Part shown: piece by piece, positions 1 to 64,000 of the stretch | How positions within the stretch are numbered: the stretch's first letter is position 1 | Layout of the letters: each line of letters opens with the position of its first letter | Source of the DNA: a virus | Length of the DNA stretch: 64,000 nt | Direction: 5' to 3' (one strand) | IMG/VR virus record: IMGVR_UViG_3300045988_175328 | Coordinates: 163,220-227,219 of that record | The notes under the pieces: model-generated | The model's input: the letters and a program-made list of their open reading frames with translations, nothing else | Told to the model about the DNA's origin: nothing | The model's database searches: none | Position numbers and translations under genes: made by a program

Positions 1-1
1 G

Positions 2-862
2 ATGAATTTAAATAATAAAGACGCTCAAAATAAAGAAATAATTAAGATACATGATTTTGTCGAAGAGAATGTCGTCCCAAAAATAGAATCTATTTCAAAT
101 ATCGATCGAATTAATAAATTTAAAAATGAATATGGTTCTGAAATTAAATTATTTAAATCAAAACTGCAACGTAAATTCTATGAATTTATCGATAGTTTAA
201 ATGTTAAATTAAAAAATATTTATACAAAAATTGAATCTGATAGACTTTTCATTAGAAAAGAAGATAAAGAAAATTTTGTTGACCGATCTACAAAGTGGAC
301 TACAAATAAAACACAATTATTTAAAGATGGTGCTTTTTTAAATATTTCAGATCGAACAGATACACTCATGCTTTTAAATGGCGTTAAGTTTGTTTTAGAC
401 GGAAACAAAATAAAATTTATTAATCCTGATGGAAGTGAAATATATTCTTACGATCCAGATACTGAAACACAATATGTTCATGGCAAAGAAGTTGTTTCTC
501 TTACCGAAAAAGTAGTTTCTGGTGGATTATGGAAAACAATTCCAAATTCTTCGGCTGATCAATTGAATCAGAAGATAATGTTACCTAGTTATTTTAATGA
601 TTTAATGATCGTTTATTATCGAGGTCAAAATAGTTGGTATTGGCCACCAAAAGGTCCTCTTTATGAACAACTTTGTCGACCAGAATTGCCAATAAAATTC
701 TATACAATTTATGGGAAGTTAGGAATTGAAGTGACAAAAGAACATGTTAAGATAACATCTAAAGGCCCAGGCATGTTTGCTTCTGCATGGCCAGAAAATA
801 TAGATGGAAACAAGTTAAGTAAAAAAGATGAAGTAAAAATCTTAAAGGTGCTTTATCGATGA
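2..862 (+). CDS. hypothetical tail/baseplate-module protein (true start may lie upstream of window)
   Basis: 286-aa ORF; stop overlaps next start (ATGA at 859-862); no diagnostic motif seen. Confidence 0.6.
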   Translation: MNLNNKDAQNKEIIKIHDFVEENVVPKIESISNIDRINKFKNEYGSEIKLFKSKLQRKFYEFIDSLNVKLKNIYTKIESDRLFIRKEDKENFVDRSTKWTTNKTQLFKDGAFLNISDRTDTLMLLNGVKFVLDGNKIKFINPDGSEIYSYDPDTETQYVHGKEVVSLTEKVVSGGLWKTIPNSSADQLNQKIMLPSYFNDLMIVYYRGQNSWYWPPKGPLYEQLCRPELPIKFYTIYGKLGIEVTKEHVKITSKGPGMFASAWPENIDGNKLSKKDEVKILKVLYR

Positions 863-1938
863 TTGATTTTTTAAAAACTACATTAGAACAAATAAGAGCC
901 TTACGGCGGCAAATCTTTTTGTTTAACAAACTAGAAAGTATTGTAAATGATCGCGGCTCTTTTAACGTTTTCAATGAAGCTGCAAAATATTTAGAAAAAT
1001 TACTTACCGATACTACTTCTGATTTTTCTGATCAAATCCAAAAACTTCGAGATAAGTTTAATAATGATATGCTCAATTATTATCAAACTTCTGAAGCTGA
1101 TGAAAGATATCTTCTCAAATCAGAAGGTGAAAATTATCTTAAATTTTCAAAACCATCGATGAATAATATTATAGAAATTAATTCAGGCGACTCTCCCGCT
1201 ATTGAATTCAAGTCTAGATCTAAACCATATTTTAAAATTAAAGAGATCGAAATTACAGGATTTCCTTTTAAAATTTTAAAAAATGGTGTGCCGATATTCG
1301 AACTTGACAATCTTGGAATTAAATCTAATAAGAAAACTATTGTTACTGAAGAAAATATGTCTTCTTTTATAAAAATGACAGATTGGAAAATAGCACAAGT
1401 AAAAGATGGTCATTTATTCGAAATTCCTTCTGATCAATTTAATGAATATTGGATGGCTCCAAAGAACAATAACTGGACTAACTCATTCTATGTTTATGTG
1501 AAAAATACTTTATCTATGGAAATGAATTCAACTGTTTTAGATGAAGATGTTACAAAAGAAGGAAATCTTCCAATGACAGGATCTCCATATTATGCATTCT
1601 GGTATCCTCAAAATAAAGTTCAATGGGGTTCTGTCTTAGTTAAATATGAAAAAGCATGGGACGAAATGGAATGGAAAACAAGAACTGGAGTTCCGGCAGA
1701 TTATGTTTTACAACCTGGCGAGCGATATGGAACCGAATGGAAAAGAAAACATAAATGGAAAGGATATCATCCATATGAACGAAGAGACTGGGTTGATTAT
1801 CAAGTATTAAAAGCTCATCATCCTGGAAAAATAACATTTGATATACGAGAGCTTTATTCTCAACGACGAAAACATCGGCATTCTAGAAATGAACAATGGG
1901 ATTATGCTGGCGGATATTATGATGTATATTGGAGATAA
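859..1938 (+). CDS. hypothetical tail-module protein
   Basis: 359-aa ORF translationally coupled to neighbours; fibre-like SEADERYLLKSEGENYL segment. Confidence 0.65.
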   Translation: MIDFLKTTLEQIRALRRQIFLFNKLESIVNDRGSFNVFNEAAKYLEKLLTDTTSDFSDQIQKLRDKFNNDMLNYYQTSEADERYLLKSEGENYLKFSKPSMNNIIEINSGDSPAIEFKSRSKPYFKIKEIEITGFPFKILKNGVPIFELDNLGIKSNKKTIVTEENMSSFIKMTDWKIAQVKDGHLFEIPSDQFNEYWMAPKNNNWTNSFYVYVKNTLSMEMNSTVLDEDVTKEGNLPMTGSPYYAFWYPQNKVQWGSVLVKYEKAWDEMEWKTRTGVPADYVLQPGERYGTEWKRKHKWKGYHPYERRDWVDYQVLKAHHPGKITFDIRELYSQRRKHRHSRNEQWDYAGGYYDVYWR

Positions 1939-1941
1939 TAA

Positions 1942-2454
1942 ATGGATTTAAAAACAATAAAAGAATATATCGATGAACTAAAACAATCGATACAAAAATT
2001 AAAAACAGAACAAATTACTTCTCCAACATATATTGCCACCGATACTGTTCGTGAAAAGCTATTTACTAAAAACCAAACTATTGAGTTTTTACGTTCCATT
2101 AAAGCGAAACTTTCAGAGATCTCAATTAACGATCTTTCGATTGCTGATAATTCTATTCGTAAGAGTAGATTCACTATTACGTTCGGTAAAGATCTTTTAG
2201 TTAATAACAATAAAGTTCTAACCGAGAATATGAGCCGCGTCAATAAATTTAAGTATTATAAGAAAGAAGAGCTTGAAAATGGTGAATATTATTTGCTATT
2301 TAATTTAAGTCCTTTCTATGAGCCATATTTACTGTTCTTTGCTGGCGATAATATCGAAACTAATTTATTTACAATCATTGACCGTAAAATAACTTCAAAA
2401 TATACATTCACTATTCAGAAACGGGAGAATACTACTATCGATGGAAATCAATAA
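1942..2454 (+). CDS. hypothetical tail-module protein
   Basis: 170-aa ORF; GGAGA about 6 nt upstream of ATG. Confidence 0.6.
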   Translation: MDLKTIKEYIDELKQSIQKLKTEQITSPTYIATDTVREKLFTKNQTIEFLRSIKAKLSEISINDLSIADNSIRKSRFTITFGKDLLVNNNKVLTENMSRVNKFKYYKKEELENGEYYLLFNLSPFYEPYLLFFAGDNIETNLFTIIDRKITSKYTFTIQKRENTTIDGNQ

Positions 2455-2953
2455 TCAATTATTCGACCTAGTTTCTCTAGACAAGGAAACTCGAGAACTT
2501 GAAAAAATATTAATCGATGATATCGATTTCCTTATGAGTGAATTGTCGAATAAATATAAACAAGAACACACATTTGATCAAGATACACTTCTTAAGCAAG
2601 AAGAAGATGCAATTTGTAATATCGATACATTAATGACAAATACGACAGAAGGAAATATCACTATTACTGATGATTCCTTAAGTATTGGTAGTAATGTATT
2701 ATCTTCAAAAACATATAATAATAATAAATTAGTGTTTGATACAACACCAATTTTTACGTGGACACAAGTTCCACTTAATAAAACGATTCCTTTAGGCGAG
2801 TATACCGAGATATTAATTAAAAGTGACTTTGGCGACATTTTCTTGTTAAATAAAGCTGGTCACTATAAAAAAGAAACTTTGTATCTTGAAATTCTTGGCA
2901 ACTACTTAATAATCGACAACCTATCTTTAATAAAAGGAGTCTATCTACGATAA
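2441..2953 (+). CDS. hypothetical tail-module protein
   Basis: 170-aa ORF overlapping previous gene by 14 nt. Confidence 0.6.
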   Translation: MEINNQLFDLVSLDKETRELEKILIDDIDFLMSELSNKYKQEHTFDQDTLLKQEEDAICNIDTLMTNTTEGNITITDDSLSIGSNVLSSKTYNNNKLVFDTTPIFTWTQVPLNKTIPLGEYTEILIKSDFGDIFLLNKAGHYKKETLYLEILGNYLIIDNLSLIKGVYLR

Positions 2954-2954
2954 T

Positions 2955-3485
2955 ATGAAAAAACTATCGATGGATTCATTATTTACTAGACTTCAAAAAT
3001 TAGCCGCCATCTTAGATGAAATTCCCGATAAAATCATTAGTAATGAAGACATTATTATCGGGAATGACGGCTTAAAGTCAAGTAATATAAACACGGACTA
3101 TGTTCCGAAAACAGCTTTCGTCGATATGATTTCGGCGTCAAAATTAAATGCAAAATCACTCGTCGTAAATCACTTCGATTTCTATGATGGTGATATACAT
3201 TTCGGTCCACACACATTACATATCGACGACGAACCTGTTATCGATGAAAAAAAAGTTGTCCTTGAGAATACTGTTAAAGAAACAACTCATTTACTTCATC
3301 AATCGATACTTAATTTAAAAGAAGAACTCATAATTCTTACGAATCATGGGTTTTTTATTTTACCAAAAAATGAAATCGTCGACAATGCAATTATCCCGAA
3401 TCTTGGTATTATCCGTCTCATAGATAATGTGATTTCGATTCGAACCGATCGCGATATCGAAATTAAAGGAGCTTTTACACGATGA
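2955..3485 (+). CDS. hypothetical tail-module protein
   Basis: 176-aa ORF starting 2 nt after previous stop. Confidence 0.6.
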   Translation: MKKLSMDSLFTRLQKLAAILDEIPDKIISNEDIIIGNDGLKSSNINTDYVPKTAFVDMISASKLNAKSLVVNHFDFYDGDIHFGPHTLHIDDEPVIDEKKVVLENTVKETTHLLHQSILNLKEELIILTNHGFFILPKNEIVDNAIIPNLGIIRLIDNVISIRTDRDIEIKGAFTR

Positions 3486-3901
3486 AACATTTTATTGATC
3501 AAGCTTCATTGAACGAAACAAGTATTGAATACTTAGTCTATAAGTTAAATGAAGTCATCCGAAATCTTAATAACAAACCCGATATTCATGATCTTGAGTA
3601 CTGGGAAGATTATTTCTCTAAAATAAAAGCCCGCGAAGAAAATCTTACGTATGAAGATATTCTCGAAGGGCTTAAAAATAAGCCTAGCTTTAGCGAAGTA
3701 CGCGAAGAAATTCGTGCCGAACTTACTAAGCTTATTGACGAAATTAACCAACGTATCTACCAGCCATCTCTCGAACAATTACTTCGAGTTATCGGCGATA
3801 GTTTACAGGAACATATTCAACGAATGGCGCAACAATATCTTGATCGTTCAATCAACGATATTAAAGAACAATTAAGCGCTGAAATTATTTACTGGTCCTA
3901 G
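3482..3901 (+). CDS. hypothetical tail-module protein
   Basis: 139-aa ORF, ATGA overlap with previous gene. Confidence 0.6.
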   Translation: MKHFIDQASLNETSIEYLVYKLNEVIRNLNNKPDIHDLEYWEDYFSKIKAREENLTYEDILEGLKNKPSFSEVREEIRAELTKLIDEINQRIYQPSLEQLLRVIGDSLQEHIQRMAQQYLDRSINDIKEQLSAEIIYWS

Positions 3902-3909
3902 GAGAACAA

Positions 3910-6900
3910 ATGCTTAAATCTAGAATCCATTTTGGCCTTTACGATCCTCGTAAAGATAGAGGTATTAATTTTAATGGTGGCAACGGTGGAAGTGTTACGC
4001 CATCTGCACCTACAACAGATTTAACTGACTTGTCTAATGCTGTTAAAGCTGCCGATCAAGCTGTTAAAGCTGCTGAACAAAAATTAGCAGAAACGAAAGC
4101 GACTGCTGATTCTAATAAAGAAAAAACGGCTGAAAATAACTCCTTAGCCAAAGCTGCTCAAGCTGCTGCTGATGTAGCAAAAGCTTCTGCAGAACTTGCG
4201 AAAGCTGAAGCAGCTGCGGCCAAGGCGAAAGGTGAAGAAGCTGTTGGTCTTGCAAATGCTGGCACAGCTAAAGCAAACGAAGTCGAAGCTAAAGCTCAAG
4301 AAGCTAAAGTTGCGGCCGATGCTGCTAAAGAAGCTGCTGATGCTGCTAAAGCTGCGATCGAAGAAGTCAAAGCATTAGCTCAAGAAGCTAAACAAAAAGC
4401 AGAACAAGCTGCTGCCGGTAATGCAACTCCAAGTGCTCCTGCATCTGATCCAGCTGCTGCTCGAAAAGCTGAAGAAGCGAAACAAGAAGCCGCTGCCGCT
4501 AAAGCTGCTGTTGAAGAAGCTAAACCAAAAGTTGAAGCTGCAAAACAAGCTGCCGATGAAGCAAAAGCAAAAGCTGAAGAATTAGGCCCTAAAATTGAAG
4601 AAGCCAAAACTCTTGCACGTAAAGCTCAAGAAGATGCTAACCTTGCAAAAGCTGGCCTCGAAGAAGTTAAACCTAAAATTGATGCAGCGAAACAAACTGC
4701 TGAAGATGCTAAAACTAAAGCTGATGAAGCTAAAGCTGCAATCGACGGTCTTAAAGAAAAGAACGACGAATTAAAACAAAAAGTTAACGAAGCATTAACA
4801 GCTGTTCAAGGTCAAAACGACGGCATCTCTGAAGCTAAAACTAAAGCTGCCGATGCTCTTGGAAAAGCTAACGAAACTCTTCAAAAATTCCCAGTTCTCG
4901 ATGCTAAAGTCGATACAGCAAAAGAAGTAGCGGAAGCTGCTAAAGCAAAAGCTAACGAAGTAGAAGCTATTGCTAATGCTGCGAACGAAGCTGCATTGGC
5001 AACTAATCGTGCTATCAGTGAATTAACTCCTAAAGTTGAAGAAGCTAAAACTCTTGCAACAGAAGCAAAAGAAAAAGCTAACGAAGTCGAAGGTAAGGCT
5101 ACTGAAGCTAAAACTGCAGCTGGTGAAGCTACAGCTAAAGCCGAAGCTGCCGACACTAAAGCACAAGGAGTTAAAGAAGCTGTCGACACTTTAAAACAAG
5201 AAATTGCAGCCGATAAAGAAAATATCAAAGCTACTTACTTACCTAAAACAGAAGCAGCTGCTATGTATCAACCTAAAGGTGAATACGTATCCTTAACAGA
5301 ACTTGCTGAAAAGATTCGTGAAGCTAATGACGGTGATCTAAAAGCAACTGATGCTGACGCTAAATATGCGACTAAAGCTGAGATCGAAGCTCTTAATAAA
5401 GCAATGACTCCTGAAGCAGTCGCTCAAATTAAAAAAGCAATCCAAGTTCTTCAAGACAATCCTGACTTGATGGAACAAATCGCTAAGAAAGCGAATGCTG
5501 ATACAGTTTATACTAAAGAACAAATGGATCACGATCTTCAAGAATTACGTAAATTAATTACTGATCTTGAAACTAAAGTTAAAGAACCAGGCGAAGCTCC
5601 TGATTTAACTCAATTCGTTAAACTTTCTGAATTAAGTGAAAAAGTATTAGCCCTTGTCGACTTAACTCCTTACTTAACAAAAGAAGAAGCTGAGCGTACA
5701 TATCTTAAAAAAGTTGATCTTCCAGATATCGAAGCTATCAAAACTCAACTTGCAACTAAACTTGACGAAAGTGCATTGCAAACAGTTACTCAAACTCTTG
5801 AGTTATTAGTGACTGATGTACAAGCTAATAAAGCTGACGTTCTTAAATATAAACAACAAATCACTGAAGCTAACGATAATGCAGCTGCTGCTAAAGCAAA
5901 AGCAGAAGGATTAGAACCTCGCGTAGCTGGTATCGAAGAAAAACAAGAATTTGTTAAACGTACCGTAATGGAAGCTTCTGCAAAAGCTGATGCCGCTGGA
6001 GGACAAATTCAATCTATTCGCGAGTTCATCGATAATTTACATGTTCCTGAAGTTAGCGGTTTCGCAACTAAAAAAGAAGTTGCAGGCAAGGCCGATAAAT
6101 CTCAATTAGAAGCTCTTGCTACTAAAGAAGAATTAGGTGCTAAAGCAAATGCAAGCGACTTAACTTCTTTGGCAACTAAAGAAGAAGTAGCAGCTAAAGC
6201 AAACGCTTCTGATTTAACTTCTTTAGCCACTAAAGAAGAAGTAGCGGCTAAAGCAAACGCAAGTGACTTGACTTCTTTGGCTACTAAAGAAGAATTACAA
6301 GCTAAAGCTAATGCAAGTGATTTAACTTCTCTTGCTACAAAAGAAGAGTTAGCTACTAAAGCTAATGCATCTGACTTAACACCTTTAGCGACAAAAGAAG
6401 AAGTTAATGCTGTCGATACTAAAGCTACTGGATTAACAACTCGCGTTGAAACTTTAGAAAATGCAACTCACTTCACAAAAGCTGAAGCTGATGAAGCATA
6501 TCAACCAAAAGGCGAATATGCTCTTAAATCTCAATTAGATGCAATTGCTGGTCTTGACTCTGCAACTGTTGAAAAATTAAAAGCTATGCTTACCGATTTA
6601 GAAGCGAACGGCAACGTTGCTGCTATTGTTGAAAAACTTGGTAAAGTATACACTAAAGAAGAAGCTAATGGCTTACTTGCAGCTCTTGCTACTAAAGAAG
6701 AAATTGCTGATGTTGTTAAATCTCCAGCTCTTGCGGCTTTAAAACAAGAGTTAGAAACAGCTATCGAAGCAAATGCTACGAAAGAAGAATTAGCAGCTAA
6801 GGCAAACGCTAGTGACTTGACTCCTCTTGCTACTAAAGAAGAGCTTACTGCTAAAGCTCAAGAGTTAACAACAGTTATCGAAGCTAAAGCTACTAAGGAA

Positions 6901-8922
6901 GAATTGGCTGCTAAAGCTAATGCAAGCGACTTAACTCCTTTAGCCACTAAAGAAGAAGTTAATACTAAAGCACAAGAATTAACGACAGCTATCGAAGCTA
7001 AAACAACTCTTGATGCAGTGAAAGCAGTATATGATCCTAAGATCGAAACTATTAATTCTAAAGATGCTGAGCAAGATGCTAAGATTCAAGCTAATACTAC
7101 AGCTCTTGAAGGTAAAGCTAATACATCTGCTTTAGAAACATTAGCAACAAAAGAAGAGGTTGCTGGCAAAGCCGACAAATCTCAATTGTTAGCTCTTGCT
7201 ACTAAAGAAGAATTAGCTCTTAAAGCAGATGCTGCTACATTATCTTCTTACTTAACTGGCGAACAAGCTACTGGCTTATATGCTCCAAAAGAAGCAACAG
7301 CTAATGCTATTGAAGAAGTTAAACGAGATGTTACTACAATTCGTGATACCACAATCGATGCAAAAGTAACAGCTAAACTTGGCGAAGAATTACCAAAATA
7401 CCAATTAAAAGGTAATTATGTAACTCGTGAAACTGCTGACGCTACATACCAACCTATCGGTCAATATGTAACGACAGAAAAAGCTAATGAACTTCATCAA
7501 GAAGCATTAGGTAAAGCAGCCGAAGCTAAATCTGCAGCCGATACTGTAACAAATACTGTAACGACTACTCTTCCAACTCTTGCAACTAAAGAAGAAGTTG
7601 GCACCGCTAAAACTGAAGTTCTTTCTTCTGTTGAAGCTGGATACGTTAAAAAAACTGCTCTTGCTGATTACGTTACAACTGCAAAACATACAGAAGACTT
7701 AACAACTAAAGAAACTGAGATTAAAGCCTTCGCCGAAGAAACTTATCTTAAAAAATCTGACGCTAAAAAAGTTGGTCTTACTGAACAAGATGTTGACAGC
7801 ATTGTCGATAATAAATTAGTTGATGTTAAAGAAGCTGTAAAAACAGTAACAGAAATCAAAGCTAATGTCGGTAAAAATCAATCTAGCGTAGAAGGCATTA
7901 TTGCTACTTTATCTGAAAAAGCATCGAAAGAAGAAACTAAAGATCTTGCATCTAAAGTTCTTTTAAATCAAACTAAAGAAGCATTAGAACAATCTATCCA
8001 AGCTCAAGTTCAAGCTTTAGCTGAAGCTAAACAAGCATTAGAACAAGCTATTTCTTCTCAACATGATTCTGATATCGCGGCATTCCAAACTAAAGCTGAT
8101 TTCGCGACATGGTTAACTGATACTTATACAGCAGCTATTAATCAAATCAAAACTGATATGATGACAGCTGAAAAAACTGGTACAGCTATCGACGAAAAAT
8201 TAAAAACTTTCCGCACAACATTAGATTCTGTATTCCAACCTATCGGTGATTACATTACTCGTGAAGAGTTTAATCGCAACACTCCTGGTTATATCACTAA
8301 AACAGAATCTGATCGTTTGTATCAAGGTATTGGTAACTATGCAACAGCTACTGATGTTGAATCTCAAATCAATGCTGTTAAACAAACTATTCAAGGTATT
8401 CAATCTGCAGCTAATAATGCATTAACTCTTGATGGAGCTAAAGCAGTATTCGCGTTGAAAGGTGATTATTTCACTCGTGCCGATCTTGAAACTATTGCTA
8501 AAGATTCTGCTTTTGCAACAGTTATCAATCAAGCGATTGCTTCTCAAAACTTCTTAGACTCTGCAACAGCAGAATCTCGTTACCAACGTAAAGGTAATTT
8601 TGCAACAAAAGAAGAAGTTCAACAATTAATCGATGGCGCAGGATTATCCTCTGATCAAAGTGCAGCTCTTGCTAAACTTGAAGGTTTCGATAAAGCAAAC
8701 TATGTTCTTAAAGAAACTTACGATACTAAAGTTCAAGCTCTTCAAGCTGAGATCGATGCTCTTAAATCTAAACCAGCAGTAGCACAATCTGGTGCAGCTG
8801 CTACTCGTCCATCTCAAAATCTAGTTGCTGGACAAATGTTCTTCAATACTGACACAAAAGCAATGGAATACTACGATGGCACTCAATGGGTATCTCCATT
8901 AACAGCTACTCGTATTTCTTAA
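3910..8922 (+). CDS. giant coiled-coil fibre protein (tail or head fibre)
   Basis: 1670-aa ORF with AGGAGA RBS; N-terminal several hundred aa of Ala/Lys/Glu low complexity; repeated Y-x-P-K-G-x-Y and LATKEE motifs; C-terminal GQMFFNTDTKAMEYYDGTQWV knob-like motif. Confidence 0.8.
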   Translation: MLKSRIHFGLYDPRKDRGINFNGGNGGSVTPSAPTTDLTDLSNAVKAADQAVKAAEQKLAETKATADSNKEKTAENNSLAKAAQAAADVAKASAELAKAEAAAAKAKGEEAVGLANAGTAKANEVEAKAQEAKVAADAAKEAADAAKAAIEEVKALAQEAKQKAEQAAAGNATPSAPASDPAAARKAEEAKQEAAAAKAAVEEAKPKVEAAKQAADEAKAKAEELGPKIEEAKTLARKAQEDANLAKAGLEEVKPKIDAAKQTAEDAKTKADEAKAAIDGLKEKNDELKQKVNEALTAVQGQNDGISEAKTKAADALGKANETLQKFPVLDAKVDTAKEVAEAAKAKANEVEAIANAANEAALATNRAISELTPKVEEAKTLATEAKEKANEVEGKATEAKTAAGEATAKAEAADTKAQGVKEAVDTLKQEIAADKENIKATYLPKTEAAAMYQPKGEYVSLTELAEKIREANDGDLKATDADAKYATKAEIEALNKAMTPEAVAQIKKAIQVLQDNPDLMEQIAKKANADTVYTKEQMDHDLQELRKLITDLETKVKEPGEAPDLTQFVKLSELSEKVLALVDLTPYLTKEEAERTYLKKVDLPDIEAIKTQLATKLDESALQTVTQTLELLVTDVQANKADVLKYKQQITEANDNAAAAKAKAEGLEPRVAGIEEKQEFVKRTVMEASAKADAAGGQIQSIREFIDNLHVPEVSGFATKKEVAGKADKSQLEALATKEELGAKANASDLTSLATKEEVAAKANASDLTSLATKEEVAAKANASDLTSLATKEELQAKANASDLTSLATKEELATKANASDLTPLATKEEVNAVDTKATGLTTRVETLENATHFTKAEADEAYQPKGEYALKSQLDAIAGLDSATVEKLKAMLTDLEANGNVAAIVEKLGKVYTKEEANGLLAALATKEEIADVVKSPALAALKQELETAIEANATKEELAAKANASDLTPLATKEELTAKAQELTTVIEAKATKEELAAKANASDLTPLATKEEVNTKAQELTTAIEAKTTLDAVKAVYDPKIETINSKDAEQDAKIQANTTALEGKANTSALETLATKEEVAGKADKSQLLALATKEELALKADAATLSSYLTGEQATGLYAPKEATANAIEEVKRDVTTIRDTTIDAKVTAKLGEELPKYQLKGNYVTRETADATYQPIGQYVTTEKANELHQEALGKAAEAKSAADTVTNTVTTTLPTLATKEEVGTAKTEVLSSVEAGYVKKTALADYVTTAKHTEDLTTKETEIKAFAEETYLKKSDAKKVGLTEQDVDSIVDNKLVDVKEAVKTVTEIKANVGKNQSSVEGIIATLSEKASKEETKDLASKVLLNQTKEALEQSIQAQVQALAEAKQALEQAISSQHDSDIAAFQTKADFATWLTDTYTAAINQIKTDMMTAEKTGTAIDEKLKTFRTTLDSVFQPIGDYITREEFNRNTPGYITKTESDRLYQGIGNYATATDVESQINAVKQTIQGIQSAANNALTLDGAKAVFALKGDYFTRADLETIAKDSAFATVINQAIASQNFLDSATAESRYQRKGNFATKEEVQQLIDGAGLSSDQSAALAKLEGFDKANYVLKETYDTKVQALQAEIDALKSKPAVAQSGAAATRPSQNLVAGQMFFNTDTKAMEYYDGTQWVSPLTATRIS
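6115..6384 (+). repeat. five tandem 54-nt (18-aa) units LATKEE[LV]xAKANASDLT[SP] inside the fibre gene
   Basis: unit starts at 6115, 6169, 6223, 6277, 6331; protein nearly identical, codons differ. Confidence 0.9.
6775..7002 (+). repeat. two tandem 114-nt (38-aa) units inside the fibre gene
   Basis: ATKEELAAKANASDLTPLATKEE..KAQELTT.IEAK read twice, second unit starts at 6889. Confidence 0.8.
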
Positions 8923-8937
8923 TCTAATTATTAATTA

Positions 8938-8966
8938 AGAGGCGGTTTAACTGCCGCCTCTTTTTT
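8938..8966 (+). terminator. intrinsic terminator after fibre gene
   Basis: 8-bp stem agaggcgg/ccgcctct, 8-nt loop, T6 run. Confidence 0.85.
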
Positions 8967-8985
8967 ACTTAAGAAAGGAAATTTT

Positions 8986-9906
8986 ATGTCAGAAAAAGAC
9001 GTTAAAAAAATTGCGTTCTGTTCTTTAGATGAATATAAAACAATTCAAAAAGAAGAAGGAACGGAATATATTATCGACGCTGCCGATATTTCTGAAGCGA
9101 TTACAAATAGTGACGCAATTGATCCTGGGCATTCATCAGAAAGCCATACGTCTAAAGAAGAGGTATGTAAATTTCCAGTTTTTGTTAGAAGATTTTTTGT
9201 CCGAAAAGAATCTGATGAAGAAGGCGCTAGTTATTTTTGTGTAGATGTTCATAAAACTTTTGGCGGGTATAAACAAGAATTAAAAAGTGATAATTATTTT
9301 TATTTATCAAAAAGTCATTTTTCTAATATTGATTTTTCTACTAATTCTCATTTTGAACATACTGTAAAAACAATTACATCTTATGGAAAAAAATATTATA
9401 TTCATTATTTTAAGATGATCCCACATTCTGGAGCAGAAAGCTCAGCCTTTACTATGGGAAGCTATAAGAGTAAATATAATATTTATTTGTCTACTTCTTT
9501 AAATGTTCCATCTGATTATATTAAAATTTATGAATCATATAATTTAGATAACATCAGTATTTATAATGAAGAACTTGATCTTGAGCCATATATTTATCTT
9601 GATGATATGAAGTATGGTTATACTCAACCGTTTATTATAGAAGCTACCTCTGAAGAAATTCCAGAACAGTATCGAGAAAAATTTGAAGAATATAAACATA
9701 AATTCATAGATCATTTCAATCAATCTAAAATGAAATTTTATGTTATACCAAAAGAATATGGTAAGTACATTAATATCGACGAGCGAGATTTTCAAGATTC
9801 AAAGTTATTCGAAAAAGATATTTTTTTTGATAATTACAATAACATTCCTGAAGATCAAGAGTATTTATTTTTAATGATGTATTTTCAAGAATTTAAATTA
9901 AATTAA
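8986..9906 (+). CDS. hypothetical fibre-associated protein, paralogue of next gene in N-terminal ~55 aa
   Basis: 306-aa ORF, GAAAGGA RBS; MSEKDVKKIAFCSLDEYKT...ITNSD aligns with 9916 product. Confidence 0.7.
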   Translation: MSEKDVKKIAFCSLDEYKTIQKEEGTEYIIDAADISEAITNSDAIDPGHSSESHTSKEEVCKFPVFVRRFFVRKESDEEGASYFCVDVHKTFGGYKQELKSDNYFYLSKSHFSNIDFSTNSHFEHTVKTITSYGKKYYIHYFKMIPHSGAESSAFTMGSYKSKYNIYLSTSLNVPSDYIKIYESYNLDNISIYNEELDLEPYIYLDDMKYGYTQPFIIEATSEEIPEQYREKFEEYKHKFIDHFNQSKMKFYVIPKEYGKYINIDERDFQDSKLFEKDIFFDNYNNIPEDQEYLFLMMYFQEFKLN

Positions 9907-9915
9907 TAGGTAAAG

Positions 9916-10860
9916 ATGTCTCAAGATAAAGTAAATAAAATTGTATTTTGTTCTTTAGATGAGTATAAAACTCTAAGTAAGGAAGAAAATACAGGATATA
10001 TAATCGATGCTAAAGATGTCTCTGAGGCTATTACAAACAGTGATACTATAGAATCTGGTGGACATAGTTCTGAAGGTCATTCTGTCGATCCGAATCAAGA
10101 ACCTGATTTTATCTGGCTGCCACATCTTTATAAAAAGTTTGATTTACAAAATGTAAAAGAGCCAGCATCTTTAGAATATGAAACGAATAATCCAAGTAGA
10201 ATTGGGTATGCGAAACCAGTTATTTTTCAAGGGACATTAAAAAATAAGCAAATACAATTACTCGATAATGTAATTAATTACGATGCTTTAACTGAAGTTA
10301 ATATCGGCAATATTTCAATCGACAAATTTAATAATTTGTCTCTTTTGAGGATTCCACTAAATAAAGAGAAGTTGCCCTTTTTCTTTAAAGGCAATACTCA
10401 AGAGAAAATTTTTCCTGTGTTATCTACACTTTCTGAGTCTACTTCTTCTTCTGAATTTCCAATTCCTTTTGTTTATTATTCTGTAGGAGAATCTAGTTCA
10501 TTTTCCTTTTCTGCTAATGATCGGGACTATTATTTTAGCAATCCTATATATAATTCTACCGATAAAACATCTGAATGGAGTTTTTATCTTGATGAAGAAA
10601 GAAATTATTACATTCAAAGTTCTTTTATCGAAACAAAAGAAATAAAAGAAATGCAAGATGGACCAGAAAAAGAAGCAGCTAAAAAAGAAAGAAAAACAAA
10701 GCTAGTTGAAAAGCTAAAGAATCAGAATAATTTATTTTACTTCTGTGGAGTCGATTATTTCCAATTTAGTAATATTCAAGAGCCTCCTGATGCTGAAAAT
10801 TTTAATTGGTTTAACATTGGAGATTTAAAAGTACGATTCAAAAAACTTCACCGTTCCTAA
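9916..10860 (+). CDS. hypothetical fibre-associated protein, paralogue of previous gene in N-terminal ~55 aa
   Basis: 314-aa ORF; MSQDKVNKIVFCSLDEYKT...ITNSD. Confidence 0.7.
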   Translation: MSQDKVNKIVFCSLDEYKTLSKEENTGYIIDAKDVSEAITNSDTIESGGHSSEGHSVDPNQEPDFIWLPHLYKKFDLQNVKEPASLEYETNNPSRIGYAKPVIFQGTLKNKQIQLLDNVINYDALTEVNIGNISIDKFNNLSLLRIPLNKEKLPFFFKGNTQEKIFPVLSTLSESTSSSEFPIPFVYYSVGESSSFSFSANDRDYYFSNPIYNSTDKTSEWSFYLDEERNYYIQSSFIETKEIKEMQDGPEKEAAKKERKTKLVEKLKNQNNLFYFCGVDYFQFSNIQEPPDAENFNWFNIGDLKVRFKKLHRS

Positions 10861-10879
10861 TTAATAGAAAGAGATACCG

Positions 10880-11233
10880 TTGAGCTTACTTAGTTTTACC
10901 TTCGCAGAGATTCTATCCCTCGTCATTGGTTGTATCACTATTTGCGGTACAATCATTGGGGCCTACGACAAACGGATCTCTGTCTTACGAGACAATGAAA
11001 TACTTAAACTTCGTCTCGAATTAGAATCAGTTTATAAAGACAATCGACATACCGTCGAAATGAATACTGACGCTATCAATACATTAGCTCTCAGTATTAA
11101 TAAGCTTAATGAAGCCGTTGACTTAATGCAAGAAAAAATGGTTAATTTAACGGCTGAGCAAAGCGCAGTCAAAGAGTCTCTTAAAATTGCGCATAAACGT
11201 ATCACAGAGCTCCACGACTATCACCATCAATAA
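10880..11233 (+). CDS. membrane-anchored coiled-coil protein
   Basis: 117-aa ORF with TTG start and weak RBS; N-terminal hydrophobic helix followed by heptad-rich region. Confidence 0.5.
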   Translation: MSLLSFTFAEILSLVIGCITICGTIIGAYDKRISVLRDNEILKLRLELESVYKDNRHTVEMNTDAINTLALSINKLNEAVDLMQEKMVNLTAEQSAVKESLKIAHKRITELHDYHHQ

Positions 11234-11239
11234 TATTTC

Positions 11240-11273
11240 GGGCGGGATATTATCATATATCTCGCCCCTTTTT
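11240..11273 (+). terminator. intrinsic terminator
   Basis: stem gggcgggatat/atatctcgccc (one mismatch) followed by T run. Confidence 0.75.
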
Positions 11274-11293
11274 ACTAACAAAAAGGATTGTTA

Positions 11294-13666
11294 ATGTCAG
11301 AAAATATTAAAGATATTCGATTAGTTACTGCCGAAAAATATAAAGAGTTTACGACAGATAATATATCTGACGATAACATTGCATATCTTATCAATTCTGG
11401 TGAACTTCTTCTTAAAACAGAATTTGATACGTTCAAAGAAACAGTTCCGACAAAAGAACAAGTTTCTTCGACATATGCAGAAAAAACATCTTTAGCTCCT
11501 TACGAAACTAAAGAGAATGCCGAAGCTCTTTATTTAAAAAAGAGTGACGCAGAAACTACGTATTTGCAACCAAAAGATTTAGAAAATATTCCTAAAAAAT
11601 CTGACTTAAATCTATATCTTACAAAAGAATCGGCTTCTTCTGCTTACGCGACAAAAGAAGAAATAGGTACTTTTATTACGACAGAAACTGCAGAGAGAGC
11701 TTTTCTAAAAAAAGAAACTGCCGATTCTACGTATGCAGCAAAATCTGAAATTCCAGATGTAAGCTCTTTTCTTACAAGTAAAACGGCAGAAGAAACATAC
11801 GCTAAAAAAGATCAGCTCAATAATTTATTAACGACAGATGTCGCTGACTCTACGTATTTAAAACAAGACACTGCGTCTTCTACATATGCATTAAAATCAG
11901 AGATTCCGGCTTTAGATCCGTATGTAACAAAAGATTCAGCGAACTCTACATATGCCTTAAAAACAGATCTTAACAATATACCGACAGAAGCATCTATTTC
12001 TGAAACATACGTAAAGAAAACAGATCTTAACCTCGATACATATGTAACGAAAGATACAGCGTCTTCTACTTACGCGACAAAAGAAGAGTTAACTCCTCTT
12101 TTAAGATCTGCTTCTGCCGAAGAAACGTACCTTAAAAAAGCTGACCTTAATCTTGATCCATACTTAACTAAAGATACGGCTTCTTCCTCTTATGCGACTA
12201 AAAATGAAATCGCTAATTTCTTAACGGAAACATCTGCCGATTCTTCTTATGCTAAGAAAGAAGAGTTAACTCCTCTTTTAACAACAGCCGCTGCCGAAGA
12301 AACATATCTTAAGAAGAATGATGTTCATCTCGATACATATCTTACAAAAGATACAGCATCTTCAACTTATGCATTAAAAACAGATCTTACTCCATTTGTG
12401 ACAACTGAATCTATTGAAGCTACTTATTTAAAGAAATCTGATAGCGAAAATTTCTTAACTAAGAATATTGCTTCTTCTACATACTTAAGTAAAACTGATG
12501 CTGAGTCTCTTTACATTCCTAAAACAGAAGAACAATCTTTCTTAAAAACAGAAACTGCAGATTCTGTATATTTAACTAAAAATGATGCAGAGTCTACTTA
12601 TATGAAAAAAGGATCGGCGCTAACTGAAGAAGAAGCGAATTCTCTTTTCGCCAAAAAATCAGAAATCCCGACTGGTTATGCTGCGCAATCAGAAGTAGAA
12701 TCGACATACTTAAAAAAATCTGATGCAGAGTCCACGTATTTAAAGACAGCAACGGCTGCTTCTACGTACGCATTAAAATCTCAGATTCCTTCTGCCGATA
12801 CGTTCGTAACGAAAGAATCGGCTGAAAAAACATATTTAAAATCTGCTGATGCTGATACTAAGTATGCTTTAAAATCTGAGGTTGGTTCTTCTACAGCAAG
12901 CGGTTCTTTTACAAAAGAAATAGCCGATAACACATATTTATCGAAAGAGACTGCAGAATCTACATACTTAAAAACAGCAACAGCTGCTTCTACGTATGCG
13001 TTAAAATCTAGTATCCCTTCCTTATCTGATTATTTAACAAAAGATTCGGCGGCATCTACATATTTAACGACCGCAAAGGCCGATGAAGTTTATCAAAAAA
13101 AATCAGAATTAATTACTGCTCTTGATAACTATGTTACAAAAAAACTTGCGAACGAAACTTTTGTTACACAAGATTCTTTAAATAAACAAAAAGTTCTACT
13201 TCATTCTATAAAAGAAATTACTCCGCAAGGCGTTAAAGGTACTGCTAAGATTTCTTTTAATCGTACTGATAATATTGTTCAAGTAACATTTGGCGGTCTT
13301 TCTTGGGGCATGTTCAATGTTCTTCCATTTGATCAACTCAAGAAAACTCGTGAAGTAAATGGATATAAATGGTTCATGTTCACGAAAACAAGCAACAACC
13401 GAGATTACACTCATACTCATGTTGTTCCTGAAGGATATCGATCTGAAGGTTCCGTCATTACAACAATCTGTCTCGATAGCGGCGAACCGATCGGAACTAT
13501 GTATCTCGGCGGCAAAGATGATATGAATATTATTGTACTTCGTATTGCTAACGATAAAGTACAAAGTGCTCTTGACAAAGGATTCCGAGTATCCCCAGCA
13601 TTCTATCTTACTACCGATGCTCTTCCTCAAGAAACACGCGGTAATAAAATTCAGGTACCACAATAA
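11294..13666 (+). CDS. repeat-rich tail fibre protein
   Basis: 790 aa from ATG 11294 (track ORF starts at TTG 11288); many copies of a ~14-aa motif [ST]AxSTYAxK[ST][ED]L; non-repetitive C-terminal domain. Confidence 0.8.
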   Translation: MSENIKDIRLVTAEKYKEFTTDNISDDNIAYLINSGELLLKTEFDTFKETVPTKEQVSSTYAEKTSLAPYETKENAEALYLKKSDAETTYLQPKDLENIPKKSDLNLYLTKESASSAYATKEEIGTFITTETAERAFLKKETADSTYAAKSEIPDVSSFLTSKTAEETYAKKDQLNNLLTTDVADSTYLKQDTASSTYALKSEIPALDPYVTKDSANSTYALKTDLNNIPTEASISETYVKKTDLNLDTYVTKDTASSTYATKEELTPLLRSASAEETYLKKADLNLDPYLTKDTASSSYATKNEIANFLTETSADSSYAKKEELTPLLTTAAAEETYLKKNDVHLDTYLTKDTASSTYALKTDLTPFVTTESIEATYLKKSDSENFLTKNIASSTYLSKTDAESLYIPKTEEQSFLKTETADSVYLTKNDAESTYMKKGSALTEEEANSLFAKKSEIPTGYAAQSEVESTYLKKSDAESTYLKTATAASTYALKSQIPSADTFVTKESAEKTYLKSADADTKYALKSEVGSSTASGSFTKEIADNTYLSKETAESTYLKTATAASTYALKSSIPSLSDYLTKDSAASTYLTTAKADEVYQKKSELITALDNYVTKKLANETFVTQDSLNKQKVLLHSIKEITPQGVKGTAKISFNRTDNIVQVTFGGLSWGMFNVLPFDQLKKTREVNGYKWFMFTKTSNNRDYTHTHVVPEGYRSEGSVITTICLDSGEPIGTMYLGGKDDMNIIVLRIANDKVQSALDKGFRVSPAFYLTTDALPQETRGNKIQVPQ

Positions 13667-13926
13667 TGAAAAATCTTTTTAAAATGATGCTCTATGAAAA
13701 CGATCAGTTAAGCTACACACGAATCATTTCGTTCACTTTACTTTTACTGCTTGTATTCGTAACACTTTATCTTGTAATTTCTGATACGGCTTGGCAGCAT
13801 TATGAGACACTTGCCGGCATTGCTGGCGGCGGATCAACAGCTACACAAGTCGCGAATAAATTAATTAACAGTAAATACAATTCGGCAGTTGGATCTTACG
13901 AACAAAAAAGCGATCGAGAAATATGA
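13666..13926 (+). CDS. small membrane protein, possible holin
   Basis: 86-aa ORF with one strongly hydrophobic helix (FTLLLLLVFVTLYLVI); near amidase gene; function is inference. Confidence 0.5.
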   Translation: MKNLFKMMLYENDQLSYTRIISFTLLLLLVFVTLYLVISDTAWQHYETLAGIAGGGSTATQVANKLINSKYNSAVGSYEQKSDREI

Positions 13927-15131
13927 GAAAAATAAAAGCACCAAAATTAAAAATTAATGTGCTTTCCTCTGAAGACTTTAAGAGAGCGTCGACAAACGCT
14001 CTCTTTAAAGATAGCGAAGTATATATCCTCTCGAAGGACTCCATACTGGATCTTTACCGAGATTTAACTTCGCTCTCTCAAGGAAAGCAAACTAAATTAC
14101 ATCCGAAAAATACTTCGATTCTTTTATCGCCGAACGGCGAGATCGAAGCTAATATAGATTTATCTCCGTACTACACACGATCCGAAGCGTTAAAACAATT
14201 CGTATCACGTAGCGAACAGCCCGATAATAGCTACTATTCTAATTTAGTACGGGATTTCTTTAAAGCCGATAAGATTAAAGGCGCCGGTCTTATTAATGTG
14301 ACTCGGAATGAAGATGTTTACACCGTATCGTCTTCAATGCCGTTCTCGTTTGATAATAACCGCATCCATATTGGCGACGGTACTGGCGGTAATGCCGGTA
14401 CAACAATTGGCCATAACTCTTCGGCACAGCATTCTAATTCTGTAGCTCTTGGCTCCGATTCGGTTGCTACGCTTCCGAATGAAGTATCGGTTGGCAACTC
14501 TCAAACTAAACGTAAAATTACGAATGTCGATAAAGGTGTTGAACCAACTGATGTCGTAACGGTAGCTCAATTACAAGAAGCAATTAATACTGTTAAAAAT
14601 AATCTTACGAATATTGCTTCTCAGCTTTATCCGATCGGGGCTGTTTACATTACAGTACTTACTCATAACCCGACCGATCTTTTCGGTGGTCAGTGGGTTA
14701 AGCTTCCGGCCGGCAAAATGCTTATTAATGAAGGCGACGGATTTAATCTTAATGAAATCGGCGGCGAGAAAGAGCATGTATTAACTGAAGCCGAGATGCC
14801 AGGGCATGCACATGTATTAGATGGCAAAGGAAGAATTCAAACAAATACTGTTGAACTAAAGGGGAATATCTCTTATTCTCAATCTGGTGACAATGGAGGT
14901 GGCTTAGCTAAATATAGATCATCTAATGGTATTGTTAAAGTTGAATCTTATTACGGAGAACAGACAAGAAAAGGTGATAGTGGAGATTCTGCTATTAATC
15001 TTAATATTGATGCTTCTCACTCTCATATATTAGATTTGTCTTCTCTATCAATGCAACGAGCCGGCTCCTCTGTGGCTCATAACAATATGCCACCATATCT
15101 TGTCGTTAATATGTGGAAACGTGTCGGTTAA
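13923..15131 (+). CDS. tail fibre tip protein with tail-collar-like domain and HxH motifs
   Basis: 402 aa; YadA-like SVALGSDSVA...ITNV..G...TDVVTVAQL neck, then GGEKEHVLTEAEMPGHAHVL, SHSHIL, HNNMPPYLVVNMWKR typical of phage tail-collar/MdpB-like domains. Confidence 0.7.
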   Translation: MRKIKAPKLKINVLSSEDFKRASTNALFKDSEVYILSKDSILDLYRDLTSLSQGKQTKLHPKNTSILLSPNGEIEANIDLSPYYTRSEALKQFVSRSEQPDNSYYSNLVRDFFKADKIKGAGLINVTRNEDVYTVSSSMPFSFDNNRIHIGDGTGGNAGTTIGHNSSAQHSNSVALGSDSVATLPNEVSVGNSQTKRKITNVDKGVEPTDVVTVAQLQEAINTVKNNLTNIASQLYPIGAVYITVLTHNPTDLFGGQWVKLPAGKMLINEGDGFNLNEIGGEKEHVLTEAEMPGHAHVLDGKGRIQTNTVELKGNISYSQSGDNGGGLAKYRSSNGIVKVESYYGEQTRKGDSGDSAINLNIDASHSHILDLSSLSMQRAGSSVAHNNMPPYLVVNMWKRVG

Positions 15132-15148
15132 TACGAAAGGATTTCTTA

Positions 15149-15706
15149 ATGCAATTAACTAAAGATCAATTACTTAATACATGCGAAGAACAAGGCTATA
15201 ATAATACAAAGATTACTCTTCATTGGTCAGCCGGCCATTATGATCAGTTATTCGATGACTATCATCTTTGTATCGATGGTAATGGTAACTTCCATCAGAT
15301 GAAAGATTTTAGTGAAGTCGGCGCCCATTGCTATCGTGAGAATACGAATAACTTCGGCATCTCGGTATGCTCGAACTACAATTCCGGCCTCTACGAAAAC
15401 TCTCCGGGATATTTTACGTACGAACCAGGACCAGAACCTGTTAATTATAATCAACTCGAATCGCTTGCACATGCTGTAGCCGTATGCTGCGTTACTTGGG
15501 GATTACCGTTATCGCAAGTATTTACTCACGGCGAACGTTGTTTAATTCGTCAAGACCTCTACGACTACGAAACAGAACGTTGGGATCTCGATATCCTCGT
15601 TCCAGAATGTCACGTACGCAAGACATCGCCAACGACAACATCTGGTGGCGACTGGATTCGTAACCGAGCACGAGAACTTGCTAAGAGCTGGGGGACGGAG
15701 CTCTAA
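15149..15706 (+). CDS. N-acetylmuramoyl-L-alanine amidase, T7-lysozyme/PGRP (Amidase_2) type
   Basis: 185 aa from ATG 15149 (GAAAGGA RBS); ITLHWSAGHY, VGAHCYRENTNNFGISV and FTHGE align with T7 lysozyme IFVHCSAT, VGSHAKGYNHNSIGV, AHHEV. Confidence 0.75.
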   Translation: MQLTKDQLLNTCEEQGYNNTKITLHWSAGHYDQLFDDYHLCIDGNGNFHQMKDFSEVGAHCYRENTNNFGISVCSNYNSGLYENSPGYFTYEPGPEPVNYNQLESLAHAVAVCCVTWGLPLSQVFTHGERCLIRQDLYDYETERWDLDILVPECHVRKTSPTTTSGGDWIRNRARELAKSWGTEL

Positions 15707-16671
15707 TGGCTCTTAACGATTACGAGTTCTCGGTACGAGAAACCGAGCCAAAACGTGCCGAGATGCTCAATCGTCTTAAAAACGAAATCGGAGAATTAAC
15801 AAAAGATACAATTATTAATACTAATGAAGATACTCCCGATACTCAGTTTAATGACGATAAGGCATTATCGGCGGCGCTGGCCTTCTCGAAATTCCCGACA
15901 AAAGAAAAATTAAACAATGAATACTATAATAAGCCGGCGGTCGATAATTTAATTAATCAGATCCTTGCAAATAAACTCCCAGAATTAAAGGCTCTTTTTA
16001 TGGAGGAGCTAAATAAGCATCGACATGCCGACCCGATCGATCATCCCGATATCCCGGGATCGAAGATCATCGATCATTCGATCACGCGTGATAAGCTTGC
16101 ATTCCAAATCTCGTTCGAGAATTCATGGCCTATCGGATCGATCTATATGACGACGGTCGATACTAACCCAGCAACTCTCTTCGGATTCGGTACGTGGACG
16201 AAAATCCCAGCCGGCAAAGTTCTCCTTTCCGAAGGTAATGATATGGGTACGATTTACACTAACGGTGAAACCGGCGGATCTAAAGAGATCTCGATCGACA
16301 AATCTTTCGTTCCGTATCACACGCACACAATGCAAGATGGAAGTGGAGCTCATACGCACACCGGTAAGGTATCGAATAACGGCGATCATTTCCACGGATT
16401 CCAAGGCGAACATTGGGAATCATATGCGCGTTTTGGAACATATGATAATAGTGAACGTGGCTATGGGTCTGCCGGAGGTATTGATAACGACAATCTTGTC
16501 TACAAAACAACAACAGATGGCGCCCATACTCATACCCTTCAAATCGACCCGTCGACAGGATCTCATATCCACACAATTAATCCGGCCGGAACTCAAACAC
16601 AAGACGTAGTCGAAAAACACTCAATAATACAACCATATATCGTTTGCTATATGTGGAAACGCACTGCATAG
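15706..16671 (+). CDS. tail fibre tip protein with tail-collar-like domain and multiple HxH motifs
   Basis: 321 aa; GGSKEISIDKSFVPYHTHT, AHTHT, DHFHG, AHTHTL, SHIHT, C-terminal IIQPYIVCYMWKR; paralogue of 13923 product C-terminus. Confidence 0.7.
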   Translation: MALNDYEFSVRETEPKRAEMLNRLKNEIGELTKDTIINTNEDTPDTQFNDDKALSAALAFSKFPTKEKLNNEYYNKPAVDNLINQILANKLPELKALFMEELNKHRHADPIDHPDIPGSKIIDHSITRDKLAFQISFENSWPIGSIYMTTVDTNPATLFGFGTWTKIPAGKVLLSEGNDMGTIYTNGETGGSKEISIDKSFVPYHTHTMQDGSGAHTHTGKVSNNGDHFHGFQGEHWESYARFGTYDNSERGYGSAGGIDNDNLVYKTTTDGAHTHTLQIDPSTGSHIHTINPAGTQTQDVVEKHSIIQPYIVCYMWKRTA

Positions 16672-16682
16672 TATATCTTAAT

Positions 16683-16724
16683 CCTCCCTTACTTCTTAAC
16701 TGGAGTAAGGGAGGTATTTTTTTT
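16683..16724 (+). terminator. strong intrinsic terminator ending the virion module
   Basis: 11-bp stem cctcccttact/agtaagggagg then T8. Confidence 0.9.
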
Positions 16725-16983
16725 ATTAGTGTTAGGTGGGGTCTAGTGACGGTTCTTTTAATAAGGAAAGAAAATGAGTATAAATATATATAAGATGGAG
16801 AGTACAGGCTGGCCGACATTTATGTCGATCAGTTAAGTGGAAGTGTAGTTAGAATGGGGGTTGTTGGGTCTTAAAATGGAAATAATAAAATAAAGAGAAA
16901 AATAGCAAAACATATTCTGACTGAAATTTAGGAATAGTAATAAGAGTAATTTGTTTTGGTCGAAGTATTGTTTGCGAGACGGA

Positions 16984-17185
16984 AATAAATAAATGAATTT
17001 TGATGACATAGGTCGAGTTAGCTGTGTAGGTCGATAGACGTGTTTTATACGTAAGCCAGATTTTGTGAAAAATTTAAAAATAAATAAGAAAATAAATAAA
17101 TGCTGATTTGTTGTGGTAGGTCAAGTTAGATGCGTAGGTTGACAGGCGTGTTCTGTAAGTGAACTAGAATTTTGTAGAGAATTTG
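16984..17185 (+). repeat. two ~90-nt direct repeats upstream of the RNAP gene
   Basis: aaataaataaatg..taggtcgagttagctgtgtaggtcgatagacgtgtt (16984-17075) vs aaataaataaatg..taggtcaagttagatgcgtaggttgacaggcgtgtt (17091-17185). Confidence 0.7.
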
Positions 17186-17310
17186 GAGGGGGAAGTGTTT
17201 TATGAAGATATTAGAGTGCTGAGAAATCATGCCCCCGGGTGCTTGATTCTCGGAACTCTCACTACTTTTGCGCCATATAGTAGCCAGGCGCATTTCTAAA
17301 TGTGGTTACG

Positions 17311-17347
17311 ACGAGCCTTTCTGACTGGAGCTCGTTTCAATCCAGTC
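17311..17347 (+). promoter_or_regulatory. possible H-type pseudoknot in RNAP 5' leader
   Basis: stem acgagc(17311-16)/gctcgt(17330-35); loop gactgga(17323-29) complementary to tccagtc(17341-47), about 15 nt before the RBS. Confidence 0.3.
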
Positions 17348-17375
17348 GAATTTGTTCAGAAAAGGAGAAATTATC

Positions 17376-20300
17376 ATGAACAAACAAAACATTCAAAACA
17401 ACAAAAATTTAAAAGCTGTCGTATTGGCAGCAGTAGATGCAGCAGTAGCTGCTGATGTGCGCGTGGTTAATACCACTGCGGCGGTAACAACCGCAGAAGC
17501 AGTAGTTACTGAAACTGCAGAAACACTTGCGCGCGCAGCGGTACAGTTTCAAACATTTATCAACAATTTTGTAGTAGAAGGAGGCGAGTATCGTAGCTTC
17601 ATGGGCATTCTATCTGATGTAGGATTTACACATCCAGATCTTGTTAAATGGGTGCGTAAACAAAAATGGACAGAAGCAATGTCTATTTGGAGAGAGGGTC
17701 AAGGATACACACGTAATTCTTTCCTTTGTGATGAAGACTGGAATACATTCCTCGAATTACGGGAAGCCCTCCTTCAAGCGCGCAATGCGTACAAAAACGC
17801 AAAACGTAAATTAGCTAGAAAAGAAGTCGCATTAAAAGCAGCAAAAAAAGAGGCAGCAAAAGCCTTATTAGCAGAGAAATCTGCAAACAAACAATGGAAA
17901 AAGGCGAGAAAGGATGCGAAAGAAGCAAGAGCTACTGAAGCAGCAGTAGCAGTCGAAGAGGCTCGATTAGAAAAAGCACGAAAACGTGCTGAAAAAGTGG
18001 GTCCGAAGGAACCGCCAAAACAAAGAGTGGCCGTAGCTGTTGCTGGTCTTGAGTCCATGTTAGAATGGATCGAATCTAGAAAGGTAGCTGTTACTAAAAC
18101 AGTTGTATTAGAAAATACAGCTAAATTAGTAACAGAAGCTAACGCAGCTGTTGAGTACGGTTATATGGATGCTAGAACTGGAGAATTTGTTTCTACAGAA
18201 GGAACAAAAGAGTTCTCTGGTGCTAGATTCAAAACTGGTGCTATCAACATTGCCGATAAAAATACTGCTAAAGCAACAGCAAAAGCCAACGCTACTGCTA
18301 ATGGTAAAGATTTAGATGGAGACGTCATAAATCGCTTCGTTAAACCTAGAAATATCCTTGATGGATTCAAACTTAAATTGCAAATGTTTGGATCTAAAGT
18401 ACGTGTGCGTAACGTACTTAAAGGTAATCGTAAAGGTTTTAAAGCTGTAATGGGACCAAAAGCACAAGTTGCTATTAAGTCCATTATCGTTGACGGTAGC
18501 GACGTAATGGCTAATGGTGAAGGTGTAAAAGCTATGGCAGTAGCAACTACATCCTCCATTAGCTATATTGTACGTACAGCAATTCGTCTTGGCGAAGAAA
18601 AAGGATGGGCTGAAGAGCTTGTTCTTAGAAATTCTTCTATTAAGACTGGCTATATGGATGGCAACATCGGTATCAACTCTCATAGAGAGATGACATCGAT
18701 GGAAGCCGATTTAACATATATGACTGCAGAAGTATCTGCTAATTATGTGTTGAATGGCTTAATCTCCATTCATATCGATAAAGAGGATGAGGAAGGCGTA
18801 TCCTTCACAAAGGGCATTCGTCAAGCAGAATTCATTATCGTTGATGGAATTAAATACATTCCGTTAATGGTTGAGTCTGTTGCGAAGACTCGTCTATACG
18901 ATACAGTATGGACAGCTGAGCATCTGGCTAACCAATGGCGCGAAGTGCTTCGTGTAGCGACAGGAGGAATCTCTGACAGTATTACTCTAATGAAAGAGTT
19001 AACTAAAGCTCTTAAATTGAGAAGCCGTTTGGGAATGGGGTTCTCTCCTAGCTATGAGTTCGAAATCGATCTTGCACGTTGGGGCGTTGTGTATCTTGAC
19101 GCTTCTATCGATGCAATCGACGGACAAGCTTACGGAAGCAGAGCTATGATGGAAGAGCTTCTTGAACTAGCTGGCGTGAACTCATGGCAAGTTCGCACGA
19201 ATACAGGTAAAGGACAACTCGTTCCAATGAAAAGAATGAAACGTCTACTTGCTGTATTGTGCGAACAATACGGTCTTGAACTCGTTTACGTTTCTGACGT
19301 TGACGAAGTTCAAGCAGCTATTGATGCAGCAAGAGCTGAAGGTAAAAGAGTAGCCGTTGTTGTTGGTAACGCCGAACATATTGGCATGATCGGCGATATG
19401 AATTTCTTTAAAGGAATTCCGACTATCAATGATGGTGGCATTGTTCGTCTAAGCGTCTTGAGAAATCTTGCACCAACAGGCAACGGCTCTCACTTCGCTT
19501 ACCAGGCAGCAGTGGGTGCTTTATGCTCTTACGAATGGGATAATAAAGACCGTTTCGTAAAAGCATTGGCTATGCAAGCCGTTGAAAAATTCACAGAAGC
19601 TTTCAATGGCTGTGCTGTTAATAAATCTGTAACTGATTTGTTTGCAGCATTAGTTGGAGTAAAAGGATTGGCTGGCGAAGCTGATATCATCAGCGAATTA
19701 GCCAACGGTGCATTTACTCCAGCTATGTATGGCATTAAAGAGCTTTCCTATGCGTTAAGAAACGAGCAACAAGTTGTTCGTGGTAGTGCATGGAAAGTTT
19801 CTTGCCCAGGCATGAAGGACGAGCTATTTAACGAAGCTATTCTTGAAGGAGCTGGCCTACTTGTTGTAGAAGGAATTGTTTCTAATAACAATCCTTTACT
19901 AAAACAAGGCGATTGGGTGATGGCATTGAGATACCCACATTCCAATGGGTTCTCTTTCGTTAAAATCAGACTTGTAACAGTATCTGAAGCTATCGAAAGA
20001 GTGAACAACTCTTCCGCGTTTGCGGCTCAAAAAGCTGTCATGATCGATGAGCTATTATCCCTTGGTGATAATAACATCATGGTAGACAGCAGCCGTGAGG
20101 TATTGGAAGCATTAGCTGGTATGGATTTTGATGGAGACGTGATCTCTGTCTTAAATCCAGAAGAAGCAGAGTTGCTTTTGCCAATGGATGAGCTACGTAC
20201 AGTCATTGCTCCGATCGTAACGAAAGCTCAAGAAAAAGAGCTTGTTGTTACAGGAAACTTTGAAGATACAATGCAACATCTTCAAAGCGAGATGGCAGCT

Positions 20301-22178
20301 AATGAAACTAAGTACGTTGGCGAAATCTCCAATGGAGTAATGAAAGCAACTGAGTTCTTGGGTCTTCCTAAAGATGAACAAAGAAAAATTGTGGCAGAAA
20401 TTGTCCGCAATGGAAATCTAAGCCACAATGGCTTATTGCCTACGTTCAACTGGGAGGAACAAGTAACTTGGGTTGAAGGAAAAGAAGGATTCGTACTTAG
20501 CGATGAGTCTACAACTCCTCAAGCTTTAGTTGCTATGAAAAATGCGTTCTTCGATAAAGTTGATGAACGAAACTACTCTGTAGAAAGTTTCATCAACTTC
20601 GCAGAATACGTTGTCATCATGTCTGGTCCAACGCAAGGATTCGTAATTGATGCGGCGAAAAAATTCTGTCCAATCGTAGACTTAGCAGAAGATATCTTCT
20701 CCAACTTAAGTCTTGGATGGAAAAGATTCGCTCCAACAATGGTGCTTACATGCAATGAGTATGGAGAGTTCTCCAAAGGTATGTCTTATAACTTTGGCGA
20801 AGAGAACTCTAGCATTACTCTTACAGTAGGCGCATGTATTCAGGTAGAAGCTTTCAAAGCGTTTGCGGTGGAAGCTTCTAAAGCTATCTTAAATGCATTT
20901 GCTGGAGAGGATGCATCTAAAGCTAACTGGAAAGCATTTGAAGACGCATTGAAAAAAGAGTCTTTAATGTCTTTGGTTGGTGGTAAGATGAACTCTGCTA
21001 GAAAGAACTGCAGAAACATTGCTGCTGGAGCTGCAGCTGCGATTAAAGTTATCGACAACCAAATCGCAGAAGCTTGCGGCGAAGAAAACATTCCTAGTAA
21101 AACAATGAAGGAATGGAGCGACGCTATCGGCTGCATGTTTGCTGCATCTGGTACAATCAATCCTCTTGGATTACGTGCTTATGCATCCAGCAAAACATTA
21201 CGTCCAGCAATCTTGAAAGCAATGCTTGACGCTGCTGAAGTAAAATCCATTCCTGTAGAAATTGGATTTACTTCTATGGCAAGAGTTGCTTTTGCGAAAG
21301 CGAATGTTGGAGAAAAAGTATTCTTCGAAAACTCTAAAGCTGCTGATGCTAACGGAGTAATTCTTCTACACTCTGGTTTAACAGGTTACTACAAAGTATC
21401 TGTTAAAACAGAAGAAGTAGAAGAAAACGGAGAAACAATCTCTGTAGAGACATACTTCGTAGAAGTGCCTGTGTCCGAAGTATTAGGCATCGAACCGATG
21501 AAAACAAATCGTTTCGTTGCTCACTTAGGATACGAAGGTGCCGATGCTGAAGTCGCTAGAAAGTTTAATGCTGAATTAACTAAGTTCGACTTCTGCGCGG
21601 AAGGTACGTTCGCTTTCTATGGCACGATGAAAGAACTAAACAATCTTATGATTGAAAAGTTTGGCGAAGGTGTCTTAAGAGACGTATTGGTATCAACAAT
21701 AACTGGGCTAAAAAACGGTGAAGACGTTTATAGCCAACAGTTTGTTGATTTCATCGCTCTTGCTAATGGTCACGCTACTGATCCGAAGTATGCAGCTGAT
21801 GACAAACATGACCGCGTATTCTTTGTTCGCAAAGATGAGAATGGTCGGGTTGTGGTTATGAGATCATTGCCTAACCAAGCAATGGCTTATGGCCATGAAG
21901 CGTTTAAGCTAAGAGGCATGTTCGCTGGAGAACTAAGATTAGTTAGTTACATCTTAGAAGGAAAAGCTAAGTCTGACAAAAAGGGCTATGTTAATAGCTA
22001 CTTATTGTTAGAGCACAAAACTTTAGCTCCTAAGCAAGAAATCAGTGCGTATATCAATGGTTTAATTACTAAATATGCGGCTGATTTCAAAGCAGCTGTC
22101 TTAAATAAAAAGTTCGAATTAGGTTGCCTTGGTAGCCTAGTTCAAACTGTATTATCTGATGAAGAAATCATTGGATAA
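17376..22178 (+). CDS. putative single-chain two-barrel (DPBB) RNA polymerase, YonO / crAss-gp66-like
   Basis: 1600 aa from ATG 17376 (AAAGGAG RBS; track ORF starts at TTG 17352); RTNTGKG (19194-19214), RYPH (19929-19940), DFDGD (20124-20138) in beta-then-beta-prime order. Confidence 0.6.
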   Translation: MNKQNIQNNKNLKAVVLAAVDAAVAADVRVVNTTAAVTTAEAVVTETAETLARAAVQFQTFINNFVVEGGEYRSFMGILSDVGFTHPDLVKWVRKQKWTEAMSIWREGQGYTRNSFLCDEDWNTFLELREALLQARNAYKNAKRKLARKEVALKAAKKEAAKALLAEKSANKQWKKARKDAKEARATEAAVAVEEARLEKARKRAEKVGPKEPPKQRVAVAVAGLESMLEWIESRKVAVTKTVVLENTAKLVTEANAAVEYGYMDARTGEFVSTEGTKEFSGARFKTGAINIADKNTAKATAKANATANGKDLDGDVINRFVKPRNILDGFKLKLQMFGSKVRVRNVLKGNRKGFKAVMGPKAQVAIKSIIVDGSDVMANGEGVKAMAVATTSSISYIVRTAIRLGEEKGWAEELVLRNSSIKTGYMDGNIGINSHREMTSMEADLTYMTAEVSANYVLNGLISIHIDKEDEEGVSFTKGIRQAEFIIVDGIKYIPLMVESVAKTRLYDTVWTAEHLANQWREVLRVATGGISDSITLMKELTKALKLRSRLGMGFSPSYEFEIDLARWGVVYLDASIDAIDGQAYGSRAMMEELLELAGVNSWQVRTNTGKGQLVPMKRMKRLLAVLCEQYGLELVYVSDVDEVQAAIDAARAEGKRVAVVVGNAEHIGMIGDMNFFKGIPTINDGGIVRLSVLRNLAPTGNGSHFAYQAAVGALCSYEWDNKDRFVKALAMQAVEKFTEAFNGCAVNKSVTDLFAALVGVKGLAGEADIISELANGAFTPAMYGIKELSYALRNEQQVVRGSAWKVSCPGMKDELFNEAILEGAGLLVVEGIVSNNNPLLKQGDWVMALRYPHSNGFSFVKIRLVTVSEAIERVNNSSAFAAQKAVMIDELLSLGDNNIMVDSSREVLEALAGMDFDGDVISVLNPEEAELLLPMDELRTVIAPIVTKAQEKELVVTGNFEDTMQHLQSEMAANETKYVGEISNGVMKATEFLGLPKDEQRKIVAEIVRNGNLSHNGLLPTFNWEEQVTWVEGKEGFVLSDESTTPQALVAMKNAFFDKVDERNYSVESFINFAEYVVIMSGPTQGFVIDAAKKFCPIVDLAEDIFSNLSLGWKRFAPTMVLTCNEYGEFSKGMSYNFGEENSSITLTVGACIQVEAFKAFAVEASKAILNAFAGEDASKANWKAFEDALKKESLMSLVGGKMNSARKNCRNIAAGAAAAIKVIDNQIAEACGEENIPSKTMKEWSDAIGCMFAASGTINPLGLRAYASSKTLRPAILKAMLDAAEVKSIPVEIGFTSMARVAFAKANVGEKVFFENSKAADANGVILLHSGLTGYYKVSVKTEEVEENGETISVETYFVEVPVSEVLGIEPMKTNRFVAHLGYEGADAEVARKFNAELTKFDFCAEGTFAFYGTMKELNNLMIEKFGEGVLRDVLVSTITGLKNGEDVYSQQFVDFIALANGHATDPKYAADDKHDRVFFVRKDENGRVVVMRSLPNQAMAYGHEAFKLRGMFAGELRLVSYILEGKAKSDKKGYVNSYLLLEHKTLAPKQEISAYINGLITKYAADFKAAVLNKKFELGCLGSLVQTVLSDEEIIG

Positions 22179-22192
22179 CAAATAATAATAAA

Positions 22193-22227
22193 GAGAGACC
22201 TCTATATGGGGTCTCCTCTTTTTTTTT
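22193..22227 (+). terminator. intrinsic terminator after RNAP gene
   Basis: stem gagacc/ggtctc then T9. Confidence 0.8.
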
Positions 22228-22422
22228 ATTTTCTGGGATCCCCTCCGGGATCAGGATTCCTCCGCTACGGCTCAGCCTGCGCTCCGGAATAGGCCAGCCT
22301 ATGGCTGTCCGTTAGGAGCGTTATCATTAGGTAGAGGTATAACGATAGAGGAAATAAAAATCCTCATTTATGAGGGTTTATCCTTAGTAAGGAGGAAGAT
22401 AGAAAGTAAAAATGTTTTTCTT

Positions 22423-22450
22423 CTTAAGGGGCAAGCCCCTTAACAACCCC
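22423..22450 (+). repeat. H5 28-nt element cttaaggggcaagccccttaacaacccc, copy 1
   Basis: identical 28-mer also at 30995, 31998, 34950; variant at 38690. Confidence 0.9.
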
Positions 22451-22543
22451 GCCACCCCTGCGGGATGGACCGAACTGGCGGTGGATGAGGTCGTCCGAAA
22501 CGACGTCAAACTAAAGGAAAAATCCTCACTTGTGAGGAAACTT

Positions 22544-22567
22544 GCTCCTGAGTACGAGCTAAAACTG
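22544..22567 (+). promoter_or_regulatory. H1 element (covarying hairpin + TAAACTG), representative copy
   Basis: gctc-ctgagtac-gagc then taaaactg; one of 13 copies between 22490 and 26150. Confidence 0.6.
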
Positions 22568-22723
22568 CTTGCGAGGAAAAATCCTCGTTGTTGAGAGCAC
22601 TTGCTCTTCGAAGGCCCTGGCGGTGTCGGAGAGAGGAGTAGGTGCTGTGGTCCTGAATAAGACATTAAACTGTTTCAGAGGAGAAAATCCTCTGTTGTGA
22701 GAGAGCTCATTTAACTCTCTGTT

Positions 22724-22745
22724 TTAATTAAGCCAGTGTAGAAAT
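22724..22745 (+). promoter_or_regulatory. H3 hairpin with conserved GTAGAAATATTT loop in 5' UTR
   Basis: ccagt/gctgg stem; same loop at 25012, 32852, 35320 with different stems. Confidence 0.6.
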
Positions 22746-22785
22746 ATTTGCTGGTGTTTTCGGGCGCATGCCCAAGGAGGTTATC

Positions 22786-23250
22786 ATGTTAACTTTAGAA
22801 TTAAATCGAAAAATGGCCTATGGTTTTTTCCCAGAATTAATTCGCGATGAAGAGAAAATTGCGAATTTGAATGACTTATTTCAAGAAGTTATTATGAAAA
22901 ATAATCCTAACGGAGTTAAGCTCCAATTGGATTTTAAGCACAATGTAATTGTGCATAAAACCAATGTAGGCGAAGTAACTCTAGTAGAAGAGTACTTCCC
23001 TAATGGTACTGAAAAACTTTGGGTAAATCGTTTCCGTAACAGGAAACAACTATTACCTAAAGTTCCTGCAGAATTAATTCCTGTCGCAAAAGAATGCGAC
23101 GAAAGAAATTTATACAAATTTAATTATTTAAGAGAAGGAAACATTACGTTTTATCTCGCAAATAATAGAAAGGTTCTCGTAAGAGAAACTAAAATGGAGG
23201 ATGGAAGTCTTTCAATCGATTTATTCTACCTAGCTGATTTGTTGGCCTAA
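22786..23250 (+). CDS. hypothetical early-region protein
   Basis: 154 aa from ATG 22786, AAGGAGG RBS (track ORF starts at 22768). Confidence 0.7.
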   Translation: MLTLELNRKMAYGFFPELIRDEEKIANLNDLFQEVIMKNNPNGVKLQLDFKHNVIVHKTNVGEVTLVEEYFPNGTEKLWVNRFRNRKQLLPKVPAELIPVAKECDERNLYKFNYLREGNITFYLANNRKVLVRETKMEDGSLSIDLFYLADLLA

Positions 23251-23296
23251 GTAGAATAATCTCCTAAGCATGAGAATAAACTGCTTATTTGTAACG

Positions 23297-23321
23297 GCTC
23301 CTGAATATGAGCATTAAACTG
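23297..23321 (+). promoter_or_regulatory. H1 element, representative copy
   Basis: gctc-ctgaatat-gagc then attaaactg. Confidence 0.6.
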
Positions 23322-23421
23322 TTCTAGAAGAAAATCCTCTATTATGAGTTTTGTCCGTAATGACGATAAACTAATTATTATAATTTAATTTGGCGGCAAA
23401 TCGCCAGAAAGGAGGCATATT

Positions 23422-23577
23422 ATGTCTCAATTAGAATTAACAAACCACTTAGCGTGGGTAGAAGAAATGGTTGCATTCGCGGAGACTGAAGAGTCCAACT
23501 ACCGTGACTTCGAAGGATATCTTGCGGAGTCATTTATCGGAGGCCTGGACCTCTGGCTAGGAGACGATGAATTTTAG
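23422..23577 (+). CDS. small acidic hypothetical protein (51 aa, below ORF-track cutoff)
   Basis: AAAGGAGG RBS 7 nt before ATG; MSQLELTNHLAWVEEMVAFAETEE...; same hairpin-RBS leader as neighbouring genes. Confidence 0.6.
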   Translation: MSQLELTNHLAWVEEMVAFAETEESNYRDFEGYLAESFIGGLDLWLGDDEF

Positions 23578-23715
23578 ACTCTAGTTTCCTGACCAAGACC
23601 TAGGTATGTCTTTAAACTGCCTAAATCCTCCCCATTGCGGGGACTGAATTGTCTGAGATGACGTTAAACTATTTAATTTAATTCATGGCGGCAAATCGCC
23701 AGAAAGGAGATAAGT

Positions 23716-24006
23716 ATGCATACTTATACTCTTGAAAACACTGAGGCACTAGTTGCCTTAGTGCGTGACCTTTGTTTTAGCAATGGTCATTGTCCCAAAG
23801 AAATCTTCTCTTGGGATGAAAAACATTACATTGTAGCCGGCAACCTAGCTAGTTACGATGGACCATGGGACGGTCCTGAAGATGTCGCTCATATCTACGT
23901 TGATGGTGTAGGCGTGGGAGAAATAGATATCTTCGGCGCCGACCAAATTGCATTCGCCGTTGCTAACTGGAACGGCGAAGAATTGAACAGAAAGGTGGTG
24001 GCTTAA
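23716..24006 (+). CDS. hypothetical early-region protein
   Basis: 96-aa ORF; AAAGGAG RBS preceded by ggcggcaaatcgcc hairpin. Confidence 0.7.
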   Translation: MHTYTLENTEALVALVRDLCFSNGHCPKEIFSWDEKHYIVAGNLASYDGPWDGPEDVAHIYVDGVGVGEIDIFGADQIAFAVANWNGEELNRKVVA

Positions 24007-24036
24007 CTGCTTTTCTGTAATCTCGTCGACCACTCG

Positions 24037-24420
24037 GTGGATGTTTACGATTTAGTAGGAAATCTAATCGTGAGCATCCCTAAGAGTGGTCGTGTAGCTC
24101 GTGTTCGGACAAGTAGCGAAAGAGTGGGCGCTATTTGTTCTAAGGATTTTAGCTATCGAAAATACAATGAAGACGGTAGCTATGAAGATACACCACTTAA
24201 AGGGAACCCACAATCTGGGCACCTGAATATATTCAAATCTGAGTATTCAGATGTCGAAGGGTTCCCTGAAACTATAGAACAGGGTGTGTATTATATTGTC
24301 AGTTCTATGGTGGCGTCTCGTATACAGAGTCATCAGGTTATTGCGCCTGGTCAGATTATGCGGGACGCCTCCGGCAAAGCCGTAGGATGCTGCGGTCTTA
24401 GTTATACTGCCGGAAGATAA
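24037..24420 (+). CDS. hypothetical protein
   Basis: 127-aa ORF with GTG start and no clear RBS. Confidence 0.5.
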   Translation: MDVYDLVGNLIVSIPKSGRVARVRTSSERVGAICSKDFSYRKYNEDGSYEDTPLKGNPQSGHLNIFKSEYSDVEGFPETIEQGVYYIVSSMVASRIQSHQVIAPGQIMRDASGKAVGCCGLSYTAGR

Positions 24421-24460
24421 ATTAATTAATTTAAATAGGGCCCGGATGCTCGAGGAGGTA

Positions 24461-24637
24461 ATGATGAAGAATATAATTATCGTATGCATGCTATCACTAA
24501 TCTGCACTATAGCAATAGTGGAATTTTCAGTAGGCTTGTTCCCAGCATTAGCTGGGTATCCAGAAGCATTGGCTACAGCAGGAGCTATTTCTGTTGCAAC
24601 TATTTCCTTCATGTTGTTTGACATGATAGGAGACTGA
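24461..24637 (+). CDS. small hydrophobic membrane peptide
   Basis: 58 aa from ATG 24461 after GAGGAGG; two predicted TM segments. Confidence 0.6.
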   Translation: MMKNIIIVCMLSLICTIAIVEFSVGLFPALAGYPEALATAGAISVATISFMLFDMIGD

Positions 24638-24656
24638 AAAATCCTCGTTTATGAGG
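24637..24656 (+). promoter_or_regulatory. H2 element AAAAATCCTC-N-TGAGG, representative copy
   Basis: aaaaatcctcgtttatgagg; one of at least 19 copies in the window. Confidence 0.6.
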
Positions 24657-24732
24657 AGAAGTCCGTAATGACTGTAAACTATTCTAATATATTTAATTAA
24701 TTAAAGGGCGCAAATGCCCGGAGGAGGTTTCT

Positions 24733-24903
24733 ATGAGAGACGAAATCATTTTATTAATTTCCAGCATTGCAGTAGGAGTGGGAATTTCTACTCTTATTAA
24801 TGAGGTTTTCCCTATATTAGTGGATTATCCATTAGTAATGTCTATCTTCGGAGGAATCATCTCAGGAGCGATATATTATTTTATTCACTTGTTATCATAC
24901 TAG
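24733..24903 (+). CDS. small hydrophobic membrane peptide (56 aa, below ORF-track cutoff)
   Basis: GGAGGAGG RBS; MRDEIILLISSIAVGVGISTLINEVFPILVDYPLVMSIFGGIISGAIYYFIHLLSY; resembles 24461 product. Confidence 0.6.
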   Translation: MRDEIILLISSIAVGVGISTLINEVFPILVDYPLVMSIFGGIISGAIYYFIHLLSY

Positions 24904-25076
24904 TAGAATAAAATCCTCAGACCTCAGCAAGTCTTTAAACTACTCTTTCCTGACAGTTCCTAAGTATGAACATAAAACTGCTTATCTTTTAAAAATCCTC
25001 GCTTGTGAGGTGCTTGCGTAGAAATAGCAAGCTATATTATTTTAATTAGGCCTTAGGCCAGAAATGGAGTTTTATC

Positions 25077-25547
25077 ATGAAAACACAAAAATCTACAGAA
25101 CGCAAATTAGTTAATTTTTCTAGCTACTTTAAACAAAAAGACGACAAAGTCTTTGGTGCTGCTGTATTGCACTGCGGCAAGGAAGTGCAAGTTGCTGCTT
25201 ACAATGGCGGCAAAGCCCTTCATTCTATTGAAGGAGCTGTGTGTGCAGCAGCATGCGCAGCTACAGTAAATATGAAGAAGGGAGACCTCTTCACCATGAT
25301 TGTTGACTTGAAGACATTACGCCAATTATGGTCTGCTATTAAAACTGGCAATGTAACTGATGACTTCGCAGGCAATGAGGCGGAACGCAATGCCGTTATC
25401 AAAATGGCCGAACGCGTTCCAGCCCTTCGGGCTCGCGGCATTATTGTGAACATTCGTGCTCATAAAGATGTCTATGCAAGTGGAGGATACTTAGCAGGGC
25501 AACTCCCAATTTGGAGCCGTATGGCTACCAAAGCTATGAACATCTAA
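25077..25547 (+). CDS. hypothetical protein
   Basis: 156-aa ORF; leader carries H2, H3 and a ggcc-tta-ggcc hairpin. Confidence 0.7.
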   Translation: MKTQKSTERKLVNFSSYFKQKDDKVFGAAVLHCGKEVQVAAYNGGKALHSIEGAVCAAACAATVNMKKGDLFTMIVDLKTLRQLWSAIKTGNVTDDFAGNEAERNAVIKMAERVPALRARGIIVNIRAHKDVYASGGYLAGQLPIWSRMATKAMNI

Positions 25548-25604
25548 ATCCTCTGACCTGAGCATGTCGGTAAACTGCTCAATTATTTAATTTAATTTAA
25601 TTAA

Positions 25605-25620
25605 GGGCGGCAAATCGCCC
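25605..25620 (+). promoter_or_regulatory. H4 GC hairpin abutting the RBS, representative copy
   Basis: gggcggcaaatcgccc followed directly by gaggagg; similar at 22753, 23391, 23686, 24706, 25049, 48760. Confidence 0.6.
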
Positions 25621-25632
25621 GAGGAGGTTTAT

Positions 25633-26118
25633 ATGCAAACTTTGAAAATTAACAATCCTACAAGAAACTTAATTGAGATGACTTTAGAGGTCACAAAATT
25701 AAACGGCACTATTGAACAAGACGGCAATGCTGTTATCATTAATTTGCCAGAAGAACAGGTGTCTGCCTTTGTAGAATGGTACGGTGGTACTGGACTTAAG
25801 GAGACTGCCCTTGCCATCGCAAAGAAAGCAGGAGCATTAACTGCCAAAGCAGGAGACCTTACGAAAGTAGGGACTGTTGCTTTAGGAAAATTATCTTTCA
25901 AGACAGCCTTCGGTATGACTCGCAGAGCCATTGAGGCGACCGCGGGGATCACAGCTGCGGCCGTTAATGGCGCCAAAGAAGCTTATAGCGAAATGGTAAG
26001 TTCTGACGAGTTCAGAGCTGTTAAAGAATCTTTTAGTTCTGGACGCGGCAACGGCATTGAATTTGTCGAAATGACACCGGTTGTTCAAGCTGAAGTAGCA
26101 GAAGTTGTAGAAGGATAG
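25633..26118 (+). CDS. hypothetical protein, family E (paralogue of 47362..47877)
   Basis: 161 aa; ...LSFKTAFGMTRRAIEATAG...SDEFRAVKESF aligns with ...LAFKTTFGVGRRCVETVAG...SEEFNDLRNQF. Confidence 0.75.
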   Translation: MQTLKINNPTRNLIEMTLEVTKLNGTIEQDGNAVIINLPEEQVSAFVEWYGGTGLKETALAIAKKAGALTAKAGDLTKVGTVALGKLSFKTAFGMTRRAIEATAGITAAAVNGAKEAYSEMVSSDEFRAVKESFSSGRGNGIEFVEMTPVVQAEVAEVVEG

Positions 26119-26127
26119 AAATCCTCA

Positions 26128-26150
26128 GACCTGAGCAAGTCGTTAAACTG
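26128..26150 (+). promoter_or_regulatory. H1 element fused to an H2 AAATCCTC box
   Basis: aaatcctca-gac-ctgagcaa-gtc-gttaaactg. Confidence 0.6.
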
Positions 26151-26190
26151 CTTAATTTAAATTGAATTATATTTTATGGAGGGAACTGTC

Positions 26191-26304
26191 ATGAATAAAG
26201 AAGTTAAACAAATTATTGCATCTATCGGAGTATTAGGATTGTGTTACGCAGTCGGATACGCTATTGGCTATTTCGGATTTAATCTTGTTAAGAAAATTAA
26301 ATAA
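26191..26304 (+). CDS. small hydrophobic peptide (37 aa, below ORF-track cutoff)
   Basis: GGAGGG RBS; MNKEVKQIIASIGVLGLCYAVGYAIGYFGFNLVKKIK. Confidence 0.5.
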   Translation: MNKEVKQIIASIGVLGLCYAVGYAIGYFGFNLVKKIK

Positions 26305-26314
26305 AGGAGGCTAC

Positions 26315-26575
26315 ATGACTATTTCTGAACTTGAGGGCGCCATTAAAATGATGTTCATCATTTACGGCGAGCCGACCGCAACGAATATTGGCTACGGTGT
26401 TTTCAGAGTCACCGCTAGTGATGCTGAAATCCTTATTGAGAGGATTGATACTACTGGTGGATCTAGTATTAAACTGACTGGTCCGTCTGGTTCTATTGAA
26501 AAAGACGAGCCGTCTTTAGAATTTAGATTGTTGGTTGACCGTCTAGAGCGAGTTGTAGACGGTTATAATTATTAG
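26315..26575 (+). CDS. family D small protein (N-half type)
   Basis: 86 aa from ATG 26315 after AAAGGAGG (track ORF starts at 26264). Confidence 0.7.
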   Translation: MTISELEGAIKMMFIIYGEPTATNIGYGVFRVTASDAEILIERIDTTGGSSIKLTGPSGSIEKDEPSLEFRLLVDRLERVVDGYNY

Positions 26576-26597
26576 TTTATCTGTAAGGAGAAACATT

Positions 26598-27083
26598 ATG
26601 GAATTACAAGTAATTAAAGGTATGGTTATTGCGGCAAAATTAGCAAACAAATTTATGGGCGGCGCCTTGGAAAACAATCGTGCCGAGCTCCAAATCGGTG
26701 ACGTGAATTTAGTTATTTACAGCGCTGGCGGAAACGAGGTAGTAATTGCTCCAACTTCTATGGAGATGTGGTATGACCCAATCCATGTTGAAGGAACTTT
26801 GGAAACTGTCTTCGATACCATCGGAGAGATGCTAAAAGAAGCTGTCGAAGATGACGAAGACTCTCCATATCGTTACGAGTTTCCTAACTTAGAGCGCCTT
26901 GTCGAGTATATCGAGAAAGAAACAGGTGTCGTAGCTAACGAACATCCTAAATGCTATACTAAAGAATGGGACGGTATTATGGAATTCGACGAGTTCAAAA
27001 TCGTTTTCTTTGGGCCATACCATGGTACTGTATATGTGCCGGAAGATTACAAACTTAACTTTGTGTTGAAAGAGTTACCATAA
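26598..27083 (+). CDS. family D two-domain protein
   Basis: 161 aa; about half of residues identical by eye to 27363 product (…SPYR..F.NL..LVEYI.KETG...EHPK.Y...FGPYHGTVY.PEDY.LNFVL.ELP). Confidence 0.8.
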   Translation: MELQVIKGMVIAAKLANKFMGGALENNRAELQIGDVNLVIYSAGGNEVVIAPTSMEMWYDPIHVEGTLETVFDTIGEMLKEAVEDDEDSPYRYEFPNLERLVEYIEKETGVVANEHPKCYTKEWDGIMEFDEFKIVFFGPYHGTVYVPEDYKLNFVLKELP

Positions 27084-27094
27084 GGAGAAATATT

Positions 27095-27349
27095 ATGGAA
27101 TTAATTAAAGGATTATTCATTGGCGCCGCCTTACTAGGCAAACCAGTTCTCGTTAAGAAAGAACGGAAGGGCGTATACAATTTTATTATCGGGCCGATCA
27201 CAGTTTTTATCTATGATTGGGATGACAGTCGCACTATCGTCGGTATTGATGGACCAGAAGGTTCATACGAATCTTACAAAATCGACGGGGATGTGAGAAC
27301 AGTATTACACTACCTTGTAGATGTCAACAATAATATCGAGATTAAATAG
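27095..27349 (+). CDS. family D small protein (N-half type)
   Basis: 84 aa; MELIKGLFIGAALLGK... matches N-terminal half of 26598 product. Confidence 0.7.
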   Translation: MELIKGLFIGAALLGKPVLVKKERKGVYNFIIGPITVFIYDWDDSRTIVGIDGPEGSYESYKIDGDVRTVLHYLVDVNNNIEIK

Positions 27350-27362
27350 GAGTATTATTGCT

Positions 27363-27842
27363 ATGAAAATTATTGAAGGTTTAATTATGGCTGCAAGATT
27401 AGCAAATAAAGATATAACATATCGACTAGAAATTAATTATGCCGAATTTAAGATTGGAGATATTACTTTAGATATCTACATAAAAGATAAAAATATAGTT
27501 ATGATTACTCCGACTTGTGAGAACATGTGGGGACAGCCACTCTATATCGAAGGAACAGTCGGGTCTGTTTTCTCTGATATCTTAGACATGGTAAACGAAT
27601 CAGATGTCGATTCTGAGAATTCTCCGTATCGTCAGCGCTTTTCAAATTTAAAATCTTTGGTTGAGTACATCGTAAAAGAAACGGGAGCTATTGCAGGAGA
27701 ACATCCCAAACGTTATATCGAAGAGTGCGCTGACGTTATCGAATTCATTGAATTTAAAGTTGTATTATTCGGGCCATATCATGGAACAGTGTATGCTCCC
27801 GAAGATTACCAACTGAACTTTGTTTTAGACGAATTACCGTAA
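27363..27842 (+). CDS. family D two-domain protein
   Basis: 159 aa from ATG 27363 (track ORF starts at 27321). Confidence 0.8.
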   Translation: MKIIEGLIMAARLANKDITYRLEINYAEFKIGDITLDIYIKDKNIVMITPTCENMWGQPLYIEGTVGSVFSDILDMVNESDVDSENSPYRQRFSNLKSLVEYIVKETGAIAGEHPKRYIEECADVIEFIEFKVVLFGPYHGTVYAPEDYQLNFVLDELP

Positions 27843-27851
27843 GGAGAATTT

Positions 27852-28076
27852 ATGATGGTATTATATTTCGATACAGTTGAGGAGCTTATCGAATATTTTA
27901 AAAAGAAATCTGGATTCGAGCCGGGGCCTGTGAAAATTATTCGTTATTCTGATGGCGCATTCGATATTGTATATGGAGATATCGAGCTAGAATTCGAGAA
28001 TAAGATTAAAGGTTCCGTCTTGTTCTGTGGCGACTTTATGGTTCGCTTCGAACTTGGCACTCCCGTCGTAATCTAA
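27852..28076 (+). CDS. family D small protein (C-half type)
   Basis: 74 aa; VEELIEYFKKKSGFEPGP... resembles C-terminal half of 26598 product. Confidence 0.7.
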   Translation: MMVLYFDTVEELIEYFKKKSGFEPGPVKIIRYSDGAFDIVYGDIELEFENKIKGSVLFCGDFMVRFELGTPVVI

Positions 28077-28128
28077 AAAATCCTCGTTGGCGAGGTCGTA
28101 TTTAAAATTTAATTAAGGAGGAATTATT

Positions 28129-28392
28129 ATGAACATGTCTTATTACGGAAGCTTATTTGATTTGGTAGAAGATATTAAAAAAGACTGCGGCGGATGGGAA
28201 ACGTACAGTTATAAAGCCAAAGGCAATCAGTTAGACATTGAATTCTTTTTGGGCGACGATATCGTATGTAAGGCTGTCTTCGTGTTCGAGAAAAACTTAA
28301 TCGAAGGATCTTATGTTGTCGACGAAGATATTTATGACTTCTCGGTTAAAACGGATGAAGTATTACACCATTTGTTTGCACGTTTAGGTTAG
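28129..28392 (+). CDS. family D-like small protein
   Basis: 87-aa ORF, AAGGAGG RBS. Confidence 0.7.
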   Translation: MNMSYYGSLFDLVEDIKKDCGGWETYSYKAKGNQLDIEFFLGDDIVCKAVFVFEKNLIEGSYVVDEDIYDFSVKTDEVLHHLFARLG

Positions 28393-28438
28393 TTGCTTGG
28401 GTCCTTCGGGACCCTTATTCTTTTATCTGGAGGTTACT

Positions 28439-28672
28439 ATGTCTATTGAATGGATTAAAGATATGTTTATTAAATTAAAAGATGAGGCCGGAGCTATTGT
28501 CGGCATTGGTAATATGCATGACTATGATTTCGGGAAGATGTCTTTTAATTTTATCGACATGGACTTTGGAGTTGTCGGCGTCTCTTTCTGGGAAGGAGAT
28601 GACGTATTTAATTTTGACGTATGCGCCGACTATGAAGAATTAATTAATGAACTTAATAGTATTCTAGGATAA
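28439..28672 (+). CDS. family D-like small protein
   Basis: 77 aa from ATG 28439 after GGAGG (track ORF starts at 28397). Confidence 0.65.
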   Translation: MSIEWIKDMFIKLKDEAGAIVGIGNMHDYDFGKMSFNFIDMDFGVVGVSFWEGDDVFNFDVCADYEELINELNSILG

Positions 28673-28682
28673 GGAGAACTAT

Positions 28683-28916
28683 ATGGAAAACTTGTGCGAA
28701 TTATTAATGGAAGAAAAAGAAATAGGATTAGTTCAGTCTGTCGAGATTGAAGACGACTTATATCTATATGAATATCCAAGCGGCCGAGCACTCGTTAAAG
28801 AAATAGACGGGTACGCTACTTGTGACGTAGAGGTGGACGGAAGAAGATTCTTTTCAGATATCCATCTGCCATATAAAGATGTGGTGCGAGAATTAAACAG
28901 AGTCGTAGAATTATAA
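28683..28916 (+). CDS. family D-like small protein
   Basis: 77-aa ORF, AAGGAG RBS. Confidence 0.7.
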   Translation: MENLCELLMEEKEIGLVQSVEIEDDLYLYEYPSGRALVKEIDGYATCDVEVDGRRFFSDIHLPYKDVVRELNRVVEL

Positions 28917-28920
28917 TAAT

Positions 28921-28968
28921 AAGGGGTGCCCGAGCGAAGCGAGGGGTTAACGCCCCTTTTATTTTTTT
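28921..28968 (+). terminator. intrinsic terminator whose loop holds the first GA/GAA hairpin unit
   Basis: aaggggtg...cgcccctt stem then tttatttttttc. Confidence 0.7.
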
Positions 28969-29475
28969 CTAATAACCGTCTCCAACGGATCTAGCGAGCG
29001 AAGCGAGCGATTAACGAACCTACTATGTTTAAAGGGCGAGCGAATGCGAGCCCTTGTTAATGGACTTGTTTATATGAGGCGAGCGAAGCGAGCCGTTAAT
29101 GTACCTATCTTAAGTTTAGTAAGGGCGAGCGAAGCGAGCCCATTAAAGAACTAACTTAAAGATAGTAGCGATGCGAACGAAGTGAGCCGAGCTGTTGGTC
29201 CTTACTATAGTATAGTCGGCGAGTGAAACGAGCCGTTATAGTATAGTACTTATATATAGTATTAATAGAAAGAACCCGAAGGGTTATTATGTATAATAGT
29301 ATATATAAGCGAAAAAGGGAGCGTGAGCGACAGAAGGAGAGGCGGCGAACGAAGTGAGCCGTTGTTTGTTTCTTTGTTCCTGTATATATAAGAAAAGACA
29401 AGACAATTTGTTTTCGTCTTTTTGTTATATATAGTATAAAGAAAAAGAATAAATGGGCGCGAGCGGCAGCGAGCG
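28929..29475 (+). repeat. array of about 10 GGC-GA-GC-GAA-GC-GA-GCC hairpin units, each followed by GTTAA-like sequence
   Basis: units at 28929, 28993, 29034, 29078, 29123, 29173, 29217, 29318, 29341, 29455; outer stems covary (ccc/ggg vs ggc/gcc), inner gc/gc vs gt/ac. Confidence 0.8.
28974..28989 (+). repeat. 16-nt direct repeat aaccgtctccaacgga, left copy
   Basis: exact second copy at 43141-43156; both follow a terminator plus T-rich run. Confidence 0.85.
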
Positions 29476-29608
29476 ATTGTTTGTTCTTGTATACTATATA
29501 ATAGTATAAGAAAGACAAGAATTTTTTTGTTTGTCTTATAGTACTATATAGTATTAATAGTAAAAGAAATAAAAAAAAGAATGCCGGAAGTGGTCTTGAA
29601 GAGATTTA

Positions 29609-29636
29609 TGGTAATATAAGTCATGGTACATGACTT
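29609..29636 (+). promoter_or_regulatory. extended -10 (TGgTAATAT) followed by GTA-triloop hairpin, unit 1
   Basis: tggtaatat then aagtcatg-gta-catgactt then aac. Confidence 0.5.
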
Positions 29637-29786
29637 AACCCGTGGGAATTGTGGACGACCCTTCCTTCCGGTGCATGTACCTTTTTTATTTTTTGTCGCT
29701 GGCTCTTATTTAATTTTTGTTCTTGTTATATACTATATATATAATAATAAAAGAAATTAAAATAAGAATCGGCGCCGAGAAAATTT

Positions 29787-29813
29787 TGAGTAATATAAGT
29801 CTCGAAGAGACTT
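29787..29813 (+). promoter_or_regulatory. TGagTAATAT followed by GAA-triloop hairpin, unit 2
   Basis: aagtctc-gaa-gagactt then aac. Confidence 0.5.
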
Positions 29814-30036
29814 AACCGTGAGGTAGAATGGCCGGATGAATTGCTATTGTCTTATACTATATATATAGTAAGACACATAACATATCGCCGCCCGAACCCT
29901 TTAAAAAATTTTATTATTAAATTAATTTATATTTTTTAATTTTTTCGCCCCTGGTATTTTATTATAGTACTATATAGTAATAATATATAAACATAACAAC
30001 ATAATAATAATCGCCCGGGCTTCCTGAAAAAATTTT

Positions 30037-30062
30037 TGGTAATATAAGTCTCGAAGAGACTT
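30037..30062 (+). promoter_or_regulatory. extended -10 (TGgTAATAT) followed by GAA-triloop hairpin, unit 3
   Basis: identical hairpin aagtctc-gaa-gagactt. Confidence 0.5.
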
Positions 30063-30238
30063 AACTCCTTACCCCCGGTATCTTGATCCCGTAGGGGTCT
30101 TATTGTACTGTATCTACACTATAGTACTTACCGAACAAAATGTTTCTTATCTTACTTTTTATTCGGTTGTACATAGGGTTAGACACTTCGGTACATTAAA
30201 AAATTTTTTTTCTAAAAAAATGACTAACGTAACTTTTA

Positions 30239-30262
30239 TGAGTAATATAACTAACGTTAGTT
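30239..30262 (+). promoter_or_regulatory. TGagTAATAT followed by palindrome aactaacgttagtt, unit 4
   Basis: same TAATAT box, different but still palindromic downstream sequence. Confidence 0.45.
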
Positions 30263-30329
30263 TTCTTCGAAGAGAAGTAAGCTGAAACTGCAAGGCTGCC
30301 TGCTCTACGACTGCCCGTACGGTTTTTTA

Positions 30330-30930
30330 TAGAAGAATGGTAGTGTATTAATACTGTACTGTTAGTACTACTAGTACTGTACTACTCGACCCACACCTTT
30401 TGTGGCTGTGCCCTAAAAGGACGGGCCACTCTAATAGTTTTTTTACAGAAATTGTAGTTAATTTGTACTATTTCTAATGCAATATTAATAGTAAAACTGC
30501 ATTGGTTTTTCTGTACTTATAGATATACTAATTGCATTAGTTTTACAGATACAATTGTATTGGTTTTACAGTACCAACAGTTAACTAACACTACAGTACT
30601 TACAGTACTAATAAGACCGTACCAATGGTTTTAATGGTACTATAGTAAGATTGTACCATTGCCAATACAGCACTGCAAATAAAACCGTACTGTTTTGCAG
30701 TACTAAATGGTAATTAAATTGGTATGTTAATACAGTACTAACAAAACTGAACCAATGCTATTAATAGTACTACAGTTAAACTGTATCAACAAGACAGTAC
30801 CTATAGTACTATCAGAACTATAGTTAGATTGTATCAATAAGACAGAACCAATAGAACTATTGAAGCTATAGAAAGACTGTACTAATTAAACTGTACTAAT
30901 AGTATTAACAGTACATATAGTAAAGTAGTA
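30330..30930. repeat. GTAC-rich iteron field (possible origin or protein-binding array)
   Basis: I count 21 GTAC tetramers, mostly as CAGTAC(T/C) or CTGTACT, interleaved with about 10 copies of ACTGTAYCAATGGTTTTA-like repeats. Confidence 0.7.
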
Positions 30931-30994
30931 TTATATTAATAATTGTAATAGTAGTATTAATAATAAGAAGAATAAAGAAAAGAAAAATTTTTTT

Positions 30995-31022
30995 CTTAAG
31001 GGGCAAGCCCCTTAACAACCCC
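30995..31022 (+). repeat. H5 28-nt element, copy 2
   Basis: cttaaggggcaagccccttaacaacccc preceded by A5T7. Confidence 0.9.
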
Positions 31023-31025
31023 AAG

Positions 31026-31053
31026 TTGGTGAAGTTTAAAACAGCAGTAATAT
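31026..31053 (+). promoter_or_regulatory. candidate sigma-A-type promoter
   Basis: TTGGTG, 16-nt spacer, TAATAT. Confidence 0.4.
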
Positions 31054-31059
31054 AAAGAC

Positions 31060-31268
31060 TGTGTTTTTTGTATCACCTCCAATACCGAAACACACATCAT
31101 AATGTTTCCTCCTTTCTAAAATGATGAGAACTGAGAGCTCGGTTGAAACTTAGACCGAGCCTTGGTCTTATCGCGTTTACGCGTAATATACGAGTCCTGT
31201 AAGGACTCGATAACTGGAAACGATGTTAATTTATAGGAATATAGCCGCCCGTTTGGGCGGCTTTTTTT
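31060..31268 (+). ncRNA. candidate small RNA or structured leader (three hairpins + terminator)
   Basis: gctcggt/accgagc, cgcgt/acgcg, cgagtcc/ggactcg stems, then agccgccc-gttt-gggcggct T7 (31243-31268); no ORF. Confidence 0.4.
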
Positions 31269-31289
31269 GTTTTATTTGAGGTGTTATTT

Positions 31290-32018
31290 ATGGGATTTGA
31301 TGGAAACTATAAAGACGAAAAATGGATTGTTTCGATAAACCGAGAGAAGAATCTTATTATCGAAGAACGAGGTGAGTTGTATGAAGTTCAATGTATCGGA
31401 ATGAATGGCAATGTGTTAGTCGACAGAGTATTCTTTATGGGCCCGATTAGCGAAGAAGAAGTTTGGGAACTTATCTGGAGACTGAGATTGGAAGGTATAG
31501 ACGGAGAACTAACGATAGAAGAAAGTGGTTTGAACTATAAGGATTGGTTTGACGGGTTCGGTTTATACGAAAGCGATTTGTTATTTGGAGGATCCTGTTT
31601 ATGGAGAAGAACTGTCGGAGATGTTATTATCGATATCGGTATATCAGGTAACGGTAGAAATATTATGTACGAGAGAAAAGAAGATAGTTTCTTTGAAGTT
31701 TTAGTATATAGTGGTAACAGTAAAATTAGAAGTGAAATTAGTCAAAGTAAGAGCTTTGGTATTGGTAGTCCTTATAATAATAGTGATATTCTTAGTAATA
31801 GTATAGATAGTGTTATTATTGATAATAGTAATAGTAGTAATAATAGTGGAGATGGTAATAATGGTATATATAGTTATAACTATAGTGGATTACCTTGTTA
31901 TTATAGAGGATATATTAGTTACTATATAGTATTAGAGATTATAGATATGTTTATTAGAGAGTATGGAGGAGTTAAAGAGAAAAGAAAAATTTTTTTTCTT
32001 AAGGGGCAAGCCCCTTAA
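31290..32018 (+). CDS. family C two-domain paralogue with Ser/Asn low-complexity insert
   Basis: 242 aa from ATG 31290 (GAGGTG RBS); C-terminus runs into H5 copy 3. Confidence 0.7.
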   Translation: MGFDGNYKDEKWIVSINREKNLIIEERGELYEVQCIGMNGNVLVDRVFFMGPISEEEVWELIWRLRLEGIDGELTIEESGLNYKDWFDGFGLYESDLLFGGSCLWRRTVGDVIIDIGISGNGRNIMYERKEDSFFEVLVYSGNSKIRSEISQSKSFGIGSPYNNSDILSNSIDSVIIDNSNSSNNSGDGNNGIYSYNYSGLPCYYRGYISYYIVLEIIDMFIREYGGVKEKRKIFFLKGQAP

Positions 32019-32025
32019 CAACCCC
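31998..32025 (+). repeat. H5 28-nt element, copy 3
   Basis: identical 28-mer; contains stop codon of 31290 gene. Confidence 0.9.
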
Positions 32026-32134
32026 AAGTTGACGTAGGTTTAAAGTGCTACGTTAGCAAATAAAATCCTCATTAGTGAGGCACATTTAATGCTATCTATA
32101 GAACATACGTTCTTATTAATAAGGAGGTGATCTT

Positions 32135-32446
32135 ATAAGATATCAAAGCTGTGAAGAATTTGAAAGCTACTTCGACGGTCGATTTTATCTATTAAAAGAT
32201 CTTATTCGTGGAAATAAATTATTATGGGAAGTTGAAATAGATAAGTATACTGTTATAAATATATTAACTGAAGGAGACAGGTATGGAATAATATATCCCG
32301 AGAAAGAACGGAACTATTTTGAAGTAGGTATAATGTATGAGTCAGAAGGAAGCAATGATATTACACATCAAACTATATTAAATGTTCCTTATTATGTGGC
32401 GCTTGAAATAATAAAGAGCTTAAAAGAAGATACTTTAAAGGAGTAG
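32135..32446 (+). CDS. family B paralogue lacking a canonical start codon (possible ATA/CTT start or pseudogene)
   Basis: open frame from 32126; AGGAGGT RBS 5-7 nt before ATA 32135; product ...FESYFDGRFYLLKDLIRGNKLLWEVEID...VPYYVALEIIKSL closely matches 37213 product; absent from ORF track. Confidence 0.5.
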   Translation: MRYQSCEEFESYFDGRFYLLKDLIRGNKLLWEVEIDKYTVINILTEGDRYGIIYPEKERNYFEVGIMYESEGSNDITHQTILNVPYYVALEIIKSLKEDTLKE

Positions 32447-32450
32447 TTTA

Positions 32451-32786
32451 ATGAATGCAGAAGAGATATTTGATAAATATTCAAAATGGTTCGACGGAGA
32501 TTTCTCTATACGTTCAAATGTTATCGAAGGACATTTTATTATAGAAGGATATAATTATATATGGAACGTCAGAATCGGCAAGGACCTTATTATGGAAATC
32601 ATGACTAATGGTAAAAGTTTAGGAAGAATTTATTCTAAAAAAGAAGATAGCAGCTTTGAACTAAAGATTATTAATATTCAAAAGAAAGAAGATGAAGAAT
32701 ATCCATCTCAAACAATTGAAGATTTTTATAGCTATGTTCCTTACCATGTAGTGCTTGAATTAATTTATGCCTACCGTAATAATTAA
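32451..32786 (+). CDS. family B paralogue (WFDG...VPY.VVLE.I small protein)
   Basis: 111-aa ORF, AAGGAG RBS. Confidence 0.75.
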   Translation: MNAEEIFDKYSKWFDGDFSIRSNVIEGHFIIEGYNYIWNVRIGKDLIMEIMTNGKSLGRIYSKKEDSSFELKIINIQKKEDEEYPSQTIEDFYSYVPYHVVLELIYAYRNN

Positions 32787-32851
32787 TATTCATTAATTTG
32801 CGTATTTATGTATCGGCAAAAATCCTCATTTGTGAGTTATTTTTATGTTCT

Positions 32852-32875
32852 GCCAGTGTAGAAATATTTGCTGGC
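32852..32875 (+). promoter_or_regulatory. H3 hairpin with GTAGAAATATTT loop
   Basis: gccagt/gctggc stem, 22 nt before ATG 32898. Confidence 0.6.
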
Positions 32876-32897
32876 TGTGTTATTATAGGAGGTACTT

Positions 32898-33155
32898 ATG
32901 TATTATCGTGATTGGTTTAAAGATTCTTATTTTGAAGAACCATTTGATGGTGGTTTGCGCTGGCATATTGAAGGTAAAAAGTATACTATTAGTATCGTTA
33001 CCGGCGCATTCGTAATGGGTAAGAAGTCTTTTTGTCGTGAAACAAGTACTTATGAAGTTGCTCTATTACGAAAAGATGGTACTGTTATTTATGACAGTAT
33101 TGAAGGTTATTTAGATTATAATGAAGTATTAGGATTTATTGAAAAATATGTATAA
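32898..33155 (+). CDS. divergent family B paralogue
   Basis: 85-aa ORF, AGGAGG RBS. Confidence 0.7.
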   Translation: MYYRDWFKDSYFEEPFDGGLRWHIEGKKYTISIVTGAFVMGKKSFCRETSTYEVALLRKDGTVIYDSIEGYLDYNEVLGFIEKYV

Positions 33156-33468
33156 TACTGAATTTTTTAATATAAATGATTATGAAGATTGGTTTTTCGG
33201 CGCCGATATTTATTTCGATAATTTTATCGGCGGCGACAAACTAAGATGGATTGTCTTTTACAGAAAAGGCTTTTATTTAAATATTAGTATTCTTATTGAA
33301 GATATTTTAAAGAATAAAGAATCTAATATATTTGATCTTAGTATGAACAAATTAAATGAATACAAGGGCGAATTATTATTTGATAGTATTGATGATGTTC
33401 CTTATTATTTAGTCCTCGAAATAATAAAAGCTTTAGAGAATTTTAATGAAAGAATGCGATTGGGTTGA
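33148..33468 (+). CDS. family B paralogue
   Basis: 106 aa from ATG 33148 (track ORF starts at TTG 33139); ...DDVPYYLVLEIIKALENF. Confidence 0.65.
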   Translation: MYNTEFFNINDYEDWFFGADIYFDNFIGGDKLRWIVFYRKGFYLNISILIEDILKNKESNIFDLSMNKLNEYKGELLFDSIDDVPYYLVLEIIKALENFNERMRLG

Positions 33469-33479
33469 AGAAGGTTTTT

Positions 33480-33815
33480 ATGGATAAGAAAGATTGGTTT
33501 GATAATTGTTATTTCTATAGCTGGGAAAAAATAATGTGTTGTGAAGACGAACATATATGGAGAATCAGAATGGGTGATGGAACATATATTGAAATACAAG
33601 TCGGCGGCTATTCTGAGAGATCTTATTTAGGCGATAGCCGAGAAGAGAGTTGTTTCGACATGAGTCTTTATAATGATGATCAATATGATTTTGTGAATAG
33701 AGTAAGAAGCTTTATTCCTAAGGGTATTTTTGATAATGGCCCATTAGAGGATGTTCCTTATGATGATTGTATTAAAATCATAGAAAAACAAAAAAAAGAA
33801 TGCGGCTTTATTTAA
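33480..33815 (+). CDS. family B paralogue
   Basis: 111 aa from ATG 33480 (track ORF starts at 33465). Confidence 0.65.
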   Translation: MDKKDWFDNCYFYSWEKIMCCEDEHIWRIRMGDGTYIEIQVGGYSERSYLGDSREESCFDMSLYNDDQYDFVNRVRSFIPKGIFDNGPLEDVPYDDCIKIIEKQKKECGFI

Positions 33816-33837
33816 TTTCTTTTTTTGTGGAGGCACT

Positions 33838-34446
33838 ATGATATTTAATGGAACTGAATATGAAGGAGAAGCTAAGATTAGGATATCCGATGATCATTAT
33901 CTTTTAGTTCGAGAAGAAGATGGTCTATATGATGTCTCATCTACTTCTGAAAATAACAGAATAATTGCAGATAAAACATATAATCTTGGTCTGATTGAAG
34001 AAGACGAAGTACTTGAATTAATATGGACATTGCGGCAAGAAAAGATCCGTAGTGATATTTGTCTCAAAGAAAGATTTAAAATATATTCTAAATGGTTCCC
34101 TGGCTTTGAAATGTATAAAGAAGATTATATTTACGAAGGATATTATACATGGATGAAATTAATTAGTGGCCCCGAAGGATTAAATATTGTTATTAATATG
34201 TGCGGCAAAACTGGCAGCTTAATATATGAACGTAAAGAAGATAGTTTCTTTCAAGTTAGTCTATGTTGTCATAATGACAAAATGAAAGAACCTATTTATA
34301 AATTATTTAATATCGATAATAATAAAAAAAATAGTATTGGTGGCAATAATTTTTATGAAACCTATGGCATTTATTCTTGTAATTATGTCAATTACTATAT
34401 AGTTCTAGAAATAATAAAAGTAATAAAGAGGTTATATGATATTTAA
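33838..34446 (+). CDS. family C two-domain paralogue
   Basis: 202 aa; MIFNGTEYEG...LYDV...KIYSKWFPGFE...NYYIVLEIIKVIK. Confidence 0.75.
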   Translation: MIFNGTEYEGEAKIRISDDHYLLVREEDGLYDVSSTSENNRIIADKTYNLGLIEEDEVLELIWTLRQEKIRSDICLKERFKIYSKWFPGFEMYKEDYIYEGYYTWMKLISGPEGLNIVINMCGKTGSLIYERKEDSFFQVSLCCHNDKMKEPIYKLFNIDNNKKNSIGGNNFYETYGIYSCNYVNYYIVLEIIKVIKRLYDI

Positions 34447-34954
34447 CGGAGTTTTATATAAAAGAAATAAAATTAAAAAAAGAATATCTGATGACAAATA
34501 TCTTTCGATTCAAGAAAAAGACGGTCTATATGATGTAACTTGTATTTCTGATACAGGAAATGTATTTGTAAATAGATCCAAATACTTTAATTTATTGGAA
34601 GAAGATGAAATGCTCGATTTATTATGGGACTTGCGGATTGAAGAAGCTCGTAACAGTATTCGCATTAAAAAAAGATTTAAAATATACTCTAAATGGTTTT
34701 CTGGTTTTAAGTTAGATGTTGATGACTATATATATGAAGGTTTCTATATGTGGCAAAAAACTATTGGAGATTATTCTATTCTTATTAATACTTTAAGAGA
34801 TACTAGTAGTATTATGTATGAAGATAAAGAGATTAGTTTCTTTGATGTTGATATACATTATTGTAGTAAAGATAATAGTATTTCTTATTATTATAGAGGT
34901 GTTAATTATTATATAGTAAGAGAAATAATAAGAGAAATAAAAAAGTTTTCTTAA
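34436..34954 (+). CDS. family C two-domain paralogue
   Basis: 172 aa; MIFNGVLYKR...LYDV...KIYSKWFSGFK...NYYIVREIIREIK; stop lies inside H5 copy 4. Confidence 0.75.
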   Translation: MIFNGVLYKRNKIKKRISDDKYLSIQEKDGLYDVTCISDTGNVFVNRSKYFNLLEEDEMLDLLWDLRIEEARNSIRIKKRFKIYSKWFSGFKLDVDDYIYEGFYMWQKTIGDYSILINTLRDTSSIMYEDKEISFFDVDIHYCSKDNSISYYYRGVNYYIVREIIREIKKFS

Positions 34955-34977
34955 GGGGCAAGCCCCTTAACAACCCC
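34950..34977 (+). repeat. H5 28-nt element, copy 4
   Basis: identical 28-mer. Confidence 0.9.
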
Positions 34978-34995
34978 TTGGAGAGGAATGATTGA

Positions 34996-35307
34996 ATGGA
35001 CGTGCTAGGCGTGTTCAAAGAATATGCAGAATGGTTTGGAGGCGATTTTACTTATAACACTAACAGTATGAAAGGAGACAGGTATATATGGCGGATTAGA
35101 GTTCGTATGAGTACTTTCGTCGAAGTCATAACATATGGCAATCGATTTAAAGACAGGTATCCTGAGAAAAAAACTTGTACCTTTGAAATAAAAGTTATTA
35201 ATATTATGAAAGATGGCGAACGTACTGGTAAAATAATTGAAAAAGAATATACTGGTGTCCCTTATTATTTAGTGCTTGAACTTATTCGTGCTTATCATAA
35301 TAGTTAG
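34996..35307 (+). CDS. family B paralogue
   Basis: 103 aa; ...YAEWFGGDF...GVPYYLVLELIRAYHNS. Confidence 0.75.
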   Translation: MDVLGVFKEYAEWFGGDFTYNTNSMKGDRYIWRIRVRMSTFVEVITYGNRFKDRYPEKKTCTFEIKVINIMKDGERTGKIIEKEYTGVPYYLVLELIRAYHNS

Positions 35308-35319
35308 TTTTTAAGTGCA

Positions 35320-35343
35320 GCCGGTATAGAAATATTTGCCGGC
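35320..35343 (+). promoter_or_regulatory. H3 hairpin with ATAGAAATATTT loop
   Basis: gccggt/gccggc stem (compensatory change relative to gccagt/gctggc). Confidence 0.6.
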
Positions 35344-35360
35344 TATAAAGAGGTGAAGGT

Positions 35361-35933
35361 GTGATTAGTAGTATAACCGCCACTAGACTCGTTAGTATGA
35401 TGAGTCGTGGTGACGTTTTTTATTTTGTCAGATACATGAATGGCGAATATGAGATTATAGCTCAAATTGTTAAAGGTGTCGCTAACTCTTTATATACACG
35501 CACTGAACATTTTTATTTTAAAGGCGCCAAAATATATTATTGGGAGTTTATGTCTTGGACAAAAGAAAATAAAAGAAGAGTCGGCAATTTGTATGAGATA
35601 AACATAGATGATGATATTATTACAGATATATTTTATCAAATGCACGATGAATTAAAGGACAAAGTTGGCGCCAAATATTCTAATGCATTTATGACAAGAG
35701 CTGATACTTTACTTGGTAAATTTATTAATCAGGATGATGATTATGATTACTCTTATAATAAAAAAGATTTTTATGGTTTAGAATATATTGATGAAGTAAA
35801 ATCAGATACTATACCTAATAGTATTAAAAGAACTAAAATTAAAACTATTAGTAGTATGTTCTTAGATGTTTTATGCGGCGAATGGTACTATAATATAGAT
35901 CCTAAATTAATAGATATTAAGAAAGTAAAGTAA
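35361..35933 (+). CDS. family A paralogue (KYMNG.YEI...HFYFK...IYYWE...KRTKIKTI)
   Basis: 190-aa ORF, GTG start after GAGGTGAAGG. Confidence 0.7.
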   Translation: MISSITATRLVSMMSRGDVFYFVRYMNGEYEIIAQIVKGVANSLYTRTEHFYFKGAKIYYWEFMSWTKENKRRVGNLYEINIDDDIITDIFYQMHDELKDKVGAKYSNAFMTRADTLLGKFINQDDDYDYSYNKKDFYGLEYIDEVKSDTIPNSIKRTKIKTISSMFLDVLCGEWYYNIDPKLIDIKKVK

Positions 35934-35947
35934 GAAAGGAGTAATCG

Positions 35948-36547
35948 ATGGAAGATATTAATAGATTCTATAAACATTTTGACGGCACTTTAAAGAACGG
36001 CCTTAAATTTGTCGATCTTGCTTTATTCGTATCTTTAATTAACAATAAAGATTATACTACAATATATTTCTATGAGAATAGCGATATTGAAATTAAAACT
36101 TTTAGATACGTTGTTTCAGGAGAGCGGTTATATTCTTATGAAGACATGTATATTGTTAAAGATAACTTATATTGTATAGAAAGAGTAAGAAGCAGCAATC
36201 ATTCTAATGATGATACTGTTCTTATTTCGAAACGTGTGTTTAAATATAATATATCTAATAATGATATTATTAGCGCCTATTTAGAATATAGTAGAGAATA
36301 TGACCCTAAATTAATTAAAGAATCGGCTCGAAATATAGCAAGAGCTCTTAGCTTAAAAGGAAGTATCTTTGCTTTTGAAGAAGACACATTGTCTATTGAA
36401 ATATGTCCTGGAATTGAAAGATGCAAGAAAATTGTACGAAGTACTCCATCTATTATTTCAGATATTCCGGATGTATTAATAAATAAAGAATACTTTAAGC
36501 CTGAACTTATATGGAGCGACGAAAGAGCATCAACGTTTGGCAAATAA
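35948..36547 (+). CDS. hypothetical protein, distant family A-like
   Basis: 199-aa ORF, AAGGAG RBS. Confidence 0.7.
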   Translation: MEDINRFYKHFDGTLKNGLKFVDLALFVSLINNKDYTTIYFYENSDIEIKTFRYVVSGERLYSYEDMYIVKDNLYCIERVRSSNHSNDDTVLISKRVFKYNISNNDIISAYLEYSREYDPKLIKESARNIARALSLKGSIFAFEEDTLSIEICPGIERCKKIVRSTPSIISDIPDVLINKEYFKPELIWSDERASTFGK

Positions 36548-36586
36548 AAATCCTCATTTGTGAGGCGTATTTAAAGAGCATATATT
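36546..36586 (+). promoter_or_regulatory. H2 element that coincides with a plausible sigma-A promoter
   Basis: AAAAAT A-tract, TTGTGA (36558-63), 17-nt spacer, TATATT (36581-86), 27 nt before ATG 36614. Confidence 0.5.
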
Positions 36587-36613
36587 TGTATTAATTCATA
36601 AGGAGAAATAATT

Positions 36614-37198
36614 ATGAGAACAGAAGAAGCGTTAGCTATGTTAATTGCTATGGTTAGTCATATGTATAGTGCTAAACGTTATGATTATGAATTTAGCAAA
36701 GAAATTGTATTAAATAAAAGAGTCGGCGATACTATTATTGAAGATCACTTTTTAATTGAAGGCGAAAGTGATGTATATTATTGGCGCGAAAGTAAAGATA
36801 TTGTTGACGTAGAGAACGGCTTCTTTATTTATGGAAATATTGAATATAGTAAGATCACTTCCTTTGGAAAAGATATTAATGTATTTATTTCTGAATTTAA
36901 TGAATTATGCTTAGGTGGCGATAAAGAATTATTAATGGTGCGTTACAATGCAATTAAAGAATTATTATCTGAACGCCGCAGCTCTAGAATTTATTATTTA
37001 TCTGGCGATCCGTTCGAAGATTTAGGCGGACGCAATCTCCCAAATGGTATTTCTAGATATGGATGCCGATATGGTGTTTTAGAGAAATATGCATATTTCG
37101 AAACTAAAGGCAATTCTATCGATAAAGTATATGATTTTAAATATATTGTACCTAAAGTTGTCAATAAAAATACTAATTATGTATTTATTCTTAAGTAA
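36614..37198 (+). CDS. hypothetical protein, distant family A-like (VYYWRE)
   Basis: 194-aa ORF, AAGGAG RBS. Confidence 0.7.
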   Translation: MRTEEALAMLIAMVSHMYSAKRYDYEFSKEIVLNKRVGDTIIEDHFLIEGESDVYYWRESKDIVDVENGFFIYGNIEYSKITSFGKDINVFISEFNELCLGGDKELLMVRYNAIKELLSERRSSRIYYLSGDPFEDLGGRNLPNGISRYGCRYGVLEKYAYFETKGNSIDKVYDFKYIVPKVVNKNTNYVFILK

Positions 37199-37212
37199 AA
37201 AGAAGGTTTTAT

Positions 37213-37515
37213 ATGATCAGCAAAGCTTGGCAGAAATATATATATTGGTTTGATGGTCGATTTTATGTATTAGAAGACCCTATTCGTGGAAATAAAGGAT
37301 TCTGGGAAATTGAAATCGATGAAGATACTTTTGTAAATATATTAACTGATGGATATAGATGTCAAAAATTATATTCCAAAAAAGAACATAATTATTTTGA
37401 AGTTAGCGTCTCTTATGAAACAGAAGATAGCGATAATTTTGTAACTCATACCTTATTATATGTTCCTTACTACGTAGTTTTAGAGATAATAGAAGGATTG
37501 AAGGAATCATTATGA
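37213..37515 (+). CDS. family B paralogue
   Basis: 100 aa; ...YIYWFDGRFYVLEDPIRGNKGFWEIEID...VPYYVVLEIIEGL. Confidence 0.75.
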   Translation: MISKAWQKYIYWFDGRFYVLEDPIRGNKGFWEIEIDEDTFVNILTDGYRCQKLYSKKEHNYFEVSVSYETEDSDNFVTHTLLYVPYYVVLEIIEGLKESL

Positions 37516-38072
37516 TTAATATAATGCCCGCAATGAATCTTGTTAGTATGATGACAGATGCTGAATATTATATTTTAGTTAAATATATGAATAGTGATTT
37601 TGAAATCATATCTGGAATAAATAAATATATATCTGATTCAATGTATGGTTATGATAAACATTTTTACTTTAAAGATAATACTATATACTATTGGGAAACT
37701 AATATTTTTACATCTAAAGCAAAAACCAATATAAATGTCAGTGATTTATATGAAATAGATATCGATGAAAAACAAATTAATAAATTGTTTAAAAATATGT
37801 ATCATGAATTATCAGATAAATTAGGCTCTAAATATTCAGATGCTTTTGTTGAAAGAAGAAATAGATTGTATAATAAATTTACTTCTAAGGAATCAGTTCC
37901 TATTTCTTGTCCAGAAAATAGATTAGAAATTCTTGAGATTGGAGAGAGAACTATTCCTAATAAAATAAAAAGAACTGAAATAGAAACTGTTTATAGTATT
38001 GTCTTAGAAATATTAGATACTAGATGGAATTATACTATTGATTATAATTTAATAGATATGATTAAAGCCTAA
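37512..38072 (+). CDS. family A paralogue
   Basis: 186 aa; ATGA overlap with previous gene. Confidence 0.75.
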   Translation: MINIMPAMNLVSMMTDAEYYILVKYMNSDFEIISGINKYISDSMYGYDKHFYFKDNTIYYWETNIFTSKAKTNINVSDLYEIDIDEKQINKLFKNMYHELSDKLGSKYSDAFVERRNRLYNKFTSKESVPISCPENRLEILEIGERTIPNKIKRTEIETVYSIVLEILDTRWNYTIDYNLIDMIKA

Positions 38073-38101
38073 TAATTATTTCGTATAAAAGGAGGTTTTT
38101 T

Positions 38102-38683
38102 ATGCTAAGAGAAATGGAACTTATTAGACTTGTAAGTCTTATGAGTAATGCTAATTTTTATATCTTTATTAAATATATGAATGGCAATTATGAGATTGTG
38201 GCAGAAACTTCTATTACTATGTCTGCTCATATTTATTTACATAATAAACATTTTTATTTAAAAAATGGGCAATTATATTATTGGGAAACTAAAATTAATT
38301 CAAATACTGAAACAGGAGTAGAATATAAAGAGGTTTACAATCTATATGAAATAAATATAAATAAAGATCGAATTAATCAATTATATGAGATGATGCATAA
38401 CAATTTATTAGAAAAACTTGGTTCTGATTATTCACATCAATTTGTTAAAAGAACTGATCGTTTATTCGACAGATTTACTTCTAATGAATTATATGGTCTT
38501 TATATTTATAATCATAAAAATGGAGACATGGGAAAAATGCCTTTAGAAATTAGTAATGGAACTATTCCCAGTAAACTAAAAAGAACTAAGATTAAAATTA
38601 TTAACAGTATATTATTATCTTATTCTAGTAACATATGGAAGTATTGTATAGATTACAAGTTAATTAATATGAATAAAATATAA
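38102..38683 (+). CDS. family A paralogue
   Basis: 193 aa; AAGGAGG RBS. Confidence 0.75.
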   Translation: MLREMELIRLVSLMSNANFYIFIKYMNGNYEIVAETSITMSAHIYLHNKHFYLKNGQLYYWETKINSNTETGVEYKEVYNLYEININKDRINQLYEMMHNNLLEKLGSDYSHQFVKRTDRLFDRFTSNELYGLYIYNHKNGDMGKMPLEISNGTIPSKLKRTKIKIINSILLSYSSNIWKYCIDYKLINMNKI

Positions 38684-38689
38684 GTTTTT

Positions 38690-38714
38690 TTAAGGGGCTC
38701 CGCCCCTTAACAAC
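38690..38714 (+). repeat. H5 element, divergent copy 5
   Basis: ttaaggggctccgccccttaacaac; stem kept, loop changed. Confidence 0.7.
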
Positions 38715-38748
38715 TTCGATATTTGTATTTGATATAAGGAGAAATATT

Positions 38749-39162
38749 ATGGACATCAAACAAATCTCACGATTAATTTGTATGACAAGTCAAGGAAATA
38801 GTGTTAAAACATCTTTTTTTGAAAATGCTATTTTCATGACAGTAGTTAAAAATAAAATTCTTTGTGGCACTGAATGTATTCATCAATATCATTATAAAAT
38901 TAAAGATAATGAACTTGAGTTTTTTGAAAATTTTATAGGGCCAAATGAATTTGAATTAAAATCTCCATCTTTAAAACTAAAATATAGTTTAAACGATTGG
39001 ATGGAATACTCTGAAATTATTGGTGAAGGATATGCTGAATATCGATCTGAAGAGATTGAATCAATTCTTCTAGAATATAAGAATGATCAAGAGATATTTA
39101 ATCGATCTGATTCTATTGCAGATACTGATTTCTCAATGAACATTCCTTACCATAAAAAGTAA
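38749..39162 (+). CDS. hypothetical protein, distant family A-like
   Basis: 137-aa ORF, AAGGAG RBS. Confidence 0.7.
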   Translation: MDIKQISRLICMTSQGNSVKTSFFENAIFMTVVKNKILCGTECIHQYHYKIKDNELEFFENFIGPNEFELKSPSLKLKYSLNDWMEYSEIIGEGYAEYRSEEIESILLEYKNDQEIFNRSDSIADTDFSMNIPYHKK

Positions 39163-39163
39163 C

Positions 39164-39192
39164 TTGACAGAGAATATAGTATTTGTTACAAT
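39164..39192 (+). promoter_or_regulatory. near-consensus sigma-A promoter
   Basis: TTGACA (39164-69), 17-nt spacer, TACAAT (39187-92); leader then has agctggc/gccagct hairpin. Confidence 0.7.
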
Positions 39193-39283
39193 TTAATTGT
39201 CCAATACAATAACACATTGTTTTTCTCCTGTAATTTTGCGTAAGCTGGCTTTATGCCAGCTTTTATGTTTTAGAAGGTGAGTT

Positions 39284-39787
39284 ATGTTACATGAACATTG
39301 GAAGCGATTGCAAGAACCTGTTGATGAGTTAATGCAAGAAGAATTATTGAAACACATAAAAGAATATTGTAAAGAAAATAAATCTTTAGAAGCTCAATGT
39401 TTAAATGACATACTTAATAATACTTCTAAAGAAAATATATTAGATTATTATACTTCTTTTGCTGGAGAAGACTTTAAAGAAACGAATTTAATATTTAAAT
39501 CAGTTAATGGCGCGATAGCTGCTATGATTCGATATAAAATAACTAATAACACACTAGTAACAGTTGGTATTATTGTTGCTGATAAATATAATAATAGTTC
39601 TTTCATTTATAATCTAATTAAATCTTTAAATATTCTTTTAATTAATAGATATAAATTAGATTTTACTTATGTTTTAAAAATAATCAAACAAGATCTTATC
39701 AAAGAATTTGAAAATATCAAAGATTTTAGAAATGCGTCGATTAATAAAAAAGAATTTGCTTTGTTTTTATGTTATCTTGACATGTAA
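39284..39787 (+). CDS. hypothetical protein unrelated to flanking families (moron-like insert)
   Basis: 167-aa ORF with its own promoter; interrupts run of family A genes. Confidence 0.7.
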   Translation: MLHEHWKRLQEPVDELMQEELLKHIKEYCKENKSLEAQCLNDILNNTSKENILDYYTSFAGEDFKETNLIFKSVNGAIAAMIRYKITNNTLVTVGIIVADKYNNSSFIYNLIKSLNILLINRYKLDFTYVLKIIKQDLIKEFENIKDFRNASINKKEFALFLCYLDM

Positions 39788-39805
39788 AATATTATATGTT
39801 ATTAT
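39777..39805 (+). promoter_or_regulatory. near-consensus sigma-A promoter
   Basis: TTGACA (39777-82), 17-nt spacer, TATTAT (39800-05); followed by long hairpin aaacagccccatgcag...ctgtatggggctgttt. Confidence 0.65.
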
Positions 39806-39902
39806 AATAGTGTAAGCACGCAACACTCTATTCAAAAGAAACAGCCCCATGCAGTATAATTCTGTATGGGGCTGTTTCTTATTTATGAAAGAAGGTGAGA
39901 TT

Positions 39903-40469
39903 ATGATTGATTTCATGTATATAGCTAAACTTATTAGTATTATGACTTCTAGTGATTTTTATTATGTCATTAAATATGTAAATAAAGATTATGAAGTTAT
40001 ATCTCAAACAGGAAATGAAGTAGGAGATTCAGTCTATACATATAATAAACATTTTTATTTTAAAAAGAATAAAATATACTATTGGGAATCTAAAATATTT
40101 CATTTAAATAAAGCGACAGAAACAAAAATAGAAGTTAATGATTTATATGAGATTAAAAATAATGCTCATGGAATTAATAAACGATATGAAATGATGTATG
40201 ATGATTTATTAGAAGAACTAGGTCCTGAATATTCAGAGCTCTTAGAAAAAAGAACGGATAAATTATTTGAACATCTTGTTTCTAAAGAGCCTATAGGGCT
40301 TTATTGTTATTATATCGAATCTGCTCCTGAAATTGAAAATAATATGATTCCTCCTAAATTAAAAAGAACTAAAATTAAAACTATTAATAGTTTGTTCTTA
40401 GGATTTTCTGATATTAAATATGATTATTGTATTACTTATGGATTATTAGATATAATTAAAGTTAACTAA
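39903..40469 (+). CDS. family A paralogue
   Basis: 188 aa from ATG 39903 after GAAGGTGAG (track ORF starts at 39849). Confidence 0.75.
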   Translation: MIDFMYIAKLISIMTSSDFYYVIKYVNKDYEVISQTGNEVGDSVYTYNKHFYFKKNKIYYWESKIFHLNKATETKIEVNDLYEIKNNAHGINKRYEMMYDDLLEELGPEYSELLEKRTDKLFEHLVSKEPIGLYCYYIESAPEIENNMIPPKLKRTKIKTINSLFLGFSDIKYDYCITYGLLDIIKVN

Positions 40470-40495
40470 TAATTATACATTAAGGGGGTGCGACT

Positions 40496-40960
40496 ATGCT
40501 TAGTAATCATTATATTTCAATGCTTGTTGCATTATTATCAATAGGCGATAAAATTAATGTTCAAGAACATGAAGATTGTCTTCTTGTTTCAGTCGTAAAG
40601 ACTGAAAAAGTTCAAGATAAAACATGGAAAGACATATATACTTTTGAATTTAGAGACGATATTATTTTTTTAGCAACTCATAGTACGTATAATGATAAAG
40701 ATACGTCTTTAAAAATAACTAAAGATAAAGTAATTCATTCTATTAAAATAGAGCCAAAAGAAATAGAAAACTTATATGATGAAATGTTCGATAAGTTATT
40801 TCATTTTAATAAGAAAGAGGCTCAAAAATTCATGGCGAGACGAATACAAATATGCAATTTCTTGCGACGCAAAGACTATTTAGATGGGTCTATCCAATTA
40901 AAATATCCTGAATTTAATTATGTTATGTTAAGAGAAATGTTTAACATGGAAAGATTATAG
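40496..40960 (+). CDS. hypothetical protein, distant family A-like
   Basis: 154-aa ORF, AAGGGGG RBS. Confidence 0.7.
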   Translation: MLSNHYISMLVALLSIGDKINVQEHEDCLLVSVVKTEKVQDKTWKDIYTFEFRDDIIFLATHSTYNDKDTSLKITKDKVIHSIKIEPKEIENLYDEMFDKLFHFNKKEAQKFMARRIQICNFLRRKDYLDGSIQLKYPEFNYVMLREMFNMERL

Positions 40961-40968
40961 GCAATTAA

Positions 40969-41607
40969 ATGAGCAAAGAACCAAAAAAACTAAAAATAAA
41001 TACAGAGCGCGCTTTTGATAATATGTTTAAAAATAATTTTAATAATACCATGTTAAATAATGGCATGGAATTATCGTATGCCATGGCTTTGTTTACTATT
41101 GTGAATACTACGAATATAATCAATATCTATACTTATAATAACGGAGATATTGAATTAATTGGTGAGAATAAGCATATTTTTAATTCTAGAACAAGAATAT
41201 TTAAAATTCATTTATATTTTGGCGATAAAATTTATTACTGGAAGGATTCTAGTTTAAAAGAATCTAAAGATGAAAATACTGTTCAAAAATATGCCGATGA
41301 ATACTATGAAATCTGTTTAGATAAAGAAGGAATACTTAAATTATTTAAAGAAGTTCTTAATGAATATAGCAAAGCAGAGCTCATTGAAGAAAGTATTTCA
41401 TTCTTGTATCGTTTTCAAGAAGGATTAAATAAAATAACTTATGCTAATAAATATGGCGAAGTCAGAAAACATAATGTCGATCCAAATTCCAAGATTAAAA
41501 TTAGACGAGGTTCCACATATACTTCTGTCCGAGCATTTTTTAATGATCCAAATAGACGAGAAACATCTTCTATTAATGAATCGTTTTTAAATCTACGAAT
41601 TGTTTAA
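40969..41607 (+). CDS. hypothetical protein, distant family A-like (IYYWKD)
   Basis: 212-aa ORF. Confidence 0.65.
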   Translation: MSKEPKKLKINTERAFDNMFKNNFNNTMLNNGMELSYAMALFTIVNTTNIINIYTYNNGDIELIGENKHIFNSRTRIFKIHLYFGDKIYYWKDSSLKESKDENTVQKYADEYYEICLDKEGILKLFKEVLNEYSKAELIEESISFLYRFQEGLNKITYANKYGEVRKHNVDPNSKIKIRRGSTYTSVRAFFNDPNRRETSSINESFLNLRIV

Positions 41608-41678
41608 TTTTATATTTCCATTAATATCTCATGTAATGATATAATAAAGTGATAAATACTTTTTTAAAGGAGACATAA

Positions 41679-42119
41679 ATGGAAACATATTATTCTACAC
41701 GCGATTTTTGTGAAGAAGTATTGCGAAGCTTACCATTAGAAGAATCCACTAAAATTAATTTTGGAAAAGGCAAGGGAAATTTTGGTGGATTTGAATTTAG
41801 AAATAAAGACAATCGAATTGGATATTTAACGATTGAAAATTTAGAAAATCGTACTTATTTCTATTGTCTTTTTTTCTTTATGTTTGAAGATCAATATGTG
41901 TATAGAAAAATAAAAGTCGATAAAAAGCCAAATGAAATTCTTAAAACTAAAAATCCTCCAATGCATGAAGATCCATTAGATAGAATTTTGTATGTAATGG
42001 AGAAAACTCTTTTAGATTTTAAAAGAAAGAAAACAATCATGTATACTTTAGAAGAATTAAATGGTTTATTATTCGACGCGAGTAATTATCCAAATGGGGG
42101 GGGATTTTATGAAAATTAA
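41679..42119 (+). CDS. hypothetical protein
   Basis: 146-aa ORF, AAAGGAG RBS; 3' end contains a G8 tract (42096-42103). Confidence 0.7.
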   Translation: METYYSTRDFCEEVLRSLPLEESTKINFGKGKGNFGGFEFRNKDNRIGYLTIENLENRTYFYCLFFFMFEDQYVYRKIKVDKKPNEILKTKNPPMHEDPLDRILYVMEKTLLDFKRKKTIMYTLEELNGLLFDASNYPNGGGFYEN

Positions 42120-42456
42120 ATACGAAACAATAGATGAGTTAAGTCTATCTTTAAATATATTGCTTAAATATCACTATTTAGAACCTGATAATATTAATGT
42201 TTCTAAAGGAAAAAATAAGTTTAAATTTAATTTTGAAAAAGACAAACTTAGCTTAATGCAACTTGAAATGAAGATTTTAAATAAGAAAGCATCAGGCGAA
42301 TTTTTCTTTCAAGGATGCAAAGGAACTTATTATTTTACTGTGGATCAAGAAATAGATTCATTCTATCCATTCATTGAGTATTTTGCTAAATACTATAAAT
42401 TAAATGGTCATGATAAATTATCTTTAAAATTGGAGCCAGAAAATGCAAGATTTTGA
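42109..42456 (+). CDS. hypothetical protein
   Basis: 115 aa from ATG 42109 using the G8 tract as RBS (track ORF starts at 42061). Confidence 0.65.
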   Translation: MKIKYETIDELSLSLNILLKYHYLEPDNINVSKGKNKFKFNFEKDKLSLMQLEMKILNKKASGEFFFQGCKGTYYFTVDQEIDSFYPFIEYFAKYYKLNGHDKLSLKLEPENARF

Positions 42457-42757
42457 TTTTTTAGAAATCGATTATGCTGTCGATGAAGAAGATCCTAGAT
42501 GGATAAATATTAAAAAATTAAATTTCAATAAGAATTTAAGTTGGCATAAATTTCCTGAAGATTGCCGATACAATAGTTATATTCATTTTTATAATAACGA
42601 AATAGCTATTGCTATGTACACCGAAGATGACGCTCATACTTGTATGTATATAGAAGAAGGAAAGGACGTTAACATCGTTTTGTTCGATGAGTTTAAAAAG
42701 GTTTTAAATCAACAATCTGAAGAAATAAGAAAGGTGGCATTTAATTCAAATGATTGA
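42443..42757 (+). CDS. hypothetical protein
   Basis: 104-aa ORF overlapping previous gene by 14 nt. Confidence 0.65.
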   Translation: MQDFDFLEIDYAVDEEDPRWINIKKLNFNKNLSWHKFPEDCRYNSYIHFYNNEIAIAMYTEDDAHTCMYIEEGKDVNIVLFDEFKKVLNQQSEEIRKVAFNSND

Positions 42758-43106
42758 CGATGAAATATTCCAAAAGATGCTTGTTCGATATAGAAATTAC
42801 ACTGACTTAAGTCAAGATTTCATCGAAAAAATTGAAGAATCTAACAAACAAAAAGTAATTGAACTAGAAGTTGTTGGTGTTCAAGAACCTGGAGTTTTTC
42901 ATTTACAGTTCTTCGGAGAAAGAAGTAATGTAATTGGCGAAGCCAGTATCGTATATCATCAAGGATTAATTACCGGAATTTTAGATTTCGGAAGAAAAAA
43001 CGAAGAAGTGTTTCCTTTCGAAGTATCTAATAAAAGTTTAAAGATTAATAATTTAATCCAAGAATTTGAAAAATACATTCAAGTTGATTTTATTAATGAA
43101 ATTTAG
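42750..43106 (+). CDS. hypothetical protein
   Basis: 118-aa ORF overlapping previous gene by 8 nt. Confidence 0.65.
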   Translation: MIDDEIFQKMLVRYRNYTDLSQDFIEKIEESNKQKVIELEVVGVQEPGVFHLQFFGERSNVIGEASIVYHQGLITGILDFGRKNEEVFPFEVSNKSLKINNLIQEFEKYIQVDFINEI

Positions 43107-43107
43107 C

Positions 43108-43139
43108 AGCCGCCCTTCGGGGCGGCTTATTTTTATTTT
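43108..43139 (+). terminator. intrinsic terminator with UUCG loop
   Basis: agccgccc-ttcg-gggcggct then tatttttatttt. Confidence 0.9.
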
Positions 43140-43140
43140 C

Positions 43141-43156
43141 AACCGTCTCCAACGGA
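43141..43156 (+). repeat. 16-nt direct repeat aaccgtctccaacgga, right copy
   Basis: exact match to 28974-28989. Confidence 0.85.
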
Positions 43157-43168
43157 ACAAGATGAATT

Positions 43169-43615
43169 ATGCAGAACGAAAAAAGAGCGTATCTGATCTT
43201 AGAGATGTTCTATCAAACAGGGAATGAAATTGTTTTCAGTGCCTTCAATAGAACCAATCAAGTGTCTTCCAGATATACAAATTGCTATTATCGAAATGGT
43301 TTTTGTCAAAGACAAATTTTATTTGACGGAGGCAAGGTTTATCGATACGAAGTAGTCGAAGATTTAGATACAAAAATTAATCATGTGGCTCATCAATCTT
43401 GTATTAGATATAAAGACTATGACCACATTAAACCTATTATGGAAAAAGAATTGATCGCTCGATATGGTATAACTAAATATGAGCGATATCTTAATTTAAT
43501 TGACAGAGCCTGCAATGAAACATACGGCTCATTTACAACAGAATTTTATTCCTTTTCAATTCCTCCAATTGGAGAATATGACGATACATTAGAAGACATA
43601 GAGGTGATATTTTGA
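43169..43615 (+). CDS. hypothetical protein
   Basis: 148-aa ORF. Confidence 0.65.
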   Translation: MQNEKRAYLILEMFYQTGNEIVFSAFNRTNQVSSRYTNCYYRNGFCQRQILFDGGKVYRYEVVEDLDTKINHVAHQSCIRYKDYDHIKPIMEKELIARYGITKYERYLNLIDRACNETYGSFTTEFYSFSIPPIGEYDDTLEDIEVIF

Positions 43616-43707
43616 GTCCGGCATTTGTTGTTTTTGGATATATTTTAGTATTATTATTAATTGCGGCCATTTTATGGGCGCTAGAAATACTATTATTTAA
43701 CAAGTAA
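43612..43707 (+). CDS. possible 31-aa hydrophobic peptide
   Basis: TTG start 5 nt after GAGGTG, overlaps previous stop; SPAFVVFGYILVLLLIAAILWALEILLFNK. Confidence 0.35.
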   Translation: MSPAFVVFGYILVLLLIAAILWALEILLFNK

Positions 43708-43733
43708 TTTATTCTTTAAAAAGGAGAACTCTC

Positions 43734-44189
43734 ATGAACTTAGTAACTAAAGAAATAATCTTAACTCGACTCGATAAAAAAGGTGCACTAAGTGCACTTG
43801 AATCAACTATTGAAAAATTTCATGAAGAATATCATAATAATAAATATAATTTTAAAGATGTCGATAATCATATTGAAGAATTTAAATTATATAATGGAGA
43901 GTTATTCTATCGCTCTACTAACGATATTAATATTGACTTAAATACATTAAAAAATAGTAACGATGAGTATGTAATTAATGATTTAATGCGATTAAAATCT
44001 TCAGTAAATCTAGCTCTTCTATTAAAAGAAAAGAATTTTAATATGATTCCAGTACCAGAAGATCTTTTAGATAATCTATATCTTAATATAAAACTATTCT
44101 TAAAAACAATTGAACGAATCGAGTTAGCATTAGAAGCTCTCAATCGAGCCGATACTATTCTTAATGGAGAGGATGGCTTCCGAGTCTAA
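43734..44189 (+). CDS. hypothetical protein
   Basis: 151-aa ORF, AAAGGAG RBS. Confidence 0.7.
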   Translation: MNLVTKEIILTRLDKKGALSALESTIEKFHEEYHNNKYNFKDVDNHIEEFKLYNGELFYRSTNDINIDLNTLKNSNDEYVINDLMRLKSSVNLALLLKEKNFNMIPVPEDLLDNLYLNIKLFLKTIERIELALEALNRADTILNGEDGFRV

Positions 44190-44411
44190 TGAAATACCGT
44201 CAAATTGTTAAAACGGTAGCACATGCTTGTATTAACTATAAATTAAGTCTTCCTATAGACTTTAAATTAATTTTAACAAGAACTTCGTGCATGTTGTATG
44301 CTAAAGGAGAGAATGATGCTACATTTAAAGGTCGACTAATTTTATTGAAATTCAGAACTAACACTCGTGATTTTAATCATGAGATACAGTTTTGGAAATT
44401 AGTAAGCCTGT
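44189..44411 (+). CDS. exon 1 of a small gene interrupted by an IStron
   Basis: ORF 44189..44413; its TAG stop is created by the intron, since the predicted 5' splice site follows T44411. Confidence 0.6.
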
Positions 44412-44815
44412 AGGGAAACTTGCAGGTAGAAATAGCTTTTAGCTATTCAACGAAGAAACTGAATTGCTGGGAACCCCTAAAGCTCAATTAACTACAATAT
44501 AGATTTGAAATATAATCAAGTATGAATGTGGCGAAAGCAGAAAAAATAATTGAGATAAGATATGGTTAAACCCTAAGTCTTAAGATAATGGGCAATCAGC
44601 AGCGAAGCTCCGAATAGGAGAACGTTCAACGACTATTCCTCGTGAGGGAAGTACACCGTAAGCGATTGACGGTGGAAGTGGTGTCGCCTAAGTCGCAATA
44701 GCGATATGGATAAGATATAGTCTGTGCTTATGCGAAAGTATAAGATGCGCGTAATGGCGCTGGTTAGGAATAGCGATCCTGATTGAACGAGACCTCACAA
44801 AACATGGTTCTAAAA
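44412..44815 (+). ncRNA. group I intron catalytic core
   Basis: P1 hairpin 44407-44426 with GAAA loop and U44411-G44422 wobble; P aattgctgggaa 44462-73; Q aatcagcagc 44594-603; R gttcaacgacta 44624-35; S aagatatagtct 44712-23; several GNRA hairpins. Confidence 0.8.
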
Positions 44816-44908
44816 TGTCCTGTAAAAGTTTTACTGAAAAGTTGTTTTTTAGTAAAAGTATGTTATAATAATCTCGTAATATAGTAATTAGAAAGCGAGG
44901 TGATAATA

Positions 44909-46159
44909 ATGTATGTAAATATGAAGCAACAGGTAAAACATCTAACAAAAGAAAAATACAATATCCTAAGAGAATTATGTAGGACTGCTAAGAATTTAAA
45001 AAATGAAGCAATTTATAATATTCGACAACATTATTTTCAAGAAAAACAATACTTGAGATATGAGTCGAATTATCATGAACTAAAGTATTCTGAAAATTAT
45101 AAGCTTTTAAATTCTAATATGGCACAACAAACTCTCAAGGAAGTTGATACAATGTTTAAATCATTCTTTGCTTTGATTAAAATGGCAAAGCAAGGAAAGT
45201 ACAGTTTTAAGCATATACGATTACCTAAGTATCTGCCTAAAAATGGATATTCAAATTTAATCATTGCACAATTTAAAATTAAAGATGGTATTTTAACTAT
45301 TCCAGTTTCTAATGCTTTTAAGGAAAAGCATGATATGAAAATTCAGATCAAAATTCCCAAAGCATTAGAAGGTAAAAAGATTAAACAGATTCAAATTATA
45401 CCTAAATTTAATGCTAGGTTCTTCGAGATTCAATATATATATGAAGTTCAAGAAGAAGATTTAAAATTAGATACCAACAATGCACTGGCTATTGATTTGG
45501 GAGTTAATAATTTGTGTACTTGCGTTACAAACGCTGGTAGATCTTTTATTATCGACGGAAGGAAGTTAAAATCTGTTAATCAATTCTTTAACAAGAATTA
45601 TGCTAAACTACAATCTATTAAAGACAAACAGCGTATCAAAAGACAGACGAAACAACAATATTTAATTTCTCTTAAGAGAAAGAATAGGGTTAACGATTAT
45701 ATCAATAAAACATGTCGATATATCATAAACTATTGCTTATCTAATAATATCGGAACTTTAGTTATTGGTTATAATCAGTCATTTCAATGTAAAACTAATT
45801 TAGGTAGGAGAAACAATCAAATTTTTACTCAATTGCCATTTGGTAAGATTCGAGAAAAATTAGAATATTCGTGCAAACGATATGGTATTAATTATATCTT
45901 ACAAGAAGAATCTTACACTTCTAAAGCTAGTTTTTTTGATAATGATGAGTTACCTATTTATAATGCTGACAATCCACAGGAATATGAGTTCAGTGGAAAG
46001 CGTGTTAAAAGAGGATTATACCAGACTAAAGATGGTTATCTTTTTAATGCAGATTGTAACGGCGCATTAAATATTCTTCGTAAAAGTAGCGTTGTAGACC
46101 TTAGTGTCTTATACAGTAGGGGCGATCTGGACACGCCTAAAAGAATAAGGATCTTTTAA
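44909..46159 (+). CDS. tnpB: TnpB-like RNA-guided endonuclease (IS200/IS605 OrfB family)
   Basis: 416 aa from ATG 44909 (GAGGTG RBS); RuvC triad contexts AIDLGVNN, LQEESYTSK, FNADCNGALNILR; no CxxC zinc-finger pairs. Confidence 0.9.
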   Translation: MYVNMKQQVKHLTKEKYNILRELCRTAKNLKNEAIYNIRQHYFQEKQYLRYESNYHELKYSENYKLLNSNMAQQTLKEVDTMFKSFFALIKMAKQGKYSFKHIRLPKYLPKNGYSNLIIAQFKIKDGILTIPVSNAFKEKHDMKIQIKIPKALEGKKIKQIQIIPKFNARFFEIQYIYEVQEEDLKLDTNNALAIDLGVNNLCTCVTNAGRSFIIDGRKLKSVNQFFNKNYAKLQSIKDKQRIKRQTKQQYLISLKRKNRVNDYINKTCRYIINYCLSNNIGTLVIGYNQSFQCKTNLGRRNNQIFTQLPFGKIREKLEYSCKRYGINYILQEESYTSKASFFDNDELPIYNADNPQEYEFSGKRVKRGLYQTKDGYLFNADCNGALNILRKSSVVDLSVLYSRGDLDTPKRIRIF

Positions 46160-46230
46160 GATCAAACTTCTTAATAAAATAACTTTAAGTTATTTTTAGA
46201 ACCATGTGATTTTAATCATGTGAGGTTCAG
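46040..46230 (+). ncRNA. predicted omega-RNA scaffold / intron 3' segment (5' boundary approximate)
   Basis: by analogy with TnpB systems; agaaccatg (46198-206) and tgtgagg (46219-25) pair with catggttct (44803-11) and cctcaca (44793-99). Confidence 0.4.
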
Positions 46231-46373
46231 TGAATCGAGATATTGATCTTAATGAATATAGCGCTTACGACCAAATTGTGTATAAAACAGTAGAATCATA
46301 TTTAATTAAAAATCAGGAGGCATTCTCTAAGTTTAATACATTAGTCGGCACTATTGAATCTGAAGTAGAATAA
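46231..46373 (+). CDS. exon 2 of the IStron-interrupted gene
   Basis: T44411 + TG46231-32 gives Leu, then NRDIDLNEYSAYDQIVYKTVESYLIKNQEAFSKFNTLVGTIESEVE stop; splice after G46224 would also be in frame. Confidence 0.55.
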
Positions 46374-46416
46374 AAAAGATGACCCTGTATTTTTAAATTA
46401 CAGAGTCATCTTTTTA
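46371..46416. terminator. bidirectional intrinsic terminator
   Basis: A-run, gaccctgta...tacagagtc stem, T-run; serves the split gene (+) and the HU gene (-). Confidence 0.8.
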
Positions 46417-46451
46417 GTCTATAGTAACGAGCTGATATTTGTATGTCAGGA

Positions 46452-46730
46452 TTATTTATTTAAAGCTTCTTTTAAAGCTTTAGCTGGTTTGAAAGCTACA
46501 GCTTTTTTTGCAGCGACTTTCATTTTTTCGCCAGTTTGTGGATTACGGCATTCGCGAGCTTTACGTTCACGAGATTCGAAAATGCCGAAACCATGTAAGC
46601 TAACTTTATCTCCTTTTACAAGAGATGTAGTTACTGTTGCTAATACATCTTCAACTAAAGCTGTAATAGCTTTTAAAGTTAATTCAGGATGTTTAGCAGC
46701 AACTGCTTTAATTAATTCTTGTTTATTCAT
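46452..46730 (-). CDS. hup: HU-family histone-like DNA-binding protein
   Basis: 92 aa; MNKQELIKAVA...GDKVSLHGFGIFESRERKARECRNPQTGEKMKVAAKKAVAFKPAKALKEAL aligns along its whole length with bacterial HU and SPO1 TF1. Confidence 0.9.
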   Translation of the reverse strand: MNKQELIKAVAAKHPELTLKAITALVEDVLATVTTSLVKGDKVSLHGFGIFESRERKARECRNPQTGEKMKVAAKKAVAFKPAKALKEALNK

Positions 46731-46776
46731 TTGTATCTCCTTTCTTATAAGTCAATAAGTAGCATGAGAAATACCT

Positions 46777-46805
46777 ATTATAGATTAAAATGTTTCTTGC
46801 AAGAA
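46777..46805 (-). promoter_or_regulatory. candidate promoter of the HU gene
   Basis: minus strand TTCTTG, 17-nt spacer, TATAAT. Confidence 0.5.
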
Positions 46806-46903
46806 GAGTAGCACATAGGCACTAAACATACTACTTATTGCTTATATATTGTATTACAACGCTATTATATATCATTTAATTAGCTTTGTAAATAGCTAAA
46901 TTT

Positions 46904-46946
46904 AAAAATCCTCTTTTTTGAGGCTATCATTTGCTATTCATTTAAT
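46904..46946 (+). promoter_or_regulatory. H2 element coinciding with a plausible promoter
   Basis: AAAAATCCTC, TTGAGG (46918-23), 17-nt spacer, TTTAAT (46941-46); second H2 box at 46957. Confidence 0.4.
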
Positions 46947-47023
46947 ATGTTAGCAAAATAAATCCTCATTTATGACGTATTCGTCAATGTACGGCTTAGT
47001 ATTATTTATCATGGAGGTTTTAT

Positions 47024-47362
47024 ATGATTGAAAAGGAAATATTAGTCCCAAGACTTGCAGCACTCACTTTCGACAATAAAAATGATTTCGAAATTGAAGT
47101 AACTCAATGGGATGAAGTGCTTGTCAAAATTGAAGGCAAGACGGGAAATAAAGATGAATTCGCCCAGACTATTTTTAATTTAGAAACTGGTATAGTTATT
47201 TATGAAGTAGATGGTGAAGAAATAGATTCACAACTTATTGAGCCACAGTCTTTTGAAGAATGGGACTACGAGAATTGGCAATGTGCCCATGACGATTATT
47301 CTAAATGGGTAGATTATATTAAAGAACAAGTTAATTATTTGTATACAGAAAGGGAATTTTAA
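47024..47362 (+). CDS. hypothetical acidic protein
   Basis: 112-aa ORF, GGAGG RBS. Confidence 0.7.
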   Translation: MIEKEILVPRLAALTFDNKNDFEIEVTQWDEVLVKIEGKTGNKDEFAQTIFNLETGIVIYEVDGEEIDSQLIEPQSFEEWDYENWQCAHDDYSKWVDYIKEQVNYLYTEREF

Positions 47363-47877
47363 TGTTAAACGTAACAGTAAATAAAGAAATTTTAGGACAA
47401 GAAAATTTAATGAATATTATGGCTCAAACAGGAGCCACTATCGTTTCTCAAGAAGGAGACGATATTGTATTAGGCGTTAATCCTGAACAAAAAGAAAATT
47501 TTGTAAAATTGTATGATGACGCCACTAAATTTAGTGGCGTTTATAAAGCTTCTAAGTTTGCAGGCTCTCTTATCGGGAAGACAGCTGACTTAGGAAAGAA
47601 AGCTTTAGTTGGTACCGGCCAACTAGCCTTTAAAACTACTTTTGGTGTAGGTCGTCGCTGTGTTGAAACAGTGGCTGGTCTTGGTGCTAAAATGGTTAAA
47701 GAAGGGAAAGAAAGCTATGGTCAAATGATGGACTCTGAAGAGTTTAATGATTTACGAAATCAATTTGGTGGCTCTTCTGATAATGGATTATCATGGAATT
47801 CTGTAGAACAGAAAGAAACTCCTACTCAAGAAGAAATTTTAGAAGAAGCCACAAGACTCAATGAGGAGCAAGGTTAA
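47362..47877 (+). CDS. hypothetical protein, family E (paralogue of 25633..26118)
   Basis: 171 aa; alignable over full length with 25633 product. Confidence 0.75.
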   Translation: MLNVTVNKEILGQENLMNIMAQTGATIVSQEGDDIVLGVNPEQKENFVKLYDDATKFSGVYKASKFAGSLIGKTADLGKKALVGTGQLAFKTTFGVGRRCVETVAGLGAKMVKEGKESYGQMMDSEEFNDLRNQFGGSSDNGLSWNSVEQKETPTQEEILEEATRLNEEQG

Positions 47878-48497
47878 TGAAATACCTATTAACTATTCTC
47901 GAAAATGAGTCTAATGAAGGAGAAGTAGCACTCCATTGTCTTAATGACAATGGAGTCTATCTTCCATTTCTTAGAAGAGAAAAATATCAATCTCTCGATC
48001 ATTTAAATATATTAGTTGGCAATTTTCTTAAAAATGTAACTTCTATAGAAAATTATGTCGGCATTTTTCTGAGCGAGAATTTAATTCGATTAGATTTCAA
48101 TGAAAAAATCTATAAAAAAGAAATTGAAAAATTTCTTAAATTAAATCCTCAATATGTTAATGAGCACTATACTGTCCAAACTGGACAACATGGTAGCGTT
48201 ATTACCAATGTATTCATTGACAAAAGAAGATTTCTAAAATTAGCAAAAAGCAAAGTAGGCAAAACATGGGCTTCTAAAGATTTTAAGGTCAAAAATATAG
48301 TTAGCTACAATTTGCTTTTGGCCAGCGAAGCTGAAAAAGAAATCATTAAAATAAACCCTCTATTGTCTAGAAATGATATCAATCATTTAATTCTTTGCCA
48401 TGCAATAGTAAAGACTGAATTTGGCGATAAGGCATTTGAAGAGCTTGTAAGAAATTCTTCTCTTAATAATCACTCTTCATCATCATTAATGCACTAA
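47877..48497 (+). CDS. hypothetical protein
   Basis: 206-aa ORF, TAATG overlap with previous gene. Confidence 0.7.
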   Translation: MKYLLTILENESNEGEVALHCLNDNGVYLPFLRREKYQSLDHLNILVGNFLKNVTSIENYVGIFLSENLIRLDFNEKIYKKEIEKFLKLNPQYVNEHYTVQTGQHGSVITNVFIDKRRFLKLAKSKVGKTWASKDFKVKNIVSYNLLLASEAEKEIIKINPLLSRNDINHLILCHAIVKTEFGDKAFEELVRNSSLNNHSSSSLMH

Positions 48498-48513
48498 GTA
48501 TATTTAGCAAATT

Positions 48514-48555
48514 AAAATCCTCACATTTGACATTTTCATAATATTAGCATATAAT
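48514..48555 (+). promoter_or_regulatory. consensus sigma-A promoter preceded by an H2 AAAATCCTC box
   Basis: TTGACA (48527-32), exactly 17-nt spacer, TATAAT (48550-55). Confidence 0.8.
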
Positions 48556-48561
48556 ATATTT

Positions 48562-48741
48562 ATTAAATGTTGGCATTAGTAATACGGTTTGGTTAATTTC
48601 CCCTTTAACCTTACCGTATTATTAATTTTACAGGATGCTCCTGTAGTGAGTCTATCAAATTACGCACCCCTCGGTTTACATGTTCTCTCTCATGTGTAAT
48701 TTTACAGATAGGCTTACTAGAGGAGCATCCTCTTTTTTTTT
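48562..48741 (+). ncRNA. about 180-nt structured leader or small RNA ending in a terminator
   Basis: hairpin 48580-48621 (taatacggt/accgtatta with inner ggttaa/ttaacc); about 100-nt hairpin 48632-48731 (aggatgctcct/aggagcatcct) followed by T9; no ORF. Confidence 0.55.
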
Positions 48742-48789
48742 ATTATTTTTTTATTTTAATGAGGCGAGGCCTCAGAAAAGGAGACTACT

Positions 48790-49443
48790 ATGTTAGTACA
48801 AGTAAATTATGTAACAAAAGAATTAGAAGGTAAAACACAATTCGCACGTGCCGTACAAATCGGTGACAAAGTGAAAGCAACCGCTCTCGATGTTCACAAC
48901 AATAAGTTTGAAGGCATTATGACTGAATGTGCAAATATGTTAAAAGCAGTTGATTCTTTAAAAATGAATCCATCTGCTAAAAACATTTTGTCGGTAACAT
49001 TACCTGATTTCTATATGGCAAAAGTATTACGCGGCTATTCTTTAGCTAAAAATGGTACTGCCATTAATAAAGAAACGGCTATGTTTAAAGGCGAAATTGA
49101 TTTAGCACCGACTGTAGCTTTTGTACAAGAATTAACAGCTATTCTTAAAAAAGGATGGAGCGTACGCTTCCAATCTTATAGCTCTTTACAATATTTTGTA
49201 GTAGATGCTCAAGGATATGCTGGTCAAACAGAAGCTACTTTTGAAAACGGTGTTTCTAAAGAAGGTTTCGCATTAGCTGGCGGCAATAAAGCATCTGGTA
49301 CTTATGTATTGAAAGAAGAAAAAGGACAAGTATTAGCTGTTCGCCCAGATAGTAAAACACAAAAAGAAAGCCGTGCTCGCTTTGCAGCAGCAATGGGAAC
49401 ACTTAATAAATTTGATGCGAATATTTTACTTAATGCATTCTAA
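48790..49443 (+). CDS. hypothetical protein
   Basis: 217-aa ORF, AAAAGGAG RBS preceded by gaggc-gag-gcctc hairpin. Confidence 0.75.
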   Translation: MLVQVNYVTKELEGKTQFARAVQIGDKVKATALDVHNNKFEGIMTECANMLKAVDSLKMNPSAKNILSVTLPDFYMAKVLRGYSLAKNGTAINKETAMFKGEIDLAPTVAFVQELTAILKKGWSVRFQSYSSLQYFVVDAQGYAGQTEATFENGVSKEGFALAGGNKASGTYVLKEEKGQVLAVRPDSKTQKESRARFAAAMGTLNKFDANILLNAF

Positions 49444-49464
49444 TTTAGTTTAATTGGTATAAAG

Positions 49465-49498
49465 CCTGCTGACATTAGTCAGCAGGTATTTATTTTTT
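49465..49498 (+). terminator. intrinsic terminator
   Basis: cctgctgac-atta-gtcagcagg then tatttatttttt. Confidence 0.9.
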
Positions 49499-49515
49499 AA
49501 GAAAGGATTATTTAA

Positions 49516-49923
49516 ATGGGAAACAGAGCTGTAATTACCTGGAGCGACACGAAACAACCTAAAGTTAGTAATGATTTAGGAATCTATTTACATTGGAATG
49601 GAGGTATTGAATCTGTTCAAGCATTTTTAGAATATGCAAAAGAGAATGGATTACCTAATCCTAGTGATGATGAACAATATGGACTTGCTCGCATGGTTCA
49701 AATGATTGGTAACTTTTTAGGTGATTATTCCGGTATTGGAATTGGCCCATTAAAAGAGTTAGATCTCGACAATTGGGACAATGGTACATATTTCTGTAAA
49801 GATTTTAATATTGTTCGTCGAATGTATTGCGATGATCGCGAACATGTTTTGTCGACTGATAAAGATCTTGAAGATATGAAAGATCAAATCTATCGCAAAC
49901 AACCTGAATCTTACAAAAAATAG
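49516..49923 (+). CDS. hypothetical protein
   Basis: 135-aa ORF, GAAAGGA RBS. Confidence 0.7.
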   Translation: MGNRAVITWSDTKQPKVSNDLGIYLHWNGGIESVQAFLEYAKENGLPNPSDDEQYGLARMVQMIGNFLGDYSGIGIGPLKELDLDNWDNGTYFCKDFNIVRRMYCDDREHVLSTDKDLEDMKDQIYRKQPESYKK

Positions 49924-49931
49924 GTGAGATT

Positions 49932-50174
49932 ATGAGCCCGTTATTCGGACTCGATTATTTGATGGATACTCTCGACGACCGTTCTTTAATTCTTTTATAT
50001 AATGAATGGCGCCGAGAGTATAATCTATCTAATCGAGGATTCTTTAGACAATGTGAAGGTATAATTGTACATAGAAATAATACATATTATACAAGCTTAA
50101 ACAAAAAATTAATTCCATTAAAAGATTTAAGAAAGTATATTAAAGATAATGTACTCCAAGTACATTCTTGGTAG
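49932..50174 (+). CDS. hypothetical protein
   Basis: 80-aa ORF immediately upstream of the MqsA-like gene. Confidence 0.6.
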   Translation: MSPLFGLDYLMDTLDDRSLILLYNEWRREYNLSNRGFFRQCEGIIVHRNNTYYTSLNKKLIPLKDLRKYIKDNVLQVHSW

Positions 50175-50182
50175 GTGATACA

Positions 50183-50653
50183 ATGATCAGATACTGTGAT
50201 AAGTGCAAGAAAGAAATTGAAACAGAAGTAATTTTTAGAAAAGAAATATACGAAGTTCTTGGAGAAGACATTGAAGTTGATTCTCAAATACTTGTTTGTT
50301 CTAAATGCGGCAATAATTTTTACTACGAAGATTTTGATAAAGTTACACTAATAGTTGCCTATAATAAATATAGAAAAAAACATAATTTACTTTTTCCTAT
50401 AGAAATAGAGTCAATTAGAAGAATGTATTGTCTTAGTCAAATAAACTTCGCTAAACTTCTTAATTGGAGCGATAAAGCTATTCGAAAATATGAAAGCGGT
50501 ACAATTCAAAGCAAAGAGCACAATGATTTATTAGTATATTTAAAAGATCCAAGAAATATGAAATCTTATCTATCAAAAAATAAAGTTAATTTAGATGAAA
50601 AAACTTTAGATAAATTAACATATTTAGTAGATAGATTAATTTTAAAACTATGA
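50183..50653 (+). CDS. MqsA-like zinc-finger + HTH (XRE) protein
   Basis: 156 aa from ATG 50183; CDKCKK...CSKCGN zinc ribbon then IRRMYCLSQINFAKLLNWSDKAIRKYESG helix-turn-helix. Confidence 0.55.
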   Translation: MIRYCDKCKKEIETEVIFRKEIYEVLGEDIEVDSQILVCSKCGNNFYYEDFDKVTLIVAYNKYRKKHNLLFPIEIESIRRMYCLSQINFAKLLNWSDKAIRKYESGTIQSKEHNDLLVYLKDPRNMKSYLSKNKVNLDEKTLDKLTYLVDRLILKL

Positions 50654-50682
50654 GTAGTAGTTTAAAATGAAAGGCCAAAAAT

Positions 50683-51006
50683 ATGCCAGATATATATGTT
50701 CCTGATTTAACAATATTTGATATTATTAAAGAAAAAGATAAAATTAAAACAAGAGATGAATTTATTGAATCTTTGTCAACAGCTCAATCTGCTTATATTC
50801 TAGGATTAAAAATTCAAGCAGTTGATTCCGCTAGTTATTGGCTTGATAAATATAAAGAAACAAAAGATAAGAAATATTTAACGAAAGTAAATAAATATTT
50901 AATTCAAGCCAACACTGTAGAATTTTTCACAAATTTAGATGTACTTTCAGAAGAATATGAAGACATAAAAAAAGAATATAATAAAGTAATTAAGGATGTG
51001 ATTTAA
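50683..51006 (+). CDS. hypothetical protein
   Basis: 107-aa ORF. Confidence 0.65.
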   Translation: MPDIYVPDLTIFDIIKEKDKIKTRDEFIESLSTAQSAYILGLKIQAVDSASYWLDKYKETKDKKYLTKVNKYLIQANTVEFFTNLDVLSEEYEDIKKEYNKVIKDVI

Positions 51007-51299
51007 TGCCGAATAATTATAATGATTGGGGCGAGTTCGCCGCAAGTTTAGGATTAAGACAAGAAGGATTTCTTGAAGACTTAATTAAAGGACACATTGA
51101 AGAATGTAATTGTTTTCTTAAAGAATATAGCGAAAGTAATGATGTTTATTTATTTTATTTAGTGCAAGACTCTTTAGTTCAAATGCGATTATTATATTGT
51201 TTGTTGAATAAAAATGCTGATGAGGAATATAAAAGAATCTATTTATCATACAAAAATATTAAAGAACACCTTATAGAAGGAGGAAGATTAAATGGCTAA
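51006..51299 (+). CDS. hypothetical protein
   Basis: 97-aa ORF, TAATG overlap. Confidence 0.65.
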   Translation: MPNNYNDWGEFAASLGLRQEGFLEDLIKGHIEECNCFLKEYSESNDVYLFYLVQDSLVQMRLLYCLLNKNADEEYKRIYLSYKNIKEHLIEGGRLNG

Positions 51300-51981
51300 C
51301 TGTTGTATGAATACATTAATCTTCTATTGTAATAAAGAAGATGATAAATCAAAAAGATCTTTAAAAAAATTGTTTAATTCTTTTGTTAAATTAAGAGAAA
51401 AATATAATTCTAATTTACATAAAATGATGTGTGACCAATTTAATAAACAATATGTAATTCCATCCTTTAAAAGAGCTGAACTCGATTATATTTCAGAAAA
51501 CATTTCTGTATTAGAAGAAAGTGATAATGCTTCTTTTATTATGGAAGTTGTTTCAGCATGGATTCCTATTATTAGAAATATGGAACATATTGTAAATATG
51601 TGGAATCAGAATAATACTAATTCTTTGATCAAAGTTGTAGGCATGGCCGAAGAAACTGGCTGTGATGTTTATGTAAACACAGATAAAGAAGGAGATTTTT
51701 TCATTGATCGATACAAATTTGTATTTGTAAAAGAAAATGAAGATGAAGATATTTATTCTGACAGCTTTGCTGCATCTAAAAGAGTTATTTCTAAAAAACT
51801 AAGAGAGTATGGTTATCATTTTTCAGAAGAAATTATTTTTAATACAGACAATGAAGAAAAGCTACAGACTATTGTAAATAGTATTATTGAAAAAGAAGAT
51901 TTAGAATTAATTAGATTCTTTTGTTTTAAATATGAAGAAGAAGATGACTGTCCAGTTACATGGATAAGTCCAAAGGAATAA
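51292..51981 (+). CDS. hypothetical protein
   Basis: 229-aa ORF; N-terminus MANCCMNTLIFYC loosely resembles the MxNWCxNxL start of DUF1281-type proteins (weak). Confidence 0.6.
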   Translation: MANCCMNTLIFYCNKEDDKSKRSLKKLFNSFVKLREKYNSNLHKMMCDQFNKQYVIPSFKRAELDYISENISVLEESDNASFIMEVVSAWIPIIRNMEHIVNMWNQNNTNSLIKVVGMAEETGCDVYVNTDKEGDFFIDRYKFVFVKENEDEDIYSDSFAASKRVISKKLREYGYHFSEEIIFNTDNEEKLQTIVNSIIEKEDLELIRFFCFKYEEEDDCPVTWISPKE

Positions 51982-51983
51982 TC

Positions 51984-52856
51984 ATGAATGTAGGATTTTT
52001 TATATTTGCAGATAATCATAATCGCAAAGAACGAGTTCCTGTCTATAAAGTCTGGAACTTATTAAATAAAGCATATTCTGAGGCTTCCAATAACTGTCAA
52101 GATTTAACATTAAAAGATGCATATCGTGCCATGTTTCCTATTGATAACTGGCACGATATTCTTGTATCCCAAGGAGTCATTGAAACAATTGGAAATGTAA
52201 ATGAAGATTTAGTCGGTTTCGAAATTGTAGTTGAAAGCGACAGTACTGATATTCTAAAAGAATTTGAATTGGCTATGAATCGATATTTTAATATGGCCGG
52301 ACTTAATTTAGAAATTGTTGGTCGAGCTGTTGATTACGATAAAAGAATATCGATGAGTACAGATTACCATCATGTTTATTACAAAGAAGCTTTAATTATT
52401 TCTGGCGAAATAGAAGGAAGTGACTTTTATTGTGACTATGATAATTTGGAACAGGTTCAAAGACTTTTAGTCGATTTTTTAGAATCGGATACTAGATTAA
52501 ATGAAGAAGAAATAGTTACTCATGTAGAAGCTACTGGGTATGATTTAAATGATATGGAAGGTTTAGAAAAAGCCTTCAAAGTTGCTATGAAACATTTTAA
52601 TGTTAATGGTGATTTTAAAATTGAAAAAATTAAAATTGATGAAAGGAAAAAATATACAATGAATTATAAAGCGAAATTTTTAATTGACACTTTAAGTCAA
52701 TCTATCAAAACACTAGAAATGCACGAAGAAAGAAACGGACGAGATTATCTTATTGGTTCCGTTCTTGCAAATTTATATTTGGTACGAAACGATTTTGAAG
52801 ACTATCTTCATGAGGAACATGAAGTTAATCTAATATCTGAAGAAATTCCATTTTAA
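51984..52856 (+). CDS. hypothetical protein
   Basis: 290 aa from ATG 51984 (track ORF starts at 51960). Confidence 0.65.
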   Translation: MNVGFFIFADNHNRKERVPVYKVWNLLNKAYSEASNNCQDLTLKDAYRAMFPIDNWHDILVSQGVIETIGNVNEDLVGFEIVVESDSTDILKEFELAMNRYFNMAGLNLEIVGRAVDYDKRISMSTDYHHVYYKEALIISGEIEGSDFYCDYDNLEQVQRLLVDFLESDTRLNEEEIVTHVEATGYDLNDMEGLEKAFKVAMKHFNVNGDFKIEKIKIDERKKYTMNYKAKFLIDTLSQSIKTLEMHEERNGRDYLIGSVLANLYLVRNDFEDYLHEEHEVNLISEEIPF

Positions 52857-52868
52857 GGGAAATTTATT

Positions 52869-53309
52869 ATGGCTACAGCATCAAGAATTGCAAAATATAT
52901 AGTTAAAGAGGCATTAAAAAGAAAAATGCCAGTTACTAATTTAAAATTACAAAAATTATTATATTTTGTTCAAGGCGTCCATTTGTTTATGCATGAAAAA
53001 GTCGCATTCCTAGATGAAATTATTGCTTGGCAATATGGACCTGTAGTAAAAGATGTTTACTATGAATATTCTATTTATGGAGCAAATGACATTATTCCAA
53101 TCGATAAGAATGAAAAAATAATTTTATCTATGCGATTAAAGAAACTTGTAAGTTTCGTATTAGATGATTTGTTAAGATATTCAGATATTGCATTAGTCAA
53201 AGAAACAAAAAAGGAAGGCTCTCCATGGAGCCAAGTATCTTTAAATGAAGTAATCGACGAAAAAGATATATATGAATATTTCTTAAAGAACTATATACAT
53301 TTTAAATAA
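52869..53309 (+). CDS. Panacea/DUF4065 (SocA/GepA-like) antitoxin-type domain protein
   Basis: 146 aa; TNLKLQKLLYFVQGVHLFMHEKVAFLDEIIAWQYGPVVKDVYYEY matches the KLqKLlYfaq...f.AW.yGPV..~vY signature. Confidence 0.75.
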   Translation: MATASRIAKYIVKEALKRKMPVTNLKLQKLLYFVQGVHLFMHEKVAFLDEIIAWQYGPVVKDVYYEYSIYGANDIIPIDKNEKIILSMRLKKLVSFVLDDLLRYSDIALVKETKKEGSPWSQVSLNEVIDEKDIYEYFLKNYIHFK

Positions 53310-53334
53310 TAATTAATTAAATGAGGGAACAACT

Positions 53335-53658
53335 ATGAGAATGATTAAAATGAAAAAAGAAGTTTTTGAAGCTAAAAAAAGATGTCTTATCACTAAAACT
53401 ATTATCCTAACAAGCGTTTTCTGGCTTTTAATTACACTTACATTTGAATTTTTAAATACTCCAAAATATCATGAGGCATATAAGATTCATACCATTCAAA
53501 ACAATGAAACTGTTTGGGATGTCGCCGATAAATATAGTCATAATTTAGTCGACAAACGAATCTTAGTTAACGAAATCATTCAAGATAATGATCTCGGAAA
53601 AGATGCGATTACGTATAATGGTATGAAACTAATTGTTCGTGAACGTATCTCTAAATAG
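53335..53658 (+). CDS. membrane-anchored LysM-like protein
   Basis: 107 aa; N-terminal TM helix, then YKIHTIQNNETVWDVADKYS...NGMKLIV LysM-like segment. Confidence 0.5.
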   Translation: MRMIKMKKEVFEAKKRCLITKTIILTSVFWLLITLTFEFLNTPKYHEAYKIHTIQNNETVWDVADKYSHNLVDKRILVNEIIQDNDLGKDAITYNGMKLIVRERISK

Positions 53659-53668
53659 AGGTGATATT

Positions 53669-53944
53669 ATGATTATCGAAACAGAAACTAATTTAATTGT
53701 GCCGCCAGGCGAAACAATTAAAGAACAAATGAAGCAAAAGAATATTTCTTTAAAAGAATTAGCTAAAGCTATTGATGAAGATGAAGAACGAACTCAAGAA
53801 TTACTTGAAGGTGATATTCGCATGCAGCGAAAACATATGGAAGGACTAGAGCAAATTCTAGGAATACCATTTAGATTTTGGCGCAATCTTGAAGACAACT
53901 ATCGTAACGAACTAGATGAATGGGAAGATGAGGCCTGGTCATGA
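53669..53944 (+). CDS. HigA/VapI-like XRE-family HTH protein
   Basis: 91 aa from ATG 53669 (GAGGTG RBS); PPGETIKEQMKQKNISLKELAKAI...ILGIPFRFWRNLEDNY. Confidence 0.65.
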   Translation: MIIETETNLIVPPGETIKEQMKQKNISLKELAKAIDEDEERTQELLEGDIRMQRKHMEGLEQILGIPFRFWRNLEDNYRNELDEWEDEAWS

Positions 53945-54396
53945 GTCTTGAAGAAGAATTAAATGCATACAAACTAGATCTTTTAGAGAATACTAAATAC
54001 TTCACGATAGAAGAATTAGCTGATTTGTATGAGAATGGTCAGCTAGATGTCCACTACAATGCAGACAAAACTGAACATTGGACTAATAAAAAACAAGATA
54101 AATTAATTAAAAATATTCTCTTAGGATTTCCGATTCCTACAATCTTCTTACAAGAGAAAGATGGAGAATATCTTGTTATAGATGGGTATAATAGACTTTT
54201 TACTATTTTAAGATTTTTGAATGTAATCGTAGCATGGAATGCACATGTATATAGATTCCCATACAAAGTTGAAATGTATCATCCAAAATTGCCATCTTTT
54301 AAAGAGACAACTTGGGATAATGGCGGCAAAAGACTTTCGAAAAAATTAAAAGAAAAGTTTTTAAATTATCGAATACCAGTATATTTTATAAAATAA
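53941..54396 (+). CDS. short DUF262-like (ParB/Srx-fold) protein without a nuclease domain
   Basis: 151 aa, ATGA overlap with HTH gene; KQDKLIKNILLGFPIPTIFLQEKDGEYLVIDGYNRLFTILRFL resembles the DUF262 DGQQR core. Confidence 0.5.
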   Translation: MSLEEELNAYKLDLLENTKYFTIEELADLYENGQLDVHYNADKTEHWTNKKQDKLIKNILLGFPIPTIFLQEKDGEYLVIDGYNRLFTILRFLNVIVAWNAHVYRFPYKVEMYHPKLPSFKETTWDNGGKRLSKKLKEKFLNYRIPVYFIK

Positions 54397-54423
54397 TTTT
54401 TGTTATTTTTCATTTATTTACTC

Positions 54424-54452
54424 TTGTATTTTTTGTAATATAGGAGTATAAT
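54424..54452 (+). promoter_or_regulatory. candidate sigma-A promoter at the start of the ORF-free region
   Basis: TTGTAT (54424-29), 17-nt spacer, TATAAT (54447-52). Confidence 0.55.
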
Positions 54453-54459
54453 ATTTGTT

Positions 54460-55733
54460 GAATAAATATTGTTTGTAGTTTTATATTATTTTTTTAATTT
54501 TTAGATGTCCCATACGTCTTAAAATCATATTTTATATAATAAAAGACAGTAGTTTAACTATTGTTTCTGTGATTTACAATGAAGAAATACCCCTATGTTT
54601 CTTCTCAATGCAAAACTACAATCCCATCTAAGTTAGGTTAGGATAACGTGACCTAACAGTTCGCTCCAAAATCCTTACACCAGGATGGCTTAGTCTCTAC
54701 AAGAGCTTGCGACTCTTGAATAGTGGACAGGCATGGGAGGGTGTCCTTGTACTTTAATTTTAATTTGTTTTTAGTATTTTAATACTGATTATGTAACAAA
54801 AACGATTTTTATAACAAAAAAACGAATCATTAACACTTTAAAGTACATGTAGGCTATATGTAAGACCTAAAGGGAATACCTGGCTACCTTCTGTAACCGT
54901 ATCTGAAAGCCGGAGAAAGCATTGCTACGGATTCGTCATGTAGTAGCGTTTGCAGTCCTTACCTGGACTTTAAATAGCGGGTGTTGCGAGCCCATGTAAG
55001 CGAAATCAGCAAAGGTACCCGTACTTAGTCTTCCTGAGTACGGATCCTACAAACGGGATGAAGGAACTACTGAATCCCTTATAGTATTACACTGTAATGG
55101 TAATTAGTAAGGTAAACATAAGAAATAGTGTCTCGCAAGCATGAGTTACCGAACGTTGCATTAATATAGCTATATTAGCTGTGAATTGGATCTTTCGCCA
55201 CAGTTTACACTGTAAATGTAGATCTGGAGCTAATATATAGGCGGCCTGTGTTAATGAGTAGTAGCTATGATTAAATGAGTTCGGGGGTATCAACTGGACG
55301 AGCTAATGAAGACGTAAGTCTTTGTTAGTATGTTGAGGTTGGCTTCCGTATGGACGATATCGGAGCCGGATTCCGTTCGATAGGCAAGGTGCGAGAGATC
55401 GTGAACCCTACCTAGCATGTAGAAGTAGAACCTAGACGCATGGTAAGAACGGTTATTATTTTTCTAGCTGTTGTATCTGAATATGTCGTAAGACATTGGA
55501 AGGATATATGCAAAAGCAGTACAGTTGTTAAATAAAACTGGAAGTAGAGATCTAATAAAGTATAGGAAGACGCCTTAGGGCAAAACTTAATTTTTTAATC
55601 CAGTAGGATTAGTCTGCCCAAAAGGAGTTAACTTACCCCCGTACGAAGAATATAAGCTGTTATCTTAAGATAGCTGGCGTAAACTGATTAGATCGGTTTG
55701 TCAGAACTGTCTTAGGATAACAGCTATTTTTTT
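54460..55733 (+). ncRNA. candidate large structured non-coding RNA (one or two transcripts; 5' end uncertain)
   Basis: no + strand ORF of 60 aa or more between 54397 and 55979; many hairpins incl. GNRA loops at 55309-22 (GTAA), 55392-401 (GAGA), 55483-96 (GTAA); terminator at 3' end. Confidence 0.55.
55655..55733 (+). terminator. long-stem intrinsic terminator closing the ORF-free region
   Basis: agctgttatcttaaga (55655-70) pairs with tcttaggataacagct (55710-25), then T7. Confidence 0.7.
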
Positions 55734-55979
55734 ATACTGAAATTGATACTGTAGAACTGATACTTATTATCTGACTTAACTCTAATGGTAACTGCGTCCT
55801 ATTTATATTTAATAAGGCTTTAGATAGGGGGCGTGAAAATAGAGCTGAATCTTTATCAAAAGCAGAGTAATCTCTGCGCGTTGATAATCAGTTAGTATCG
55901 GTAATACAGAATTAAGATAGAATTAGTGCTATGTTTGTAGCTTCGGTAATTTGCAGATACAGAAAGGACAGGACGAGAA

Positions 55980-56414
55980 TTGAGTAAGGCTAAAGAACAA
56001 GAATTAGAACGAGTAATTACAGAGTTATTAGAATGTTATGATTTCGAGGCTAATACCGATCTATTGATTCGAGCCATGAATACAGAATTAGTAGGATTAT
56101 ATGATGATAATGGTGACTCTTTTACTATCGGCAATCTTACAAGAGGTGCTATGCGAGTACTGTTATCTAACTGGGACAAATGGAGAATTACAGAAGAACA
56201 GCCTGAAATTGTAGGGATGTTTGTCATATCAGTTATTAAGAACTATATCGGAATGAGAGCATATGATCCTAGAGCGGCCGAACGAATCAACTTATACATG
56301 CAAATGTTTCTAGCAGAAGATGAAGCAGATGTTTATCAATTACACTTAGATTTCATACTAGGAGTAGACGATTGCGACTGTGAGGAACTAGACGAAGTAG
56401 AGGTGTTACATTAA
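55980..56414 (+). CDS. hypothetical protein, paralogue of next gene
   Basis: 144-aa ORF, TTG start, weak RBS; FTIGNLTRGAMRVL...GMFVISV aligns with LTLGNLIEGALKLA...GMYFLGV. Confidence 0.55.
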   Translation: MSKAKEQELERVITELLECYDFEANTDLLIRAMNTELVGLYDDNGDSFTIGNLTRGAMRVLLSNWDKWRITEEQPEIVGMFVISVIKNYIGMRAYDPRAAERINLYMQMFLAEDEADVYQLHLDFILGVDDCDCEELDEVEVLH

Positions 56415-56491
56415 GATATCATGGCTGCCTCTAGTTCTGAAAGGGAGGAGTCTGCCCAAAATTAAGTATTATTAAAATAGGAGTATTTAAA

Positions 56492-56944
56492 ATGAGTGCC
56501 GATAAAGAGTTAAATATACTCAAGCTAATAAAAGATATCAGTAAAAATGATTTTAGTATTTTACAAGATAAAGATAAAATGGCTCGTTATATGAAAATAA
56601 AATTGCTTGATACAGATGAAGGTGAATCACTTACGCTTGGCAATTTAATAGAAGGAGCCTTAAAACTTGCAAAACGAGATCATAATATCCATCGTCTTAT
56701 GAAACAAGATATGAAAACAGCTGGAATGTATTTTTTAGGTGTCCTTAGCGTTCATGCTAAATTGTATGTTAAAAGAGATCCAGAAACAGATGAAAGATTC
56801 TTCTCTTATATTCATGCATATAAAGCTAAGACTAATGAAGAAATTGATTTCATGAGAGATAATTTTATATTAGGACAAATTAGTGATATTAGTGATGATG
56901 AAATTTTAAATAGAGATGAAATTTTTAATTTAATCAATAGCTAA
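56492..56944 (+). CDS. hypothetical protein, paralogue of previous gene
   Basis: 150-aa ORF, TAGGAG RBS. Confidence 0.7.
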   Translation: MSADKELNILKLIKDISKNDFSILQDKDKMARYMKIKLLDTDEGESLTLGNLIEGALKLAKRDHNIHRLMKQDMKTAGMYFLGVLSVHAKLYVKRDPETDERFFSYIHAYKAKTNEEIDFMRDNFILGQISDISDDEILNRDEIFNLINS

Positions 56945-57020
56945 TATTAAATCTTAGTTCTCGATAATTAAAGCTAATTGTGATATAATAGGATCAGATT
57001 CTTAAAGAAAGGAGGTCAGT

Positions 57021-57617
57021 ATGAATAGGAAATTTAGAGTGCCATTTAACCCTAAGAAGTTATTACGGGAGCTTCAACAAGAGCGACAACGAACTATTGA
57101 AGCAGCGCGGATTAAGATTACGATTCCTGAAGAAAAACCGAAGGTCGTCGATATTGAGCCTAAGGTTACTGTCTTTGATGAAGAAATGAAACAGACTTCT
57201 CAAGTAGCTGATGACAAGCTTAAGAAGATTAGCTGTCCAGAGCATAACGAGAAATACACTAAAGAAGAGCTTATCGAAATGTTAGTTCGCGGCAAGGAAG
57301 CTTTAGTATATATTCACAACAATTATAATAATTGGGGCGAAATCGTTAACGAATCTGATCAAGCCATTGGCGATATTAGACATTATGTCGAGCTTAATTA
57401 TCCAGAAGATGCTGAGTCGCAACAATTAGTCTGTGAGTTAATACGAGATTATTCAAAGCGCCGCCGCATGTATAAAGACATGCAATGCATCTTTGAATCA
57501 GTTCTCGATATCAACAAGGATATCTATGAGAAGATTAACAAAGTTAAAACAGTATCTTTTAGACAAGAATCTGGACGAGTCTATCGTCCACGAGTATTAA
57601 GCGAGCTCTTTGAATGA
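57021..57617 (+). CDS. hypothetical protein
   Basis: 198-aa ORF, AAAGGAGG RBS. Confidence 0.75.
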   Translation: MNRKFRVPFNPKKLLRELQQERQRTIEAARIKITIPEEKPKVVDIEPKVTVFDEEMKQTSQVADDKLKKISCPEHNEKYTKEELIEMLVRGKEALVYIHNNYNNWGEIVNESDQAIGDIRHYVELNYPEDAESQQLVCELIRDYSKRRRMYKDMQCIFESVLDINKDIYEKINKVKTVSFRQESGRVYRPRVLSELFE

Positions 57618-57825
57618 GGTGATGGTTGTGAGCTTACTAAAAAGAAATGATTCTGATACTGTCGTCGATTATGTAAAAGAAGATAATCAGCGGCGCATGT
57701 GTCAGAAAGCCGGAGTTGTCTTCGGATCGGTACTTAATGTGTCGATTATCACAGGGAAAGCGTTTCTTAAGGCTGCCGGAGAAGAGCTTAAGAAACTTCC
57801 TTATGAACTATCCAAGATCCGGTAA
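57610..57825 (+). CDS. hypothetical small protein (start uncertain)
   Basis: 71-aa ORF overlapping previous stop; alternative GTG start after GAGGTGA. Confidence 0.5.
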   Translation: MNEVMVVSLLKRNDSDTVVDYVKEDNQRRMCQKAGVVFGSVLNVSIITGKAFLKAAGEELKKLPYELSKIR

Positions 57826-57867
57826 TATTAGAGCAGTAAATTTGTTCTAATAAAGGAAATTAGTATT

Positions 57868-58197
57868 ATGTTTGAACATGCTACGATTATAAAACTCGAT
57901 GGCGCGATTCAAATACGTCCGAATGATAAGACAGAAGAACTTAATCTGTATATCGAGACGCTATTTAATTTAGTTCGCCGAAAGAAAGGCGCTGCACAAG
58001 GCCCGTTCTTACAGAATAATTTAATTAAACTATTCTGGCACGGCAATGCGATTGAAGCTTATATCGGCGAAACTCATATCGAAGTTTTTAAAAATCTAAT
58101 CAAACTCTATGTCGACGTCGAATCGAAAGACCATCGCCATATTGTTAACACATTTAAATCAGTGTTTGTATTCTTAAAGAACGCACTGATTAGTTAA
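57868..58197 (+). CDS. hypothetical protein
   Basis: 109-aa ORF, AAAGGA RBS. Confidence 0.7.
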   Translation: MFEHATIIKLDGAIQIRPNDKTEELNLYIETLFNLVRRKKGAAQGPFLQNNLIKLFWHGNAIEAYIGETHIEVFKNLIKLYVDVESKDHRHIVNTFKSVFVFLKNALIS

Positions 58198-58203
58198 AGG
58201 TAA

Positions 58204-58228
58204 GCTCCGGGTAATACCGGGGCTTTTT
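58204..58228 (+). terminator. intrinsic terminator
   Basis: gctccgg-gtaata-ccggggc then T5. Confidence 0.65.
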
Positions 58229-58246
58229 CTATTTCTGGAGGTCTGA

Positions 58247-58360
58247 ATGCGAGAAATAAAAATTCGTTTAAATCCCACTAGAATGATTCTTTTAGACATT
58301 CTGATTGCGGTCGGATGGTTTGTCGTAGGATATTATACTGCTAAAGCGGGGTTATTATAA
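58247..58360 (+). CDS. 37-aa hydrophobic peptide (below ORF-track cutoff)
   Basis: GGAGG RBS; MREIKIRLNPTRMILLDILIAVGWFVVGYYTAKAGLL; stop overlaps next ATG (TAATG). Confidence 0.5.
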   Translation: MREIKIRLNPTRMILLDILIAVGWFVVGYYTAKAGLL

Positions 58361-58812
58361 TGGAACTTGTGTATCAAATAACTACATCAGGATTATTGTT
58401 TGCCTTAGTGTTTGTTGTAGCTTATTCTATTAAAACTTTTTACGAGCTATTCCAAGAGAATACTAAATTACGCAAAATTATTGATCGTCAGAACGCTGCC
58501 GTTAATGCTTTTTCACTCGTTAAAGCTAGAGAACGATATGAATCAATTTATGGTCCGACTAATTATACTAATATTATCCATCTAGCATCAGAATACAAAC
58601 ATGGTTTTAAAATCCCAGAAGAAATGCAAGCTTTAGCTTGGCAAATTAAAACAGGATTTTTATATACGACATATGTATTTGAAGACGATGAATATAAAAT
58701 TAAGATGTATTTTTTAACAGATGTCGAAGACTATAAAAATACAGATTTCTATCGTGAATATGAAGCATTAACAGCTTCTGTTGTTATCGGTAAGAACATT
58801 GAAAAAGATTAA
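58360..58812 (+). CDS. hypothetical protein with N-terminal TM helix
   Basis: 150-aa ORF. Confidence 0.7.
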   Translation: MELVYQITTSGLLFALVFVVAYSIKTFYELFQENTKLRKIIDRQNAAVNAFSLVKARERYESIYGPTNYTNIIHLASEYKHGFKIPEEMQALAWQIKTGFLYTTYVFEDDEYKIKMYFLTDVEDYKNTDFYREYEALTASVVIGKNIEKD

Positions 58813-59272
58813 TCTTTACTGGGTCGGTAATATTACAGTATTAAAATTCCTCGGGGAATTTGATTCGAGCAAGAAAGCACTTGCTAGTATTGATGATTAT
58901 CTCGATAATTGTTTAAATAGCCGCTTTCATGCGAACAGATTGTATCGATTTATCGGTGATGAATCAGATGGAGAAATTACGATAGATTACGGTCCATATA
59001 CTTGTTTCTATCATATGTTCTTCAACGAAGATAGACCGAAACGATACTGGATCCAAGCATCTCATAATCCTCATACCGATACATTTATTTTACGATGTAT
59101 TTATCTCGATGATCAATTCAAGTATTTTTACGACGGAAATAAAAATTGTATCACTATCGAAGGTTTTAAGATATACTATGATCGAGAGTATTCAATTAAA
59201 TTTTATAATAAATTAATTAATCATCTCGAAAGGTATTATCAAAAATACTGGCCTGAATTTGCTAAAAAGTAG
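58781..59272 (+). CDS. hypothetical protein (TTG start, uncertain)
   Basis: 163-aa ORF overlapping previous gene by 32 nt; no early ATG. Confidence 0.55.
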   Translation: MLSVRTLKKINLYWVGNITVLKFLGEFDSSKKALASIDDYLDNCLNSRFHANRLYRFIGDESDGEITIDYGPYTCFYHMFFNEDRPKRYWIQASHNPHTDTFILRCIYLDDQFKYFYDGNKNCITIEGFKIYYDREYSIKFYNKLINHLERYYQKYWPEFAKK

Positions 59273-59376
59273 ATTTTAAGGTATAATCTAATTGTAACGA
59301 AATATTTAGTTTAAAGAGTATAGGCAAGCTTTTGAACTAACAGAGTATAATCTAATCCCGAAAGGAGTATTCTACT

Positions 59377-59703
59377 ATGTTTACTAAAATTGTTTCTGCA
59401 TTAAGTCTTTCTGTCCTGTGCCTTCTTGGCACAGTTACTACAGCACACGCATCACAAATCATGAATGTAAGTGCTTATGTTGCGACTGGTAATCCAATGG
59501 CTAACGGCGAATATCCTTATGAAGGCGCTGTAGCCAGTGATGATTTGCCATTCGGAACGCGGCTACTTATCGCTGGACGAGAATATGTCGTTAAGGACCG
59601 TTTTGGCGGCGGTTACACCGATAGAATTGATATCTTCATGGATTCCTATGATGATGCAATTAATTTCGGACGCCAATATTTACCTGTCGAAATTATTAGT
59701 TAG
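59377..59703 (+). CDS. secreted 3D-domain (MltA/RlpA-like barrel) cell-wall protein
   Basis: 108 aa; signal peptide ...TTAHA, then VSAYVATGNPMANGEYPYEGAVASDDLPFGTRLLIAGREYVVKDRFGGGYTDRIDIFM typical of 3D domains. Confidence 0.8.
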   Translation: MFTKIVSALSLSVLCLLGTVTTAHASQIMNVSAYVATGNPMANGEYPYEGAVASDDLPFGTRLLIAGREYVVKDRFGGGYTDRIDIFMDSYDDAINFGRQYLPVEIIS

Positions 59704-59726
59704 AATAAAGGAGGCCTGAGATCCAA

Positions 59727-60146
59727 TTGGATCACCTCGAGGATTTTAAAACAAAATTATCATTTGGCTCGCTAATATTAGCAGTCATATCTCCATTAAC
59801 AGTATTCGGACATATCGATTACTTAATTGGATTTGCAATTGTGGCTTCATTAATGCTACCATTGTTTTTAATAGTAGCTTTTATGCTAACACTATTAATC
59901 TATATCGTTCTTCGGAAACAAGATATTGATCCTGAGAAGAAACGATATGTGCTTTACAAGCCAGTTATCCTGGCTATTGTTTCAGGAATAGGTTTAATCG
60001 TTAATTTTATAATGGCACTACGAATTTACGAGCCAGCAATCGATATTTATATCATGATGGCGATTGTCGTATATTCTATCTGCTTTAATATTGTTAATAG
60101 TATTAGCCTATTTCGATCTATTGTTAAAGTCTCGTTTAGAGAATAA
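59727..60146 (+). CDS. polytopic membrane protein
   Basis: 139-aa ORF, TTG start; four hydrophobic segments. Confidence 0.55.
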   Translation: MDHLEDFKTKLSFGSLILAVISPLTVFGHIDYLIGFAIVASLMLPLFLIVAFMLTLLIYIVLRKQDIDPEKKRYVLYKPVILAIVSGIGLIVNFIMALRIYEPAIDIYIMMAIVVYSICFNIVNSISLFRSIVKVSFRE

Positions 60147-60151
60147 TTAAA

Positions 60152-60526
60152 ATGGATTACGACATATACTTTAAGAGGCCGACTTCATCTAAAAAAGAGA
60201 TGAGAGTTTCAGTGCCTCATACGTTACAGGAACCAAAGTTTTCCGATAAATGGAAAGCTTTTTGTGAGGGCCGCAAACTAGAATTTTTAAATTATCTTGA
60301 ACTCGAAGAATTGTATCGTTACGTTACATTCCATGGAGTAAGAATTACACTTATCGGGCTCGATATACTACTTCTTGATCACAAGAAATTTACGTTAATC
60401 GATGCCTACAAATTCCTATCAGAATATTTTAAGATTGATGAGTATCAGCCCGGTAAGATTTACGAAGATGATTACATTAAAAACGATAGTTGCGGAAAGG
60501 GGTGCAATCGATGCAAACCGATGTGA
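60152..60526 (+). CDS. hypothetical protein
   Basis: 124-aa ORF. Confidence 0.65.
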   Translation: MDYDIYFKRPTSSKKEMRVSVPHTLQEPKFSDKWKAFCEGRKLEFLNYLELEELYRYVTFHGVRITLIGLDILLLDHKKFTLIDAYKFLSEYFKIDEYQPGKIYEDDYIKNDSCGKGCNRCKPM

Positions 60527-60900
60527 TGTACAACAACATACTCACAACTCACAACATCATCGTTAAGCTGAATAATTCAGGTTATGATTACGATGAAAAA
60601 ACAATCGATCTCTTAAAAGAGATTATCCTTCTTCATGTGATGAGTTATACTAGTTATAGTATTATTAACAGAGATAGCCCACTTGAAGAAGAATCGAGTA
60701 GTTTGATTGCTACGATGAAACAGATTATCGATAAGGAGTATAATAAACCCGTGTTCGATAAAGATATGTTAGATCGTATTATGAAAGGACTGCAGGCTCG
60801 TGTTAAATATTTAAATAATCACGGCCAAGATATCGAGATATTTAATGAACCTATGGTGCCTGGCATCGAGTCTATTAAATATTTGAAACATATGTTATAA
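60511..60900 (+). CDS. hypothetical protein
   Basis: 129 aa from ATG 60511 after AAAGGGG (track ORF starts at TTG 60490). Confidence 0.65.
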   Translation: MQTDVMYNNILTTHNIIVKLNNSGYDYDEKTIDLLKEIILLHVMSYTSYSIINRDSPLEEESSSLIATMKQIIDKEYNKPVFDKDMLDRIMKGLQARVKYLNNHGQDIEIFNEPMVPGIESIKYLKHML

Positions 60901-60902
60901 TA

Positions 60903-60936
60903 AAACCGCCCCGATAACGGGCGGTTTATTTTTTTT
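60903..60936 (+). terminator. intrinsic terminator
   Basis: aaaccgccc-cgataac-gggcggttt then T8. Confidence 0.9.
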
Positions 60937-60949
60937 GAAAGGATTCATA

Positions 60950-61375
60950 ATGAAACATGTACAAATAATGTTGAAACCTATCTATGGAGACTATGAATTT
61001 AAGTGCGAATATAATGAATCTAATCAATATGGATGGTATGTAGAACAAGTTTTAACGAGTCCTTTTGCTGCCGGATTTAAATCTAAAGATAAAGATAAAC
61101 GATCTTCTTGGATTGAAATTAAAAACAATAAGGTTTTAGTTTATGATTCTGCTATGGCAAAGCATCCAATTTCGATATCACATGGCGATTATATTTCGCC
61201 CGATATCATTCATTTAATTCGAAATGCATTATCGGTAGAGAATATTGAAATTGAAAAGTATGCTTACAAAAAGTTTGTAGCTTACAACAAGCAAGAATAT
61301 GACTTTCTTCAAGAGAAAGAATTAAAAGCTAAAATCAATTGGGAATGGCAAAAGAAAGCTGTTATTATGTTATGA
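60950..61375 (+). CDS. hypothetical protein
   Basis: 141 aa from ATG 60950 after AAAGGA. Confidence 0.7.
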   Translation: MKHVQIMLKPIYGDYEFKCEYNESNQYGWYVEQVLTSPFAAGFKSKDKDKRSSWIEIKNNKVLVYDSAMAKHPISISHGDYISPDIIHLIRNALSVENIEIEKYAYKKFVAYNKQEYDFLQEKELKAKINWEWQKKAVIML

Positions 61376-61385
61376 GGTGAGAAAT

Positions 61386-61772
61386 ATGCCGTTATTATTA
61401 CAGATTGAGGCTAAGCCAATATCAAGAGAAGAGTATGAGCTATGTCCTAGACGAGATGATAAGCCATATGATGATTTCGTAGATCCTTATATTATAACCA
61501 AGGTTAAGATCGATAAAGATATTGCTATTGATTATAAGATTCCTAATTCTTATGACAACATTAGGATTTATCGTGATGATATGTGGGTATGGCCCGCTAT
61601 TCTTCGCCGAGGAGAAGTACTATCGTTAGAAGAACTTACCGAAGCTAAGAATAAGCTTAATTCTATTCGTAAGAGAATATACGATCAAAAGTTTATGGTT
61701 TATGATGAATATCGTAGAAAAAAAGAACTTCGTGCTTCTAATAAGCCAAATCTTGAAGTCATATATTTTTGA
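61386..61772 (+). CDS. hypothetical protein
   Basis: 128 aa from ATG 61386 after GAGGTGAG. Confidence 0.7.
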   Translation: MPLLLQIEAKPISREEYELCPRRDDKPYDDFVDPYIITKVKIDKDIAIDYKIPNSYDNIRIYRDDMWVWPAILRRGEVLSLEELTEAKNKLNSIRKRIYDQKFMVYDEYRRKKELRASNKPNLEVIYF

Positions 61773-61868
61773 TTTCAATAGCTGATATCTTCATTAGGTG
61801 CGGCTAAGTACATTATCATCATCAAAAATCCTCTTTCTTGAGATCTTTGACAGAAAGGAAGTGACCCC

Positions 61869-62180
61869 ATGGAAAGAGCTGATCTCATTCGTATGTATAA
61901 TGAGTTAAAGCCTATTATTAAATTTTTTAATTCGGGCAAGACTAACAAATTCTTTAGTTACGCCACGAATCTTCGGTACGGAGCTAAAAATCCAGAAGAA
62001 TGTCCAAATGCTTTAGCATCAGAATTAAGAGATTTTATCAATAAAAACTGTATGACAGAAGAGCAGGTAGATTTGTTTATCCAAATTATCTATTCCATCA
62101 AAGATACAGTAAAAATTGCCGATATTAATCTCGTTAAAATTCCTCTTGAAGAATTAAAAGTAATTAAGGCGCAGTTATGA
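61869..62180 (+). CDS. hypothetical protein
   Basis: 103-aa ORF, AAAGGAAG RBS; H2 box at 61824 upstream. Confidence 0.7.
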   Translation: MERADLIRMYNELKPIIKFFNSGKTNKFFSYATNLRYGAKNPEECPNALASELRDFINKNCMTEEQVDLFIQIIYSIKDTVKIADINLVKIPLEELKVIKAQL

Positions 62181-62491
62181 GAATATTAACCTATCAAGAG
62201 CTTCTTAGTTTACCGGATCCATATCTATATATACGTGATGTTATCTTTGCGATTTCGATTAATTCGAAGACAAAGGCTCACGATTTTACAGATTTATGTA
62301 AGCTATTTGAAGTTGTTAATACTTATATCGGACGACACGATAAGATGCTCGAAGAATTTCGAGATATTGCTGTGACTCATTTTAATTTAACGAATAATTA
62401 TCAAGGTACTTGGGATTTAATTTCAGAACTCTGCGACGAAAGGGTGAAGCCGTTATATGATAAGTTCAATAAAAGAGATACTCAAGCATGA
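62177..62491 (+). CDS. hypothetical protein
   Basis: 104-aa ORF, ATGA overlap. Confidence 0.7.
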   Translation: MRILTYQELLSLPDPYLYIRDVIFAISINSKTKAHDFTDLCKLFEVVNTYIGRHDKMLEEFRDIAVTHFNLTNNYQGTWDLISELCDERVKPLYDKFNKRDTQA

Positions 62492-62939
62492 GAACTCATT
62501 AATTGAAATCGCCGGACATACTGAAATGAATAAATCTAAAATAGCGCAAGCATTATGCTCTAAAGTAAGGCCATCATTATATGTCAATACTTCGAGAAAT
62601 AAAGTATATGACGATGTCGATTACTACATCGAGACAAATTCTCTCGATGATATCGGGCCGCTTACGAAATATATGAAGCTTGTCGTCATTGACGATATAT
62701 TTTTTATTAACGCTAAGTACAAGAAAATAGTATACGCTATTAAAGAATGGCTTTATAATAATCCAGAACTTAATGTCGTCATTATCAATCAGTTACGGCA
62801 TAAGATAGGACTAAACGATACCAACGAATTTGTTCCTTACATGGATTATTTATTGCGCTCATATTCAGATGTAAGATATATCGCATCGCTTCAAATTAAA
62901 GGAAATAAATTCAAGTATGGATTGGACAGGATTAAGTAG
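62457..62939 (+). CDS. hypothetical protein with Walker-B-like hhhhDD segment
   Basis: 160-aa ORF overlapping previous gene by 35 nt; KLVVIDDIFF; no intact P-loop seen. Confidence 0.55.
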   Translation: MISSIKEILKHENSLIEIAGHTEMNKSKIAQALCSKVRPSLYVNTSRNKVYDDVDYYIETNSLDDIGPLTKYMKLVVIDDIFFINAKYKKIVYAIKEWLYNNPELNVVIINQLRHKIGLNDTNEFVPYMDYLLRSYSDVRYIASLQIKGNKFKYGLDRIK

Positions 62940-62987
62940 TTAGTGCTATAATATACTTAAAATAGCATTAATGAAAGGATTACTGGT

Positions 62988-63587
62988 ATGATTATCTGCA
63001 TTACTGGGCCTTCTGGTTCCAGCAAAACTACTATTTCTGCGTTACTCGAAGTAAAAGGGTTCTTTAGAATTGTAACTTCGACAACACGCAAACCTCGTAA
63101 GAATGAGCCACTCGATGCATATAATTTTGTCGAAGAAATCACAGAAGATGATTATCTTTGCATTACTGAATATGCCGATGAAATCTATGGCATCGACAAG
63201 AAACAAATCGAAGAATTGAATCCAGAGTTAAACTATGTTGTTGTCCTCGATGAATTAGGATACGAAGAGATTCGAGAACTTTACAAGGGGAAAGTATATG
63301 GATTCTATTTGAATATCTTAGAAGATACAGCGTTGAAACGATTAAAACAACGCGGAGATCTTCCGACAGATATTGCTCTTCGATTACAAGCTGATCGTGA
63401 ATTACATCGATACGATAAACGTCTTGATGATAATTCTACATACGATCTAGCTATCTTTGGAGATTTAGATCCATATGTTATTATTCGTCAAATCATCGAT
63501 TTTATCAATGAGCAAACTGAATCGAATATCGATGAAGGCGAAATGATTTTAGCGGCGATGAAAGCAAAACAAAATGGATCAAACTAA
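62988..63587 (+). CDS. guanylate-kinase-like nucleotide kinase
   Basis: 199 aa; ITGPSGSSKTT P-loop, TSTTRKPRKNE, EYADEIYG match the Gmk signatures GPSGxGK, TTRxPRxGE, EYxxxxYG. Confidence 0.75.
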   Translation: MIICITGPSGSSKTTISALLEVKGFFRIVTSTTRKPRKNEPLDAYNFVEEITEDDYLCITEYADEIYGIDKKQIEELNPELNYVVVLDELGYEEIRELYKGKVYGFYLNILEDTALKRLKQRGDLPTDIALRLQADRELHRYDKRLDDNSTYDLAIFGDLDPYVIIRQIIDFINEQTESNIDEGEMILAAMKAKQNGSN

Positions 63588-63873
63588 TTTTGAAGAAGTA
63601 TTCTCAGAGATAACGGAGTTGTTTAAATCTAAGAATACAAATGGATATGGTTCTAAGCATATATTTCAGAACTTTATTCTAGCAGCTGAACGCCATTTCG
63701 GATCAGCTTCTAAAGAGAATATTTTTAAAGTAGCTGAAATATACAAGGATAAACATATGGTTACTATTTCACAAAATGGTATCCATACTTCTGAACTTGA
63801 AGAAAGACTGAAAGATATTATAGTATATAGTATCTTACAGATTCTGATGGTTCGAGACAAAGATCTTCCTTAA
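63574..63873 (+). CDS. hypothetical protein, possibly all-alpha MazG/DUF1599-like
   Basis: 99-aa ORF; KSKNTNGYGS ... LEERLKDIIVYSIL pattern only; weak. Confidence 0.55.
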   Translation: MDQTNFEEVFSEITELFKSKNTNGYGSKHIFQNFILAAERHFGSASKENIFKVAEIYKDKHMVTISQNGIHTSELEERLKDIIVYSILQILMVRDKDLP

Positions 63874-63892
63874 CGGAAGGTCTTTTTTTTTT
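63861..63892 (+). terminator. intrinsic terminator
   Basis: agatcttcc-ttaac-ggaaggtct then T10. Confidence 0.85.
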
Positions 63893-63909
63893 ATTATATG
63901 GAGGATATT

Positions 63910-64000
63910 ATGGTTGATTTTAAAGCATATTTACTTAATTATATTGTAAATGCTGACGTAAGTTTCCTTGAGAAGATTAAGTTGTATAATAATGCTGTTA
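63910..64000 (+). CDS. hypothetical protein, 3' end beyond the window
   Basis: ATG 63910 after TGGAGGA; open to the end of the window. Confidence 0.5.
   Translation, partial: MVDFKAYLLNYIVNADVSFLEKIKLYNNAV

What the first reader, a model, noticed from the sequence alone, without database searches (positions are those of the whole stretch)
30330..30930. GTAC-saturated iteron field, preceded by a field of AT-rich palindromes (29200-30140)
I count 21 GTAC tetramers in about 600 nt, mostly as CAGTAC(T/C) or CTGTACT, in a genome where this 4-mer should be rare. They are interleaved with about ten copies of an ACTGTAYCAATGGTTTTA-like repeat.
Just upstream lie about eleven imperfect palindromes of the TATAGTACTATATAGTA type.
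Iterons plus AT-rich palindromic, easily melted DNA is the classical organisation of a replication origin. Alternatives are a partition or packaging site, or a decoy cluster for a GTAC-recognising host enzyme.
Together with the hairpin array, this gives about 2.4 kb (28917-31280) with no credible ORF in an otherwise tightly packed genome.
Basis: partly seen in the sequence, partly recalled or inferred. Interest (0 to 1): 0.6.

Follow-up and report, generated by a model that had tools for sequence, protein, structure and literature searches.

The report
Unique GTAC-rich repeat array, jumbo phage
A 227-kb uncultured phage has, in its largest gene-free region, one conserved array of about twenty 24-base direct repeats rich in GTAC; it looks like a docking site for a DNA-binding protein, possibly a replication origin, but sequence alone cannot show that.

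Summary
There are exactly 21 GTAC in 30330-30930, against 1.1 expected. No other 600-nt window of the 227-kb genome has more than 6.

The tetramers belong to about 20 head-to-tail units of 23-25 nt, which pair into a 48-nt super-unit. All units point the same way, and the unit occurs nowhere else in the genome. The 100 nt at the array's 3' end are the third least stable duplex of the genome.

The array sits at the same place in four diverged relatives, with 10-22 GTAC each. It is 100% identical in four further assemblies. It evolves more slowly than synonymous sites but faster than the neighbouring promoter modules, and it gains and loses whole units. Two distant relatives have a different repeat at the same position.

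GTAC is not rare genome-wide (observed/expected 0.93). GTAC itself is no better conserved than the rest of the unit. The upstream "palindromes" behave as strand-specific hairpins inside a cluster of gene-less promoters.

An origin remains the leading guess at about 0.3. Nothing ties the array to replication: there is no initiator, no DnaA box and no skew step, and the replication genes lie about 60 kb away. Read mapping was unavailable.

The scan had already noted this same stretch from another window, and similar arrays on other phage DNA.

The parts
28917..31280 (.). Gene-free control region, the largest non-coding gap of the 227-kb genome. It is conserved in length and layout in relatives.
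   Evidence: ORF lists. The same gap occurs in L118 (19886-22052), L116 (12374-14587), L120 (13021-15254) and L121 (21822-24171).
29249..29309 (+). Long imperfect AT-rich palindrome around a GAACCCGAAGGGTT hairpin.
   Evidence: I8. RNA fold is -19.1 kcal/mol on + against -17.6 on -.
29377..29437 (+). Long imperfect AT-rich palindrome.
   Evidence: I8. Fold is -23.4 on + against -13.8 on -, so it is strand-specific.
29491..29554 (+). Palindrome with 31-nt arms, containing TATAGTACTATATAGTA.
   Evidence: z -6.4. In L120 and L121 its tip is replaced by an unrelated perfect hairpin (A2 columns about 690-740).
29709..29761 (+). AT-rich palindrome upstream of promoter box P2.
   Evidence: I2, I3. 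Fold is -11.1 on + against -5.6 on -.
29611..29618 (+). GTAATATA promoter-like box P1. The other boxes are P2 at 29790, P3 at 30039, P4 at 30242, P5 at 31047 and P6 at 31183. Each is followed by a hairpin and none by an ORF.
   Evidence: GTAATATA occurs 20 times on + and 0 times on - in the genome, with 6 copies in the gap. Several others lie 20-35 nt before start codons. The boxes are invariant in five genomes.
30346..30385 (+). Proximal GTAC cluster: 4 GTAC in a quasi-palindrome. It is dispensable, because L116 lacks most of it.
   Evidence: (I22).
30387..30446 (+). Conserved GC-rich hairpin followed by CTCTAATAG and a run of seven T. It separates the proximal cluster from the main array.
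   Evidence: Nearly invariant in five genomes, with one compensated pair.
30447..30935 (+). Main array: about 18 of the 20 tandem 23-25-nt units (consensus ACTGTACTAATAGTACTGTACCAATA), forming a 48-nt super-unit. It includes a window-specific extra stretch of about 130 nt near 30616-30745.
   Evidence: At 15 bits or more there are 15 + strand hits and 1 - strand hit, all in the field and none elsewhere in 227 kb. Unit-scale insertions and deletions among relatives.
30894..30993 (.). Very AT-rich tail of the array (TAGTATTA-type repeats), resembling a DNA unwinding element (DUE).
   Evidence: Third least stable 100-nt duplex of the genome: -99.3 kcal/mol against a mean of -121.9, sd 6.9.
30998..31013 (+). 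AAGGGGCAAGCCCCTT hairpin, which closes the array. The same element recurs at 22426, 32001 and 34953.
   Evidence: Invariant in five genomes.

Best explanation
The GTAC field is a single-copy, cis-acting array of about 20 directly repeated 23-25-nt units (iterons). Each unit carries two ACWGTACYAA-type cores, and a very easily melted AT-rich tail follows the array. I infer that a sequence-specific DNA-binding protein, phage or host, loads onto the many redundant sites and builds one large nucleoprotein complex. This would happen at the point where the early-type gene block begins.

The most likely use of that complex is to open the adjoining AT-rich tail and start DNA replication. The six gene-less promoters around it could supply activating or priming transcripts, as at the T7 primary origin and at T4 oriF and oriG.

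Shown here: the array, its uniqueness, its orientation, its conservation, its unit turnover and the unstable flank. Inferred: protein binding. Guessed by analogy: origin function.
For: - The enrichment is 18.5-fold and unique in the genome.
- There are 20 oriented units spaced 23 or 25 nt apart, and no hit of 15 bits or more elsewhere in 227 kb.
- The field keeps its position in four relatives, and GTAC is dense in all of them (10-22 sites).
- Field identity is about 0.79-0.81, against 0.58-0.73 at third codon positions of flanking genes. Whole units are gained and lost, as expected when many redundant sites are under collective selection.
- The field is 100% identical in four further assemblies.
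- Distant relatives G001 and G002 keep the same layout but have a different repeat at the equivalent position: the 14-mer GATGTATTTGGTCC in 2-4 copies plus AT-rich TAGTATTA repeats. This is the pattern seen where repeats co-evolve with their binder.
- The abutting 100 nt is the third least stable duplex of the genome.
Against: - No initiator-like, HTH or Rep domain was found in the ten flanking ORFs.
- The primase, helicase and DnaE genes lie about 60 kb away, and other gene-free blocks sit beside them.
- There is no DnaA box in the gap.
- Third-codon GC and AT skews show no step anywhere.
- The GTAC cores are no better conserved than the rest of the unit (0.81 against 0.79, permutation p = 0.42).
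- No helical phasing is shared among relatives. The peak period is 11.75 in the window and 16.25 in L116 and L120, which are harmonics of the 48-nt unit.
- Twenty units is more than typical origins carry.
- The field is probably transcribed, because the P4 transcript lacks a convincing terminator. An RNA role therefore cannot be excluded.
- Even for T4 oriE, the link between iterons and origin activity was never established.
Confidence: 0.3

Rival explanations
1. The array works as RNA. It would be the body of a long non-coding transcript of about 0.7 kb started at promoter box P4 (30242). Its roughly 20 repeated ACUGUACUAA-type motifs would titrate an RNA-binding protein or a small RNA, as in a CsrB-type sponge.
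For: - Every gene is on the + strand, and six conserved gene-less promoters sit in the gap.
- The P4 transcript has no convincing terminator (z +0.57).
- The motif is strongly strand-biased (15 against 1).
- The neighbouring palindromes behave as + strand hairpins.
- In crAss-like phage phi14:2, which has the same kind of RNA polymerase, two long intergenic regions beside early genes are transcribed above most genes (bioRxiv 10.1101/2020.03.07.982082).
Against: - The short motif is not better conserved than its spacers, unlike the motifs of sponge RNAs.
- No covariation supports a fold.
- Both strands fold better than shuffles simply because the core is palindromic.
- A conserved hairpin plus a run of seven T (30387-30446) lies between P4 and the main array.
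- The phi14:2 gene-free region has no comparable array.
Confidence: 0.2
2. The array marks or controls a physical end of the packaged genome. It could be a terminal-repeat boundary, a packaging signal, or an injection-pause region like the T5 injection-stop repeat region. It would lie just ahead of the first genes to enter the cell.
For: - The layout resembles phage left ends: gene-less promoters, then a repeat array, then about 30 small AT-rich early-type genes, all in one orientation.
- Unchecked notes of this scan describe tandem host-repressor-site arrays beside gene-less promoters at the ends of giant coliphages.
- The 119-nt end overlap of the record only shows a circular assembly, so the true ends are unknown.
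Against: - The terminase gene is about 140 kb away.
- The 16-mer at 28974 and 43141 that brackets the block is a small hairpin. Its two copies do not co-vary in a relative, so it gives no evidence of a repeat boundary.
- Contig breaks of relatives near here are explained by repeats and strain variation.
Confidence: 0.15
3. The array is an architectural or transcription-switch platform. A small abundant phage protein, such as the phage's own HU-family protein, or a p6- or TF1-like protein, would polymerise along it and over the nearby TAGTAC elements. This would shut the clustered early promoters or organise the genome.
For: - TAGTACTA-type words are shared by the array and by the elements 65-80 nt upstream of promoters P1-P3.
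- The phage encodes an HU-family protein (PF00216, 107.6 bits) 15 kb downstream.
- phi29 p6 binds as dimers every 24 bp and serves both replication initiation and the early-late switch (PMC10899789).
Against: - A 12-bp phasing appears only in the window and in L121. L116 and L120 peak at 16.25.
- HU proteins usually lack sequence specificity.
- Nothing links the HU gene to the array.
Confidence: 0.15
4. The array is a polar replication-fork barrier of the Bacillus RTP/Ter type, or a decoy or methylation-controlled site for a GTAC-specific enzyme.
For: - The core GTACYAA(A)T also occurs in the B. subtilis Ter consensus KMACTAANWNNWCTATGTACYAAATNTTC (PMC3317982).
- All units share one orientation.
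Against: - No field site matches the full Ter consensus within 6 mismatches, or its B core within 2.
- The phage has no RTP, N6_N4 methyltransferase or D12 methyltransferase gene.
- GTAC is not avoided elsewhere in the genome.
Confidence: 0.04
5. The array is a functionless decaying tandem duplication (a satellite).
For: Whole units are gained and lost, and the cores are not specially conserved.
Against: - It holds its position in five diverged genomes and is more conserved than synonymous sites.
- An analogous array with another motif occurs in distant relatives.
- Five assemblies show no variation.
Confidence: 0.08

Closest known systems
Iteron-type origins of plasmids and phages (lambda ori, P1 oriR, R6K gamma), and the 12-nt direct-repeat cluster at T4 oriE
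   Same: Multiple same-orientation direct repeats of about 20 nt spaced about two helical turns apart, next to an AT-rich, easily melted segment. The locus is unique in the genome.
   Different: There are about 20 units rather than 3-9. No initiator gene lies beside or around the array. There are no DnaA boxes. The array is far from the replication genes. Even for T4 oriE the role of the repeats was never shown (PMC3016281).
T7 primary origin (tandem promoters phi1.1A and phi1.1B followed by an AT-rich stretch, downstream of the RNA polymerase gene) and the T4 oriF and oriG R-loop origins
   Same: Clustered promoters with no gene to serve, an AT-rich segment, a position downstream of the phage RNA polymerase gene, and all genes co-oriented (comparison from my own knowledge).
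   Different: Those origins have no large repeat array. Promoter use here is unproven.
phi29 protein p6 nucleoprotein complex
   Same: A repeat unit of about 24 bp with two sub-sites. The complex has a dual role in replication initiation and the early-late switch (PMC10899789).
   Different: p6 reads bendability, not a sequence motif, and sits at the genome ends. The 12-bp phasing is not shared by the relatives here. No p6 homologue was sought.
Highly transcribed long intergenic regions of crAss-like phage phi14:2 (g004-g006)
   Same: A gene-free block of 1.7-2.4 kb beside early genes in a phage that encodes a two-barrel, gp66-type RNA polymerase. The block is transcribed rightward.
   Different: The phi14:2 block has no comparable tandem array. 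Transcription of the array here has not been measured.
T5 injection-stop repeat region, and tandem host-repressor-site arrays noted by this scan at the ends of giant coliphages
   Same: A non-coding hub with gene-less promoters and about 20 tandem short sites ahead of early genes.
   Different: The genome ends here are unknown. No host regulator motif could be matched: FapR, DnaA and RTP were all tested and were negative.

Membership tests
Iteron-type replication origin | Three or more direct repeats of about 17-24 bp in one orientation | tested here: met
   20 units spaced 23 or 25 nt apart; 15 + strand hits against 1 - strand hit at 15 bits or more.
Iteron-type replication origin | Adjacent AT-rich DNA unwinding element | tested here: met
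   30894-30993 is the third least stable 100-nt duplex of the genome.
Iteron-type replication origin | Cognate initiator gene next to or around the repeats | tested here: not met
   Ten flanking ORFs have no Pfam match. Two of them (26598-27083 and 31281-32018), plus 25633-26118 and 27321-27842, have no PHROG match. The replication genes lie about 60 kb away. A novel initiator cannot be excluded.
Iteron-type replication origin | Host DnaA boxes | tested here: not met
   No TTATCCACA with one mismatch or fewer occurs in 28917-31280, and the window total equals chance.
Iteron-type replication origin | Replication starts here | not testable with these tools
   Third-codon skew is uninformative.
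B. subtilis RTP/Ter fork barrier | Match to the Ter consensus KMACTAANWNNWCTATGTACYAAATNTTC | tested here: not met
   No field site matches within 6 mismatches, and the B core does not match within 2 mismatches.
B. subtilis RTP/Ter fork barrier | RTP protein | tested here: not met
   PF02334 is absent from the phage at E <= 1. The host is unknown.
Partition centromere (parS, parC, sopC, tubC) | Tandem binding repeats | tested here: met
Partition centromere (parS, parC, sopC, tubC) | Partner ParB, ParA or TubZ genes | tested here: not met
   PF02195, PF01656 and PF00091 are absent. ParM and ParR were not tested.
Methylation-gated pac site (P1 type) | Cluster of short methylatable palindromes plus a cognate methyltransferase, near the terminase gene | tested here: not met
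   The cluster is present, but there is no N6_N4 or D12 methyltransferase, and the terminase gene is about 140 kb away.
Sponge-type non-coding RNA (CsrB-like) | Short motif conserved above its spacers, in a transcribed RNA | tested here: inconclusive
   Motif columns score 0.81 against 0.79 for the rest, p = 0.42. A promoter lies upstream, but transcription is unmeasured.
phi29 p6-type array | Regular 12/24-bp phasing | tested here: inconclusive
   The peak is at 11.75 in the window but at 16.25 in L116 and L120.

The most novel reading that the evidence does not exclude
The array is a decoy or docking platform of about 20 sites for a host DNA-binding protein. It would be placed at the leading end of a genome whose first transcription is done by an ejected crAss-gp66-type RNA polymerase. 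It would then control DNA entry, or capture a host factor, in the first minutes of infection. This would parallel the tandem host-repressor-site arrays that this scan noted at the ends of giant coliphages.
Probability: 0.1. Interest if true: 0.7.

Novelty: new member of a known kind. Interest (0 to 1): 0.35.

Why it matters
Replication origins and other unique cis-acting sites are essentially unmapped in jumbo phages. They are wholly unknown in this uncultured family of about 225 kb, which carries a two-barrel RNA polymerase.

This array is the single most distinctive non-coding landmark of the genome. It is conserved yet evolves by unit turnover, and it changes motif between sub-families. That makes it a concrete place to look for an origin, a genome end or a new DNA-binding protein once a host is found.

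The work also shows that the surrounding 2.4 kb is a cluster of gene-less promoters and strand-specific hairpins, not merely meltable DNA.

Tried and rejected
- RTP/Ter similarity. I recalled it from memory and confirmed the consensus in PMC3317982. The field does not match, and there is no RTP gene.
- FapR operator TTAGTACCWGATACTAA: no site in the field.
- DnaA boxes: none in the gap.
- Methylation-gated site or GTAC decoy: no N6_N4 or D12 methyltransferase, and GTAC is not depleted genome-wide.
- Partition site: no ParB, ParA or tubulin.
- Origin mapping by skew: third-codon GC and AT skews are noisy around zero with no step. The overall positive skew comes from codon positions 1 and 2.
- Terminal-repeat or mobile-block boundary from the 16-mer at 28974 and 43141: it is a small hairpin. 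In L130 the right copy has compensatory changes while the left copy is unchanged.
- Contig ends of two relatives upstream of the RNA polymerase gene: one lies inside a gene that another assembly reads through, in a strain-variable region. This is not evidence of termini.
- 10.5- or 12-bp phasing: not shared among relatives.
- Homology searches. There is no match in GenBank phages (near and distant modes) or in PLSDB plasmids. Conserved flank patterns found nothing in IMG/VR or JGI metagenomes. Rfam and tRNA scans of the window were empty.

Full report
**Setting.** The window is the last 64 kb of a 227,219-bp IMG/VR phage record (G000:C1:163220-227219). The record's 119-nt end overlap only shows that the assembly closed on itself. 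Almost all genes lie on the + strand. No cultured phage is close: the DnaE-type polymerase finds at best 28-38% identity in GenBank phages. Upstream of the finding lie tail genes and a 1608-aa protein carrying a DFDGD motif (17352-22178). Earlier notes of this scan read that protein as a two-barrel, crAss-gp66/YonO-type RNA polymerase. About twenty small genes follow it. Then comes the gene-free stretch 28917-31280, then about thirty small AT-rich paralogous genes.

**The observation.**
- The genome has 429 GTAC in total. The rate outside the field predicts 1.08 sites, giving a Poisson P of 4e-20.
- Shuffles of the field that keep its dinucleotides give a mean of 7.1 and never more than 17 in 2000.
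- The next densest 600-nt window of the genome has 6.
- GTAC is the most enriched tetramer of the field, at 18.5-fold.
- The gap is the largest non-coding stretch of the genome, at 2,364 nt.
- The whole gap, array included, is 100% identical in four further independent assemblies (L137-L140). It is therefore not an assembly artefact and is stable over short time.

**Anatomy of the array.**
- Tandem Repeats Finder (TRF) reports periods of 23 and 48. Autocorrelation peaks at lags 14, 23, 34 and 48.
- A position weight matrix (PWM) grown from the field finds 20 sites. Successive starts are mostly 23 or 25 nt apart, so pairs of units make the 48-nt super-unit.
- The consensus is ACTGTACTAATAGTACTGTACCAATA, with two ACWGTACYAA-type cores 14 nt apart.
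- At 15 bits or more there are 15 hits on the + strand, 1 on the - strand, and none anywhere else in 227 kb. The simple word AYWGTACTA has 9 of its 10 + strand copies in the gap.
- The flanks of GTAC are asymmetric: A-Y-W on the left and T-A-W on the right. The units are therefore direct repeats, not dyads.
- The field falls into four parts:
  - a proximal cluster of four GTAC (30346-30385);
  - a conserved GC-rich hairpin followed by CTCTAATAG and a run of seven T (30387-30446);
  - the main array (30447-30935);
  - a very AT-rich tail. The segment 30894-30993 is the third least stable 100-nt duplex of the genome, and 29911-30010 is the fourth.

**Relatives.** A protein search with the polymerase-like protein led to contigs of 148-225 kb from other samples. 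These carry the same gene order and the same gene-free gap. In a five-genome alignment (A2) the parts of the gap differ in conservation:

| Part | Mean pairwise identity |
|---|---|
| GTAATATA boxes, their hairpins and 30985-31280 | 0.90-0.98 |
| The array, where alignable | 0.76-0.81 |
| Third codon positions of flanking genes | 0.58-0.73 |

The array therefore evolves more slowly than neutral sites but is far less fixed than its neighbours.
- The array changes by whole units. The window has about 130 extra nt, L118 lacks about 50, and L116 lacks most of the proximal cluster.
- GTAC density is high in every relative: 21, 22, 13, 12 and 10 sites in 428-632 nt.
- Individual GTACs turn over to GTGC, GTAT, ATAC, GAAC and GTTC. 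The four core columns are no better conserved than the rest of the unit: 0.81 against 0.79, permutation p = 0.42. Selection, if any, acts on the array or the whole unit, not on the tetramer.
- Two distant relatives in IMG/VR (G001 and G002, 229 kb; a polymerase match at 25% identity was found only in G001) keep the same layout: hairpin array, then promoter-like modules, then a repeat field, then small genes. Their gaps are 3.3-3.5 kb, and their field has almost no GTAC. Instead it holds 2 or 4 perfect tandem copies of a 14-mer (ATGTATTTGGTCAT or GATGTATTTGGTCC), followed by AT-rich TATATAGTCATATAT and TAGTATTA repeats.
- A conserved position with a changed motif is what one sees where a repeat co-evolves with its binding partner.

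**The upstream "palindromes".** About ten palindromic centres exist, but they are not merely meltable DNA.
- Four of five fold better on the + strand than on the - strand as single strands, for example -23.4 against -13.8 kcal/mol.
- In L120 and L121 the tip of the 29491-29554 palindrome is replaced by an unrelated, perfectly self-complementary insert. Structure is kept while sequence is not.
- They lie among six GTAATATA boxes (29611, 29790, 30039, 30242, 31047, 31183). GTAATATA occurs 20 times on the + strand and never on the - strand, and several copies elsewhere sit 20-35 nt before start codons. I read them as promoters.
- In the gap none of these boxes serves an ORF, and each is followed by a hairpin. 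The P1, P5 and P6 transcripts fold far better than shuffles.
- The gap is therefore a cluster of gene-less promoters and small structured transcripts, and the array is embedded in it.
- TAGTACTA-type words are shared by the array and by the elements 65-80 nt upstream of P1-P3.

**Tests of function.**
- Origin. The direct repeats and the unstable flank fit an origin, but nothing else does. There are no DnaA boxes. The ten flanking ORFs have no domain hits. Third-codon skews show no step. The primase, helicase and DnaE genes lie about 60 kb away, next to other gene-free blocks that earlier notes considered.
- Partition. No ParB, ParA or tubulin.
- Methylation gate or enzyme decoy. No N6_N4 or D12 methyltransferase, and 408 GTAC sites elsewhere occur at the expected frequency.
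- Fork barrier. The core GTACYAA(A)T recalled the B. subtilis Ter consensus, which I confirmed in PMC3317982. The field does not match that consensus, and there is no RTP gene.
- FapR operator. Absent.
- Genome end. The 16-mer AACCGTCTCCAACGGA occurs only at 28974 and 43141 and brackets the AT-rich block. It is a small hairpin. In L130 its right copy carries compensatory changes while the left copy is unchanged. It is not evidence of a repeat boundary.
- RNA role. The P4 transcript lacks a convincing terminator, so the array is probably transcribed. Both strands fold better than shuffles, as any palindrome-rich sequence would, and there is no covariation.
- crAss-like precedent. In phi14:2, long intergenic regions beside early genes are among the most transcribed parts of the genome. 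However, the 1.7-kb gene-free block of phi14:2 has no comparable array.
- Phasing. The peak period is 11.75 in the window and 16.25 in L116 and L120. These are harmonics of the 48-nt unit, not a shared helical phase. A phi29 p6-like wrap (PMC10899789) is therefore not specifically supported.
- Candidate binder. An HU-family gene lies on the - strand at 46455-46730. It is a possible binder, but nothing links it to the array.

**Verdict.** The array is real, unique, oriented, conserved and unit-variable, and it has no homologue in GenBank phages or PLSDB plasmids. Its properties fit a platform of many redundant binding sites on double-stranded DNA. An origin of the iteron or transcription-activated kind is the best single guess, at about 0.3. 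It is followed by a non-coding RNA role (0.2), a genome-end or entry function (0.15) and an architectural or switch platform (0.15). The T4 oriE repeats are a caution: their role was never established (PMC3016281).

The decisive data are read starts and depth, RNA 5' ends and protein binding. 

Noticed in passing
window 31047-31165 (+): A transcript from a GTAATATA box displays GUAUCACCUCC (31070) and UUUCCUCCUUUCUA (31105) in two predicted loops. From my own knowledge, both strings resemble the 3' end of Firmicute 16S rRNA, the anti-Shine-Dalgarno region. The stretch is invariant in five genomes and its fold z-score is -4.65. It could be a small RNA that mimics the anti-SD sequence or binds ribosome-binding sites.
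   Followed up: partly
window 46455-46730 (-), with 44900-46159 (+): An HU-family gene (PF00216, 107.6 bits) is the only minus-strand gene I saw annotated in this region. In the window a TnpB-like ORF of 419 aa lies just upstream of it. Relatives L130 and L132 lack that ORF at this spot.
   Followed up: partly
window 28974-28989 and 43141-43156 (+): The 16-mer AACCGTCTCCAACGGA occurs only twice in the genome, each time just after a terminator and a T-run, and the two copies bracket the AT-rich early-type block. It is a small hairpin. In L130 the right copy reads AACCGCCTCCGGCGGA (compensatory changes) while the left copy is unchanged.
   Followed up: yes
window 17352-22178, compared with L120 and L121: The RNA-polymerase-like gene is replaced by an allele only 35% identical in two relatives, while the downstream genes and the gap stay 80-98% identical. 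This is a mosaic swap of a core enzyme.
   Followed up: no
window 54397-55979: The second largest gene-free gap of the genome (1,583 nt). It begins at two of the most AT-rich 60-nt windows of the genome (starting at 54381 and 54447) and contains a GTAATATA box at 54435.
   Followed up: no
window 29491-29554; L120 and L121 (A2 columns about 690-740): The tip of a palindrome with 31-nt arms is replaced in two relatives by an unrelated perfect inverted repeat (GGCTGTTTAATCCGTGCTAA...TTAGCACTGATTAAACAGTC). The hairpin is kept while the sequence is not.
   Followed up: partly
L128 4135-4190 (G002); L127 4305-4332 (G001): Distant relatives carry 4 and 2 perfect tandem copies of a 14-mer (GATGTATTTGGTCC and ATGTATTTGGTCAT) at the position equivalent to the GTAC array. 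TGTATTTGGT resembles the window's TGTATTGGTTT units at 30495-30575.
   Followed up: partly
window 22426, 30998, 32001, 34953: The identical hairpin AAGGGGCAAGCCCCTT recurs at block boundaries, and several short public contigs end at it. It closes the GTAC array on its 3' side.
   Followed up: no

Follow-up and report, generated by a model that had tools for sequence, protein, structure and literature searches.

The interval between positions 31290 and 43615 of the window (the whole stretch of 64,000 nucleotides that was analysed) contains 25 genes, 18 of which belong to two mutually unrelated paralogous families of small proteins; the count of about 30 genes given in a preliminary description was too high. 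Family A comprises eight members and the family B domain is present in ten proteins, including three fusions named family C. All family members are located within 31.3-41.6 kb on the plus strand, as are the other features described below, and none was found elsewhere in the 64-kb window. The motifs previously quoted for families A, B and C were found in the sequences. The genes are tightly packed, as had been described, with intergenic distances of -14 to +121 nt (25 genes per 12.3 kb), and AGGAGG-type ribosome-binding sites precede most of them. The GC content of the array (24-34%) is about 10 points lower than that of the tail module (36-43%), so that the array is indeed AT-rich in relation to the latter. 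The broader claim, which set its AT-richness far above that of the remaining window, is only partly true, because the regions at 45-54 kb and 1-3 kb show similar GC values.

The seven members proposed for family B were all confirmed. The genes 32451..32786, 33148..33468 (open from a TTG at 33139), 33480..33815 (Cys-rich, open from a TTG at 33465), 34996..35307, 37213..37515 and the short divergent 32898..33155 (85 aa, HMM round 2, E 1e-5) were recovered by BLASTP and iterative HMM searches, and 32451 also by its motif. The gene at 37213 shows an ATGA overlap with the next gene, the family A member 37512. The seventh member, 32135..32446, is open from an ATA codon behind a perfect AAGGAGG and its orthologs have ATG; it is missing from the ORF lists because it has no ATG, GTG or TTG start. 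Family C, as had been proposed, combines an extra N-terminal domain with a B domain in three genes: 31290..32018, with an N/S-rich low-complexity insert and a C-terminus that runs into a repeated hairpin element; 33838..34446 (AF2 model m02f7b254ebf3); and 34436..34954, which overlaps the preceding gene 33838 by 11 nt. Gene 31290 is missing from the related genomes L001 and L003 and is present in L005, L012 and L014. The pI of most B-domain proteins is 4.4-5.1, two of them having values of 6.6 and 9.0.

Four clear members of family A were corroborated, 35361..35933 (GTG start; BLASTP, iterative HMM and motif), 37512..38072 (AF2 model m97a77072891a, pLDDT 82.8, pTM 0.83), 38102..38683 and 39903..40469, which are 36-44% identical with BLASTP E values of 1e-34 to 1e-52. 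The 38102 gene constitutes a mobile cassette that is missing from L003 and occupies a different position in L014. Among six more distant members suggested earlier, four were recovered by iterative HMM: 35948..36547 (E 1e-8 on first appearance), the truncated 38749..39162 (missing from L001), 40496..40960 (frameshifted in L001) and 40969..41607, found also by BLASTP and the most constrained of all (omega 0.02-0.12 in the dN/dS analysis). The other two, 36614 and 43169, were missed by iterative HMM and gave hhalign E values against family A of 0.036 and 0.055, which were not improved by ortholog-enriched profiles; their membership is not supported, and 36614..37198 is left unassigned. Also unassigned are 39284..39787 and five small genes (41679, 42109, 42443, 42750 and 43169) that occupy 41679..43615; for these five, no link to a family was found. 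Most family A proteins are acidic or neutral. The C-terminus of the core members is formed by a conserved basic strand, IPxK(I/L)KRTKIKTI, which is missing from the divergent ones.

A repeated 23-nt hairpin element, GGGGCAAGCCCCTTAACAACCCC, is located at 31000..31022, with further copies at 22428, 32003 and 34955 and a degenerate copy at about 38690; four exact copies were found against none expected. Gene 31290 is flanked by a 64-nt repeat common to the first two copies in the array. The element folds at -12.9 kcal/mol, lacks a U-tract and has a z value of only -1.3, and a promoter-like TTGGTG-16-TAATAT, read from the sequence, follows its first copy only. A strong intrinsic-terminator-like hairpin is present at 31243..31262, 28 nt upstream of the first array gene, and similar sites were found at 39242-39262 and 43108-43127. 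Near-consensus sigma-A promoters with an extended -10 (TTGACA-17-TGnTAnnAT) lie in the spacers before 39284 (39164-39192, the terminator-like site at 39242-39262 also being upstream of this gene) and before 39903 (39777-39805), and similar ones precede several small genes downstream of the array; none was found in the tail module or for the first half of the array. Promoters in the region number 135 overall, against 115 +/- 11 in shuffled sequence, which is not above expectation. No promoter was found between the 31243-31262 terminator and the first array gene, so that antitermination, or a promoter specific to the phage, may be required for part of the array.

The source of this DNA is an uncultivated jumbo phage of about 225 kb, and the interval forms a hyperplastic accessory region of its genome; a low-GC Gram-positive bacterium is the probable host. 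The previous assignment to a large phage agrees with the tail-fibre Gp10_C domains and PHROG tail matches in the window and with the size of its relatives, which are labelled Caudoviricetes sp. in nr. Searches covering 5.8 and 1.84 billion proteins revealed homologues of the array families only on contigs that do not exceed about 229 kb and mostly measure 214-229 kb. With family A profiles, 5 and 7 matches were obtained, all from this clade, and with the family B profile 12. An exhaustive search of the 1.84 billion representatives returned 13 clade proteins and one CUB-repeat protein, the latter being a spurious match.

The absence of a recognisable function noted earlier was borne out by zero matches in Pfam, PHROGs, PADLOC and PDB sequence profiles, and the families match no known structural or housekeeping domain. 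PADLOC covers defence systems only; PHROGs and the Foldseek searches of PDB and BFVD likewise gave no anti-defence match. The Foldseek analysis was carried out with AF2 models (pLDDT 82.8 and 77.0) built from shallow alignments of 13 and 21 sequences, and neither PDB nor BFVD (the latter searched for family A) produced a match below E 1e-3, all TM values being under 0.35.

The array is retained in all six genomes examined, with 8, 7, 7, 5, 4 and 6 copies of family A and 10, 8, 9, 8, 8 and 7 copies of the B domain, respectively. Paralogues share only 20-45% identity and yet remain intact, whereas identity reaches 90-99% between orthologues of the closest relatives; the duplications are therefore ancient and do not reflect an ongoing 'accordion'. 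The dN/dS values are mostly 0.02-0.3 against close relatives and 0.1-0.5 against a second subclade. These low values, together with the Shine-Dalgarno sites at most genes, indicate that the genes are real, and purifying selection suggests that the family members are expressed. Positive selection was not found in the pairwise dN/dS comparisons, so that an arms race is not demonstrated. Decay was observed as frameshifts in L001, an ATG to ATA start loss in the window and a nonsense TAG in L014, and the members are individually dispensable.

The families are mosaic and variable, as had been proposed, with gene sets, copy numbers and identity levels that differ among relatives. The window is 95-96% identical to L001 at 33.5-44.3 kb; compared to L014, it is 92% identical at 31.0-33.8 kb and only 75% at 41-43.7 kb. 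Adjacent genes show dS values from 0.05 to 1.6, and two family C genes are joined in the chimera P0009. The window is recombinant, and individual copies have been gained, lost, pseudogenised and exchanged as cassettes between diverged relatives. The hairpin element was found in all relatives, at cassette borders in all six genomes, and junctions coincide with it at the borders of 31290, after 34436 and at the borders of the 38102 cassette in the window, L001, L003 and L014. The main breakpoint between the window, L001 and L014, near 33.47-33.8 kb, has no hairpin element. The position of the array in the contig differs between L001 and L003.

The explanation that we favour, tentatively and at slightly less than an even chance, is that the array encodes a clade-restricted paralogous repertoire of non-enzymatic host-binding proteins, acting early in takeover or anti-defence. 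The products would be small, soluble, aromatic-rich alpha/beta proteins devoid of transmembrane segments, mostly acidic in family B, with a conserved core bearing loops or linkers of variable length. Stoichiometric binding proteins are likelier than enzymes because the products are small and soluble, a conserved core carries variable loops and neither family alignment contains invariant polar residues, save for one Arg in the first alignment of family A. From the two promoter matches, the host RNA polymerase would transcribe the genes ahead of the late structural genes or independently of them, and each paralogue would have its own host target, or variant of a target, to bind for takeover or defence neutralisation. 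Different targets for each paralogue would explain both the many diverged copies kept and the set differing between strains. Homology connects none of the members with a host target, with defence or with toxicity. A rather unlikely proposal is that A and B are two folds absent from structure databases that together form a phage 'anti-immunity multigene family', in which each paralogue would inhibit its own variant of a defence or sensor protein of the host, or serve as a decoy for it; cassette exchange at the hairpins would re-assort the repertoire among co-circulating jumbo phages, and the resulting array content would set host range at the strain level.

Immunity-type or exclusion proteins that neutralise toxins or block superinfection by related phages, the array composition tracking co-circulating competitors, were also considered and seem unlikely. 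Small, diverged and mostly acidic tandem paralogues with a content differing by strain would fit this idea, since such arrays resemble the immunity-gene arrays of polymorphic toxin systems, and exchange between related phages is plausible because many such genomes are present in public assemblies. Against it, per-member scans of 34 members produced no match to SUKH or Imm Pfam families even at E <= 1, and neither the flanking genes that were scanned nor the other parts of the window yielded a recognisable toxin domain. Many exclusion proteins have membrane segments, but no 19-residue window of the family proteins is hydrophobic enough for a membrane helix. It is quite improbable that the products are virion-associated, as internal or ejected head proteins or decoration proteins comparable to the phiKZ-like paralogous head families; phiKZ and 201phi2-1 are among the giant phages that carry paralogous head or ejection protein families. 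The array does share its strand with the tail-fibre module and lies downstream of it, and families of this kind are known in giant phages (PMC5694885). However, the tail genes and the array are kept apart by small ORFan genes of other kinds over about 6 kb and by a conserved non-coding region of 2.4 kb with a terminator at its end, the GC content falls 10 points below that of the tail module, and members are individually lost, frameshifted or swapped among close relatives, as particle components seldom are. None of the structural families in PHROGs was matched, and the BFVD match to 201phi2-1 B3FJF0 (E 0.03, TM 0.24) reveals no phiKZ-type similarity in sequence or fold.

The basic C-terminal strand of the core A members could point to nucleic-acid-binding regulators or architectural proteins that tune phage or host transcription, in the manner of the phage G zinc ribbons, whose expansion is a precedent (PMC7824862), and the repeated hairpins and regulatory-looking cassettes would need binding partners. 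This is very improbable, as B proteins are mostly acidic, most A proteins are acidic or neutral, the divergent A members lack the basic motif, and HTH, zinc-ribbon or other DNA-binding domains were not detected in the family members. Hardly credible is the view that the genes are passengers without a function, as selfish or neutral ORFs that recombination at repeated elements has spread: single copies are dispensable and decaying and the AT-rich region is full of repeats, but nearly all members have dN/dS values well below 1 at two divergence depths, highly diverged paralogues remain intact, ribosome-binding sites are conserved and none of the six genomes has lost the array.

For an early host-binding repertoire, the preferred explanation, a close counterpart is found in Bacillus phage SPO1's module for host takeover (genes 37-60), composed of small early genes (PMC6873191) whose products, where known, are non-enzymatic modulators of host proteins (PMC6873191, PMC8892312). 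Both are clusters of about 12 kb with about 25 small genes, mostly without an assigned function, and strong ribosome-binding sites, in large phages of low-GC Gram-positive hosts (probable in our case), organised in several short operons with host-type promoters (here predicted). However, the SPO1 genes do not form two expanded paralogous families, no sequence similarity was found in the PHROGs scan, and early timing, location in the terminal redundancy and toxicity were, of the two, shown experimentally only for SPO1. In the hyperplastic regions of T4-type phages, non-essential ORFans are shuffled at PeSL stem-loop cassettes, which pair a strong early promoter with a functional terminator (PMC2839356, PMC4122927). 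The array shares with them ORFan blocks that vary among close relatives by insertion, deletion and replacement, and short repeated stem-loop cassettes at gene borders and several rearrangement junctions. Unlike the T4 PeSL, the repeated element here consists of TTAAGGGGCAAGCCCCTTAA plus CAACCCC, a promoter-like site follows only its first copy and the promoter and terminator roles are putative; the T4 regions contain unrelated ORFans instead of two large families, and phage lineage and host are unrelated.

Amplification of one small domain many-fold in a single jumbo-phage lineage also occurs in Bacillus phage G, with a lineage-specific expansion of about 35 zinc-ribbon genes (PMC7824862), although that domain is recognisable whereas neither family of the array matches a domain or fold already known. 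Interleaved families of diverged paralogues in a variable region, with copy number varying by isolate, are found too in the multigene families of African swine fever virus, in which those members that have been studied bind proteins of the host (PMC8875878, PMC10446188); the virus is a eukaryotic one without homology to the array and the analogy is conceptual only. As it stands, the locus presents two clade-restricted orphan families with clear birth-and-death evolution and recombination, a known phenomenon to which no new mechanism is added. If the proteins bind host targets, the array would amount to a small natural library, with about 18 variants built on two scaffolds that are small and apparently new, and the differences between strains, which extend over at least 15 phage genomes, would help to assign the targets. 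The multigene-family idea of large eukaryotic viruses, and that of T4-type cassette shuffling, would then be extended to this uncultivated jumbo-phage lineage, whose hosts are probably low-GC Gram-positive bacteria.

All-against-all BLASTP and iterative profile searches carried out within the window have recovered the three families of small proteins (A, B and C) proposed in the preliminary description for the gene array at 31290-43615. The core of family A consists of four genes (35361, 37512, 38102 and 39903, named by their start coordinates) whose products share 36-44% identity, with E values from 1e-34 to 1e-52. Among the more distant members proposed, 40969, 35948, 40496 and 38749 were added in successive profile rounds, and 36614 and 43169 were supported neither by profile searches nor by hhalign. 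The B domain stands alone in seven genes (32135, 32451, 32898, 33148, 33480, 34996 and 37213) and constitutes the C-terminal half of the family C genes 31290, 33838 and 34436, all three of which have an extra N-terminal domain in common. This N-terminal domain may itself be a degenerate B-like half: hhalign gave a sensible topology and P 0.002-0.003, which is not significant given the 171 profile pairs tested. Families A and B, compared with each other by hhalign, were found to be unrelated (E 0.46). The gene 32135 was missing from the ORF lists because its start codon is ATA, whereas ATG is present at the same codon in the orthologues of three relatives. The interval contains 25 genes and not about 30 as estimated, 18 of them being firm family members, and no member was found in the window outside 31.3-41.6 kb. 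The array, previously considered far more AT-rich than the rest of the window, exceeds the tail module in this respect but not the other small-gene parts. The original observation was largely correct and well beyond chance.

No third family was found among 36614, 39284, 41679-43734 and the flanking genes, and the only extra paralogue pairs in that comparison were 26598-27083/27321-27842 (54% identity) and 25633-26118/47362-47877 (34% identity). Other pairs are located at 8986-9906/9916-10860 (70% identity over the N-termini) and 55980-56414/56492-56944 (26% identity). These pairs outside the interval indicate that duplication of small ORFan genes is a general habit of this phage genome.

The array is a mosaic when compared with five relatives (L001, L003, L005, L012 and L014). 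The window shows 95-96% identity to L001 over 33.5-38.7 and 39.2-44.3 kb, whereas the first 2.8 kb (31.0-33.8 kb) is 92% identical to L014 and matched by L001 only in patches; at 41-43.7 kb the identity to L014 is just 75%. For adjacent genes, synonymous divergence spans 0.05 to 1.6. In the homologous protein P0009 a 34436-type N-terminal part is joined to a 33838-type C-terminal part, and the 38102 cassette is found with 97% identity in L014 at another place in the array. A 23-nt hairpin element (TTAAGGGGCAAGCCCCTTAA), followed by CAACCCC, is present in four exact copies (22428, 31000, 32003 and 34955), none being expected, with a degenerate copy at about 38690. This element is part of a 64-nt direct repeat located either side of gene 31290, and in all six genomes several cassette borders carry copies of it. 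Genes 31290 and 34436 have ends that run into or abut the element, which itself encodes the last codons of 31290 (FFLKGQAP and stop). Mosaicism with hairpins at the borders parallels the hyperplastic regions of T4-type phages, with shuffling mediated by PeSL stem-loop cassettes (PMC2839356, PMC4122927). The parallel is only partial: no hairpin element is present at the main breakpoint near 33.5 kb, and any promoter or terminator activity of the element is putative.

A minus-strand ORF of 34 codons (30996-31100), whose ATG is preceded at 7 nt by a perfect AGGAGG, sits within the upstream leader of the array, and the hairpin element supplies the coding sequence of its 3' end. In gene 31290, tandem repeats of the TAATAG/TAATAATAG type encode an N/S-rich low-complexity insert (31719-31860), and the one-residue length difference in the orthologue P0018 makes replication slippage look likely in this insert.

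Nearly all genes showed dN/dS values of 0.02-0.3 against the close relatives L001 and L003, with values of about 0.6, based on few substitutions, for 37512 and 38102; against the second subclade (L012 and L014) the values were 0.1-0.5. The six genomes contain 8, 7, 7, 5, 4 and 6 copies of family A and 10, 8, 9, 8, 8 and 7 copies of the B domain, the largest set being that of the window. In L001, 38749 is missing and both 33838 and 40496 are frameshifted (assembly errors are possible), L003 lacks 38102, and 32135, with its ATG lost in the window, has a stop at codon 12 in its L014 orthologue. The array genes are real and individually dispensable.

All credible genes of the window but one are on the plus strand. 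The exception, the only clearly real minus-strand gene, encodes an HU-type DNA-binding protein (46452-46730; Bac_DNA_binding, E 2e-31) and its position is kept in all relatives. The upstream part of the window encodes tail proteins, two of them with a Gp10_C baseplate or fibre domain and PHROG tail family matches, and one of these two also has a YadA-stalk segment. By exact-sequence look-ups, close homologues of the array genes were located in many samples, on assembled contigs 214-229 kb long, and two homologues are labelled 'MAG TPA: hypothetical protein [Caudoviricetes sp.]' in nr, which indicates that the window derives from an uncultivated jumbo phage. Near relatives are absent among 50,697 GenBank phage records and in IMG/VR: the array and the tail module gave no megablast match to these records, a family A protein gave none by tblastn against GenBank phages, the sole match of a 1670-aa tail protein was a 118-residue segment in Actinomyces phage xhp1, and an IMG/VR scan with 40969 found no relative. 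No tRNAs were found in the window, and Rfam gave nothing at gathering thresholds.

An IS200/IS605-type TnpB insertion is located at about 44340-46300 (TnpB ORF 44900-46159; OrfB_IS605 and Cas12f1-like TNB), with about 500 nt of element sequence upstream of the ORF, and it is missing from all five relatives. The closest TnpB copy (83% identity) was found on a contig of 208 kb that bears the label uncultured Gemella sp. UMGS1894 and offers a lead to the host; the flanks of this copy showed no phage similarity. Other TnpB relatives have about 60% identity and occur in bacterial MAGs, mostly of Bacillota. The low GC content, the AAGGAGG-type ribosome-binding sites and the TnpB relatives point to a low-GC Gram-positive bacterium as the probable host.

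The preliminary caution that the sequence does not reveal function still holds after exhaustive searching. No recurrent Pfam family emerged from single-protein and per-member scans, which covered 34 sequences, and neither PHROGs and PADLOC scans of the array proteins nor searches of PDB sequences with the family profiles gave any match. Profile searches in a collection of 5.8 billion proteins found nothing beyond the same phage clade. An exhaustive search of 1.84 billion representatives with a B profile of 115 positions, from which the columns of the family C N-terminal domain were left out, retrieved 13 clade proteins and one spurious match, the 1421-aa protein P0026. The latter is a eukaryotic protein with CUB repeats that matched by way of seven short repeats, and it was rejected as a B homologue. 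Usable AlphaFold2 models, both built on shallow alignments, have been obtained for family A (37512; pLDDT 82.8, pTM 0.83) and family C (33838; pLDDT 77, pTM 0.62). The 37512 model has a helix at the N-terminus, a six-strand meander, a pair of long helices, a linker that is disordered and a strand at the C-terminus. Foldseek comparison of these shallow-alignment models with the PDB, and of the family A model also with BFVD, gave no match below E 1e-3 (TM <0.35), and the weak similarity that family A showed to the actin-capping protein CapZ (E 0.009, TM 0.2, rmsd above 20 A) was dismissed as noise.

The majority of B proteins are acidic, with a pI of 4.4-5.1, and aromatic residues account for 12-20% of the residues in family members. 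No hydrophobic segments were found in the family proteins, most of the residues that never vary are aromatic or aliphatic (in B: W, F, W, Y and I; in A: I and one R), the loop preceding the last B helix is between about 10 and 70 residues long, and family A has a disordered linker that also varies. Such a pattern fits binding scaffolds rather than enzymes. Near-consensus sigma-A promoters that have extended -10 boxes are present in the spacers before 39284, 39903 and several downstream small genes, none being found in the tail module, but the first gene of the array lies directly behind a strong terminator.

Taken with the precedents set by SPO1's host-takeover module (PMC6873191) and by lineage-specific expansions in jumbo phages (PMC7824862), the protein pattern and the promoters suggest, as the most likely role, that the family proteins bind host proteins stoichiometrically for takeover or anti-defence, a tentative proposal to which we give slightly less than an even chance. 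The rival explanations, each regarded as less probable, are that the products act as immunity or exclusion proteins against rival phages, that they are virion-associated paralogues, that they are nucleic-acid-binding regulators, or that the genes are functionless passengers. If the products do bind host proteins stoichiometrically, the diverged copies would be directed at different targets. Of the two descriptions given here, the evolutionary one is much more secure than that of function. Arrays of paralogous ORFans, as in the hyperplastic region of a large phage, are an already known phenomenon; the two families themselves are new and limited to one clade.

A non-coding region of about 2.4 kb (28920-31280), with 80-87% identity in all five relatives, is located immediately upstream of the array. 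It includes about 8 iteron-like GCGAGCGAAGCGAGC copies (28.93-29.48 kb), AT-rich palindromic TATAGTACTATATAGTA motifs and GTAC-rich 48-nt tandem repeats (30.6-30.9 kb), and may serve as an origin of replication or as a regulatory hub. Rfam gave only chance-level matches at 28.8-31.4 kb. Three paralogous units (29606-29690, 29785-29870 and 30034-30110) have the common sequence AAAATTTTTGGTAATATAAGTC-hairpin-GACTTAAC, in which an extended -10-like box precedes a 5' stem-loop that shows compensatory changes (GTCATGGTACATGAC vs GTCTCGAAGAGAC); the first unit ends in a hairpin and T-run. As all three are retained in every relative, they may be small-RNA genes.

A second long ORF-free stretch (54397-55979, 1.58 kb), with no plausible ORF on either strand and no Rfam match at gathering score, contains a 34-nt imperfect inverted repeat at 55655-55725. 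Another recurrent motif, AAAATCCTC-N4-6-GAGG, forms a 5-bp hairpin after an A-run and is found just 3' of many stop codons in the small-gene regions (for example at 22.39, 24.64, 25.55, 26.12, 28.08, 32.06, 32.82, 36.55, 46.90, 48.52 and 61.84 kb), with no copy in the tail module; a possible role is that of a phage-specific signal for transcription or RNA processing.

What the first reader, a model, noticed from the sequence alone, without database searches (positions are those of the whole stretch)
44189..46373. IStron (group I intron + tnpB) interrupting a small phage gene, with frame-restoring splice sites
The region 44412-44815 contains the four classical group I core elements in order. 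They are P aattgctgggaa (44462), Q aatcagcagc (44594), R gttcaacgacta (44624) and S aagatatagtct (44712). S matches AAGAUAUAGUC of the Tetrahymena intron, and R and S can pair as gactat/atagtc to form P7.
Several GNRA-capped hairpins are present, for example cttatgc-GAAA-gtataag.
A P1 hairpin (44407-44426, GAAA loop) places a U-G wobble at T44411-G44422. This predicts the 5' splice site after T44411, inside the apparent TAG stop of ORF 44189..44413.
Two helices close around the tnpB ORF: cctcaca 44793-99 with tgtgagg 46219-25, and catggttct 44803-11 with agaaccatg 46198-206.
Splicing to G46230 gives ...KLVSL-L-NRDIDLNEY...ESEVE, a continuous protein of about 121 aa. Splicing at G46224 is also in frame.
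Chimeric intron-IS elements are known from C. difficile (CdISt1), B. cereus (BcISt1) and C. botulinum. Here one sits in a phage gene, where splicing would hide the insertion while TnpB and its guide RNA could promote retention.
Basis: partly seen in the sequence, partly recalled or inferred. Interest (0 to 1): 0.8.

Follow-up and report, generated by a model that had tools for sequence, protein, structure and literature searches.

The report
IStron splitting a jumbo-phage gene

Summary
The finding is real, and "IStron" is the right name. One boundary is wrong.

**Boundaries.** The element is 44346..46230 (1885 bp). It lies after the target motif TTTAT (44341-45) and ends in TCAG, as published for group A (IS200/IS605-type) IStrons.

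**Empty alleles.** Five intron-less alleles from related ~225 kb phage contigs encode a 99-aa protein. It is gaplessly collinear with 44189-44345 + 46231-46373. That junction stays in frame only because 66 is a multiple of 3.

**P1.** The true P1 pairs UUUAU with GUAAG (44402-06). Across 33 homologues TTGAT pairs with GTCAG/GTTAG and xTTAT with GTAAG.

**Intron fold.**
- 43 homologues support it: 87.5% of cells paired against 36-44% in slid controls.
- Rfam RF00028 scores 55.9 bits once its speed filters are relaxed.

**Other parts.**
- TnpB is intact. It lacks the zinc finger and belongs to a clade with a relocated RuvC-II glutamate.
- A covarying omega-RNA scaffold overlaps the 3' splice site.
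- No tnpA is present.

**Novelty.** IStrons, including phage-borne ones, are already described, and 54 of 64 IMG/VR hits show the same intron followed by tnpB. This is a new member of a known kind.

The parts
44189..44345 (+). Exon 1 of the 99-aa phage gene (codons 1-52 plus the first base of codon 53)
   Evidence: Gapless collinearity with the intron-less alleles P0001-P0005 and locus L006. The listed ORF 44189..44413 (74 aa) runs on into the intron.
44341..44345 (+). TTTAT: transposon-adjacent motif (TAM), 5' strand of P1; 5' splice site after U44345
   Evidence: TTGAT or ATTAT sits at the same place in homologues. TAM and internal guide sequence covary in 33 elements. TTTAT is one of the three published group A targets (PMC4227781).
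44346..46230 (+). The IStron (1885 bp): group I intron, tnpB, omega-RNA and right end
   Evidence: Its removal restores a 300-nt ORF that is 93.7% identical to the empty allele L006. Left-end and right-end homology stops exactly at these bases.
44346..44406 (+). Extended P1 stem: left-end subterminal hairpin 44364-83 at the tip, internal guide sequence GUAAG at 44402-06
   Evidence: The minimum-free-energy fold has z = -7.19 and pairs 44342-48 with 44399-405. The hairpin CTCGTGA..TCATGAG is conserved in homologues. It also folds as DNA.
44407..44426 (+).
   Evidence: 99.7% of cells are paired and 7 of 8 pairs covary (helix 4). It lies 3' of the internal guide sequence.
44431..44447 (+). P2.1 hairpin
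   Evidence: All 7 pairs show compensatory changes (helix 5).
44455..44784 (+). Ribozyme core P3-P9.2: P3 44455-60/44680-85; P4 44465-70/44596-601; P5 44474-76/44590-92 with P5abc inside; P6 44602-04/44623-25 and P6a; P7 44630-35/44718-24; P7.1 44636-50; P7.2 44654-74; P8 44687-709; P9 44727-44; P9.1 44747-60; P9.2 44762-84
   Evidence: Covariation on 43 homologues. RF00028 scores 55.9 bits over 44402-44744. P7.1/P7.2 and P9.1/P9.2 are the marks of subgroup IA2 (PMC4227781).
44785..44790 (+). GAACGA motif marking the junction between intron core and IS component
   Evidence: Named as the conserved junction motif of all IStrons in PMC4227781. It is conserved in alignment A4.
44791..44811 (+). 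5' inverted repeat: GACCUCACA (44791-99) and CAUGGUUCU (44803-11), which pair with the right end
   Evidence: The duplex with 46195-46230 is -29.4 kcal/mol and 0 of 500 shuffles reach it. Compensatory variants occur in L012 and L004.
44909..46159 (+). tnpB (416 aa from ATG 44909, with Shine-Dalgarno GAGGTG at 44897-902; the mechanical ORF starts at GTG 44900)
   Evidence: Pfam. NCBIfam guided_TnpB scores 197 bits against a cut-off of 100. A clade profile matches ISDra2 TnpB 8BF8 at E = 9e-46. Gene calls on the identical contig L008 give 416 aa.
46009..46230 (+). Omega-RNA-like scaffold overlapping the 3' end of tnpB and the right end; terminal stem at 46199-46228
   Evidence: Consensus fold of 10 homologous 3' ends: 47 pairs, 18 of them compensatory, 96% of cells paired against 33-43% in slid controls.
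46227..46230 (+). TCAG terminus of the element; G46230 is the terminal guanosine of the intron (omega-G), the 3' splice site
   Evidence: Right-end homology in 6 or more IStrons stops after TTCAG. This is the published group A rule (PMC4227781).
46231..46246 (+). Predicted 16-nt guide of the omega-RNA (TGAATCGAGATATTGA)
   Evidence: Inferred from the position immediately 3' of the scaffold. The empty alleles L015 and L016 carry TTTAT plus this exact 16-mer.
46231..46373 (+). Exon 2 of the 99-aa gene (the listed GTG-ORF 46230..46373 is not a separate gene)

Best explanation
Bases 44346-46230 are a group A (IS200/IS605-type) IStron. It is inserted, in the sense orientation, after the motif TTTAT inside a 99-codon gene of a ~227 kb phage.

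**RNA level (inferred).** The host-gene transcript folds into a subgroup IA2 group I ribozyme. P1 pairs the last five exon bases UUUAU (44341-45) with the internal guide sequence GUAAG (44402-06), giving a U44345-G44402 wobble. An external guanosine cleaves after U44345. A 9 + 9 bp inverted-repeat stem (44791-99 with 46219-27; 44803-11 with 46198-206) loops out the 1.4 kb tnpB module and brings G46230 to the core. The exons are then ligated to ...GRLIL-L-NRDID..., restoring the 99-aa protein.

**DNA level (inferred).** The element has the left-end and right-end subterminal hairpins of an IS200/IS605 transposon but no tnpA. It can therefore move only with a TnpA supplied in trans.

**Retention and spread (inferred).** The element encodes an intact TnpB and a structured omega-RNA whose scaffold ends at G46230 and whose guide is the first ~16 nt of exon 2. 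TnpB with this RNA should cut IStron-free alleles (TTTAT + TGAATCGAGATATTGA). Repair from an IStron-carrying genome, for example in a co-infection, would then copy the element in.

**Competition between the two RNA roles.** The omega-RNA terminal stem (46199-228) and the intron's inverted-repeat stem use the same bases. Splicing and guide-RNA formation are therefore mutually exclusive, as shown experimentally for a C. botulinum IStron.

**Shown here:** the boundaries, homology, RNA folds by covariation, empty alleles and an intact ORF. **Inferred:** splicing activity, TnpB activity and homing.

**How the confidence splits.** The overall figure of 0.85 covers identity, boundaries and splicing. 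Taken separately: identity and boundaries about 0.95, splicing competence about 0.8, TnpB-driven homing about 0.5.
For: **Boundaries**
- Five 99-aa intron-less alleles, 88-94% identical with 100% coverage, align without gaps.
- The DNA of exon 1 + exon 2 is 93.7% identical to L006. The 1 kb flanks are 96-98% identical and the gene order is the same.
- Left-end homology begins right after TTGAT, ATTAT or TTTAT. Right-end homology ends at TTCAG in all homologues.

**P1**
- TTGAT goes with GTCAG (12 elements) or GTTAG (4). xTTAT goes with GTAAG (17).
- The minimum-free-energy fold gives the same helix, z = -7.2.

**Ribozyme**
- E = 1e-60 to IStron introns of C. difficile, C. botulinum and E. faecium, and to endonuclease-carrying phage introns.
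- Over 131 pairs, 87.5% of cells are paired against 36-44% in slid controls. 92 pairs show changes on both sides against 38-56, and 0 of 500 shuffles reach the observed values.
- RF00028 scores 55.9 bits, above its gathering score of 50.

**Inverted-repeat stem**
- The duplex is -29.4 kcal/mol, against -9.7 for the right-end hairpin alone.
- Compensatory variants are seen in other elements.

**TnpB**
- Family hits. A profile of the clade matches ISDra2 TnpB at E = 9e-46.
- RuvC-I D196, RuvC-III D382 and a clade-invariant alternative glutamate E334 are conserved (416-aa numbering).

**Omega-RNA:**

**Same rules elsewhere:** the same splice rules restore ORFs at paralogous insertions in related phages (L091, DNA pol III alpha, 516 aa; L092, 499 aa).

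**Published rules met:** the rules for group A IStrons in PMC4227781, PMC13565253 and bioRxiv 10.1101/2023.11.20.567912 are all satisfied.
Against: - No RNA or biochemical data exist for this element. Splicing, TnpB cleavage and homing are all inferred.
- One P3 pair is an A-G mismatch (44457/44683).
- The canonical RuvC-II glutamate (E278 of ISDra2) aligns to an asparagine, and the C4 zinc finger is absent. Nuclease activity rests on a published but untested argument that such clades use a relocated glutamate (PMC10691335).
- The intron and exon 2 both begin with TGAA. Empty-site comparison alone therefore leaves a 4-nt ambiguity. It is resolved only by requiring a U before the 5' splice site and a terminal G, together with homology.
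- No tnpA lies in the window, so present-day transposition is unproven.
- Rfam missed the intron under default filters.
Confidence: 0.85

Rival explanations
1. One reading: the same IStron, but with the 5' splice site after T44411 (P1 is the hairpin 44407-26), giving a 121-aa protein.
For: The hairpin has a U-G wobble and the junction is in frame. The U-G in this hairpin is conserved in 38 of 43 homologues.
Against: - All five intron-less alleles lack the 22 codons.
- 44346-44406 is homologous to the left end of other IStrons, whose flanks diverge only upstream of TTGAT.
- TAM and internal guide sequence covary.
- A U-G that is conserved whatever the flanking exon is a structural feature of P2, not a splice-site pair.
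Confidence: 0.02
2. A decayed or non-splicing insertion. The IS200/IS605-type element simply knocked out a dispensable small phage gene, and the intron no longer splices, or splices too poorly to matter.
For: The gene is small and of unknown function, with no Pfam or PHROG hit. There is one mismatch in P3. There is no expression data.
Against: - Apart from that one P3 mismatch, every helix of the core pairs in the window copy, and the invariant P7, J8/7 and P7.1 bases are intact.
- Both exons remain open and in frame. Their 93.7% nucleotide identity to the empty allele is close to that of the flanks (96-98%).
- The identical 74-aa read-through ORF is found on 10 contigs from several samples.
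- Paralogues sit in genes likely to be essential, such as DNA pol III alpha, which would not tolerate a non-splicing insertion.
Confidence: 0.08
3. The intron splices, but TnpB is not a nuclease here. Its RuvC-II glutamate and zinc finger are lost, so it acts only as an RNA-binding regulator of splicing, or is on its way to exaptation. The element then persists by vertical inheritance alone.
For: The canonical glutamate aligns to asparagine and the zinc finger is absent. Inactivated, exapted TnpBs are documented (PMC10691335). TnpB binding represses splicing in the C. botulinum IStron (bioRxiv 10.1101/2023.11.20.567912).
Against: - RuvC-I and RuvC-III aspartates and the alternative glutamate E334 are invariant across representatives 35-57% identical.
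- The published view is that such rearranged clades stay active (PMC10691335).
- Paralogues 83-93% identical lie at different gene sites in related phages, each with a different guide-position sequence after TCAG. That pattern fits ongoing mobility.
Confidence: 0.15

Closest known systems
Group A IStrons (CdISt1 of Clostridioides difficile and relatives; Braun 2000, Tourasse 2014 PMC4227781)
   Same: - A homologous IA2 intron (73-75% identity over 400 nt to C. difficile copies).
- The same order of parts: TAM, P1 with left-end hairpin, core, GAACGA, inverted repeat, tnpB, right end, TCAG.
- The same right-end sequence GTGAYTTTARTCATGKGAGGTTCAG.
- A T-rich pentanucleotide target.
- tnpA commonly missing.
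   Different: - The TnpB is only 17-20% identical. It belongs to a different clade, without a zinc finger and with a rearranged RuvC-II.
- The target is TTTAT rather than TTGAT, with a matching A in the internal guide sequence.
- No tnpA remnant at all.
- The host is a ~227 kb phage rather than a bacterial chromosome.
IS607-type (group B) IStrons: CboIStron (bioRxiv 10.1101/2023.11.20.567912) and CbISt3/4 of C. botulinum phages c-st and D-1873 (PMC4227781)
   Same: The same three-function logic (splicing, transposon ends, TnpB with omega-RNA), with the omega-RNA overlapping the 3' splice site. The intron is related and is detected by the same models. Some are phage-borne.
   Different: A serine-recombinase TnpA, a TGGG target with G rather than U before the splice site, a ...CGG terminus, long AU-rich inverted repeats, and an omega-RNA of the RAGATH-18 type. 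None of these is present here.
Classical phage group I introns with homing endonucleases (T4 td, Staphylococcus phage Twort; here Enterocloster phage CB457P2 with an I-TevI-like gene, and Thomasclavelia phage TR-TP1 with an HNH gene)
   Same: A homologous IA2 core (up to 77.6% identity over ~220 nt; annotations). Located in phage genes. The expected spread is by cleavage of intron-less alleles during co-infection.
   Different: The nuclease is RNA-guided (TnpB), not protein-guided. It lies 3' of P9.2 rather than in a peripheral loop. The element also carries transposon ends.
ISDra2 (IS200/IS605) TnpB and its omega/reRNA
   Same: The TnpB fold and RuvC-I and RuvC-III residues align over the full length (E = 9e-46). 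The TAM is of the TTGAT family. The guide RNA is made from the right end. Both ends have subterminal hairpins.
   Different: ISDra2 has no intron, has a canonical RuvC-II glutamate and a zinc finger, and carries tnpA.

Membership tests
Group I intron, subgroup IA2 | P1 formed by the 5' exon end and an internal guide sequence, with a U-G wobble at the splice site | tested here: met
   UUUAU 44341-45 pairs with GUAAG 44402-06, giving U44345-G44402. TAM and guide sequence covary in 33 elements. The minimum-free-energy fold agrees.
Group I intron, subgroup IA2 | Conserved core P3-P9 with the P3/P7 pseudoknot and the P, Q, R, S elements | tested here: met
   Covariation statistics. RF00028 scores 55.9 bits against a gathering score of 50. 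P7 and J8/7 are invariant.
Group I intron, subgroup IA2 | Extra helices P7.1/P7.2 and P9.1/P9.2 | tested here: met
   P7.1 is invariant. P7.2, P9.1 and P9.2 covary (helices 19 and 23-25).
Group I intron, subgroup IA2 | Terminal guanosine (omega-G) at the 3' splice site | tested here: met
   G46230 is the last base of the conserved TTCAG, and the junction restores the ORF.
Group I intron, subgroup IA2 | Self-splicing with guanosine | not testable with these tools
   Needs in vitro transcription and splicing, or RT-PCR.
Group A IStron (Tourasse 2014) | Inserted after TTGAT, ATTAT or TTTAT, and ending in TCAG | tested here: met
   TTTAT at 44341-45 and TCAG at 46227-30.
Group A IStron (Tourasse 2014) | IS component 3' of P9.2 after a GAACGA-type motif, enclosed by a 6-10 bp inverted-repeat stem | tested here: met
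   GAACGA at 44785-90. A 9-bp stem joins 44791-99 to 46219-27, with a second 9-bp helix beside it.
Group A IStron (Tourasse 2014) | IS200/IS605-type subterminal palindromes at both ends | tested here: met
   Left end 44364-83 and right end 46199-228. The two are similar to each other and to homologues.
Group A IStron (Tourasse 2014) | ORF B (TnpB) present; ORF A (Y1 TnpA) optional | tested here: met
   TnpB is intact. No TnpA lies in the element or the window, which is an accepted variant.
TnpB RNA-guided nuclease (IS200/IS605 OrfB) | RuvC catalytic triad D-E-D | tested here: inconclusive
   D196 and D382 are present. The canonical glutamate position holds N289. An alternative glutamate, E334, is invariant in the clade. 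Activity of such clades has been argued but not tested (PMC10691335).
TnpB RNA-guided nuclease (IS200/IS605 OrfB) | C4 zinc finger between RuvC-II and RuvC-III | tested here: not met
   There are no CxxC pairs in the region 338-380. Loss of the finger in some large TnpB branches is published (PMC10691335).
TnpB RNA-guided nuclease (IS200/IS605 OrfB) | Structured omega-RNA overlapping the 3' end of tnpB and the right end, followed by a guide | tested here: met
   47 pairs, 18 with compensatory changes, 96% of cells paired. Existence of the RNA itself is not shown.

The most novel reading that the evidence does not exclude
In this ~225 kb phage lineage, a family of IStrons without tnpA may spread purely by RNA-guided intron homing between co-infecting phages. 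The nuclease would be a virus-associated TnpB clade with no zinc finger and a rearranged RuvC-II. That would make TnpB the functional equivalent of the classical phage homing endonucleases. The natural alleles carrying TTTAC, or mismatches at guide positions 2 and 6, would then be escape variants.
Probability: 0.35. Interest if true: 0.6.

Novelty: new member of a known kind. Interest (0 to 1): 0.35.

Why it matters
**For annotation.**
- The 74-aa and 47-aa ORFs are really one 99-aa gene.
- The same correction applies to many phage records. One example is the split "portal protein" of Bacillus phage vB_BceH_LY2.
- Default Rfam filtering misses these introns.

**For biology.**
- The locus offers a natural matched set: an IStron-carrying allele, perfectly targetable empty alleles, and alleles with TAM or seed mismatches, all in one phage lineage.
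- That set could be used to test whether TnpB drives intron homing in phage crosses.
- It could also test whether the RuvC-II-rearranged, zinc-finger-less TnpB clade is an active nuclease.

The concept itself (IStrons, their splice rules, the conflict between omega-RNA and intron) is already published.

Tried and rejected
- **Rfam, first passes.** Rfam on the whole window and on 44100-46500 at E <= 10 returned no group I hit. This was a speed-filter false negative.
- **Close relatives.** megablast of 43700-46800 against GenBank phages found nothing, so no close cultured relative is known.
- **The 99-aa protein.** Pfam and PHROGs gave no family for it or its neighbours.
- **TnpB against PDB.** phmmer with the single sequence found nothing. 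A clade profile was needed.
- **Structure prediction.** AlphaFold2 on TnpB with a shallow 28-sequence alignment gave mean pLDDT 43. On the 99-aa protein it gave pLDDT 56. Both are too poor to use, so no fold search was run and the geometry of the relocated glutamate could not be checked.
- **Promoters and terminators.** The scan found 28 promoter-like sites against 20 expected, so it is uninformative in this AT-rich DNA.
- **Rfam on the right end.** No omega-RNA or RAGATH-18 family matched.
- **tnpA and further copies.** tblastn for a Y1 TnpA, and searches for further IStron copies in the window, found none.
- **P10.** A general P10 pairing does not hold. Only 3 bp are possible here, and there is none in L001 or L091.
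Full report
**1. The observation**

- P is at 44462-73, Q at 44594-603, R at 44624-35 and S at 44712-23.
- The GAAA hairpin is at 44727-44. The hairpin 44407-26 has the U44411-G44422 wobble.
- The two long-range complements are 44793-99/46219-25 and 44803-11/46198-206.

ORF 44900..46159 is a TnpB.
- Pfam gives OrfB_IS605 at 3.5e-30 and Cas12f1-like TNB at 2.3e-9.
- NCBIfam guided_TnpB scores 197 bits against a cut-off of 100.

Rfam at first gave nothing, neither at gathering threshold on the window nor at E <= 10 on 44100-46500. When only 44395-44800 is searched, RF00028 aligns full length (model 1-253) to 44402-44744 with 55.9 bits (gathering score 50) and E = 1e-13. The earlier blanks were speed-filter losses. 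In a control run, homologous IStron introns scored 66.5 bits (E. faecium) and 85.1 bits (Bacillus phage LY2), while two Clostridial copies were also missed.

**2. Homologues show what it is**

blastn of 44400-44900 finds 340 phage and 43 plasmid records at 67-78% identity. What lies next to the intron homologue differs by record.

| Records | What accompanies the intron homologue |
|---|---|
| C. difficile and C. botulinum plasmids | followed by tnpB |
| E. faecium and E. gallinarum plasmids | followed by tnpA + tnpB |
| Paenibacillus larvae plasmid | followed by a tnpB 62-63% identical to the window's (identity) |
| Bacillus phage LY2 | splits the portal gene |
| Enterocloster and Thomasclavelia phages | same core carries an I-TevI-like or HNH endonuclease instead |

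These are the IStrons and the classical IA2 phage introns of the literature (PMC4227781; bioRxiv 10.1101/2023.11.20.567912).

**3.

- In the three Clostridial copies the conserved left end starts directly after TTGAT. In E. faecium it starts after ATTAT.
- The window aligns to that left end from 44346 on, preceded by TTTAT at 44341-45. The alignment includes the hairpin CTCGTGA-TTTTAA-TCATGAG at 44364-83.
- TTGAT, ATTAT and TTTAT are exactly the three published group A targets, and TCAG is the published 3' terminus (PMC4227781). The window ends TTCAG at 46226-30.
- Right-end homology in six other IStrons stops exactly there, as it does in 24 distinct elements.

**4. Empty alleles settle it**

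- A search with the 99-aa product of 44189-44345 + 46231-46373 returned five proteins, all exactly 99 aa, 88-94% identical with 100% coverage, on contigs up to ~225 kb. They align without a gap.
- Locus L006 has the same gene order: a 151-aa gene, the 99-aa gene, then a convergent HU-like gene.
- Its 300-nt gene is 93.7% identical to the joined exons, and the 1 kb flanks are 96-98% identical.
- The element is therefore 44346..46230 (1885 bp).
It is in frame only because 66 is divisible by 3.
- The intron and exon 2 both start with TGAA. The empty-site comparison alone allows a 0-4 nt slide. Only the zero-slide position gives a U before the 5' splice site and a G at the intron end, and only it matches the homologues.

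**5. P1**

- The real P1 pairs UUUAU (44341-45) with GUAAG (44402-06), giving a U44345-G44402 wobble. It continues with U46-A01, G47-U00 and A48-U99.
- It is a long irregular stem with the transposon's left-end hairpin at its tip. This is the arrangement described for group A IStrons (PMC4227781).
- RNAfold finds this helix unaided, with z = -7.19.
- Across the aligned homologues, the third base of the target and the third base of the guide sequence covary without exception. TTGAT goes with GTCAG (12) or GTTAG (4), and (T/G)TTAT goes with GTAAG (17, including the window).
It is paired in 99.7% of cells, and 7 of its 8 pairs covary.

**6. Ribozyme fold**

I wrote an IA2 structure for the window with 131 pairs: P1, P2, P2.1, P3-P9.2 and the P3/P7 pseudoknot. 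Only one pair in the window is non-standard, A44457-G44683 in P3. I then counted it on 43 sequences less than 93% identical to each other (alignment A4).

| Measure | Structure | Partners slid by 1-3 columns |
|---|---|---|
| Cells forming a standard pair | 87.5% | 36-44% |
| Pairs with changes on both sides | 92 | 38-56 |
| Covariation score | 0.445 | 0.06-0.10 |

No shuffle out of 500 reached any observed value. P7 and P7.1 never vary, so they say nothing either way. The structure was derived from one of the aligned sequences, which favours it somewhat in the percentage of cells paired. The compensatory counts are less affected.

**7. The 3' part**

- After the GAACGA motif (44785-90), GACCUCACA (44791-99) pairs with UGUGAGGUU (46219-27), and CAUGGUUCU (44803-11) pairs with AGAACCAUG (46198-206).
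- The duplex is -29.4 kcal/mol and 0 of 500 shuffled partners reach it. The right-end hairpin alone is -9.7 kcal/mol.
- Other elements keep the stem with different bases: L012 has AGUUUCACA/UGUGAAGCU and L004 has ACUCCACA/UGUGGAGU.
- The last ~220 nt of the element (46009-46230) fold, in ten IStrons with the same TnpB type, into a conserved multi-hairpin RNA. It has 47 pairs, 18 of them compensatory, and 96% of cells are paired against 33-43% in slid controls. That structure was predicted on the same alignment.
- Its terminal stem (46199-46228) uses the same bases as the intron's inverted-repeat stem. The intron form and the guide-RNA form therefore exclude each other. This is the antagonism demonstrated for the C. 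botulinum IStron and hypothesised there for IS200/IS605 IStrons (bioRxiv 10.1101/2023.11.20.567912).

**8. TnpB**

- The likely start is ATG 44909, giving 416 aa, with GAGGTG 7 nt upstream. This matches the gene call on the identical contig L008.
- It is only 17-22% identical to the TnpBs of Clostridial and enterococcal IStrons, and 62-63% identical to the P. larvae one.
- A profile of its clade matches ISDra2 TnpB (8BF8/8EXA) at E = 9e-46 over the full length.
- In that alignment RuvC-I D196 and RuvC-III D382 are conserved, but ISDra2 E278 aligns to N289 in a conserved G-x-N motif.
- A glutamate 45 residues further on (E334, in "EESYTS") is invariant across 30 representatives 35-57% identical, and across 28 close relatives.
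- The C4 zinc finger is absent.
- This matches the "RuvC-II rearranged" clades described by Altae-Tran et al. 2023. They argue that an alternative glutamate compensates, and that several such branches are virus-associated (PMC10691335). Activity is therefore plausible but not shown.
- My AlphaFold2 model was too poor (pLDDT 43) to check the geometry.

**9. Context and spread**

- The window is phage-like. Almost all genes are on one strand, tail and tail-fibre families are present, and there are no tRNAs.
- The identical sequence lies on a 227,241-bp metagenomic contig.
- The 74-aa read-through ORF occurs on 10 contigs.
- More than 120 protein clusters 83-93% identical to this TnpB lie mostly on 200-238 kb contigs, some labelled Caudoviricetes.
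- Three of these were examined and sit in other genes: DNA pol III alpha (L091) and AAA-ATPase-like genes (L092, L094). Each follows ATTAT or TTTAT and ends in TTCAG. In L091 and L092 the same splice rule restores ORFs of 516 and 499 aa.
- In IMG/VR, the invariant core motif occurs in 64 stretches. 54 of them show a tnpB 0.2-0.7 kb downstream, 43 of the Clostridial type and 11 of the window type. Nine of the other ten are cut short.
- No tnpA and no second copy lie in the window.

**10. Target alleles**

| Empty allele | TAM | Match to the 16 nt after G46230 |
|---|---|---|
| L015, L016 | TTTAT | perfect |
| L006 | TTTAT | mismatches at positions 2 and 6 |
| L017, L018 | TTTAC | mismatch at position 2 |

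If TnpB is active, the first two alleles are cleavable and the others may be resistant. Five alleles are too few for any statistical claim.

**11. Verdict**

This is a bona fide group A IStron in a phage gene, with corrected coordinates 44346-46230 and a 99-aa spliced product. Every published defining feature that sequence can show is met.

It differs from the type elements in its TnpB clade, its TTTAT target and its jumbo-phage host. IStrons in phages were already listed in 2014 (C. botulinum phages c-st and D-1873, PMC4227781). A 2026 review already notes that IStrons without tnpA could spread by intron homing (PMC13565253).

It is a new member of a known kind, of moderate interest. Its main uses are as an annotation correction and as a convenient natural test system.

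Noticed in passing
window 44395-44800: Rfam RF00028 misses this intron under default and 2.4-kb 'evalue' filters, but scores 55.9 bits when only 406 nt are searched. Two Clostridial IStron introns were missed in the same way in a 42-kb call. Genome-wide Rfam scans will under-call IStron introns.
   Followed up: yes
IMG/VR loci L027-L090; window 44909-46159: The same IA2 intron and the same right-end sequence are joined to two very different TnpB clades. The Clostridial type has a zinc finger (43 loci). The window type has no zinc finger and a rearranged RuvC-II (11 loci). The two are only 17-20% identical to each other.
   Followed up: partly
L091 1941-3821; L092 1928-3824; L094 1938-3827: Related ~225-228 kb phage contigs carry paralogous IStrons (TnpB 85-93% identical to the window's) inside DNA pol III alpha and AAA-ATPase-like genes. 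In L091 and L092 splicing at TAM|...TCAG| restores ORFs of 516 and 499 aa.
   Followed up: partly
L012 (ERZ784456 NODE_860, coverage ~3x): L012 is identical to the window up to the invariant intron core. It then switches to a different 3' half without an ORF (right end 403 nt after the core motif) and a different 3' flank. This is probably an assembly chimera between paralogous IStrons. It also shows that a mini-IStron without tnpB exists in this population.
   Followed up: partly
window 44346-49 and 46231-34: The intron and exon 2 both begin with TGAA. This gives a 4-nt ambiguity in the empty-site comparison. It also allows a 3-bp P10 with A44401, U44400 and U44399. Other copies (L001, L091) lack this, so it may be coincidence.
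   Followed up: partly
L006, L015-L018 (empty alleles), position equivalent to window 44341-45 and 46231-46: Two empty alleles match TAM and guide perfectly. Three carry TTTAC or mismatches at TAM-proximal guide positions (2, or 2 and 6). These could be resistance variants. The sample is too small to test.
   Followed up: partly
L005 (Bacillus phage vB_BceH_LY2, ON366411.1 111537-115010): The portal gene is annotated as two 'portal protein' CDS around two 'transposase' CDS. The gap holds a group I intron (RF00028, 85 bits) and a RAGATH-18 RNA (70.9 bits). This is an unannotated IStron, apparently of the IS607 type judging by the RAGATH-18 match.
   Followed up: partly
window 46374-46415: A long hairpin (AAAAAGATGACCCTGTA...TACAGAGTCATCTTTTT) lies between the end of the 99-aa gene and the convergent HU-like gene. 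It is a candidate bidirectional terminator, and it explains the weak microRNA-model hits.
   Followed up: no
window 46452-46730 (-): An HU/IHF-family DNA-binding protein gene (Pfam Bac_DNA_binding, 1.7e-31) is the only clear minus-strand gene in a run of plus-strand genes. It keeps this position in all related contigs.
   Followed up: no
window 11288-13666: The C-terminal ~135 aa of this 792-aa protein resemble tail fibres of Streptococcus prophages (35% identity, E = 1e-10). This is a weak hint about the host. No close relative exists among GenBank phages.
   Followed up: no
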